The translations under genes were made by a program, and so were the position numbers. Under the pieces are notes generated by a model. It made no database searches. It was not told where the DNA came from and was given only the letters and a program-made list of their open reading frames with translations. Of a stretch of 64,000 bases of DNA, positions 1 through 64,000 are shown piece after piece; within the stretch, counting starts at the first letter, position 1; each line of letters starts with the position of its first letter. Origin of the DNA: Azolla caroliniana (taxonomy: Eukaryota; Plantae; Polypodiophyta); NCBI GenBank assembly GCA_043228905.1, contig JBHGNT010000008.1, forward strand, positions 15,810,001-15,874,000. Reading direction: 5' to 3'.

Positions 1-1944
1 CATTATCAGAGCTTGTGAGAAAACATGATATATAGTCCAAAAGTTAGCAAATGAACTTCTTTATGTTATTCACAATTCATAATGGACAAGTTACAAATTT
101 CAAGTAGCTTTTTAATGAAGAAGGGTAGTTTTTTCTAGAAGGATGTCTAGAAAATCATTTTACCACATCTAAATTTGTGGGCATTGGGAACTATTACGTA
201 CCAAATTTCTCACTATCTCAAGATCTTTATCTTAAAGGCAAGTTTGAAACACACTAAACCTAGATGCTTTTTTAACATTGTTTTTCTAGGCTCAAGCTAT
301 GGATTATGGCCCCCATCCCAAGAATCACTCAAAACACCATGATTAAAATGGTTCCTCTCTAACTTTTGGTATGTTAGACATGCCACCACTGTCCCTCATT
401 ATGGCTTATCTCTCCCCATTAAAAGAGTGCATTGGTGACCGTTTTCACAACTCCGTGGACTACACTATGTATGTACATTGTATACCAAGACAAACTAATA
501 ATTAGAGCACATCCATGAACATTGGCACCATATCAAAATTTCTTAATTAGAGCATTTGTAGAATGTTAAGTATTTTGCACTCAAGGATATTAGGCTTATT
601 TTCTTGAAGGAGATGGAGACACTCATATTTAGGGATGTCTCACATCCCATTTTAAACGACCACTATAACTTACCGAACAGAAGAATAATATCAAAGACCG
701 AAACCTAACTTCATTCTTCTATTTTCCATATTGTTTTATAGTAGTAGACAACATTAAAAAAAACCATATGCTTTGCCATATCCTACCATGTATTGGAAGA
801 TAATGTAGACAAAAGTAACATCTTATGGGAGTACTAAAGCCTTCTTACAAATAACATTGTTCACCTTTTATATACATGTGTGAGAGAAGTATCTTCCGAT
901 GAAGATACTCCTAAGAGGATATTCTTTCAACATCAAGATTGTTTCTACTTAGGAATATCCTTTTTCATTAGACATTGGATTCTAAGTGTACGGTATGGTC
1001 GAATGAGGAGCATCCTTGTTCGATATCATGTTGGTCTCATTTCAGAATATCTCTTGTCAAGATGCTCTATGAATTCAAGCGAAGAAGTTGTGTTAACACA
1101 TGCACACAAAATGATAAAACGTATTATTTCTTCTAATGCCACTTCCATTTACTCACTCGCCCTTCATCGAGTGTAGAGGAGATAAACCACACATGCAAAC
1201 ATCTGATAGAAGGCCTTGTGTCTCCTTTTACGCCACTTCCATGGGAATTGTTTCTTATAAGGAATACACATTTGAGGAAGGTATGGACATTGTAATCTTT
1301 TCTTCCAGGAATATAGATCTATCACGATGGAATCAAAGTGATGGTTTCAAAGGACAAACCGTCACAAAACCATTGAAATTGTTTCTTCTTGCTCTCAAAT
1401 ATCAAATCATCATACACACAAGTGACAACATGTTCCTCCTTCATTTGAGGGGGATGAAGAATTGCAAACATGAGAAGGCATCGTTTCTTCCATTGGTTTC
1501 GAAAGGAGAAGAATGAGACGATGAAAGTACACTCAAAATGTGAGGGAAAAGAACTCCATGCAATCAATATGGCTAACCATGCATAGAAAGTGATATATAG
1601 AAAAACATTGGTATCAATGATATGATGGAGCCAACACAAATAAGGGTGATTGTAATGTAAAATAAACACAAAGAATCTATACACAAACATATAGCTATAC
1701 CATAAAAATAATTTTTGTGTATATGTCAAATTGTTATGGAGATCATTTTACCATAAAAATAATGGAGGTGTTGTGGATTAACAACACCTCCATTCCTCTC
1801 TAATTATGAAGTGAGCTAAGATGTGTTAATTAGAGATGGTGATTCCGATAAAGGTTACAAATCGAGGTGTGCTCTAAGAATCAAGCACAAGAGTAAGGAG
1901 ATTACGAGTTCGAGATGTGTTGGGCACGAGATTATGATGGTAGC

Positions 1945-2385
1945 ATCGTTGAAGCATGTGTGATTAGGAGGCAATGGGCATTGTTTTAAGTGTGTGATTA
2001 CGGGGTAGCAACATTTGCTTAAGCGTGTGATTAGGAGATAGTAGCATCATATAAGTATGCAATTAGGGGGTAATAGTTGGTTTAAGCATTTGATTAGGAG
2101 CTTCGTTTTAAGCGTGTGATTAGGAGGTAGTAGCATCATATAAGCATGCACTTAGGGGGTAGCAGTGTGGTTTAAGCATGTGATTAGGAGCTACTACCAT
2201 GGTTTAAGCGTGTGATTAGGAGCTAGTACACATAGTTTAAGCGTGTAATTAGGAGGTAGCAGCATCGTTTAAGCATGTGATTAGGAGATACTACACATAG
2301 TTTAAGCATATAATTAGGAGGTAGCGGCATCGTTTAAGCATGTGATTAGGAGGTAGCGGCATCGTTTAAGCGTGTGATTAGGAGT
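1945..2385. repeat. Minisatellite, ~30-33 bp unit (consensus ~TTTAAGCRTGTGATTAGGAGGTAGCAGCATCG), roughly a dozen or more degenerate copies
   Basis: AAGC(A/G)TGTGATTAGG core recurs at ~30-bp spacing; copies are best conserved at the 3' end. Confidence 0.9.
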
Positions 2386-2437
2386 CGGACGTGCCTTCGA
2401 GGCCGGGCAAGGTCTAGCAGATAATGAGCCCTCACCT

Positions 2438-2472
2438 CCAATGAGAGCATGGCACGTGGCAAGTGACGTGGC
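2438..2472 (+). promoter_or_regulatory. CCAAT box plus paired G-box/ABRE-like elements (CACGTGGC, GACGTGGC) upstream of the DUF2358-like gene
   Basis: CCAAT at 2438, CACGTG at 2453 and GACGTGGC at 2465, ~110-150 bp upstream of the ATG at 2585. Motif match only. Confidence 0.4.
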
Positions 2473-2584
2473 CACGGTCCAAGCCTTAGATTGAATTGAA
2501 TTAAATTGCGAGAGAATGAGAGAAGGATTTTCAACAAAAAGCAGAGAGAAAAAGAGACACAGAGAGAGAGAGAGAGAGAGAGCT

Positions 2585-3873
2585 ATGGCAGAGCTTTCTT
2601 TCCTTCCCTTGCAAACCCTAAATCAGATCTCTCTTCACACAGAGAAAGGAAGAAGAGGAGGAAGAAGGAGAGGCCAGTTCCGCGCAGGAGGAGAATGTTT
2701 GGTTACCTGCACGGCTACCACCCCCCCTCCATCTCCTCTGCTACTTGTGAAATTAGGGCTTGATCAGAACCCTAGTTCAGAATATTGCACGAGAAGCTTC
2801 ATTCTTCGCCACTGCCACAACAACCCTCCCAACTATCTCCTCACAGAGGTGTCAGAAATGGAACCTGATTTGATGTTCTTATCTGATAGGAGTGCTCCTC
2901 CTTCCAATCACAAGCTTTTAGGCGATCTCGATGATATGTCTGCCCAAACCAGCTTCAATGGTATGTCCACCCAATTGGGCATCTACGACATACCTGACCG
3001 ACTCGATCACAGGTTCGCCCAAATTGACATTGTTGATGATATGTCATCCCCGGCCAGCCTCGGCTGTATTTCTGCGCGAACCTATATTGCTTTGTCCACC
3101 CAACTCGAGCTCGATACAGCCGTGAGAATGGGTAGAGAGAAAAAGCAAGAGAGCGAAGAACAGGATGATTTCTATGCAAATTTGGGGTCAGCCATCCGAA
3201 CCCTGCGAGAAGAGATGCCTCATCTCTTCTGTAGGGATCTCACATATGAGATTTACAGGTAAAATCAATGAAAGGTTCACATAATGAGAGATTGTGTATA
3301 GCTTTGTGAATGTTTTTCACACCACTTGCTACTTTCTTCATTTTTTGTAGGGATGATATAACTTTCCACGATCAGCGGAATAAATTCACAGGCATTGACA
3401 ACTACAAGCTCATGTTCTGGTCACTGCGCTTCCATGCCCGAATGTTCTTCAAAGTAATATGGGTCGAGGTTCTTCGTATCTGGCAACCATCAGACCGAGT
3501 TATAGTTGTGAAATGGGCGGTCCATGGTATACCCAGAGTGCCATGGAAAGCACAAGGGCTTTTTGAAGGAACCTCTGAATACAAGTTGGATAAGACCGGA
3601 AAGATCTACGAGCATAAGGTTGATAATCGTGCCAAAAATCAACCTCCTTTTCTTAGGACCCAGGATATGTTGAGGTTATTGTCACCGGTTCCCTGCGTCA
3701 CTCCTACCCCTACATTTTTTGAAAGAGTTCCGTTCCATACCTGGATGATTTCTAGCGATGCAATGGGGTCCAAATGTGTTCAGATTTTCTTAGACATGAA
3801 CCAATACAATAGAATGCCAAACAAATGCCTATCGGCTCAATCTCGATTAGTCTGGCAAGGGCTTCTCCATTGA
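2585..3873 (+). CDS. DUF2358-family (NTF2/SnoaL-like) protein, probably plastid-targeted; exons 2585-3258 and 3351-3873
   Basis: GT-AG intron 3259-3350 joins ...YEIY-R-DDITFHD... in frame. Motifs FYANLGSAIRTLREE, IYRDDITF, WQPS..VIVVKW.VHGIPRVPW and GTSEYKLD..GKIYEHKVDN are typical of plant DUF2358 proteins. Confidence 0.85.
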
Positions 3874-4529
3874 CGATATATATAATACAATTGCAAGTTT
3901 CTTATTTGGCATCATGAGCTTCATCATGGCAAAACTTCAAACGAATGCAAGCAGTTGAGGCCTATATGATGGTTGACTTTATTGTAAGGCCATGAAGTTT
4001 GAGTCAAGTTGTATATATGTAACCTCACAAGAGAATATTGTCCGACTCCATTATATGGTCATGAAGTCAAGCAAGAGAGCATGCCTCTTAAGAGATCAAC
4101 AAACAGACCATGTGAACTTATCATTGTAGTACATGATTTTCTATGCCATCATCTTGTAAGTTGTATGTATCTCTTGGTGTCTTATGGTATCTTGTGGTTC
4201 CACACCATAGACATGTTGTAAGATTATAGTGTACTATACACTAATGTAATATATGAACAAAAACAAGGCTATTTTGAGTAACGCCATGTGACAATCTATG
4301 GGAACCTATCATAATTTATGCTATTCTATGCCACCATCCAAAAGATTTCTTGATCTCCATCTGCCTTTATGTTTTGTGACCCGAATGAGTACAAACTCCT
4401 TCAGAAACTTGTTCATGTCTTTATAGTTTGTGACATGAATGAGTACAGAGTTCCAAAAAGATATCATAAGCATATTAAATGGGTTGGTTGCTCATGCGTA
4501 ACATATATGAAAGTTTATTTTAGAATTTT

Positions 4530-4535
4530 TGTGTT

Positions 4536-4612
<77 letters not shown>
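4530..4612. repeat. Compound (GT)n(GA)n microsatellite
   Basis: Seen directly. Confidence 0.95.
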
Positions 4613-4616
<4 letters not shown>

Positions 4617-5171
4617 TTATGATCCTCCTCAAAGGTCCAATATGAGGTATGGACTGGAGTGAAACTTTTTGTGTGGCATTGGTAATCAACTCTTGATGTT
4701 AAAGATTTTTACTAAGGAAAGTTGCAACCATGAGTGTGTCCTATTGTGACTCAAAGATAAATGTGTTGGGATGGGTGGAAGTTTAAAAACAAACTCAAAT
4801 GTGCTTCAAGGCCACACATTGAAGTAATGTCTCATGCAAACTTGTTCATCAGAAGTTCTAGAGAAACATGCATAGTCAATGGGTCTCGACTCTCCTCATC
4901 GATGCCTAGCACACACCCTATCTCAAATAGAAGACAATGTGAGCTAATTCACATGGCAGCAATGGTGCAAAGGGTAGACAAAGAAATTGTACATAGCATG
5001 TATGGCTGACTGCATAAATGATCTAAAATTTCCACCCTTGAAATAAAACAGGTATGAAAATGAGGAGACAAGCTTTATTGGATAAATGTATTATACAATA
5101 GAGCATGAAGTCTAGAGTCTAGACTCCACTTCCAATAAAATACAGAAGTTACAACCAGTGCTTCCACTTTA

Positions 5172-8032
5172 TTACAATCCAAAAGCTTCAGGGGGAGGAG
5201 GCTCAAGCTTCACTCCTCTCGAATCCAAAAGTTGCACTAAAACAAGATAAGCAACTCCAAGAATAACCGCAATGGCTCCAGTAATTATTGCAGTTGTCTG
5301 ACCTTTCTCCACTTCTGCTCTAGCTGTAATGTAGAAAATTCTCTCTTTTTTTGGGTGAAAGATATCATTTGATTCATACATGCGCAGTAAATTGAAGGTT
5401 ACACTTTCAAAGATTCACAATAAGGCTAAATAATTGCATTATGAACAATAAATAATGAGCCAGATGAAACGGTTAAAAGCCTCAAATACCTTGGGATTGA
5501 GATCCTTCCAATCATACCTTGGGCATGACTTGCCACTTGGTTTTATATCCAAAACACAGAGTCCATAAACACTACAGAGTTCCTATATTTTAGGTGCCAA
5601 TAATGTCAGTCTTATTAAAATAGGGATAACATTCTACAAACAAAGTTTGTGCATGATTGTTGCACTTACTACATGTGGTTGTTTCTATTCTTCACAGTTT
5701 TCCACCAACGAATTACGTCATACAGAATTTGTCTATCATCTTCCAAGTGTCCTTTACTTATCAAACATGTAGCTAATCACTTGACTTGTGCCAATCCATT
5801 TTTCCTTTTCAAGTGATTTTCCTTTCAACTATAAATTGAATTCTTCCCATCTAATTTTAGATGACATTAAAAAGGCTAAATTTGAATCTGCTCCACTTAT
5901 TGAATCTCACATTATTATCCATTCTTCCGTTGTTCTCATTTTGAAATAGCAAATATGTAAATTTGTTAATATACCTCCTTTTCCTATTTGAGAACACCGT
6001 CACTATCACGGGTAAAGTACAAACTATGGGAAAAAAACTTTGGAGTGGTACCCTGGTCTCTATACATTTTCTTATTGGGACTGACATCACTTTCTGCTGA
6101 CTCATTATACCTCACTGCTAGCAACAATCAGAGACAACCAAGTTTCAGGAGACACAAGTCATGGTCGGATCCAAATGGATGACACATATATTTAGATGCT
6201 TTATGGATGTAGATAAAATCAAAACCTAGTTTAACACCACTCAAACATGGGTAATCAGATCAGGTCGTCATTTCTTATTAGAAGGGAAATGTCTTGACTT
6301 TCAAATGATCTTACATGTTAGGAATCACATTTCCAGAGACAACCTCAGCTATACTTTCACGGAGGGTATGCAGCTCTTGGTAACCTTGAGAGAAAACATG
6401 GAACATATTTAGTTTCACAAACCACAGGCAGAGTTGTGGTTCTTTTATAAACTTGTCACATTGACTCTCCTCTATGGGTGATTAATGAGACAGTTCACGT
6501 ATAGATGTGAATCCCCAATAGTTAAAGTGGCACCATTTCAAGTCCATAACAAGATGAGAGCATTCCCGATAATTAATGAAGCCCTATTTTGAGATGTGAG
6601 CTGTTACACTTGGCAGATTTGAGATTCCTGAAAGAAGATATCCAAGATTGGCACAGATGCTACTACAACAGATGACAAAACAAGGGAATACTCGGTGTTT
6701 GTGAGCTCAAAAATGAATAATTGATTTCAACCACATTGAAAAAGTAACAACACACTACCCCTCTTCCTATATATCCTAGATTATCCACACCTGAATGTGT
6801 CTCAAGTGGAGATGAATCGAGTGATCCTAACTGGATATGGTCACATTATTTGTGCCTGGTTTTACACATGTCATTTGATGGATTTAATCATCCAACCCTA
6901 TATTATTGGTACCGAACCCTCTCACAAGCTTCAAGCATGAGCTCTCAACAGCTTTACAAATTGTTTCACATTGAGGCAAGCCAACAATCACACAGGTTTG
7001 ATAGTGAAACCATACGGGCATCATATTTACCATTGGACTATTTACTATGAAATAATGGGAACATACCACATCCTCCTAGCGTAAGGCCTTAGCCCATTGT
7101 GCAAAGTAATGGAATACATAGATCTATGATGCTTGGGATCACTCTTGTTGCAGACCAAGAGACATAAGAAAAGAAACTTCTGAAGACATGAAAATATACA
7201 CAAATCCATATCAGCAAAACACACTCACAGCCTTCTTCACTACTATGACTTCTTGGCAAATCCCCTACTACAGTTGAGCCAAGGGGAGCATCTGCAAGGA
7301 CCCGATCAAAGAAATCCAAAAGAATCACGTCACCATGGATCGGACAATGGCAATTTATTGGGTATGCAGGCCACAGCCTTGAGACCCTTGCCATCACTAA
7401 ATCAAGGCCATCATCACCCGACATAAATGGTGATTTCCCCACTCTAGAATCATCTCCATGTTCGGCCATCTATGTTGGAAACCTTTGAAAGACAAGTTTC
7501 TTGTCAGTTTATGTAAATTTGAATATCTACATTTTGGTAGAGGTTCATTGCATGTCCAAGTTCTCATACCTTCAGCCAAATGATTGTGGGATAGCTGCTT
7601 TAACAAATTTGAATCCTTACTTTTTTTGTCATTATCCAAGATAAGGCAACAATTTTAGATGCAATCTCTTGGCGGAACTTAGGCCATTTTGGCTTCTTCT
7701 ACACATCAACACTTATCAAAAGGCAAGTCCTCTATGGTGAAGCTAACAAGGGATTGATTTATACGTTTATCAGGTGTTACCTTAGCAACAAAATCAGGGA
7801 TGCTCTCCATGGCAAAACAATGAACGATACTCTCCATGGCAAAACAATCAGGGATTGACCAACTTGTGAAAACATTAAATATTTGTTAAATATGTAGAAT
7901 ACATTTTGAGATGGCAGTTCTAAGATGTAGAATACATGTTAAATACTTGAGTATTCTAAAACATATTCTATACATAAAATAGTGCTTTTTAGCAACCATA
8001 GTTTGAAGATGCTAACATATATATGATATACA

Positions 8033-8065
<33 letters not shown>

Positions 8066-8768
8066 GTGTATATATCATGCAAAAACATTGTGGCATTGAT
8101 CGCCTGTATCATTGAAAGACACCATTTCAGTTTAATTGAGTAGATATAACTATTCTTGTTTGACTCTTATAAACATCTATGTACAGGCTTTCCTAGTAGA
8201 TTGTAGTCTGATTAATCATTTCTTTCATTGTTCTCAAAGATCAATCATCTTAAATTATAACCCCATATTGGAGAGACCAGTGTTTCATAGAAAACCAAAT
8301 TTAGAGTAAACTTGAATGCAGAAAAGTCTCCAAGTTTTGAGACGCTCTAGAAGAAAATTTGCTAAAGAGATTGATACTTTCTCTTGCTTTTTTCTTCTCA
8401 GGGATAATTTCCTCATTTGGTATGTACAGGTTCCAATCCATGACAAAGGAATGGGGGATGGATCCCCTTTCGAAACATTTATTACTTTTCTCATAGCTAT
8501 ACACGTTCAGGCACAATAAGAATCAAGTGTTTCCATCATCTTGAAACAGCGAAGTGTACCACAATCCAGATATGGCAAAATCTTACCACAATCAGTAAAT
8601 GGCAGAGTCTTTCGCGATCCAGAAAGAACCAGAGTGTTGCCACATTCCAGAACGACCAACCAAGTGGTGTTATCATGATCCAGAAACAACTAAGTATACG
8701 ATGATCCAGAAACGACTAAGTATTACCACAATCCAGAAACAACGAAGTGTTAGCACAATCTGAGATAC

Positions 8769-8849
<81 letters not shown>

Positions 8850-11800
8850 TAAATATGAGCAAAGTGGAAAAGAATAGAGTGATCTGAACTGATATTATTA
8901 ACTTGGAAAACAAGATAACATGGATCAGCCCCAAAATACCACTTGGTACGAAGATGGCCCACTAGAAGACACACTTCTTACACACATTGGAGGATGGATT
9001 CATCATCAGGCCACCTTATATGGACATACATCTATCCTATGCGCTGCGTAGTGTGATAGGGCAGTTGTGAACTTCATCACATCAGTTACAGAATGAGGTA
9101 GGCAAATATACACAACTACCTCTAGAAGAGAGAATTTGCCAATTGTGTCATCAAGGAGTGGAATCCGAAGAACACTATGTTTGTCACTATAGTGTCTTTT
9201 ATGAAATCAGAGGGAGATACCATTGCCTCTTTAAACAAGGCTTTGGCCCACTACGCAAGGTAATGGAATATGAGGACCAATGGTGCTTAGGACTTTTGTT
9301 ACCGGCCGGCAAGGAGTCCAAAATACGGAGTGAAGGAATTAATTAAGTATGGTTGTAAATGAGCATAGTGTGGACGGACGGACTGGAAACGGTATGCCGT
9401 TCCAGATCCGGACGGATCCCGAATAGGTGCGATAGGCACCGTTTTGTACTACGGGCCGGAAACCTATTTAAAGGCCCGGACCCCATTGTAATTGCAGCGG
9501 ATAATTAATAGAGCGTATGGTGTTTATACTTCTGTGTTGATTTCCGTTCTGTAATTACTGTTATATCTTACGCGTGTAATTAACAAAAGCGCTCTAATCG
9601 TGTAACCTACTTAAGTCGGTGTAATCGTTGAGTCATAATCCTATGCCGTAATCACCCTTTGGTGAAGTGTCTCCGTGACACCTTGTGTTAGGCCTTGTCC
9701 GGTCAGAGAACAACACAGTTTTGGCGACCACGATTCCTGCTTTCTCGCAGCGAACGACGGCTTAATGGATGACTAGACCAACGCACGACCTGGTTACAGA
9801 CCGAGCTCGACGCCTCGCCGAACCGCAAAGACGGCGTGAGACTTTCCAGCAAGCAGCGCACGAAATTCGCTCGGATCGTTCGTTCTCCAACGTGATCCGG
9901 AGAGTCGCGGAGGAATCTCTTCGGTTACAGCAAACTCGCGACCAGGACGACGGAAGCGGTCTAAGTAGTCTCCGGGAAACCGAACGCCTCCTCGAGGCGT
10001 TGGCAAGCGGAGAAAACGAGGCAGAAGCCTTTTCAGCCTACGAATCGGATTCCGAAGGGGGATACAACGTGCACACGAACTACCGGAGCAGCAACGATAC
10101 CCCCGGCGGCCCGGAGGACGACGGGTCGGATACCGTGCCGACTCCAGAACCGGAACCGTTCGACCAGGGCTATCCGGAACCGCAAACGGAAGCCGTCAAC
10201 CCACCAACACCGGAAGTGGAAGAAGCAAAGCCACCGACACCAACGAAAGAGCCGGCGAAGGTACCGGAAGAAGAGCCGGTGAAGGAACCGGAAGAAGAGC
10301 CGGTGAAGGAACCGGAAGAAGAACCGGAAAAAGAACCGGAAAAAGAACCGGAAGTGGAACCGGAGAGAAAACCGGAAAGATATCAACAAACGCCACTAAA
10401 CCGCGGCCTAATACTGGACGACGACATGCCGTTCCAATACTCAAAGTATCGCGATGATCCGGACGCGGAAGCGCATGTTCATGCCTTCGAGCAGACATGG
10501 GAACCAAATCACGCGTCCCAGCGATTGACACCGGAGGAAGAAGAACGCTCGAAGATAGCGGAATTCGGGGTCACGTTGGAAGGACCAGCGGCACGATGGC
10601 GGCGGACGCAGGACCCGGCGACCATCACAACCTTTGCAGAATTAAAAGCAAAATTCTTGCATTTTTTCCACAAGGAGGTCGACCAGACGATAATGGTGGG
10701 CCTGTTTTATACGATCCGACAGGAGGCAGGGGAAAGCATTCCCCAATTCGTCATCCGTTTCCAACGAATGCATAGCCAGCTTGCCCGTGCACCCCCGGAG
10801 GAGGAATTACGGACGATATTTTTAAACGCACTCCGGGAACCGTTACGCACGGTGTGTACGGTGATCGACTTTCGAGGAAGCACCATTGACCAGGTCATTG
10901 ACCGGGTCAGAGAAATGGAAAAGTCAAGCTCATGGCTTACACTGGGAGCACTGCAACGGGCGTTACCCACCGATGAAGATCTCCGGTTCCGGCAGGCAAT
11001 TCAATGCACAATCTGCTTGAATGCCGGACACTCGGCAGTGGAGTGCACCATGCGAACCCAGTGTGTGATTTGTCAATCCAAGAGTCATACAACGGACCGG
11101 TGCGAGTATAACCTGCTAAACCGACAAGCACCACCCGTCCGACGGATCGAGCCAAGAAGCAGCCGAGACGAAGATGAAGATCGTTGGCAAAGAATGAACC
11201 GGTACCGACCGGCACAGGATGTCCGGTACGGAGACAGACAAGAGAATGATGGCCGGTACGGGGATCGGCATGATAACTACGACCGGTATGAGCGATCGGA
11301 CCGTTATCGGGAGTCCAACAGACGAGACGAGCAATACGACAGAGACCATTCCCCTGGTTACCGAAGGCACCAGGAGGACTACGGCCGATTTTACGATCCA
11401 CCACGACAGGACTACCGAAATAAAAATAAGAATAATAAGAAACGTAATTTCAAGAAAGGTGGTCACCCTAGGGACCCGGAACATGGAACCCCAAGGAGCC
11501 AACCGGCACAGAACGCACCACTCACTACGGGACCGACTCCGGCTACCAGCAATGCTGAATCCAGCAATACCCGTAAAGCGTACTGCTACTACTGCAGGCA
11601 GGAAGGCCACTACAGTAACCAGTGCCCGGCAAAGAGCTACAATAAACGACCAGCAGTTAATATGGTGGTTCCGGAAGTGGCGGATTTACAGCAAGTAACC
11701 ACACGGTCGAAAGGCATGGCCAAAGAGTGGGAAACACAAGAGGCCATACGAAAGCAGGCGACGGAATGGGTGAAGGAAGCCAATGAAAGGAACGTCGCGG

Positions 11801-14800
11801 ACGCGGAACGGCAAAAGGCGAATACCATAGAGGGTGCCGGCGGTAGCCACGCAGAAAACGAGACATGGCAAGCACTGCAAGAATGTCAGATCACGTTGCC
11901 ATTAGGAAGACTCTTGCAGCTCGTGCCGCGATTTACGGAAGGACTAAAAACGGTCATGTCAAACGGTGTAGCCCCACCGGCACCAGTCCTCTTCTCGAAT
12001 CCGGAGGAGGGACCGACGGTGGTGGACACTAGTAGTCCGGTGATTACAGCTATTGTCAAAGGGCACGAACTTCCCGGCACAGTAATCGATGGAGGTTCCG
12101 GGGTGAACGTAATAAGCCTCCGCACGTGTGATGCCTTGGGTATACATGAATGGGAGCCATGTCCGTTCTGGCTACGGATGGCGGATACGAGCTCTGTACG
12201 GCCGACGGGCTTAATACGGAAATTGGAAGTCACCATAGGAGGTCACACATTTCACATCTCGGCTGTCGTGCTGCAGCTACAAGCGCAAGGCGCGTACCCA
12301 CCGTTGCTGGGCAGACCATGGTTGAAAACAGCACACATCAAGCAAAATTGGCGGAAAAATATGATTACCTTCCGGCGCGGAAAAGCCAAGGTCCGGGTAC
12401 CGACACAACCACGGACGAGCAACGGTAAGGAATGCACACCGCTGTATGCGGAATGCGTGAACATGCTTGAAGGGTTAGCAGACGACGAAGAAGCCCAGTA
12501 CTTGGAGGAACACCCGAAGATCGTACCACTCTTCGAGATTGACGTGGCTGAAGCCGTAGCGCCATACTTGCCACAGCGGGACGAAACCGAAGCTGAACCA
12601 GACAAAGATTCGATTCGGGAATTACGGCAAGCACAGGAAGCGTTGGAACGGGAAATGGCCGTTTCCCAACGGGTAAAAGCATCCCAGCTCGACGAAGTGA
12701 ACCTAGGAAGCAAGGACGAATCAAAGCCGATACACATCGCCAAAGAGATGAAGCCGGAAGATAAAGCGGTGATGATCAAACTTCTCACGGAGTTTCACGA
12801 CGTATTCGCCTGGTCATACGAAGACATGCGAGGGCTGGACCCTCAATTATATCAGCATCAGATCCACTTAGGCAAGGACGCGAAACCAGTGGCGCAAAGA
12901 CGTTACCGAATGAACCCCAACTACGCCGCCAAAGTGAAGGAGGAAATCGACAAACTCCTAAGAGTGGGCTTCATCCGGCCGGTAAAGAAAGCGACGTGGC
13001 TGAGCCCCATCGTCGTCGTCCCAAAGAAGAACGGTAAAATCCGCGTATGTGTAGATTACAGGAAACTAAATGCAGCCACAATTACGGATGCATTCCCTCT
13101 TCCGTTCACGGATGGAGTACTGGATGCCGTCGCCGGCCATGAAGTTTATAGCTTTTTAGACGGGTTCAGCGGATACAATCAAATCCGGATGCACCCTGAC
13201 GACCAGGAGAAGACAGCGTTCGTCACCGAATGGGGGGTGTTTGTTGCCGTAGTAATGATGTTCGGACTAAAAACGGCACCAGCAACTTTCCAGCGAATCA
13301 TCATGGAGATCTTCGGTGAATACATTCCAGCCTTCATGCAGGTTTTCCTGGATGACTTTGCAGTCTATAGCCGGGAAAAAGACCATTTGCAGCACCTACG
13401 GTTATGCCTTGAAAAGTGTAGGTTATACCGGCTAAGCTTAAACCCAGCGAAATGCATCTTTGGGGTGTCAAGTGGAATCTTACTGGGACACATTGTAAGT
13501 AAGGAGGGCATTGCGGTCGACCCGGACAAAGTAAACGCGATACTAGGGGCACCGGTGCCGAAAACGGCCAAAGCACTAAGCCGATTCTTAGGACAGATCC
13601 GGTGGCACAGCCGGATGCTCCGTCACTTGGCTGACTTGGCTACACCATTACACACCGCGGTACATCGGACACCGTTCCAATGGACGGATACGGAGGATAA
13701 GGCATACAACGCCCTGAAGGTACTTTTGTCGCAAGCACCCGTCGTGCAGCCTCCGGATTGGAGCAAGGAATTTCATGTGTTCGTTGACGCTTCCGACATC
13801 GCTATTGGCAGCGCCTTAATGCAACTTACGGAGCCCAAATGGTACCGGCCGGTATATTACGCCAATCGGAAGCTGTCCCAAGCGGAGAAGAACTATTCGA
13901 CTACGGAACGGGAGGCCCTGGGCATGATCTACAGTGTCACAAAGTTTCGTCATTACCTATTGGGAAGGAAGTTCTCCTTTCATGTGGATCACTCGGCGCT
14001 CCTGTACTTAGTGTCCAAGGCGTCCCTGACCGGTAAGTTGGCCCGTTGGACCTTGCTGTTGCAGGAGTTCGAATTCGAGATCTTCCACCGACCCGGTATC
14101 CAGCATGCCGTAGCAGACTACCTGAGCCGGTTAGAGTCCGGAGAATCAGGCGACGGAGTATCGGATGAATTCCCGGACGCAGAGTTATTCCGTATCACCC
14201 CGGAAACGGCAGCGGACGACACGGTGGCATCAGAAGATAGGTGGCTGACAAACATGCACCAGTTCCTAAGCACGGGCCTGCCACCGGAGGAAATGAACCG
14301 GGACGAGAGGAAACGACTGGCGGTGCAGAGCCGCAATTTCTGTCTGTTACGGGACACTCTCTACCACAAGGGAGCAGATGGAATATGGAGACGGGCAGTC
14401 CGTAGTGACGAGAAACAAGTAATCTTACGGGAAGCACACTGTGGGGTTGCCGGAGGACACTATGCCGGGGAAGCGACGGCAAGGAAAGTATGGCAGAGCG
14501 GCTTATGGTGGCCCACGACGTTAAAAGACGCCGTCAAGTATGCTAAGGAATGTGACCTATGCCAACGAATGGGCCAGCCTACGGAGCAAGCACGGATGCC
14601 ACACCAACCGGTACTTCCACTAGAGCCATTCCAGAAGTGGGGGTTGGATTTTGTCGGACCGTTCAAGCCACCGGCAATGAGAACGAGTAATCGTTATGTC
14701 ATCGTGGCAACAGATTATTGCACTAAATGGGTGGAGGCTAAGGCCTTGAGAGACAACACCGCGTCATCCACAGCAAAATTCCTGTACGAGAACATTTGGT

Positions 14801-17800
14801 GCCGATATGGATGTCCGATTGAATTAATCAGCGACCAAGGAGGGCACTTTCTCGGCCAGGTAGTTGAAAGCTTAACAACGTTCTATGCCGTGGTCCATAA
14901 ACGGAGCACACCGTACTACCCACAAGCAAACGGGTTAGCAGAGTCAACCAACAAAACGCTCCAGAACATTCTCCGCAAAATCGTCAATGAAAACCGGACG
15001 GACTGGGATACAAAGCTCCATAGCGCGCTATGGGCGTACCGAACGGCATACAAAACAAGTATCCGGACAACGCCGTTCCGGTTAGCGTTCGGCTTAGAGG
15101 CGGTCATGCCGGTGGAATTTCAGGTACCAAGCTTACGGATCCAACTACGGGAACGGCTGAATGAAAAGGAGTCGGAGGAAATGCGGCTAGCAGCACTATG
15201 CGAACTGGAGGAGCAACGGCTTGCCAGCATCCTACACATGGAACTGGAGCAACGACGACGGAAAGCGTTCGTTGACCGTCACCGGAAAGGTAATGAAAAG
15301 ATGTTCGAAATCGGAAAGCCGGTGCTAGTATTCCAAACGAGGATGGGCAAGATGCCGGGTAAACTCCGGTTTAGATGGACAGGCCCGTATTGGCTGACAC
15401 AGGAATACAACGGGTCCTATCAATTAGGGACACTTGCCGGTGAAGTGCTAGGCAAGTGGGTCAACGGATTTAGACTAAAGCCCTATAAAGGACCGATGCC
15501 AAGTAACCCGTTTATGCAGCCCACCGGCACTATCCCGGGAACCTGTCAGGGAACGGTACGGATGGAAGAAAAAGACGACGGGGAACCCGTAGCAGAGGCG
15601 AAGGAAGACACGGCAACCCGTAAGGAAAACGGTAAGGGTCCGAAGGGACCTACGGATGTGTAAGATCACATACCGTCAAAAAAAACAAAAAAAAAAAAAA
15701 GAAATCATTAAAAATCGAGGTATGAACGGACGTGAAAGCAAGGAGCGAAAAGGTACGTAGTGGGCATTTAAGAGCCGCCACATGACTTAATACTAAATTG
15801 GTACACGACGTGCGCACGCTCGAAAAAGGCGCCAAGACGCACAGAGAAAAAGCAGAACGCATGGAGACCTTTTCATTTCGCGAGCCAAGAAGCACAGAAG
15901 CACCAAGGCGGTTGAAGCTTATCAGACACGAACCTGCACTCAGAGAACCCCCACGTTCTGAACTCTCTCTCTCTCGCTCTCACTCTCATCACCACTCTAC
16001 CTCGCCATCTTTCCTCGACCTCGAAGCAGACATGGACCCACAAACGCTGTCGGAAGCGGCCAGGAAATGGCTCAGGCAACACGGACTGGATGGGTTCTTG
16101 ACCATCATGGAGGCACCACCGCACAAAGAAGCCGACCGGGTCATCAAGGAGCTCGACACAGAAGTCATCACCGAGGAAGCGATCCGTGCGCTAACAGGCC
16201 TTTCGGAGGGAGGTATTTTTCAGATCGATAACCCAACCTCGGAGCAACTCATCCGATATTTCGGTGAGTACTCTCTAGCCGGCAAAGGCTATCGAACGCA
16301 GGGCGGCGAAGATCCGCTATTCAGGGAGATAGCTCGAGTGCTCCATGAGTACGGCCACGTGTACCCCCGACCCCCTGTCATGCCAAAAAATCGGGCAGGG
16401 ATGATCATAGCCACCTATGAAGGGATCAAGGTGGATTGGCCGGTGTTGATTGCAGACGGTTTGTGCGCGGCAATCGACACAGTACGAGGAAAGGACGGCA
16501 AGGAGGGCCGGAAGCTGTGGCATGCCGTAGCTCAGTGGATAACATTGCTCGCGCCGCCGGTCGAGACCGTTCAGCCAAAGAAGCGGCCAAGATTATCGAA
16601 AGGAAGCACCCCGAAGCCCGCGTCCAAACGACAGCAGTTGTTGGCGTCGAAGGCGACGAAAGGGAAGAAACGGCTCCCGGAACCGGAGGAGTTACCGGTC
16701 CGACCCGTTAAGATAACCATACGGCGACCGGGACAGAAGGAACCGGAACCCTTGACGGCACAGATACATGCCGTTACCCAGGAAGAGGAAACGGAGGAGC
16801 CAGTAGAGCACCTCCAACGACGGTCAAGCAGTAGGACCGCCGGGACAGCGGGGGAGCGTTCGGACCCGCAAAAGGAAGAAACGCCCCCAACTCAACCTGA
16901 GCAAACCACAAGGGAGGAACCGGAACCGGTCCGTATAGAACCGGCCTTGTCGGCTTCTATACAAGAAGTCATTCCAACGGCTCCGGAGACGGCGAGAACC
17001 GGAACTCAACAGCCGGCGAGCCCAGCCAGCACACACAGCGGCCAAGGAGTAGAACCAGAACGGCAGATACAGGCACTCGGGCCAGACAATTCCACAGTGA
17101 GGACTGGTGCCGGTGGGGCTACACCGTTTGACATGACCGTTTTTAGTCCTTCCGTAAATCGCGGCACGAGCTGCAAGAGTCTTCCTAATGGCAACGTGAT
17201 CTGACATTCTTGCAGTGCTTGCCATGTCTCGTTTTCTGCGTGGCTACCGCCGGCACTCCCTATGGTATTCGCCTTTTGCCGTTCCGCGTCCGCGAAGTTC
17301 CTTTCATTGGCTTCCTTCACCCATTCCGTCACCTGCTTTCGTATGGCCTCTTGTGTTTCCCACTCTTTGGCCATGCCTTTCGACCGTGTGGTTACTTGCT
17401 GTAAATCCGCCACTTCCGGAACCACCATATTAACTGCTCTAGAGCTCAAGTGACATCAGGAAAAGTTGTTGAAGAATACAGCCACACAAGCTCATCCACA
17501 AAGAGCAATCACAACTTTCTTTAGCCCCATCGCTCCTACTAATGCTACAAGTCAATCACGGGATACACAAATGGGCTCCCGACCAGGACATAACAAAGGG
17601 GTTACAATTGATCGGGCAATAGCAATTTGTCGTGCAAGTAGTGTTGAGAATCAAGCTCAACTTGTGTGAACATGTGCTTATGAAGAAAAGGACGATGTGT
17701 GAAAAAGTGTGTGAGCACACTTTATTGTAATCCGTGTCGTTGTCGAGTGTGTGACCACACTTTATTGTAATCCGTGTAATTGTCGTGTTGATGTAGACAA

Positions 17801-20800
17801 AGAATATTAGATATTCTTATGACAAAATCGTACTCAATTGGATATCTTGGTTAGATTCCACCAACACATTTAATATAGCAGTCCCTTGAGGACTTGTATA
17901 TAAAACCCCCTTTGCCCATTCTGTTTTGTTGATGATCTTTAGTTAATTAATCTAGCTCTCTTAAGTGCATCAGCTGTCATCCCCCTACTGTGTTTTCTTA
18001 TTTTCTGGTTATTCTCTCCGATTCCTTCTCTTGCTTATACACTCACTCTCATACACACACTACGCTTCTGAATATGAATGAAAATGCATTTGCGCAGACT
18101 ACATCTATGGGCATACATAGATGGAAGCAAAGCCAAACCTGACAAAAGTGAAGTAGGCCAACGACCTCAAGCTAGGATGGCACAACTTCAACAAAATCCA
18201 CCATCATTAGGTGAAGAAATGTATATATTCAATACCAATTTAACCAACACAACAGGTTTAGACCTTTCATGGTACCTCAATACCGGCACCACCCATCATA
18301 TGACATTCGACAAACTATACCTAACACAATACAAAGAGCTTACCACACCCCTAGACGTCCACCTCGGAGATAACAGCACTAGACAAGCCCAAGGATATGG
18401 TACCCTCACCTTCAGTCTACCCAACAATCATCTACATATTCATAAAGTTTACTTTGTACCGGGACTTATAAAGAACCTCTTATCAGTAAGTCAAGCAACC
18501 GAATGCGGCTACATACTCTTGTTAAATGTAACTCTTGTCTCTTCGAATCTCAACTCCCAAACGGCACATCATATACAATTCCCTGTTTCAAAACACAAAA
18601 CCTATACCCAATTCCCATCACACCCATCAAAATATCAAATGCCTCTCATCAAATCCATGACGCTGGAATTCAAAACACCCTCAAATGGCATCTTAGGTTA
18701 GGTCACCCACATCTTCAAGCCCTTCATAAGATCTGAACACACAACCTTGCCGATGGAATAATAGGTCCTTTCACCCACCTAACCTTTTGTGAAGGCTGCC
18801 TCTTCAGAAAAATGACCTCCAATCCATATCCTCGTTCAACCCAATACACAACAAATCCCCTCCAACTTATCCACACTGATCTATATGGACCAATGCCAAC
18901 TCCCTCCCTCACCGGAGCTCTTTACTTTCTCACATTTATCGATGACTACACACACTACACCATCATCACTTTCCTCAAAAAGAAATCTGACGCCCTATCC
19001 CATTTCTTAGTCGACAAAAATCTTGTTTAAAGCCAATTAAATAAAAAAATCAAAATCCTACAAAGTGATAATGGAGGAGAATTCAATTCGAAAGAATTCG
19101 ATAACATACTACAATCACAAGGAATCCAGCATCAAACAACCATACCACATCATCCTCAACAAAACCGAAAAGCAAAGATAAAGAATCGCACACTCATGGA
19201 TGTTGCTCGATCAATGCTAAAAACTGCAAACCTCCCAAACACGTTTTGGGAAGAAGCCGTGGCAACAGCTTGCTATTTACAAAATTGATTGCCTACGACA
19301 ACACTCAGCAGCTCTCAAACACCATTCGAAAAATGGTCAGGTATCAAACAAGATCTCTCACCTAAAGATCTTTGGCAGTACAGCATACTCATATGTACCC
19401 GATGTGACTAGAAATAAACTAGAAGATCGAGCAACCAAACAAATTTTTGTCGGCTATGGTGACCGCTTCGGCAAGAAAGGATATCATCTTTACAATCCAA
19501 TCACATGTAAGTTTCAATTTAGTAGAAGTTGCATTTTTTATGAAACTTCTATCTTCTCACCACCACCTCAAATACTTCTCATGAACCATCTAATCAAAAC
19601 TCAGAAAATCTAACCCCTGATGAATATGATCCTTCCAATGATACAGTAGACCTAATCCGCCACATAGCTAATACTAATAACAAACAACCCACACCATATT
19701 TATCTACTCAAGAACAAAGCCCTTCCCTACAAACTCCACAAGAACCTACTCCATCGCTTACTTTTGAAAATCCCAAAACCCCAAAACCTCCCTCTAAATT
19801 CATTCCAACTCACATACCATCAAGCTCCTCAATACAAAGATATCAAAGCACTCCACCCAAACACAAATCCATTCAATGCACTTCAGCAAGGCTAAAGGCC
19901 ATAGCATACACATCCCTTCCACCACATCCAACATTAACATTAAATACCATACCCAAGAAACCCCATACCAAACCCATTGCCCACAATTTCAATGTTTGCT
20001 TAAACCCACAACTCAAATCAAGTATGCCTCGCAGCTATGAAATCAGAAATCGAGTCAATAAATGAGAAAGGTAAATGGATTTTAGTACCTCGTCCAAAGG
20101 ATCATCAAGTCATCACAAGCAAATGGCTGCTCAAACGCAAACTCAATCCAGATCGATCGTTACATCGTCACAAATCAAGATTAGTTGCTCGTGGTTTCAA
20201 TCAAGTAGCAGGTATTGACTTTCATGAAACCTTCTTCCCCACGCTTATCATTACAAGCCTTAGAACAACCATCGGTCTAGCAGCACAACTTAACCTCTAC
20301 ATCCACCAAAGTGATATAAAGACAACCTTTCTCAATGGTGACCTAGATCAACCAATTTACATGGAACAACCTAAGTACTTCAAAGACATCAAACACCCTA
20401 ACTATGTATGCCTATTGAAGAAAACCTTATATAGTTTAAAACAATCCCCTAGAATTTGGTACTATAAGCGACACCAATTTCTTATCAACAAAGGATATAA
20501 AAGGCTCAAATTAGATCAAAATCTCTACACAAGGCATAATGGTAATCACATACTCATTTTAGTTGTTTATGTGGATGCCATCTTAATCATTAGTAATGCA
20601 GTTGAGCATATTAAAATGGCCAAAGAAGAACTCGCAACAACCTTTTCCATTACAGATGGTGGATCCCTTCACTACATGATAGGTATCGAGTTCAATTTCC
20701 ATGGTCCAGATAACAGCATTCAACTCTATCAAAGAAAGTGCACAGAAGACATCCTTAACAAGTATCAAATGATGGATCTCAAACCATCACCTATACCCGT

Positions 20801-21978
20801 TGCTCCACACCTCTCACTCAGCTCTGACATGGTTCCCAAGGACCCTCAAGAGATAAAAGAGATGGAAACTCAACCATTTCGAGAAATGCTTGGAAGTCTA
20901 AGGTATCTTGTATCATGTACTGGACCAAATTTATTCTATATCACAGGTTATCTATCAAGATTTATGCAGAACCCAAGTAAGCCACACTTAGATGCCCTAC
21001 TCCAAGTGCACCACAAGAGTTTGTACATCTATATTCCCAAAGTTCACTTTAGGGATCGACAACCAATCATGTATCCAAACATCATGAAAATACTAAACAT
21101 ATTGACTACAAGTACTTTTATGTAAAAGAATTGATAGACGGAACCAAGGAAGATCAACCAATACCTGTAGTCAATTATACTCCTACAAATCAACAAATAG
21201 CTCATTTTCTCACAAAAGCAGTACCTAAACCCAAATTTGCGTTTTGCTGCAAATCTATTGGACTTATTAATGTAACTTCAAATAGAAATAGCCATAGCTT
21301 ATAATTCTAAAAACAAAAAAAGGGAAAATGTGAACACTAATTCACATGAATCCAGAAATAACTGTATCCCAAATAGCTTCTCGTATCTTGTATCTATACA
21401 TGTCTATTCATATCTTGTACCTGTACGTATCTGTTCATATCTTGTATCTGGCTATTTAATAGTCCCATACTCATTAATAGAATTAACGCTTCTATCAAAT
21501 TGCTATTACCAAACATACATTATCACATCATGCATACACACCTTCTGCTTTCTTATCTGATACATTGCTTCCATTTGAGCTCTCTGTAATCGGAGTTGCT
21601 TGAGAACTACTACTACTGCTAGTCTTCTCCTCGGAATTCGCAAATATTTTCCCTTGTCGTACGAAGGAGCCCCGCGAATTGCAAGCAACGGGGCTGAAAT
21701 CTAGATAAACAAGGAAAAGATATCAAATACTGATGAATGTGACGAGAAAAAACAAACGAAAACGACAACAGGGGGGCGGAGAGGTGCGGGCAAAAACAGG
21801 AATCCATCACAAAATAGAAGCAAAAAATAGGATAAGACACAGGATATGAGAGGAGGGAATGCACGCCTGTTCGGAAACGAGAGGCTAGGGGAGGAAACGC
21901 GGAGCTTTTTGTTGTGAGGCAGGCATGGTGAGAGGAGGAGGGAGAGGAGGAGCAGAGCATCGCCATGGCCATGGCCAT
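5172..21978 (-). CDS. Small (~140 aa) putative plastid single-TM protein; exons 21978-21867, 21700-21542 and 5323-5172, with a ~16.2-kb intron 2
   Basis: Exon 1 is Ser-rich and transit-peptide-like (MAMAMAMLCSSSPSSSHHAC...RFRT). Exon 2 (DFSPVACNSRG...SDKKAE) is 159 nt, phase 1-1. It splices in frame to the terminal exon ARAEVEKGQTTAIITGAIAVILGVAYLVLVQLLDSRGVKLEPPPPEAFGL*. The model needs a GC donor for intron 1. The C-terminus resembles a small cyanobacterial membrane peptide (from memory, unverified). Confidence 0.7.
6850..7640 (-). mobile_element. Possible highly degenerate LINE ORF1 (DUF4283-like) remnant
   Basis: Broken minus-strand frames contain ...KGFQHRWPNMEMILEWG... and ...MPVWF..., reminiscent of plant L1 ORF1. 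Many stops. Confidence 0.3.
8535..8770. repeat. Degenerate ~25-40 bp tandem repeat (CACAATCCAGAAACGAC.AAGTGTTA)
   Basis: ATCCAGAAAC / CCACAATC core repeated about 8 times. Confidence 0.75.
8775..8846. repeat. (CT)n microsatellite
   Basis: Seen directly. Confidence 0.95.
8930..9296 (+). mobile_element. LINE (non-LTR) ORF2 C-terminal remnant, split by the Gypsy insertion and resuming at ~17439-17670
   Basis: ..IGQL*TSSHQLQNEVGKY..LPLEERICQLCHQGVESEEHYVCH.. is the C-terminal zinc-finger region of plant LINE ORF2. The frame continues as LELK*HQEKLLKNT after 17439. Confidence 0.7.
9769..15663 (+). CDS. Gypsy Gag-Pol polyprotein, uninterrupted 1964 aa
   Basis: Gag with CCHC knuckles, protease (VIDGGSGVN), RT (LDGFSGYNQI, FLDDF), RNase H (VDASD), integrase (HxxxxxGH..CDLCQ, GLDFVGPF, SDQGGHF, NGLAE). 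No chromodomain seen. Confidence 0.95.
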   Translation: MTRPTHDLVTDRARRLAEPQRRRETFQQAAHEIRSDRSFSNVIRRVAEESLRLQQTRDQDDGSGLSSLRETERLLEALASGENEAEAFSAYESDSEGGYNVHTNYRSSNDTPGGPEDDGSDTVPTPEPEPFDQGYPEPQTEAVNPPTPEVEEAKPPTPTKEPAKVPEEEPVKEPEEEPVKEPEEEPEKEPEKEPEVEPERKPERYQQTPLNRGLILDDDMPFQYSKYRDDPDAEAHVHAFEQTWEPNHASQRLTPEEEERSKIAEFGVTLEGPAARWRRTQDPATITTFAELKAKFLHFFHKEVDQTIMVGLFYTIRQEAGESIPQFVIRFQRMHSQLARAPPEEELRTIFLNALREPLRTVCTVIDFRGSTIDQVIDRVREMEKSSSWLTLGALQRALPTDEDLRFRQAIQCTICLNAGHSAVECTMRTQCVICQSKSHTTDRCEYNLLNRQAPPVRRIEPRSSRDEDEDRWQRMNRYRPAQDVRYGDRQENDGRYGDRHDNYDRYERSDRYRESNRRDEQYDRDHSPGYRRHQEDYGRFYDPPRQDYRNKNKNNKKRNFKKGGHPRDPEHGTPRSQPAQNAPLTTGPTPATSNAESSNTRKAYCYYCRQEGHYSNQCPAKSYNKRPAVNMVVPEVADLQQVTTRSKGMAKEWETQEAIRKQATEWVKEANERNVADAERQKANTIEGAGGSHAENETWQALQECQITLPLGRLLQLVPRFTEGLKTVMSNGVAPPAPVLFSNPEEGPTVVDTSSPVITAIVKGHELPGTVIDGGSGVNVISLRTCDALGIHEWEPCPFWLRMADTSSVRPTGLIRKLEVTIGGHTFHISAVVLQLQAQGAYPPLLGRPWLKTAHIKQNWRKNMITFRRGKAKVRVPTQPRTSNGKECTPLYAECVNMLEGLADDEEAQYLEEHPKIVPLFEIDVAEAVAPYLPQRDETEAEPDKDSIRELRQAQEALEREMAVSQRVKASQLDEVNLGSKDESKPIHIAKEMKPEDKAVMIKLLTEFHDVFAWSYEDMRGLDPQLYQHQIHLGKDAKPVAQRRYRMNPNYAAKVKEEIDKLLRVGFIRPVKKATWLSPIVVVPKKNGKIRVCVDYRKLNAATITDAFPLPFTDGVLDAVAGHEVYSFLDGFSGYNQIRMHPDDQEKTAFVTEWGVFVAVVMMFGLKTAPATFQRIIMEIFGEYIPAFMQVFLDDFAVYSREKDHLQHLRLCLEKCRLYRLSLNPAKCIFGVSSGILLGHIVSKEGIAVDPDKVNAILGAPVPKTAKALSRFLGQIRWHSRMLRHLADLATPLHTAVHRTPFQWTDTEDKAYNALKVLLSQAPVVQPPDWSKEFHVFVDASDIAIGSALMQLTEPKWYRPVYYANRKLSQAEKNYSTTEREALGMIYSVTKFRHYLLGRKFSFHVDHSALLYLVSKASLTGKLARWTLLLQEFEFEIFHRPGIQHAVADYLSRLESGESGDGVSDEFPDAELFRITPETAADDTVASEDRWLTNMHQFLSTGLPPEEMNRDERKRLAVQSRNFCLLRDTLYHKGADGIWRRAVRSDEKQVILREAHCGVAGGHYAGEATARKVWQSGLWWPTTLKDAVKYAKECDLCQRMGQPTEQARMPHQPVLPLEPFQKWGLDFVGPFKPPAMRTSNRYVIVATDYCTKWVEAKALRDNTASSTAKFLYENIWCRYGCPIELISDQGGHFLGQVVESLTTFYAVVHKRSTPYYPQANGLAESTNKTLQNILRKIVNENRTDWDTKLHSALWAYRTAYKTSIRTTPFRLAFGLEAVMPVEFQVPSLRIQLRERLNEKESEEMRLAALCELEEQRLASILHMELEQRRRKAFVDRHRKGNEKMFEIGKPVLVFQTRMGKMPGKLRFRWTGPYWLTQEYNGSYQLGTLAGEVLGKWVNGFRLKPYKGPMPSNPFMQPTGTIPGTCQGTVRMEEKDDGEPVAEAKEDTATRKENGKGPKGPTDV
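15861..17098 (+). CDS. Gypsy accessory ORF2 downstream of pol (Athila ORF / plant transposon protein-like), 3'-truncated by an inverted segment
   Basis: Open frame 15798-17204 (first ATG 15861). Motifs ITEEAIRALTGL and YEGIKVDWPVLI, then a basic and Pro/Glu-rich tail. The last ~35 codons are antisense gag sequence. Confidence 0.65.
17099..17438 (-). repeat. Inverted 340-bp copy of Gypsy internal segment 11652-11991
   Basis: Reverse complement aligns without gaps, with about 4 substitutions by manual comparison. Visible in ORF 17006..17449(-). Confidence 0.95.
17790..21330 (+). mobile_element. Degenerate Ty1/Copia element (frameshifted gag, PR, IN, RT, RH)
   Basis: SWYLNTGTTHHMT (PR), WHLRLGHP, IHTDLYGP..FIDDY (IN), KSRLVARGFNQ..G.DF.ETF, DIKTTFLNG, YSLKQSPR, VYVDAIL (RT) and QQIAHFLTK (RH). 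Purine tract at ~21315-21328. Boundaries approximate. Confidence 0.9.
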
Positions 21979-22134
21979 ACGCGCATATATTTATCTGCTC
22001 AATGAACCCAACAAAACCAGAAACTGAAAGAAGAAGATGAAGAAGAAGAAGAGCTGCCCTTCGGTTTTCACTAATTGCAGACCATACCCCTAGTAGTCTC
22101 TTCCCCTTCTTCCTCTACTAACTCTATTTAGTGA

Positions 22135-22325
22135 GTCGACCGGTTGAGTGATTAGTGATTACCGGGTTGATTAATTAGTGGTTACCAGGTTGATTAATTA
22201 GTGGTTACCTGGTCGATTTATTAATGAGTATCAGGTTGATAAATCATTGGTTACCAGGTTGATTTATTAGTGGTTACCTAGTTGATTAATTAGCGATTAC
22301 CAGATTGAGCACTAATTATCGGGCT
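22135..22325. repeat. ~21-22 bp tandem repeat (GGTTGATTAATTAGTGGTTACCA), ~8 copies, in the bidirectional promoter
   Basis: Seen directly. Confidence 0.9.
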
Positions 22326-31819: not shown

Positions 31820-34483
31820 GGAGGATATGGTGATGGTGTTTCGGGGCAAGGGGGTTTAGTTTACATATTGCACCTGATGGATATACGAATATTTTGTCAA
31901 ATCGAATTCCCCAAACAGCTTAGGACAAGCATTGATGCATCGGAAAGGAACTAGACATGCGACAAACCCATCGTAAGGTTTCAAAATTACTTTGGATAGA
32001 CGTTCTGTTGGTTCATAGGGACGAACTACATATGGAATGGGGCAGTATAGACATGGATTTTATGTGTAAATTTGTGATTAATATGCAATCACTGTGAGGA
32101 AATGAGAGATTCTCTAATAAAGAGGAATAAGCACAACACACATAATATTCAAGCTTGCACTCCTACATTTTTCCTCTTTCATCTTCCATAGTCGATGATT
32201 GCCTTGAAAGATACTACCACGGAATTCTTCGGTAGACTTTGAATTATTGCTTGAGAATATGACTAGTGGGAGAGAGCCATGTATTGATGGCCAAATACAG
32301 TCTGAGATCCCTTTTTCTCCGTTTTAGTAGAGTATCTTTAAAAGTGAAGGGGTGTAATAAACACTACACTGGAGGTGGATCTTGACAGGAATTTTCGACG
32401 GAAATTTGAGTTGTGGTTGGCAGATACTTGAGCTCCAGGGTTTTCATTAGGCAATAGGTGGCAGTTTGCTAGTAAAGAAACCAATTTTCTTACATGAATG
32501 AGGGAGCTATGAGTTTGAGGAACCTAAAGCACTTGTCAGCACTTTTCGCACTAATGTGGGAAGGAGAATAGAGAGGTTGGGTAGCCTTTGGAATCCATGT
32601 GGTGAAACCGTCATGTTGTGATGGCATTTTGAATTTCTAAAAGTTCATGAGCGTCATTAAACACTTATATGTGAGCTATGAAATTCTATGGGGCAACTGA
32701 ATTATGGTAATTTGGTGATTCTACAATGTGTGATTGCCTTCTAAGTTCTTGGTAAGTTCCAATGGTTAATCCAGTATATGTGGAGGATTCTCCAAGTAAA
32801 ATACGTATGATAGAGAAATAGGGAGGTTTTCTCAGTGGGAATCTCAGGTCATTATTTTAAAAACAATATCATCACAAACCATATATCTAGTTTTTTGTTC
32901 GTTTGTGCTTAAATCCTCTCTAGAATTGTTCCATGAGCACCTTCATAATGGCCCACCTTGAAGTAGCAGCAAACACCTTCGCAATGGCCTTCACAACTTC
33001 ACTATTTTGGTCATCCTAACTTTGCCACATTGATCTTCTTCTAGTGGGTTTTACGAATATATTTTTCAATCCCAAGATGATCGTTCTAGTGCAATTGGTG
33101 TGAAATTGGATGAATGCTTGTAGTAGCAGATCCTTGAAAATATCCAATGTTTCTTTTACCACCCTCATAGATGCTAAATAGCATGTTCTAAGGAGAGAAT
33201 TGGTGTACAATTGGATCAATGCTTCTTGAATCCTTAGCAGCCAACCTTCTGAACAATGTGAATTTATCATTTCTGAAATGCAATTCAAATAGATGTGCAA
33301 GAAGAAGTTTTGTCTTGCTCTATTTTATATCAAATTGTCTTCAAAAGAGCCTCAATATCTACCTCAAATGCACAAAATACACATCGAGAAGAACTTTCAA
33401 TTGGCATGATACAATTTTCAATCTATACTAGGTAAGTCAAGACCAACTTAAGGTCAGTCAATATCTGTTCGTTGGAATGAGTTTGTAAATTGCCACCATT
33501 TGAGTTAGCTACTGCTTGAATAAGCTTACTAAAAAGGTAAGAAACCTCAGGAGAAAATTGCTGAAGACTAGTTACCATGTATATCAATTGGAGGTTTCTG
33601 ATTCTACGATATCTCAAAATTTAAGAGGTATTAGTCACTTGAATGTCAGAATCTATCACAAGTAGATGTGATTGTGTGTGCTACACGTACAAAATTCGAC
33701 ATTTTTAAAACACAAATGCACCCAATATCTACAAATAAAACATATGATACACAATACTCATTTGCCCTTCATTTGCTGCACTCTCACCAAATGTAACATA
33801 GTTATGGTTCAAACTACTCAACCTTGACACACTTCTAACATCAAACTTGATCATAATTCAATGGTTTAGGATGGAATTTTTGCAACTGTCAATCCCTACT
33901 TTAGTTCGTTTCAACCCATACTTCTTCTAGGTCGAGGAGTTGTGTGGCAATGTATAGAATGTTTGGCATGGTTTACGGTGTATGACAATGTTCACAAAAG
34001 GGTTTTTTGTGGGATTCAATCCATACTTTTTTCCATTTTTTATTTGGAATCAACCCTTGTTTTTTCCATACAGAGGACCTATGCTTGTGACAATACAGAC
34101 AAAGATGCAAACATTAGCACAACCTGAATTGAGAGTCATTGCAACAGATGTTCCATTTTTTCTATTCATAACATAGATTATGCCCTTAGCATAGAGTTAG
34201 ACACAAATACATTGGCTTTGCAGAGAGCTCTGCCTCCTTTACCAACCAGAGTATCCCTGGCGATTGATACTATGAGATATCGGTATCACTCTCATCCCTG
34301 CCTTACACAATCATTCCTCACATGTTGGTTTGGGAATGATGTGTTAATGTCAATAACATGAATGGTGACATCAAATGTTACCTTGTCACAATTCTTCAAT
34401 TCAAACACGTTGGATGGCGAGCTCTATTCTCTTTTCTAGCACATCTTTCTTTATCCATAAATTTGTGAGAATTTCCAGGCCAT

Positions 34484-36668
34484 TTAGACTTCAGCCAGTG
34501 ATTCCGCTTTCACCTTATTTGCTTCATCATCAGCACCTTCATTTTCGTCATCTTCATATTCTTCTTCATCGTCACCTTCTTCATAATCTTCATCACTATC
34601 GCTAACTTCATCCTTCAAAGAGGAAAACTCAGGTGGTCCCTCTGTCTTCTCGGTCATGGCTTTACCCCGAGTTATGACCAAATGCCTTATTACCCTTTCA
34701 TCTTTATCCAGAAGAGTTTTGAACTCATTGATTGCTTGAGCCTGTATCTGTATGTTCATCAAAATGTAGTTTGCGTTTTTTGCTTTTTGAATTTTGTATG
34801 CTAGTTTTCTCATGCCCCAATCATCCAGCCTCCAAATTCTCCCTTTCTTCTCTCTAACAAAATCTGTCAATACATGGAAACAACAGAGAATCACACTTGA
34901 TTCTTAATCAAAGTCTGGAAAGAAGAGGGGGAAAAAATTGTCTGTTGATAAACTAACCTTTCACCTTCTTAATCACATCCTGAAGTTCATCTACACGATT
35001 TTCATGTACAAGAAATACTGCCTCATAATGACGAGCTGTCCAAAATTTAAAAGTTTGCCTCATATTTCAAAGACATATCCAGGTTGTAGAAAAGAAGCAT
35101 AATTGAAGTAAAAACACTAACCTGCTTCAAAACCTTGTTTGCTCTCAAAAAGCAGCTTGAGTACTTCATTTGGTTCCTCTGAAGCAAAAGAATAATAAAA
35201 TACAGGAAGCGTAAGATAATACATATTACAGTCTCTGATGGAGATTATGCAAATGTGCTAAATTGCTTAATTGCAACTTGCAAAGGAAAGCTTAGAAATA
35301 CTGCGAACCATTTGTTCTTTGCCATCAGTCTTAATGCAATCAAAACAACAAAAAACGCCAAAAAACAGAGCAAGATATTGTGCTCAAATCTCTTAAAAGA
35401 ACCATCAATAAGAAAGATAAGACAAAACTGCAAATTATTTGTTTCTTAACAAGCAATCAGAAACACAACTCGAGAAAGCAGTGGAAGATACTGATTGACC
35501 CACTGCCAAATCTGTTAAACACGGCTTGCAAATGGAAAGAATAGACAATACCAGAAAACATTTGTTTCCTTCCAGCAGAGCCTCAAATGCAATCAAAACA
35601 CACATAAAAGCAAGAAATCATCCGAAGGTACTATGCACAAGTCTTAAATACTGCTAGCGGAAGGAAATAGTAGACAATGCTGCAAACCATTTGCTTTCTC
35701 CCAGCAGGATTAAAAGCAACCAAAATATAAAAGCGCAAGAAATCAATGAACAACACCGTGCCAATTCAGTTTAGCAGCTGTCATCCTTCCAAATCATGTT
35801 GTATTAGACCCAATGCAATGAGCACTTCATGTCAATGAAAGAGCTGGCAAAAGTTAAGATTAGACAATGCCACAAACTATTTGACCTAGCCAGCAGCCTT
35901 AAATGCAATAAAAAACATAAAAATATCACCATATGCGTTCTTTTATTGTTCTCTTACGGTATCACTGAATCACTTTTTTATGTTTACTTGATTCCTAGGA
36001 ACTCTTGAAATGAGGCAAAACAACATTGTGAGGACAATATGAACTTGGCCAAAGAATGGCCCTGGCCAGCCAGCCTCATCATTTGGAATGTGAATAGTCC
36101 ATTCCAATCAACACGGGATTCCAATGTGCCAAGAGATGTTGGCAACCTATGAAGTCACTTCTAAGTTATTGTTATTCTTTTTCTTCTTCAACACAATTGA
36201 GAAGCTAACAATTAAAACACCAAAAATAAGTCAGAAAACAATGCAAGATCCTCTCAAGTTAAGGCATAAACCAGAAAGTGTAGTTTCAAGTGATTGAAAC
36301 AGAAAACTGGAATTGCAAAAATTATATAAAACTTCACAATCAAAACACACAAGAAAGAAATGAAGAAATTTGAAGGCAGATCCTTCCAAATTTAAGAAAT
36401 AAACCAGACTTTATGCAAAGCGAACCTCGATCGATCTCGAATAAATCCGGCACTACAACCTTTTCTTTCTTCTTCAAAAGCTGTGGTTCAGGTTCAGGTT
36501 CAGGTTCAGGTTCAAGTACGGCAAGACAGACCTGAATAAGGACAGAGGAAAATTGTTTCTAAACGGAAATGAGTTATTCATGCAAAAAAGTCGGAAACAA
36601 CAGAGACACGAGAGAGAAAATAAGAAATTTGAACCAGAGAGAGCGAGAGAATAAGAAGAAGAAGATTG

Positions 36669-36706
<38 letters not shown>

Positions 36707-36850
36707 AACCAGAGGAGAAGAATAGGAGGATCGAATGTGCAGCGAAGAGAAGGAAGGGTTCTTCCAGGGAGATGAAGAGGCGGTGAGAGGGCGTGGAAGG
36801 TTGTGCAGGAAGCGAGGAGTGGCAGGAAGAAGGCAGTGCAAAGCTTCCAT
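34484..36850 (-). CDS. RFC3: RFC3-like plastid ribosomal protein bS6-family protein; exons 36850-36710, 36531-36426, 35178-35122, 35035-34958, 34863-34484
   Basis: Phase-consistent GT-AG model: transit peptide, then RHYEAVFLVHE..V.DFV.EKKGRIWRLDDWGMRKLAYKIQKA..ANYILMN..LDKDERVIRHLV and an acidic tail. Confidence 0.85.
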
Positions 36851-36949
36851 GGAAGCTTGGAGGAGAAGCAAGGAGGAGTAGAAGGAGAGAAGGTCACACA
36901 AATACACTGATACATAACATATATCCACAAGGGCTACACTGGATGGGCA

Positions 36950-37292
36950 TGTGGCCACATGGATGGATGGGCGGCCGATCAGATATGGACGGGCAGGCAG
37001 GTGGCAAGATGGGCGGGATGTTTTCCTCTAATTTGCCCTATGTATGCATGTGATGAATCAAAGATAAGAATGGTGGAGAGCATTGATGTCTAGGAACTAA
37101 AAACATGTGAACGCATGTGAACGGAGATGGGCATTTGGCTAGATGGATGGATGGGCGACCGATCGGATATGGGCAGGTAGGCAACCGGCAAGATGGGCGG
37201 GATGTTTTCCTCTAATTTGCCCTATGTATGCATGTGATGAATCAAAGATAAGAATGGTGGAGAGCATTGATGTCTGGGAACTGAAAGCATGT
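36950..37292. repeat. Direct duplication of ~165-180 bp immediately upstream of RFC3
   Basis: ATGGATGGATGGGCG.CCGATC.GATATGG...TTTTCCTCTAATTTGCCCTATGTATGCATGTGATGAATCAAAGATAAGAATGGTGGAGAGCATTGATGTCT occurs twice. Confidence 0.9.
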
Positions 37293-40200
37293 CAAGTCGG
37301 GTCGAGTGATCGTGAGGTAGATGAGACTCCCGATTAGTTATCAATACTAAGTCAGCTCACACTCTATGGTGCCGGAGTTGGCATCTAGTTTGAGGTTTCG
37401 ATCGAGAGGTGTTGCCACATATTTGCAGTCAATCATCTCCAACTTGTATAAGAAGCTGAGGATGTAGTCTTGTTGAGAGATCATAATGCCGCCCAGAGTC
37501 TGTATTACCTCGATGACAAGGAAGTAATGGAGCTCCTTCATGTCCGTCATCTCGAATTTGTCGGAGAGGAGGGACTTGACCTTGTTGATGTCGACCAGAC
37601 TTTCTCCGTCAATGACCAAATCATCCACGTATAGGATGATGACAATCAAACTTTAAGGTTTTAGAGAGGCTTCTTTAATCGGTAGATTGCTTTCGGACGG
37701 ATGTTGGATTCGAAGTTGAATGGTTGTACCATGTACACCTCCTCTTCTAATTCACCTTGAAGAAAGGCGTTCTTGACGTCCATTTGATGGAGGTGCCACC
37801 CTTTCGCCACTACAAGTGCAATCACGGTCTGCACAATCGTCATCTTTGCCATCGGGGCAAAGGTCTCTTCATAGATGTGTTTATGTGTATCCTTTTGCAT
37901 TGAGTTGGGCTTTGTAGCGATTGACAAAGTCGTCAGCATTATACTTCACTTTGTAAATCCATCTATAGTCGATTTCCTTCTTGTGAGGCGAGTGGGGGAT
38001 GAGATCCCATGTCTCATTCTTAGAGAGAGCTTGTATATCCTCGTTCATTACTTCGACCCGTCGTGGATCCTTCGTGGCTTCAGAAAAAATTTCTGGTTCT
38101 CAAACTGGTGCCACCTTCATCATAAAGGCATAGTGATGTGCCATATAGTCATTGTAGTTGAATCGGCTAACATGATTCTTTTCAAGGGTGGAGCGATAGA
38201 AATTTTCGTTTGCCGATGTGAGTGCTTTCTTAACTACAGGCGACCTCATAAGAGGCACATCAAAGCCACCGAGCTCACTGTCGAGTGAGTTAGTTGATTC
38301 ATTGTCGTCGAATAGACTGTCTTCATATTCTGGCATTTTGGCCTTCCCTTTGTCCATCTTTTGACTTGGCCGAGATGTGATTTGGTGGCTCGGGGGCTCT
38401 TGTGGCCCACTGAGCCTCGTTTTGATTGAACTTTCTTCGAACATATGCCTTAGTTTATCTTCGTCTTCTATCTCTTGGTTACCCAAGTTCAGGTCGACTA
38501 GAAATGGTTCGAGAGGAGTTGGCTCTGGTTCGTACCATGATGTTGATTCGTCGAAGATGACGTCTCAACTTACACAAACCTTCCGAATAGAGGGGTTAAA
38601 GCACTTGTACCCTTTTTGCTCCGATGACTATCCTATGAGGATACATTTCTCCGACTTGGGATCTAGCTTTTGCCACTTCTCGTCCGAGATGTGTACGTAT
38701 GCAAGTGAGTTGATTATCCTAACATGGGATAGATCCAGTTTCTTTCCATAATACTTCTCGTGAAGAGTGACCTCATGCACTCCAGATGTTGTGCACCGGT
38801 TCATGAGGTAGACGATAGTATTTGCAGCTTCCGCATATGCTTCTCGTTGATCATGGCCCGTGCTACTTCGAGGATGTGCCAATTCTTGTGTCCGGTTACA
38901 CTGTTCTGTTGCGGTGTGTGTTGGCAAGTGAATTCTCACCGAATTCCTTCTTGGCGAAGGTATGTCGTGAATGCATCTAAGAAGTATTCATTACCTCCGT
39001 CTAACCAAAGACATCGTACATGGTGGTTGGTTGTCTTTTCAACTCCGCTTTTGAATTTTTGGAAGTGTGAAAACACTTCGCTATTCATCCTCATGGGAAA
39101 GATCCATGTGAATCTAGAGAAGTCGTCGATGAAGGTAACATCGTACCGACATCCTTCAAATGTGGCCATTTGTGCCGGTCCCTACACATCCGAGTGGACT
39201 ACGTCCAATAGGCCTTTGCTCATGTTCCTCTCCTTCGGGAACGGGTGCCAATGTTGCTTGCCAAATTGGCATGCTCCACATACTCCTTCAATCTCTTTCT
39301 CTTTGAATGTCAGAAGTCCAATGACGACTCCTTTCGATTGCACCGCCTTGAGTTTGTTGAGATTGATATGGCCAATTATTTTATGCCATAGCTCTATGTC
39401 AGTGTCGGCTTTGAGGCCCTTTGCAAACATGGCTGATTTTACCTTGTTCAATTCAAGGATAAACATTCGGCCTTCCCTTCGACCACGAGCAATTAGTTGG
39501 CATTCCTTCTCGATGAAGCAACCACCTTGGTTGAATCAAACTTGCATCCCTTGCTCCACAATTTGGCCGACCAAGACCAAAATCTTCGTTATGGTGGGTA
39601 CATGCAAGACATTTTTTATACAAGTTTGTTTACCTTCTTTCCCGAATGGGACATTGCCGACATGCCAAATCGAATGAGTGGTGTCATCTCCGGTTTTGAC
39701 ATAGCCGGGTTGATCCAGCTCTCATAAGTCTTGGAACCATTCTTAATGAGACGTCATATGGTTCCAAACACCAGAGCCAATGAACCATACATCTTCCGGA
39801 TTGGAGGCATTAGTCGAAGTAGAGACCGACATAGAATTTTCTTTATGTCTCATCATGAACATTCTGCCATGGTCTTCATAGTCGAAGTTATGGCATAATT
39901 TGTGAGTTGTCAGCTTGTGGAAGCCGATTCACGCTTCTTCTTTCAGCACTCTTCTTCGTGGTGGCTAATTTTGCCGCAATATCCGCGTTCGATCGAGGTT
40001 TGTCGGCTCAGACTAGAATAGAAGCTCCCCCTTCTCCTGAAGGTTCCTCGATGGCTTCCATCTTGTTGCCGAAATTGGGAGTTGTTTTCGTATGTCGTGA
40101 AGATCCGTCACTACGCGCGGATCGTGAGGCGGAACCGCCGAGGTTGTGGACCGGAAGGATTCGAAGTTTACGCTAGTTTTAGCGAGAAAGTATTTAAGAT

Positions 40201-41990
40201 AGATTGAGAGAGATTGTTATGGCGAGAGAGAGATACTGAAATAAAGACTTAACTCTTGATTTTAGATTTGAGAGAGAAGATACATCAACAATAGGGTTAC
40301 AAGTCTCTTATTTGATCATCCAAAAAAATTTCATTAGCCCTTTCATCTTTTTCCTCCCCTCTTTTATAGATGCCCTCATGCATGTGAGGGTACAAGACAT
40401 GCATAAAATGCATGTTTGCCATTTTGCGCTCATGTATTACATGTGGTGCATGATAACCATGTCACTCATTTTAACTCTCATTTATGAGAATTTACATGTA
40501 AAGTTACAATAATAAAAATAAAATTCCAAGAAAATGTGTTGGCTTAGTGGTAAGCTTATTGACTCTCAATTTAGAGGTACAAGGTTGAAATCCTTACTAT
40601 CCCTCCTTATCTATATATTTACTTATTTATCCATCTAGCCGTCATCGGATTCTAGTTACCGTCCAGTCGTCACCGGCTCTGTCATCAGCTCACTGGTTTT
40701 GGTTGGCCAAAACCTTTACAAGTAGCCAAGCCACATCCATTCATCCAATAACTTAGTTCAAGTCACCTTGAACTCTCTATACTCCACACTTAAACACAAA
40801 GATAATAGCTTTTGCTCTACCTTATATATAGTGAGATCCTTATTTATCCTGTCTATGTGGGATATCTCACAATTTTATTTTTCTCTTTGTCTTTGCAAAC
40901 TTCCTACCCACATAAGTTGACACTTAGATGTCTGTTTCTTATTTAATAAAGTGCATCCGAAAGCTCTTCAAGACCTCCATCTTTTTGTACTAAGATATTA
41001 AACTTACTTAAAATTAGTATCTTCACTATTATTTTTTTATATGAATCACACTCGATTCCGTACGTTTTATGTGATTTTCACACCATTGCCAAAAATCTTC
41101 ACGACATCGTAAGTCGAATCTCGTCCGCCTCGTCCTTGGTCGAATCAGCCTCTTGCTCGACCGCATCCTCTTCCTCTGTTCGAATGTGTGTAGAGCATGT
41201 GGCCTTCCGAACATGGGTTTCTTCAACCAACGACCTGGATTGAAGATCGAAGAAAGATGGAGGATTCTCCCTTGCTAGTACGACGGTCCTCATCGTGCCA
41301 AACCATGGTGCAAGGCCACCGAGGCATATTTGCACCATCTCATCATCCTCCACATTGACGCTTATTGAGCCGAGTGAATCACAAAGCTCCTTGATATTCA
41401 AGGTGTAGCTTGTGATGGACATGTCTCTTTGTTGAATATTGTTTAACTCTTGGCGGAGTTTAAGCTTTTGTGTCGTCGTATTGGTCGCGAATATCTTCTT
41501 GAGATTCTCCCAAGCTTCCTTCGTCGTCTTGGCTTCCCGAATGTATCCAAGCATGTGGTCATGGACACATGTCGCCAAGTAATACATTACTCAACTTGCG
41601 GCTTGCTCCCATGTTGAGTATTCGGGAGTTGTTGGGTCGGGTCGATTTTCTTGTGCCCCTGTGATGTATAGCTCTAATAGCCTTGGCCGACAACGTATTG
41701 GTGCATCTTGTACTCCCAAGATGCAAAGTTGTTTCTATCCAACTTCTCGCTAGGGAGAGCGCTCCCCATTTGAGTATTCATTATGTCGATGAAGTTTTCC
41801 TTCTTCTTTTCTTTCTTTTTCGAACACGAGCTATGTAGTGGCACTACAATAGCGATGAGCCAGATTTCTTTGAATCATCGACGTAGACACAACACATGCG
41901 GATGGGCTAGATCGAGCTACCAAACCGCTCTGATACCATGTTAAGAATCGATGATGATTCTGTGCAACGGAATAAGTTAGAGATGTTTGT

Positions 41991-42047
<57 letters not shown>

Positions 42048-42346
42048 ACACAAGATAGATAGGAAATAAAAATACTCAAGAAGATTGTACATTACAAAGG
42101 ATATTAACCGACACATTACAAAGTAGGAGGAGGGTGCTTTATATAGTCACCCTTTCTCTTCATTAACTACAGAAGCTCATCCGTCATGGGGAATGTGGAA
42201 ACTCATTAGTTATGTGTCATAGAATATGATTCTATGACACATAGTTAATGTGTAGAGAGTAGTGGTGTGACTTTTGACCTTTGAGTGTTCATACATTCTC
42301 GAGGGTGTGTTCACACACTAGACTAGGTTGAGCTTGATTCTGAACA
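37293..42346 (-). mobile_element. 3'-truncated, degenerate Ty1/Copia element; 5' LTR 41939-42346, PBS (tRNA-Met-i) 41927-41938
   Basis: LTR has TGTTAAGAATC/GATTCTGAACA terminal repeats, followed by minus-strand TGGTATCAGAGC. Gag (AWENLKKIF), WHKIIGH, VHSDV, QMDVKNAFLQG and LYVDDL are present. Ends mid-RT at LIYLTITRPD. Related to the 57908-63514 family. Confidence 0.92.
39982..41082 (-). mobile_element. ~1.1-kb non-coding insertion interrupting the Copia gag; possibly a partial LTR of another family
   Basis: Gag homology stops at ~41083 and resumes at the zinc knuckle (YCGKISH) at ~39981. The insert begins TGTGAAAATC on the minus strand and has LTR-like CTTGTAACCCTA and (CT)n tracts. No TSD found. 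Confidence 0.45.
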
Positions 42347-45300
42347 TTATGGTTGGGGGATACTTTCATGCTCATCACATATGCAACACCTAGAGCTAAT
42401 GAGGAATGCATGTGGGAAAGACCTAGATCAAAAACCGTGTTGTTGAGACTACGATGACAATGACCTATGTTATGAAGACATAGTAGAGCATTTGGCCTTG
42501 GTAGATTGTGATTATCAATATCACCTTCCTATGGGACATAAATAGTAGTTTGTGATTCAATAGGTTGATGTCCAATTAGTAAGCTCACAACTCTAAATAA
42601 TTGGTTCAATATGTGTTAAGTATTTATTGAACATCTTTCCTCTAATGGTATGGTTCGAGGATACACTAAACAATCCTCATAGAAGTAGGGTAGTGGATGG
42701 ATATATTTTAATATTATCTTTAGAGGGCAAATATGACCCATGAGACTAGAATGTAGCATTTTCGTGCCATAATGAATTCAATGTTCAAGAACTTTATTAA
42801 TGAATATCACAATTGAGAGTGCACAATGTGATTGTGAGAGAAATTTGTGCAAGGAGTGGGTTGGTTGAAGATGTGTGGAAAGCATAGTCTAATGTGATCA
42901 AAGGCACAACATTGTTTCGAATGTGATGGGACATTCTCTAACATGAATTTAGATGTTAGACGATGGGACAGACTCTAACATGAATTTTTGTGAGCAATTT
43001 CCTCCTTTCGACAAAGCATATGGTTGTTTTTTTTGTGCAACACATGTGGTATAATATGTGAAGTGTGAACCTCCACATTTTTCTCATATTTGGTGTTATA
43101 AAAATACCTCCTTCGCAAAGGAATTTATTGATCCATCATGAAGCAAGTGTATTCCATCCCATTGTCCAAACCATTTTGCCATAGCTTGCATCCAACCAAA
43201 ACACAAAAATTTGCTTTTCTACATATTTTGGATCTTATTGATTGTTTCACATGGGAATTAAGGAAGTCGATATCACACACTTTTTTGAACCTTTAAGAAC
43301 CCTTTCCATGGTCATGATCTTGATGGCAATTGGCCCCTTCTAAAGAAATAGGAGGATATATGATGTTTGTTTCTTGATTCGGAGAAACTTTGTAAGAAAA
43401 TGCTTTTGGATATTTTCAAACCCATTCAAAGTAGTCTTAAGGATGCTACTACCCCATATGTACTTCCACCCTGTAGGCTATAGACAAGAATTGATGTTAA
43501 AAATGTATTTATTGAGGATCAAACATTTAATTTCTCCAACATTGTATGTGTTCTCAAATGCATAACATGATGTCTTTTATGCCTCTACGATTTCTACAGT
43601 TTCAATTGTGGTTTATTGATCTTCAGTTTGAGTCTTAATCAAGTGTACTTAAATCTAATCTCTCATTGTTTTATGTCAATTGTTATTTGTGTGAGTGGGT
43701 GATTAGATTTTGCTTTAGTGGCTAATGCATGCATGATATAGCGGAAGTGTAATGAACAACTACTCTCACTAGTCCCGCCCACAAGAGGATCAATAGTGAA
43801 ATGATGCCACACAATGTTCGCTTGATGTTTCTCACAAAGAACATCACCATTAAGACGCGAGTTTGGTAAACCATTGAAAAGTCGTCACACTCAACGTTAT
43901 TATGCTTGGACATTTAACAATCTTGTCGATGAAGAAAATGAGCATATGCCAATGATAAGCTAGTTCAATATAGACTTGTATACGGTTTTAAGAGGCCTAG
44001 TGGTGAGCATTTATTGTACATACATGTTGATTACACATTTTTTATGCCTTAAATGTTCCACATTGCATGAGTGTGCAAATTATGCATGCAATATCGACTG
44101 CAAGATGAAAGATGTTACTCAATATGTTATATCATAACCAAGTAAACATACAAATAATAAAGTTCGATATGACGCCTTTGTTAGTGTGGACTCGAGTTAA
44201 ACAAGAACAAGATCCAAATGGTTATTTGCAAAAGATAAGAGAGAATTCGCAACTAGTAAAAAATATGACATGGCCATTTCATGTAAGATTATGAATTATG
44301 AAGTTGATTGTAATCACAATATGGCATCGAGTTTCATACACTCGTCAAAATCCTCAAACTAATTGCTTGTCTTTTGATTGTTCATAAGAGCAAGAAGCTA
44401 AAGATTTTTATCACAAAAATCAGACACCCGATATACTAAGGATATTATGGCAAATAATAGTTGATCGATCACCATTTTAAAGTTGTAATCTATTGAAATT
44501 GTGAAACAATTTGGCATATGGTAGAGAAATTGCTACCATCATGGTGTTGGAATTGGAACAAAAACACAAGTGATTGGAATCTATCAATGTGAAGATAGAA
44601 AGGCATACATGTTACTTTTTCCTTCACGATGTACAAAAGAACACATTAATAATCTTGAGAGCCCACATACAAGTCAAACATTTGGCGGATAAAATGTAGA
44701 AGAATTTTTTGGGCTTCCACATTACTAATTGTAGTCATGGAGGTTACCCACTTGCCTTTTAACCCATTGGATGATGAAGAAATATAAAATAGCCTACATG
44801 CAAAATATGCCTAATGGTTTAGAATCAATCGAACATTTAATACACACAACTTTGTGATGCGTCATAATAAGTTTTCAATAAGGTGAGAGTTTTCGGGGCA
44901 TTGTCCAACAAGCTGCTATGAATTCATCTCATTTAAGTAGTCATTCATACATTTTATTTATAAGAACAAACTCTTGAATACTCAACTTTGTCTTTATATC
45001 CAATAATGCCCCTTAACGTTTTGTCTTTTTCCAAATGCCCTTGACCAACCTTCTAAAAGAGAGGAAAAGGGGATGGATTGACTAGGCAATTGCTCAACAA
45101 TAATGTTTAATTGATGAGCAAGTGGGATGAATTGACCATGCAATTGATCAAATAGTGTATATAATCGAGAAAAAGGGAATGAATTGACGCTAGGGTGATT
45201 GCAGGCTTCTGAAACAAGTGTAGTTAAAACACGTGCCACGTGTTGGGGTTGGCCAAAGAGTATCTTTAAAAAACGGCATGCAAAGTATGTGTTGTTCACA

Positions 45301-45849
45301 ATGGAGCTGAGATCGTGTTTTAAATTACATTTGTTTTATCGTGTATGACGAATCACGATAACCACCTATTCAGTAGTAGATAGAAAAAAGGGTAGAACTC
45401 AAGAGTCGTCATGAAGGTAAAAACAATACTCTGGTTTCTAGAATATGAACTCCCATGCTCTTTCCAAATCGTGACAAATGCCCATTTAGCAAACAATCAC
45501 CATGGGCTTCTGTATGTTCTAATTTCATTGTTTCGGGAGGCATGTGCAGAGGTGAGCGAACCTTACGGGTTTGGTTCACTCTTTCGGAGACAGTAGAAGA
45601 CAGGGGGTCTTTGGACGGGTGCCCTTTTGACGTCCATAAAGAGGCCAAGTTTTGACCTATGGGAGCCATCTCGTCCCATGATCTGGGCGGGCAGGCTTGT
45701 CCAAAGTATCGAGGCAACAAAGAGGGACGGATGGACGGTTCCAAAGGCCTTCGAGACCTTAGGGGGGACTCGGGGAGAGAGTGTGTGGCTCCCGGGCCGG
45801 GAAATGTCCGGGCGACCGGACCGGACCCGATCCGAGGAGGGTTTGGATC

Positions 45850-45980
45850 ATGATTTTTACTAGTCTTTATTATTATTAGGGTTTGGGATGATGGGTTTAC
45901 TAGTCTTTATGATTATTAGGGTTTGGGATGATGGTTTTACTAGTCTTTATGATTATTAGGGTTTTGAGGAAGATGATGGG
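45850..45980. repeat. 40-bp tandem repeat x3 containing telo-box TAGGGTTT, upstream of the ORP gene
   Basis: TTTACTAGTCTTTATGATTATTAGGGTTTGGGATGATGG repeated three times. Confidence 0.9.
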
Positions 45981-47343
45981 GGTTTTCTTCTTCTGATTAG
46001 AATTAGGGTTTGCTCTTCAAGTTCAAGGCAGGCAGGTAGGTAGGCAGGCAAGAAAAGGGGGGGGTGGGTTGCAGGTCCATCCATCTTCTCTTTTTTCTGT
46101 GATTTTTGTTGCCCATCCATGGCGATGGCGATGGCGATGGCGATGTTTCTCGTCCTCACTAGGGCCCCCTTCCCCACCAGAAATGGTGATGGAGTCAATG
46201 GCGATGGTCATCCATCTCCCCTTCTCCCCCTCTTCTCCGTCTCTCAGAGACCCAGACCCAGTCTCCTCTGGATTAAATTAGAAGCATTCGATAAACAGGT
46301 CAAGCTCCCTCCCCCTTCTTCTTTAAAAGAAAGAATCCCTAATCTTCCACAAGTTTCCTCTGTTCCACTGACGAATCCCAAACCTTCCATGATTTCCCTG
46401 TGTTTAAAAAGTAAACCCTAATCTTGCGAACCAGCCGGAATCCTCCCAGAAACAAACCCCCTGTCTTTTTTTTTTGTGTGTGATAGAGACAAGCCCTGCT
46501 GCTGTTCCTATCCTCCCCCAATTCATCTATGCGCATATACTTCTGTTTTTGCATCCCTCGTCTCTGTCTTTATGCACCTCCTCTGTCTTCTCAGAACTGT
46601 GCCATGCGCTTTATTTTCTCGATTAACCCCAATGTTGTCTGGTTAACCTTGACCATTTCACTAGTTAACTGTAATTTGCTACGCCTTTTCTCCCGCTCTT
46701 CAATCAGTAATAAGGTGAAAACAAAAAGAGAGCACGTACTCCTCTAGCAGGGTAGTTGAGGATTATTAATGTCGCTCAATCATTGTTTCCCAGCTTTATA
46801 TGATCTGCACCATATATTCTCAACTGATCCCATCTATGACATTCAATTGATTCCACATAGATTCCCATAAATTGGTTACGCATATAGCATCAATAAAACA
46901 AATGCTGCCAGATTCCACACAGATTCTTTTCTGTTCATTTTGCATCGATAGCTCATATGGTCACCAACCAATTCCACATAGATCGATTGTAGATTCCCTT
47001 GAGTTGATTCCACGTGGATCCTTATCAATTGTTTCCATGTAGATAAACTGATGAGTACCATTCGATTCCACCTTTAGATCGGCCTTTAGATTGATAACCT
47101 GATTCCAGCAAAAAGATCAAATGGATTTGTTTCTTGATTCCATTGAAGATTGATCAATATGATTCACATCGTATTGATTACACAAACATTCTCATCAAAA
47201 TTGATACCACATAGATTCTCATTGAATTGATTCCACACAGGTTCCCGACAATCGGTGGAATCTCCATTTCTTGATTGAATGTTGATTTGAGAAGAGACTG
47301 GATCCATCCAGTTTGAATTGAATTGTTGGGCAGAGTGCAACCA

Positions 47344-50300
47344 ATGGAGGTGGTGGCTGCTGGAAATACGAACACAACTGAGAAAATCGAGCCAAAAAGG
47401 AGAAGGCAACGGGCTGGAAAAGGACTGATGGCAGTAAACCCGGAGCTGGAGTTGGGTAAGGATAAGAAACGTTCATATGGGCTGAAGAGCTGGAATAGGG
47501 GCCGGAATCGGAATCGTCGGTTGTTGGGGGAGAAGAATGGGCAGCCACCTGCCGGTTGGGTTGTGTTGTGGGAAGGCCGTTTCAAACGATGGAAGTGCCG
47601 TTGGTTCTCGGCTCATCTCCCTGGCCTCCTCCTCTACTACAAGAATTCTGATCAACTGAGTCAAGCCGGTTTCATTAGCCTCGAAGTAAGTATCTATATG
47701 TATTGTGTGAGAGGGATGTTCAGCATTATGAGACGGGATTAGGCAGGCAGAGCATACCTAGCAATGGGGAGGTGGTAGGGGGATAATATTGGGTTGGTTT
47801 TAATGTGGCAATCAAATTGGGAAAATTGATAAGACTTATTTTTTTGTTGACTGATTTCCTTATGCCAAGAAGTGGCATGTTGATGGATCAGTTCTATCAG
47901 CATTATGGATGTTTGTCAGGGGACATGGCAGTGCATACATAGATATATGGGGGGGTAATACTAGGTTTGCTATTCCACAATGTTAGGAATCATATTGGAC
48001 AAATGTCTTAAACTTCTTGTGCTATTTATGAAGAAGTGGAACATAGTTTGATCCCAATGTTATGAGCTTCTTGACATGATGTAGGGAATGCCTAGTTTAT
48101 ATTGTTTTGGGTCAAAGGGAAACAGATAATAATGGAAGTTCCTGACTTAAGAATTTTGTGAATTTTATTTGATGCTTGTTCTGAAATCATGGATTATTGA
48201 CGGTTCGAAAAATGGATATATTGCTGCAGGGAGCTCATGTGTCACCTGTAGCAGGGAAAGAGCGACAATTGAAGATCCGAAGAGGTTCTCAGATCTACTA
48301 TTTACGAACTCTCAACAGAGAAAACCGCCAGGTATAAGAGTTTGCGATATTAAAAACATGTTGTATGAGCACTCAATGGCACTAACAACAAAGTATGGGC
48401 ACTTGTCACCCATGCTGCTGAGCTCTAGTAGATGCTGTGAGTTTTGCTTAGATACCTTCTAAAGTCTTCTGCAATAATAAGGGTAGTTGGATTTTATTGA
48501 GACAATAAAAAAATCTGTTGAACCCTTATTACACCCTTATTTACAGACATGTGCTTGTTATGTTAATATGCACACAATCACGAGGACAGTAGGTTTTATT
48601 ATCCCTATTCAATTGTTGAATGGGGTGCAGGCTTGGTTGGAGACAATTAACAAGTCTATTTCCACCTATGAAAGGTCACTGCAGAAAGTTTCATTGGGAG
48701 ACAAATCTGAAATAGTGCAGGCATCCCAGCAATATCTGCCATCAGTAAGATTGTAGTTCTTTTGTTTCATTGATTCCAGTCAAACCTCTGATTTAAACAT
48801 ATATCCATGGTGCATGGCAGCGCCTTGCTGAAGAGTGGAGACAACAAGAAATAGAAGTTAAGAGGAGGATTGCAGAGAGAATGCAAGAGCTTGAACCCAT
48901 AAAACAGGGTAATATACCAACAGTCACGAAAATGAAATTGGACATATGTTCATGAAAAATCATGATTACTTTTCTTGACAATGTTGAAACTTTGCAGCAT
49001 TCTTGCAGCAATTGCAAACAATACAGAAGTCACTATCTGACATCTCTGGAGCTCTCGGACTCACAACAAACTATGTCACTGGAGTGTGTTCAAGAAATGA
49101 AGAAACATACATGACTGAACTGAATTCAGTGAACATGCATTTGCCACCTGCAAATTTAAATGAAAATGGAAGATCACCATCTATAGAAAAGATGCAAGCA
49201 GACCTATTAGGCGAGCGTCCTACACCACATAATGTAGGTACAGAAGAAATTGGAACCATTGAGGAAATAAAGACTTCAGAATGTGAAACTATGGAGAATG
49301 ATTCTCGACTCAAGAAAGGGGGTTGTATTGGGAGGGAGATGTTTAGGTTGAAGCGGAGAGAAACAATAGGTATATTATCTCCAGTAGAAAAAGGGCATTA
49401 TTCATCTGATACGGAGGTCTTATTGAGCTCAAGTGTTCCCAAACGACTGTCTAACTCAAACACTAGTGATATAACTTCAAAACCAAAACATCAACATGGT
49501 CGACTCTCTGTTTCCCGCAGTGTTGAAAATTTTACCCTGAATTATATCAATGAATTCCCTGGGAAGGATGCTGCTTCTCATGACATGAAAAACATAATAG
49601 ATATTCAATCGTCAAACAAAATAGAAAACAATAATGCCTATGTGCAGAGAGGGAATTTGCAAAATCAATCACATTTTGTAATAGCACCAAATCTAGCTGA
49701 TCACCCTACTCAAGGACAACTGCAAAAATCTTGGAATATCATGCAGGAGACGTTTGCGGAGGTTCTGAATCTCTCTCTCTCTCTCTCCCTCCCTCTCTCT
49801 TTCCAATATTCTCTCATGTAATGCCTTTTCTTTTATTGTTAACGTATCATTTATCTGTTTTGATTCCCTGTGAATATTGGTTTTATTTTCAACCTTTGTC
49901 TATTTTGGGATTTAGATTTTGAAGGAAGAGATCCAAAGAGTAATTGAGCTAGAGGCAGAGAATGCTGCTCTGCAACAATCCTTAATGATGCTACCACAAC
50001 TGCAACAAGATCATAGGGATTTGCTGAATCTTAGAGAACAAATCCAGGTTAACATTGTTTTGAATGTGCTTAATTGTTTCCACACAGTCTAAAGTTCAGT
50101 TTATGTTTGGAATGCTGATTGTATGTGGAGGTTTTTACCATTGTTCTCAGGAATTTGAGCCACCTATTAAATTCTTTCACTTTGTTTTTATTGGAAGACC
50201 TAAAATAGGCAGTATTGAAGTCAGTACATTAAGTCTGTAAATCTATTGTATTTTTCAAGTTTTACAGTTCAATTTTGAAACTTTCTTAGCTAAGTGGATG

Positions 50301-53300
50301 CAAGAAATATTAGGTAAAGCGTATGATGCTAGGTTTTTCATTTCTTAAATGCACCAATAACACTAAATGTGTTATTATAGATTGTTGAATAAGATGTCAT
50401 ATACTCTAAGCTTTCTTATATGTAGTGCATTCCCGTCCTTTGTGAGACATGAGCACGTATTTTAGGAACCTCGAAGGTTGAGGAATATTTTATGGATCCT
50501 GTTCTCAATGCAGTTATCTCTTTGCTTTTTTGGATAAATTTTTTATTTATATCCAGACTATGGAGGCCAGTTTATTCAATTTTATAATTTTTTGGTCAGA
50601 GAGACAAAACATGCAAGATCAGCACCACAGATGATAGATATGTGGATGGTGAATATGGTGATGATGAAGACACTGATGATGAAATATCTATTGTCCTAAC
50701 TGATGTCACGAATGAGGTAATCTTGATAATCCACATGTTTGAGCTCTATAAAATCTTTGATGAGGTCACACGTACTATGAGTGTGGCTAATCCTAAGTAT
50801 TCACCTCTGAAATTTCTACAACATTTATTTTGAAGGACTACTTTGAGGCCTTAGAAGTGCTGAATCAACATGAATTTATTTCAAAGTCAAAATCAGAAGT
50901 TGACCTGGAAATCCTTGCAGAAAAGTTCGAATATAGTCAAGAGCCTCCTGAGGAAGGTGATTCAATCGATATAGAGAATCTATCTGAAGTTGAAACTGAA
51001 GATTATGAGCATCCTCGAACCAGGTTAGAAGGTTCCAGCTCCCTTTATCTGAGTGTTTAGAGGGTATGTATAGACTTGGCATTAAATATCATTTTTCATG
51101 CAGTAAAACTTTGGGAATGTATGGACAATATGTGTATCTTACAACCATATTTTAATGATCAGAAGAATATATCATTGCTCTCTGTGATGATTGCTTTTAG
51201 TTATAGGAATTCTTGGTATCTTGAGCTCTTGATTGCAACTAGTTCTTTGGGTTATTATGTTACATTGAAATTCCACCACAATAATATAACTATATTATGA
51301 AAGGAAGTGTGTGTGTGCAAATATGTCAAACTGATGCACTAGATTTTGTTATTCTCATTTTATAATGTAGGTTGCCTGCACCTAGGCCGTTACAAAGGGG
51401 CTTCAGCTTATGGAATGTCCTAAAGAATGCCATTGGGAAAGACTTGAATCATATCACAATGCCGGCTACAATCAATGAGCCACTTTCGGTATTACAGAGA
51501 TGTGCTGAGGAACTGCAATACTCGTAAGAGTCAGCTTTCTATTTATTAGCTATAGAATCAACCTTTCCAACCCTGTGAGGTAGGACTGTGTCCCTGTTTC
51601 TTGCAAGTATCATTGTATCATGGACACGTGGGCTTGCTTCGTAAGCCCACTTCTAGACAAAGTTGCATAGCTATCCACTGTAGGCATATTAACCTTGTAT
51701 AATATCATACTAAGTTTATGGGATATTATACCCTTTTTTGTTCCTGATGGTAATATCGTACTCCTACAGTTACTGTAACTTGAATTCCTTTTCCAGGTTG
51801 CTAACAATCTTTCTGAACTTGTTTACTTCTCTTCTTCTTTTTCTTTATGTTATTTTGAGCCAGAAATTTGCTTGAGAAAGCTTCACAACTTGATGATTCA
51901 ATTGCGCGGCTTGTCTGGGTCTCAGTATTCACATGTGCAACATATCATGGCTCACCTCACAGGGATGCTAAACCGTTCAATCCATTGTTGGGGGAAACAT
52001 ATGAATGGCAGGATGGCAGGTTGCGTTTCATTGCCGAACAGGTGGTTATGGGTGATTCATATGTGATAATATTCTTAAAAGTATCTGTCTTGTATTTCAA
52101 TTCATTACAGGACAATCTGTACTTAGACTGAAAATTTTGCAGGTGAGCCATCACCCGCCAATAATGGCCTTCCATTGTGACAATGTGGTGAATGACTTCT
52201 CCTTATATGGAGAAGTGGAGATCAAGAACAAATTCTGGGGAAAGAGTGTTGAGGTGATACATTTTGATTTATATCTGCATATACATGCATGCAGATGTGT
52301 CTTTTGAATGTTTTCATGTCAGAGTCCTATCCTTACATTTATTTTTTCTTTGGAAGAAACTAACTGGTGCTTTACTTTTATGAAACTAGGTTTTATTTGA
52401 GTTCAATACTTTCTGTGTTTTAGGTGAACTCAATAATTTTGCATGGGAAACTTTTAGGTTTTCCCAGTCGGCAATGTGCATTTGCGAATGTCAAGATTTG
52501 GAGATCATTTCACATGGAACAAGGTAACTACGTGTATACATAACATGGTGGTTGGGAAGCTGTGGATCGATAATTATGGGGAATGTGTGATTCGAAACCA
52601 TACAACTGGTGAAGAAAGTCGTATCCGCTTCCATAAAGCTAATAGCAAGGAGCAGGGACATATCACAGGAAAGGTAGAAAGATATCTTATGGGTCTTAGC
52701 TGATTTTGTTGCCTTTAAAATTGTAAATACACATAAAAAGCACCAAAATAACCCCAACTTGTTCAGTATTTACTCCGTACCATAAATGTGCAGAAAATGC
52801 CTTCTCTTTTAAAGGGGTATTCCAGTATCATTTGGTAACTTAGGAGGCCTTCTTGTAAATATTCAACAAGTTAGGGTATTTTGGTGTTTTCCCCTTGCAC
52901 AAATTTTTCGAAAGGCAACAGGATAAAGTATTGGTAATCCTTTTGTTGGAACACAAAATTAACGTTTTTTTCCACTTTTGGGTCTAAAATGATATTTTTT
53001 TGTACTTGCACAAATTTTTCTAAAGGTGACAGCATAAAGTATTGGTAATCCTTTTGTTGGAACACAAAACTAACGTTTTTTCCCACCCTATGGACCAAAC
53101 TTGCATGTGGGTTCTATCTAATTAAATTTATAAACATGTTCTGGTTTTTTGTTTCACTCTGTAGATTTGCGATAGCAATGGGGTCCTAAAATGTTCTATT
53201 CATGGAAATTACATGAAGGAGATATCAATAACTCCTGAGGCATCCTGGACTGTATATGATGAGGGGAGCAAATGCTTATGGAAATGCCCCTCTCCGCCTG

Positions 53301-53829
53301 AGGATTACCAACAACAATACTGCTTTTCGCAGTTCACTATTGGTCTCAATGGTATACAAATAATATAATGAAAAAATCCAACATACTCCTCAGTTTTCCT
53401 TTATTTTCCCAAATTCTCGAAACTTTTTGCTATCCCCAAATTTCCTTGGTCAATCCCCAAAAGGGAGAATGAAAAGAGGATTGCTCAAATATAATTTTGC
53501 TCAATTGAGAAAAAGGAGGATGAATTAACGATATATCTGAATATTTATAATTTCTCAAGTGGGACCGTGGTCTTGGGGAAATAAAGAAAACTTGGGCAAT
53601 ATTGTGGAATTGTTTTCCCACTTAATTAATCAAAAGCTTTACAAATTTCTTTGAAACTTTACACAGAATTGACACCTCAACTGAGTAATAAACTGCCACC
53701 GACGGATTCGAGATTTAGACCTGACCAGCGTGCACTGGTATGTTTACACTAATACGCACTTTGCACATGGGGATGACCACCAAGGAATGCAGAGTTTTTG
53801 AATAATAACAATATAATGCATTTATTTTA

Positions 53830-53861
<32 letters not shown>

Positions 53862-54391
53862 CTTGAGTTTTAAAAAGCAGTTATTTTGGTTGGCAATAGG
53901 AGGATGGGAACTTGGAGTTGGCAACACCTGAGAAAATCCGTTTGGAAGAAAAACAACGCGAAGCTTACAAGGGGAGGAAACAAAATCGACAAGAGTGGAG
54001 ATGCATGTGGTTTCAACAAGTAATTCAAACCCTCCAATATCTTATTTTATCTCAATATAGACTCCGTTCAGTACGACGATATTTTTTGTATTTTGTCGTG
54101 TTTCTTTATACTCTATTTTTTTGCAAGTGAATGTCAATACAACTATGTCTCCCTAACTAGGCTCTTTTTCTTCGTTCTTTCTTTCTTCATCGAGCCCCTA
54201 AGCAATACTAGTACTTTTTCTTCGTTCTTTCTTCATTGATATCACTAAGCAATACTAGTCTCTTTCAGAGGGTTGCAGGTGTGTCCCAAGTGAAGATGCA
54301 AGGTGATGAAGAACCGTCATGGGTCTTCAACAGGCTATACTGGGATGCACGCGATAGGATGGATTGGGAAGGCTGCCCTGATATCATGTGA
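47344..54391 (+). CDS. Oxysterol-binding protein-related protein (PH + coiled coil + FFAT-like + ORD), 16 exons: 47344-47685, 48230-48331, 48631-48744, 48821-48908, 48998-49761, 49916-50047, 50600-50716, 50836-51023, 51371-51523, 51864-52041, 52143-52253, 52458-52673, 53165-53351, 53667-53737, 53900-54019, 54269-54391
   Basis: OSBP signatures KPFNPLLGETYE, EQVSHHPP, IGKDL.HITMP...NEPLS.LQR and LPPTDSRFRPDQRALE. N-terminal PH features (KRWKCRWF..LLLYYK; AWLETI). GT-AG splice sites with consistent phases. Confidence 0.9.
52890..53085. repeat. Intronic direct duplication, ~112-bp period
   Basis: CTTGCACAAATTTTT..AAAGG..ACAG.ATAAAGTATTGGTAATCCTTTTGTTGGAACACAAAA.TAACGTTTTTT occurs twice. Confidence 0.85.
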
Positions 54392-55162
54392 TGTTTCCAC
54401 TTCACAACCGGACATATTCTGGAACGAGTCATGTCTATTAAGCCACAAGAAGTACATGGATATTACACATTTGTTCCGAAGCATATATATTCATTTCCAT
54501 AGCAAAGGGCATCGAGAGTACACTCTTCCAAGAAATTTGTGATATAATTTACCATCCATTTCTGTGCCTTTGCAAAGATCTCACAATAACAATATTATCC
54601 CTCTCAACTCACAACATTCATATATACATAATCCTGTCTCAACAATACCCATTCCATAGAGTGAAAATGATTTGTTCACATTGTTTACTCTACATATAAA
54701 GCAAGACTAGTATGTAGACTACCCAAAGATTTATAGATTCAAATTAACCACACACAAGAATATATTTGTCAATGCCTGCCCAAACCTCCCAATTTGGCCC
54801 CTCTTCAAAATACTACATAAATGAAATATTCTAAAGTTTCAAGGCTTTTAGATTTAGTTTATTTGGAGACTTCATTCATGTGAGTTTTATGTGTCGTAAG
54901 GGGTTTGCCAAGGATGTTAAGTGTATGCAAAAATGTCCCCACCACATTTAATTGCTCAATCAACCTGTTTTCTAATCTTAGAAGTTAAAAACATCACAAT
55001 ATCCACTACCATGAAGGTAAAAAATTGCAAATCATAGTTTACAATCATTTTTAAGTTTATGTTCATAATCGTAACTTGTAAGAATTCTAAAGATTATAAC
55101 TACAGAAAATGATGGTAAAAAATCTATATGATACTTGAGAGTTCTTAATTGTTAGTAATGTC

Positions 55163-55469
55163 GAGAGATCGACAATGGCTTAGTTCAAGCTTGAATTGAG
55201 CTGTTAAATCATTTATAAAATGTTTGGTGGTTTTGTTTTGTTTGGTTTAGGCGTGACCTTTGTGAATCGGTTTTGAGATCGGTTTGGAAAGGTTCAAGCT
55301 GAACTGAACCAAATTGGGCCAAACCGATTGAGGCTAAATGGTTTGTCCAAATTGGTTTAGGTGCAACTTGGTTTGAGTTTGAAAACTTCTAAAGAGGTTA
55401 AGGCTTAACCAGTTTAGTTTGGACAAGGCCAAATTAGTTAAGCCAAAACCGTACCGTTGTCGATTCCTA
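55163..55469. mobile_element. hAT-like MITE
   Basis: Imperfect TIRs GAGAGATCGACAATGG and CCGTTGTCGATTCCTA, degenerate 8-bp TSD (GTAATGTC/ACAATGTC), and many internal AACCG/CGGTT subterminal motifs. Confidence 0.6.
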
Positions 55470-55704
55470 ACAATGTCCTAAAGTCTTTACCATTTGTCCT
55501 ATAGTCATTGATGAGATTAATTTCTTGTAAACATGCAAAACTATATCTTAAGCGTTAATTTTTCATAATGGATTTTAGTGTATGGCAATCAATTTATTGA
55601 TTATCATAAGAATTAAGGCAACTCTCATAGGGCCATGACATGTGCCAACACAATCATGATGACCTGAGAGCCTAGGTTTTGCAATTATATAATGAGTAGA
55701 TAAC

Positions 55705-56220
55705 CGCATTGACTTAGGGTGGACAACCTTCTTTGTTGGAATGCTATGAGACACACCAATGCTTGCAATGAGGTTCTTGATATCATAACATTGTGTTGAT
55801 TGCATATGAGTTACGTTTCTATCTAATATTTGATGGTGTTCATAATCTGTGTTAGGTTCTTTACTTCGGATTGGCTTAGAGTGGACAATCTTCATTGTTG
55901 AAAGCTAATGGTTGTAGTGAGGATATTGATATCATAACGATATGTTGGTTGCATCCGAGGTACATTTCTATGTAATAGTTGATGCTATGGGAAGTCGATG
56001 GTGTTTATGATCTATCTTAGTTCCTTTACTCCAAGTTGACTTAGAGTGGACAACCTTCTTTGTTGGAATGCTATGAGACGTCTACCAATGGTTGTAGTGA
56101 GGATCTTGATATCATAGCACCGTGTTGTTTGCATCTACGTTATGTTTCTAAGTAGCATTTGATGGTATGGGAAGTCGATGGTGTTTATGATCCATCTTAG
56201 TTACTTTACTTTGGATTGTA
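55705..56220. repeat. Diverged tandem repeat, ~160-170 bp x3
   Basis: CTTAG.GTGGACAA.CTTC.TTGTTG..A..CT....GAGG.T.TTGATATCATA.C..TGTT recurs at ~55712, ~55877 and ~56040. Confidence 0.85.
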
Positions 56221-56404
56221 AAAATGCACATCATCTATATCCATATGGATATCTTCACGAAATTGACATGTCATATAAAACATTTCTACCTAACAAACAT
56301 ACATAAAAATAACACCTTGACTAAGTTGCTAAGCATATGTATATAGTTTCGTAAATTTGATGTGCGTGAGTCATAAGCTAGTGTCCCACAATACTAAAAA
56401 GTAT

Positions 56405-57522
56405 GTTGTTAGCGACACAAACACATCTTTAATTGTGTTGCTTTAGTACTATTATTGTGCGATGCAGTTAACGACCCATTACAATGCTATTTGCACATCA
56501 CATTGCAATGTATCTTGAAGAGTTGCATAGCAACACTATCGTGATGTGGCGTGGCCAAAGGTAGAAAAGAGGAAAAGAAAGGGGGCTCAAGATTGTACAT
56601 CTATACTTATGAAAATATTTAATTTATTATAATAAATAAAGGTGAATAACCTATTGGTTAGAGCTATTGACCTTGTGCTATTAAGGACTAAGTATTCTCT
56701 CTTTATTTTCAAAGCAAAAAGGGAATAAAAGCATTAAATGTCGAAATTAGGCAACTCTTTTCCATAAAAGGAAGAGAAGAGGGCTTATTTCGGGTTGCCC
56801 ATTTTGTGTCTTGGAGCATACCATTAGGGTTTTATTTTCCTCTTCTTTGTAAGGATCTAAAGCTCTTCTTCTCCTTGTTCTCAAGCGTACCTTGAGACCG
56901 ATTTGTTAGCGAGCGCCATTACGTGTTCGTGGATTCAATGAAAAGGTTAGGCAAACTCGCGTGTTGTTCGCGAGGACGAAGTGGCCCAAGAACACTACTC
57001 AATGTGAGGCATCGTAGCGTTAGGAGGTAGTTGTGGTCTTGACGACCCACTTGACTAACACCTTCATTGAAAACTTGGTTTACTTCCCAACTTTTGTTTC
57101 CATTTAAACTTAATGGTTATCCTCTGATTGTTCATTGTATCACTTCTCGTTACCACCACTGTACCTATTCACTATGAACATTTTGTAACCGTATTTTGTT
57201 AAAGGGATTTTCTTTTGTAATCTAGTGTTTTTGGCCTACAAAGTGGCACCTTTGGTCTTAATATTGTGCAATCTCTTCGTAATCTCATGTATTGTTGTGT
57301 TAATTGCATATTTTGATCCTAACCTCATGCGTTAATCCTTGTCTCATTGGTCACTCCCTTTGACTCTAGGAGCTTTCGATTCTAGCAAACCTTCAATTTT
57401 GAAGAGCCTTTGACTTCGATCGTGTACAAAGTGGATCAAGCCCTTATGCTCACAACATCATTGTGGCTATGCTTGTTTAATTGTTACACATCACAAATTC
57501 GAGGTGACCAACGGGGATAACA
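56405..57522. mobile_element. Possible solo LTR
   Basis: Bounded by TGTT... and ...ATAACA, non-coding, with LTR-like internal motifs. No convincing TSD. Confidence 0.3.
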
Positions 57523-57907
57523 AAAGAAAAATTGTTGAAAAAGGATGGTGACTACGTCATTCTCACAAAAAATGTGAGGACAACCACCAAGATCCTTACC
57601 CCGAAAGACAACCATTGATCAAGTAATATCACGTAACAAATTCCGAATACACACATATATGTTTATGACATGTATACGATCAAATATATATACATATGAT
57701 CACATATATATAAAAGAATTATTGACAAAACATAAACCAACAAATGATGTAATCGAGATATGTAATCGAGGCATATCGCCTCTATGCACATGCAACATCC
57801 AAAAAAAAAGAGTGAACATAATACGCAATCTTACACATACGACACATATCGCATTATCCAATATATGACAATTGAGGTATTGACCTCATACGCATATGTA
57901 ACATAAG

Positions 57908-60900
57908 TGTTGAGAGACAAGCTCAACATTGGCCGGATCGGCTGAAGAAGCCGAGGACCGGATCGGTTGGGACCGATCGGTTAGGCCGAGTGCGTAAACT
58001 GGGAGGTCGTTAGGAAAGATATTCCGTGAGGAATATATTTGGGAGTTAGTGTAGGAGTTCTTGATGAGCATTGAAGTACTGTCAGTACTTCGGTCAGTCC
58101 TTCTAGGACTTGTATAAAAGTGTTCACTGAGCATGTCTTATGTACAGACTGAGTATTATTGTTGAATATAGTTCTTGTGTTCTCTCTCTGTCTCTCCCGC
58201 GTATACTGCGTAAGCTCAAGCTCCCCATTAAACCTGAGTTTTCTTCCTTTTGTTCGGTCTTATACTTGCTTCCGCACGTTACTTTTTATATGGTATCAGA
58301 GCGCGAGGGTTGAGAACCTCTCTGCAGCCGACACAACTTGACGAAGAAGAACAAGCAGAACGATGGATAGAGGCATGGCGAGCTCGCTTCCAACAGAGAA
58401 GCTCGACAGAACCAACTATGCGTCTTGGTCCTACAAGATGCACCAGTACATGCTCGGGCACGGCTACTGGAGTTATGTCGAAGGAGCTAATGACGCGGCA
58501 CCCGAATCGACACACAGAGACTTCCCGTCGTGGGAGCAATCGGCGAGCAGGGTATTATACTGCTTCGCGTCGTGTGTGGGCGAACAACTATTGAGCTATG
58601 TTCGGGATGCAAAGACGCCGAAGGGTGCGTGGGAAAATCTGAAGAAGATTTTCGCTGCGAGCACCACAACCAGGAAGCTTCAGCTCCGACAGGAGTTGAG
58701 CAACCTACGACAACGCGACTTGTCGGTGGCGGACTATACCTCGAAGATCAAGGATATCTGCGACTCCCTCGCCTCCTTAGAGGTGAACATCGAGGAGAGT
58801 GAGATGGTCCAGATCTGTCTCGGAGGTTTGACGTCGAAGTTCGGAGCGTTCCGAACAGGTGTGTGTACCCGGGAGAATACGCCGTCCTTTTTCGACTTAC
58901 AGTCAATGCTCCTGGTAGAGGAGAACCACGCGGGTGCGTCTACAAGCACGCACACCGACAACAAAATGCTGTACACGGAGGGAGATAGGCCCCGTGGATG
59001 TGGAGGACGAGGCGAGTCGGCGTGCAATGGAGGCGGCCGACGAGATCAGGGAAGAATGCACCGAAGTGATGCCGACAGCAACTCCGAACCCTTCGGAAAC
59101 AGGGGGAGTCAAAGCGATGAGAACCGGCAAGGGAAGTCTATCGCGGAGTGCTGGTACTGTGGCAAGAAAGGCCACAGGGAAAGTGAGTGCTGGAAGAAGC
59201 GCGCCGATTCGGAGAGAACTGGTTCTGGGAGCGGCTCCAGACATACCGACAAGGGAAATCGGCAGCGATCGCACTACGCCGAAGACTTCGGGAGAGTCGA
59301 AGCAAACTCAATGAAACAGACCACCCCGAGATCGGACGAGGTGTGGTACGTAGACTCCGGCGCATCAAACCACATGACGAGCCATAAGGAGTGGTTCTCG
59401 TACCTTGAAAAACCGATACAACCTGGAGTAGTCGCAACAGGAGACGACACTCCGCATCCGATCGCGAATGTCGGAGAAGTTCCCCTTAGCCATGTCGGGC
59501 AGAAAGGGAAACTCATGAACGTGCTGCACGTTCCACAATCACGAAAAACCTGGTCTCGGTCGGACAGATCGTTGACCAAGGGATGGAGGTTCGGTTTACA
59601 CACCTCAGGTGCTTCATTGAGGAAGAAGGCCGTGTGATTGCGCAAGGGCGCAGAGACGGGAGGATGTTCATCCTCGACTCCACTGACGGCGGCACCGCAA
59701 TGTTCGCGAAGGGACAAAAGACCGAGTCGGACATCGACTTGTGGCACAAGCGGATTGGCCACGTCAACTACAAGCGGCTTCAAGATCTGCAATCGAAACA
59801 GGTAGTGTTCGGATTGCCCAAATTTAGTGGCCGAAAGGCACAAATTTGTGAAGCCTACCAACTCGGGAAGCAACACCGACTTCCTTTCCCCAACGAGCGG
59901 AACCGGAGCCGGAACAAGCTCGACCTTATACACTCCGATGTGTGGGGGCCGGCACAAAACGTTAGTCTTGGCGGGAGCCGATATTTCGTCTCCTTCATCG
60001 ACGACCACACGCGGCACACGTGGATCTACCTCATTGAGAGGAAGAGCGAAGTCTTCGACTGTTTCCGTGACCTCAAAGGGTTCGTGGAAACGGAAACAGG
60101 ACGGAAGATCAAGTGCTTGCGGTCGGATGGCGGAAAAGAGTACTTTTCCGGTCAATTCAACGGTTATCTACAACAAATGGGAATTCGCCGCGAATTCAGT
60201 TGTAGATACACGCCGGAGCAGAACGGCGTGGCCGAGAGGAAGAATCGGTCAGTTGTGGAAGCGGCACGGGCAATGCTGGAGGAGAAGAGCTTGCCCAAGT
60301 TCTATTGGGCCGAGGCGGTAAGGACCGCGGTATACATCCAGAACCGGATCGGAGACAAAGTGTCGGCGCACGAGCTATATTTTGGAACGAAGCCGAACTT
60401 GCGACACTTGAGGGTGTTCGGTAGCATTGCGTATGTGCATGTATCGAAGGAGAAAAGGAGGAAGCTGGATGCAAAGGCTGAGGAATGCATCTTGGTCGGT
60501 TACTCGGACGAGCAGAAGGGTTATAAGTGCTATAACCCTCGCACCAAACAAGCGCGTGTTAGCCGCGACGTTGTGTTTGACGAGTCCGTGTCCTGGTACC
60601 AGCTCCCGACTCCGAACCCCAACTCCAATCCGAGCTCTGACGATGAGGTTAGCGAGGCCGAGATGCCTCCGCATGAGCCCGAAATCGAGACCCGCGAAGA
60701 GAGTCCGATTTCACTCCGTTTAAGTGGACCGATTGGACGACTGAGTCAGTACGACCAGTCCGATGAAGAGCCGACGAGTAGTGGAGACTCGGCCGTGCAT
60801 TCCCCGCGTAGGAAGCCGAGGAGACGGCTTACGCGCAAAGAGAAAGGGAAGAAGAAGGTGTCGGATTCCGGCATGGATAAGAAAAAGTCAGACCGACACG

Positions 60901-63514
60901 AGTCCGACTCCGAGGGAACCAATGACGGGTCTTTAAAGGTGAAGACCGCGTCGACCGAGAAGGCCTCGACATCGGCTAATGAGAGATTACGCCGATCTAC
61001 CCGCTAGAAGAATCCTGTTTTGCGGTTTGGATACAACGAGTACATGGCGCATCATTATGCGTACATGACCCGTGTAGTGGAAGTGCGTGAGCCGGAGAAC
61101 TACGCAGAAGCGGTTAAAGACGCGAATTGGCGTGCCGCGATGGAGGAAGAGATGCACGCATTGGCGGAGAACGAGACCTGGGACCTGGTTGACGCACCAA
61201 CAGGGGTAAAACCAATCGGGTGTAGGTGGGTGTACAAGGTCAAGTACAACACCGATGGCTCGGTCAACCGGTACAAGGCTCGGCTAGTGGCAAAGGGCTA
61301 CGTGCAAAAACACGACATCGACTACGATGAGACGTTTGCGCCTGTCGCGAAAATGATGACTGTCCGTGTTTTGCTCGCAGTAGCTGCGGCGAAGGGGTGG
61401 CACTTACATCAGATGGATGTAAAGAATGCATTCCTACAAGGTGACCTTAAGGAACAGGTGTACATGGTACAGACCCCCGGATTTCACTCCGGAACGAACT
61501 CCTCGGCAGTATGCCGACTGAAGAAGTCCCTTTACGGACTAAAGCAAGCCCCGCATGCCTGGAACGCAAAGATCACGCAACAACTGCGTCGGATGGGCTT
61601 CGTCACGTCAAAATCGGACTCTTCCCTGTTCATCCGGAAAGGTCGACTCGGACCAGTTAGTATTTTACTATATGTTGATGACTTGGTCATCACCGGCGCC
61701 GACCTAGGTGAAATCAACCGCGTCAAACTCCAACTTGCGGCATCGTTCGACATGAAGGATCTGGGGGACCTTCATTACTTCCTCGGGATCGAAGTGATCC
61801 GTACCCTCGAAGGCATATTGATCAGCCAACGTCATTACGTGTTGGGTATGCTCTTCAAACTCGGGATGGCCAACTGTAAGTCCGTCTCGACTCCTCTGGA
61901 CAGAACCATCAAGCTTCGTCCCGATACGGGAAAGGTATGCGACCCGACGAGGTTCCGGCAAATTGTCGAAAGCCTCATATACTTGACCATCACCCGACCC
62001 GACCTCAGTTATCCGGTCGGGGTGATCAATCAATTCATGGCGCGACCTACCGAGGAGCACCTTCAGTGTGCGCAACGCGTACTGCGATACATAAGTGGCA
62101 CTAAGGACCGAGGACTACTATATCGGACCGGTGCAGCCGCGCAGTTAGTTGGCTACACCGATGCTGATTGGGCTGGCAACGCCGCCGATCGCCGATCCAC
62201 GTCTGGATACGCGTTCTCCCTCAGGAGTGCCGCGATCACATGGAGCAGTAAGAAGCAGCCGACAGTTGCACTGTCGAGCACCAAAGCTGAGTACTGAGGA
62301 GCGGTTGCCGCAACATGCGAAGCCATATGGTTGAAGCGGCTACTTAAGGACCTGCACGTGGAGGTGTTAGATCCGACGACGATCTACTGCGACAACCTCA
62401 GCAGCATCCAGCTCGCGAAGAACCCCGTTTTCCACGCACGGACCAAGCACATTGAGGTGCATTACCATTTCGTACGTGAGCGTGTCCTTTCCGGTGAAGT
62501 CGAACTTCAGTACGTGCCGACGGATCGGCAGACTGCCGACATCTTCACAAAGCCGCTTGGTCTGGACAAGTTGCGGCAATTCTCAGGTGCGCTCGGGTTG
62601 CGTCACCTCGATGTGCCATACTTGAGGGGGAGAACAGTCCCGAACGACCAAGCAAGGCAACAGGAAAGGAGCGGAGACCGCGACACCGAGTCCGAGTCGG
62701 TTGACTCGGTTGTCGAGTTCGAGTTCGGATCGGCTGAAGAAGCCGAGGGGAGCAGCCGAAGGAGAGAGCCGATGCCAACCACGCATGGGGGAGATGATGC
62801 AATCAAGGACGAGAAGACCGAAGACGAGTTGGAGACAACCAACTCGGACGAGAGCGAAAACCGATCGGAAGTAGCCGAGTCGGTTCGGATGTTTGATTCA
62901 GACACGTTGAATCAACCGAGGCCCAAGCGGAAGAAAAGGCAGTAGAAGAAGTGTCGACACCGCAACAACAGAAGAGCTGATAAGGGTCACATGAGCAGAC
63001 AAGCCGACCGTAAGGGTCGAAGCGCGTAGAGTCGAACAGGTCGAGGAGCGCGAGCAAGGCGTGAAGCGAGGAGGAACCGGAGCTGTGAGCCCGAGGATCC
63101 CGAAGCGCCTTGAGTTGAGCTTGAGGGGGAGTGTTGAGAGACAACCTCAACATCGGCCGGATCGGCTGAAGAAGCCGAGGACCGGATCGGTTGGGACCGA
63201 TCGGTTAGGCTGAGTGCGTAAACCGGGAGGTCGTTAGGAAAGATATTCCGTGAGGAATATATTTGGGAGTTAGTGTAGGAGCTCTTGATGAGCATTGAAG
63301 CACTGTCAGTACTTCGGTCAGTCCTTCTAGGACTTGTATAAAAGTGTTCACTGAGCACGTCTTATGTACAGACTAAGTATTATTGTTGAATATAGTTCTT
63401 GTGTTCTCTCTCTGTCTCTCCCGCGTATACTGCGTAAGCTCAAGCTCCCCATTAAACCTGAGTTTTCTTCCTTCTGTTCGGTCTTATACTTGCTTCCGCA
63501 CGTTACTTTTTATA
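57908..63514 (+). mobile_element. Full-length Ty1/Copia element: LTRs 57908-58290 and 63132-63514 (383 bp each), TSD ATAAG, PBS TGGTATCAGAGC 58291-58302, PPT ~63119-63131
   Basis: Both LTRs, the 5-bp TSD, PBS and PPT are seen directly. About 9 LTR mismatches by manual count. Confidence 0.97.
58363..62945 (+). pseudogene. Copia gag-pol disabled by a frameshift (~59535) and two in-frame stops (61005-61007, 62295-62297)
   Basis: Gag, CWYCGKKGHRESEC, WYVDSGASNHMT, WHKRIGH, integrase core, RT (LYVDDL) and RNase H (YTDADW, IYCDN, ADIFTK) are split over four ORFs. Confidence 0.93.
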
Positions 63515-64000
63515 ATAAGTACATGAACATAAAACACAATCGAGGTATTGACCTCTTACTCACACAACACAAATCACATATCAAATACATGGCAATGGAG
63601 GTATTGACCACATATACATATGTAACATATGTGCGCTTTATAAAACCAAAGGATTACCACTACAACATAATTGAATCATTGAAATGATTACATAATGACA
63701 TAAACATGATTAGAATGGGAGAAGAAAGAATAGAAAAAAAATTAAGGGAAGTACCAAAGTTCCTTTGTTGATGCGTTTTTGGATCACGCTTGAATGAACG
63801 TCGATCAATCACCATCTAAAGTCAAAACACAACAAAAGAAACATTAGAAAAAATGTTGGGACATCAACTGTTAGAGCTTAATTCTAATGTAAACAAAAGA
63901 TAAAGAAATATAAGATAGGTATATAAAGAAGAGAGAGAAGGAAGGGTGCTGATCCACTTGACCACCCCCGAGAGAAGGGATCAAGACGGACTTGAGCCTC

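What the first reader, a model, noticed from the sequence alone, without database searches (positions are those of the whole stretch)
21540..23640. Two unrelated divergent genes share a duplicated leader + two-exon transit-peptide module (inverted duplication)
Seen: the minus-strand small-protein gene and plus-strand PYG7 begin with homologous sequence in inverted orientation. They share the 5' leader and a 112-nt exon 1 (MAMAMAMLCSSSPSSSHHACLTTKSSAFPPLASRFRT vs MAMAMAMLGSSPSPYPPHGCLTTRSSASPPLLTRLQT). They also share the acceptor TAG|ATTTCAG and a homologous phase 1-1 exon 2 (DFSPVACNSRGSFVRQGKIFANS...NGSNVSDKKAE vs DFSSSAHVSRGFFSQRGCFYANS...NGSSSSDQKE). Indels in exon 2 keep the frame (159 vs 129 nt), and the downstream exons are unrelated. 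Known: organellar proteins can acquire targeting peptides by duplication or exon shuffling. Inference: one gene captured or replaced its promoter and transit peptide from its neighbour, creating a mirror-image bidirectional unit that may co-express and co-target both proteins.
Basis: partly seen in the sequence, partly recalled or inferred. Interest (0 to 1): 0.85.

Follow-up and report, generated by a model that had tools for sequence, protein, structure and literature searches.

The report
Fern gene borrowed neighbour's chloroplast address
In a fern, the gene for a photosystem-assembly protein begins with an inverted copy of its neighbour's first two exons, both genes are spliced that way in RNA, and the copy likely replaced the protein's original chloroplast-import address.

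Summary
Real and expressed. PYG7 (plus strand) and a small single-helix protein gene of cyanobacterial origin (SMP, minus strand) share an inverted copy of the leader (90% identical), coding exon 1 (78%) and exon 2 (64%). Assembled RNA contigs from 3 of 3 RNA-like runs splice both copies to their own downstream exons. PYG7 joins 23604 to 25681, so ATG 24658 is intronic. SMP is the likely donor: its exon 2 ends in a D-K-K motif found in 9 of 11 named land-plant SMPs, while the PYG7 copy has decayed. PYG7 kept its own lumenal-signal exon and its downstream introns, and seems to use a new acceptor 58 nt inside its ancestral exon to stay in frame. The two genes lie on different chromosomes or records in 5 of 5 other land plants checked, so the pairing is derived. 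Borrowing a targeting signal by duplication is known (rps11, SODcp-rpl32, trx-m/rps7). Here the recipient is an old nuclear gene that replaced only the stromal half of a two-part signal, and the donor sits head-to-head beside it. Import and co-expression are untested.

The parts
5172..5323 (-). SMP exon 3: conserved single-helix membrane core, stop codon
   Evidence: RNA loose end at 21542 equals 5294-5323
5324..21541 (-). SMP intron 2 (16,218 nt), holding a Ty3/Gypsy-type ORF (9766-15663) and a Ty1/Copia-type RT ORF (20004-21125)
21542..21700 (-). SMP exon 2 (159 nt, phase 1-1): end of predicted transit peptide plus native SMP linker ending D-K-K-A-E
21701..21866 (-). SMP intron 1, GC-AG, 166 nt
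   Evidence: joint 21700/21867 in X1, X2, X4
21867..21978 (-). SMP exon 1, coding part (ATG 21978)
21979..22092 (-). SMP leader (CTT-rich 5' UTR and probable core promoter), donor copy; transcribed at least to 22016
22093..23168 (.). Spacer between the arms: 23-bp tandem array (22119-22331) and 219-bp tandem duplication (22660-23076); only the ~100 nt next to each leader show weak inverted similarity
23169..23275 (+). PYG7 leader, inverted copy of the SMP leader (95/106 identical); transcribed at least from 23259
23276..23387 (+). PYG7 exon 1, coding part (ATG 23276), copy of SMP exon 1
23388..23475 (+). PYG7 intron 1, GT-AG, 88 nt, same position as SMP intron 1
23476..23604 (+). PYG7 exon 2 (129 nt, phase 1-1), shortened copy of SMP exon 2 ending D-Q-K-E
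23605..25680 (+). PYG7 intron 2 (2,076 nt) containing the inferred fusion point, a 208-bp x3 tandem repeat (24010-24633) and the unused ATG 24658
25623..25680 (+). Probable relic 5' part of the ancestral PYG7 exon (phase-0 AG before 25623), now intronic
   Evidence: 56 codons to the A-H-A-E site, as in Adiantum (56) and Pteridium (55); indirect
25681..25973 (+). PYG7 exon 3: native lumenal-type signal ending A-H-A and the transmembrane span
26579..26725 (+). PYG7 exon 4
27183..27461 (+). PYG7 exon 5: TPR repeats, stop codon

Best explanation
PYG7 and its head-to-head neighbour SMP begin with inverted copies of one leader and two exons, both are spliced into full reading frames in RNA contigs, and the PYG7 copy was likely duplicated from SMP and likely replaced PYG7's own promoter and stromal transit peptide. 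Shown: homology, splicing, open frames of 140 and 319 residues. Inferred: a DNA-level rearrangement put about 0.55-0.65 kb of the SMP 5' end (leader, exon 1, intron 1, exon 2, donor site) in front of a 5'-truncated, intron-bearing PYG7, breaking in the intron before PYG7's lumenal-signal exon. The borrowed exon ends in phase 1 while the old PYG7 exon likely began in phase 0, so splicing moved to an AG 58 nt inside the old exon, which keeps the frame. Predicted: the SMP-derived first ~58 residues drive import into the stroma, PYG7's own signal is cut after residue 120, and mature PYG7 is normal.
For: Homology far above shuffles. Spliced contigs in X1, X2 and X4; X1 record 2 (1,118 nt) spans 23259-27585 with 0 differences in exons 1-4; no splice joints in the probable DNA run X3. 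Constraint: exons align while intron 1 does not, indels keep the frame, dN/dS 0.42 (bootstrap 0.21-0.83, 79 codons). Polarity: SMP exon 2 scores 17.8 bits on a profile of 8 land-plant SMP linkers (0 of 500 shuffles); 9 of 11 named land-plant SMPs carry [DE][KR][KR] there, against 2 of 20 PYG7 N-termini carrying [DE]K[KR] anywhere; gene calls that appear to read into the intron place it at the same site in other SMPs (P0011, P0171, P0173, P0176, P0180). Recipient relics: AG at 25623 lies 56 codons before the A-H-A-E site, like the inferred Adiantum exon start; exon 4 matches a duplicated segment in a rice isoform end to end. SMP and PYG7 N-termini are unrelated in 6 of 6 same-species pairs from 5 species (58-266 of 300 shuffles reach the score; window pair 179 vs shuffle maximum 60).
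Against: No import assay or targeting predictor was available; the transit-peptide call rests on composition (15 S/T, 4-6 R/K, 1 acidic in 58 residues) and position. The PYG7 copy of exon 2 itself does not score on the SMP linker profile (-0.5 bits, 354 of 500 shuffles); it is tied to SMP only through the window's own copy. Exon 1 has no detectable relative in either family, so its origin is assumed to follow exon 2. The 19 relic codons match none of 6 fern-clade PYG7 N-termini (71-299 of 300 shuffles), and the Adiantum boundary comes from one gene model with a 31-residue insertion (P0307). Simple dN/dS counting is biased low by transition bias. No genome is held, so a second, more diverged PYG7 is not excluded. 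The D-K-K motif is mostly a land-plant feature (14 of 36 hits overall, 7 hits without the core dropped).
Confidence: 0.82

Rival explanations
1. Marriage then divorce: the PYG7 tail first landed in SMP intron 2 and shared SMP's exons by alternative splicing; the locus then duplicated in inverted orientation and each copy lost one tail. Same donor, different route.
For: This route is described for SODcp-rpl32 (PMC8429499, passages). The genes are unlinked in 5 of 5 other land plants, so PYG7 or SMP had to move.
Against: No second SMP exon 3 and no PYG7 remnant in SMP intron 2 anywhere in the window (tblastn), although retrotransposons have remodelled that intron.
Confidence: 0.1
2. Reverse direction: the module is PYG7's and SMP captured all or part of it (most plausibly only the leader and exon 1, by later gene conversion).
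For: Exon 1 and the leader have no traceable relative in either family; the inner part is much more alike than the outer part (118/129 vs 64/89, Fisher p = 2e-4), as later exchange would give.
Against: Exon 2 and the intron after it are native SMP features, and PYG7 shows a probable abandoned acceptor.
Confidence: 0.05
3. The PYG7 copy is transcribed but not needed: a spare chimeric paralogue, with the working PYG7 elsewhere.
Against: Intact 319-residue frame, end branch 0.25 not flagged as long, inside the fern clade; run X1, read whole, gave only this one PYG7 contig at 80% or more; both sequence versions in X4 carry the 23604/25681 joint; dN/dS below 1.
Confidence: 0.03

Closest known systems
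Targeting-signal acquisition by duplication: rice rps11 (Kadowaki et al. 1996, seen only as cited in PMC7488351; the paper itself was not held) and Populus rpl32 with a SODcp-derived N-terminus
   Same: An unrelated protein begins with a duplicated targeting region of another nuclear, organelle-targeted gene.
   Different: Those recipients were genes newly moved from an organelle with no signal of their own. PYG7 is nuclear across green plants and algae with its own presequence (PMC11449065, section 21), so this is a replacement; it kept its introns and lumenal signal, and the donor lies 1.3 kb away head-to-head.
SODcp-RPL32 in Viola/Bruguiera and rps7 in a thioredoxin-m intron in Passiflora (PMC8429499, PMC7488351; passages)
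   Same: The borrowed unit is whole host exons joined to the new gene through an intron.
   Different: SODcp-RPL32 in Viola and Bruguiera shares one physical copy by alternative splicing; here there are two diverged copies on opposite strands.
PYG7 / CGL71 / Ycf37 photosystem I assembly factor (PMC11449065)
   Same: One membrane span plus C-terminal TPRs, A-x-A site about 21 residues before the span (Arabidopsis predicted A101-A102, span I121-I141); groups with fern orthologues.
   Different: The first 80 residues come from another gene, and the lumenal-signal exon appears 19 codons shorter at its start than in Adiantum.
Head-to-head gene pairs with bidirectional promoters (general concept, recalled)
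   Same: Divergent orientation, start codons 1,298 nt apart.
   Different: Each gene has its own copy of one leader, so this looks like twin promoters back to back rather than one shared promoter.

Membership tests
PYG7/CGL71/Ycf37 | Single membrane span followed by TPR repeats | tested here: met
   Pfam TPR_1/TPR_2 above cut-off in exon 5; hydrophobic span in exon 3
PYG7/CGL71/Ycf37 | Orthology to named PYG7 proteins | tested here: met
   67-72% identical to Adiantum and Pteridium proteins; starred 9-row clade 100/99 in a 20-row tree
PYG7/CGL71/Ycf37 | Two-part presequence ending in an A-x-A site before the span | tested here: met
   A-H-A ends at residue 120, span starts near 142; site conserved in the alignment; by sequence only
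PYG7/CGL71/Ycf37 | Required for photosystem I accumulation, binds PsaC | not testable with these tools
   Known for Arabidopsis (PMC11449065, section 21)
Targeting signal gained by duplication (rps11 / rpl32 type) | N-terminal exons homologous to those of another organelle-targeted nuclear gene | tested here: met
   donor's plastid location is inferred from cyanobacterial origin and N-terminal extensions in plant relatives
Targeting signal gained by duplication (rps11 / rpl32 type) | Borrowed exons spliced in frame to the recipient | tested here: met
   3 of 3 RNA-like runs
Targeting signal gained by duplication (rps11 / rpl32 type) | Recipient is a gene recently transferred from an organelle that lacked a signal | tested here: not met
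   Land-plant and algal PYG7 carry their own N-terminal extensions; exon 4 boundaries match rice
Targeting signal gained by duplication (rps11 / rpl32 type) | Import driven by the borrowed peptide | not testable with these tools
   composition only
Shared targeting exon by alternative splicing (SODcp-RPL32 type) | One physical copy of the targeting exons serves both proteins | tested here: not met
   two diverged copies on opposite strands
Bidirectional promoter pair | Two starts driven by one shared promoter, co-expressed | tested here: inconclusive
   separate leader copies 1.07 kb apart; contigs show neither start sites nor expression level
Transposon-carried gene fragment (Pack-MULE type) | Terminal inverted repeats and target-site duplication around the captured piece | tested here: inconclusive
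   none seen in repeat list or dot plot; the event is old (dS about 0.7) and target-site duplications were not searched for directly

The most novel reading that the evidence does not exclude
The two leaders are kept about 90% identical by continuing gene conversion across the inverted repeat, locking an essential photosystem I assembly gene and an uncharacterised cyanobacteria-derived thylakoid protein into one regulatory programme; SMP would then be an unrecognised photosystem biogenesis factor, apparently missing from flowering plants, and the locus a self-homogenising twin promoter.
Probability: 0.12. Interest if true: 0.75.

Novelty: new variant of a known kind. Interest (0 to 1): 0.5.

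Why it matters
It is a natural transit-peptide swap on an old and, in Arabidopsis, essential nuclear gene. It suggests that the stromal and lumenal halves of a two-part chloroplast signal can be exchanged separately at an intron, and that a frame mismatch can be rescued by moving the splice acceptor. One ancestral peptide now diverging on two unrelated cargoes allows a direct test of how far transit peptides adapt to their passenger. It also points to an unstudied small protein conserved from cyanobacteria to gymnosperms.

Tried and rejected
PYG7 starting at ATG 24658, or using a 24656-24759 exon plus the 25623 acceptor: an open frame exists on paper, but 3 of 3 RNA-like runs skip it and show no depth in the 24565-24775 bin; joining exon 2 to 25623 directly stops after 141 codons. 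Old cyanobacterial linkage: 0 of 69 cyanobacterial SMP loci have a PYG7/Ycf37 hit within the flanks held, up to 3 kb. A chance repeat of ATGGCC: another gene start at 46120 has a similar hexamer run, but the homology here extends well beyond it. A perfect palindrome: spacer halves do not align (128 of 300 shuffles). Using the gap in run X3 (no contig on 23160-23720) to date the event: a hole in low-depth contigs proves nothing, and the copies (dS about 0.7) are far older than X3's 5-10% divergence. Ranking expression by contig depth: not valid for these data. Naming SMP: no Pfam or NCBIfam family above cut-off, no solved structure (best E 0.22), Atlas hits under 0.9, no paper with three locus tags. 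Finding a close relative's full proteins: none (one search was insensitive, 1 hit). The exon 2-exon 3 junction of SMP rests on loose ends in X1 and X2, not on a laid joint.

Full report
Observation. The region 21542-22092 (minus) and 23169-23604 (plus) are inverted homologues: local score 326 against at most 42 in 200 shuffles (arms also). By segment: leader 95/106, coding exon 1 87/112, exon 2 83/129, each matched by 0 of 300 shuffles; about 100 nt further inward 67/98 (0 of 300, AT-rich and motif-driven); intron 1 and the first 150 nt of intron 2 no better than chance (152 and 295 of 300). The peptides are 47 of 79 aligned codons identical.

The genes. The plus gene is PYG7: TPR families in its last exon, 67-72% identity to Adiantum and Pteridium proteins, and a starred clade with them in a 20-row tree, outside the Pteridium plus Adiantum group. 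The window is therefore from a fern; no genome is held. The minus gene (SMP here) encodes 140 residues with one hydrophobic span in a third exon at 5323-5172. It has no family name. Relatives occur in cyanobacteria (69 loci), green algae, bryophytes, a lycophyte, ferns and two gymnosperms.

Both copies are used. Four runs were laid on 21400-27700 at 80% likeness (contigs only, RNA status guessed by the tool; several tables cut). X1, X2 and X4 cover exons and skip introns; X3 covers introns and shows no splice joints. Joints, with the tool's cut offsets: 21700/21867 (GC-AG on the minus strand), 23387/23476, 23604/25681, 25973/26579, 26725/27183, each in 3 of 3 RNA-like runs (the 88-nt intron is listed two places left in X2 and X4). 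X1 record 2 carries the whole PYG7 frame, which translates to 319 residues. The loose end at 21542 in X1 and X2 equals 5294-5323, the start of SMP exon 3; X4's is not among the rows shown. X2 and X4 also hold a second version about 90-94% identical, and in X4 two contigs carry the 23604/25681 joint, so the arrangement is older than that split. ATG 24658 is intronic.

Constraint. Exons align across an intron that does not, indels keep the frame, and simple counting gives dS 0.72, dN 0.30, ratio 0.42 (bootstrap 0.21-0.83). This method is biased low, so it is moderate support. The first 58 residues of each protein have transit-peptide-like composition; no predictor or assay was available.

Direction. 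SMP exon 2 scores 17.8 bits on a profile of 8 land-plant SMP linkers, 0 of 500 shuffles; the PYG7 copy scores -0.5 (354 of 500); the 17 of 20 PYG7 N-termini that were scored reach at most 1.7. The motif ending SMP exon 2 is present in 9 of 11 named land-plant SMPs, in 14 of 36 SMP hits overall (7 without the core dropped), and in 2 of 20 PYG7 N-termini at any position. Five gene calls that appear to read into the intron break at the same site. So exon 2 and its intron are native to SMP; exon 1 cannot be traced either way. On the PYG7 side, an AG before 25623 (phase 0, 12 T in 30 upstream bases against 8 for the used site) lies 56 codons before the A-H-A-E site, the same as the Adiantum boundary inferred from a 31-residue insertion in model P0307 (56; the matching Met is at 55 in Pteridium and 58 in P0121). 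I infer that the used acceptor, 58 nt downstream and phase 1, was recruited inside the old exon. Against this, the 19 relic codons resemble none of 6 fern-clade proteins. Exon 4 matches a duplicated segment of a rice isoform end to end, so PYG7 was rearranged as DNA, not as a retrocopy.

Linkage is derived. By locus tag or record length the two genes lie on different chromosomes or records in Adiantum capillus-veneris, Marchantia, Riccia, Ceratodon and Diphasiastrum, 5 of 5 species where both were returned with such information; unseen paralogues are possible. Their N-termini are unrelated in those species, though old similarity would also have decayed. In cyanobacteria 0 of 69 SMP loci have a Ycf37 hit nearby.

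Mechanism. Shown: homology, splicing, open frames. Inferred: an inverted copy of the SMP 5' end was joined to a 5'-truncated PYG7 in the intron before its lumenal-signal exon, and the acceptor shifted to keep the frame. Predicted: borrowed stromal peptide, native lumenal signal cut after residue 120, span from about 142, matching the Arabidopsis layout (PMC11449065, passages and section 21). Whether the genes were first neighbours, were joined in one step, or passed through an alternatively spliced stage is open; no relic of the last was found. The leader plus first 23 coding bases are more alike than the rest of exon 1 (118/129 vs 64/89, p = 2e-4), which fits either regulatory constraint or later conversion. 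Co-expression could not be tested.

Known cases. Gaining a targeting signal from an existing gene is established: rice rps11 and Populus rpl32 (as cited in PMC7488351, passages; the rps11 paper was not held), SODcp-RPL32 (PMC8429499, passages), Passiflora rps7. A multi-genome survey names exon shuffling as a source and found no alternative-first-exon candidates in its own test (PMC7456531, passages). In the cases read, the recipients were newly transferred organellar genes. Seven searches of the held library (listings only, apart from the papers named) showed no report of this locus or of a head-to-head replacement; subscription papers are not covered and no supplements were read. Three look-ups in earlier scan notes gave nothing on this genome and one bacterial analogue.

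Verdict. A real, expressed chimeric 5' end; a new variant of a known kind. Confidence in SMP-to-PYG7 replacement 0.82; interest 0.5.

Noticed in passing
window 5172-5323 and 21542-21978 (minus): SMP is an unnamed small membrane protein conserved from cyanobacteria to gymnosperms; no flowering-plant name appeared among the hits that carried names, hinting at loss there, but most hits are unnamed.
   Followed up: partly
window 21986 (minus) and 23268 (plus): Both leaders have an out-of-frame ATG at -8 opening a 33- or 34-codon frame that overlaps the main one and stops in exon 1; may dampen translation or be shared ancestry only.
   Followed up: partly
   Followed up: no
window 21542-27673, runs X2 and X4: Two versions of both transcripts, one near-identical to the window and one about 90-94% identical, as in a hybrid, polyploid or mixed sample.
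   Followed up: partly
window 9766-15663 and 15786-17204: An uninterrupted 1,965-codon Ty3/Gypsy-type ORF inside SMP intron 2, followed by a 472-codon ORF with no Pfam match.
   Followed up: partly
window 22119-22331, 22660-23076, 24010-24633: A 23-bp tandem array, a 219-bp tandem duplication and a near-perfect 208-bp triplication cluster around the fusion locus.
   Followed up: no
window 29219-31819, 34484-34903, 47317-47742: Neighbouring genes: an 866-codon PPR ORF, a ribosomal protein S6 exon and a weak PH-domain exon; a start with a similar Met-Ala repeat lies at 46120.
   Followed up: partly
L023 and other cyanobacterial loci: The SMP gene's commonest neighbours are an ABC-type ATPase-like ORF (32 of 69 loci) and two ORFs recalled as the alkane-synthesis pair ADO and AAR (14 of 69 each); these names are recalled, not scanned.
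   Followed up: no
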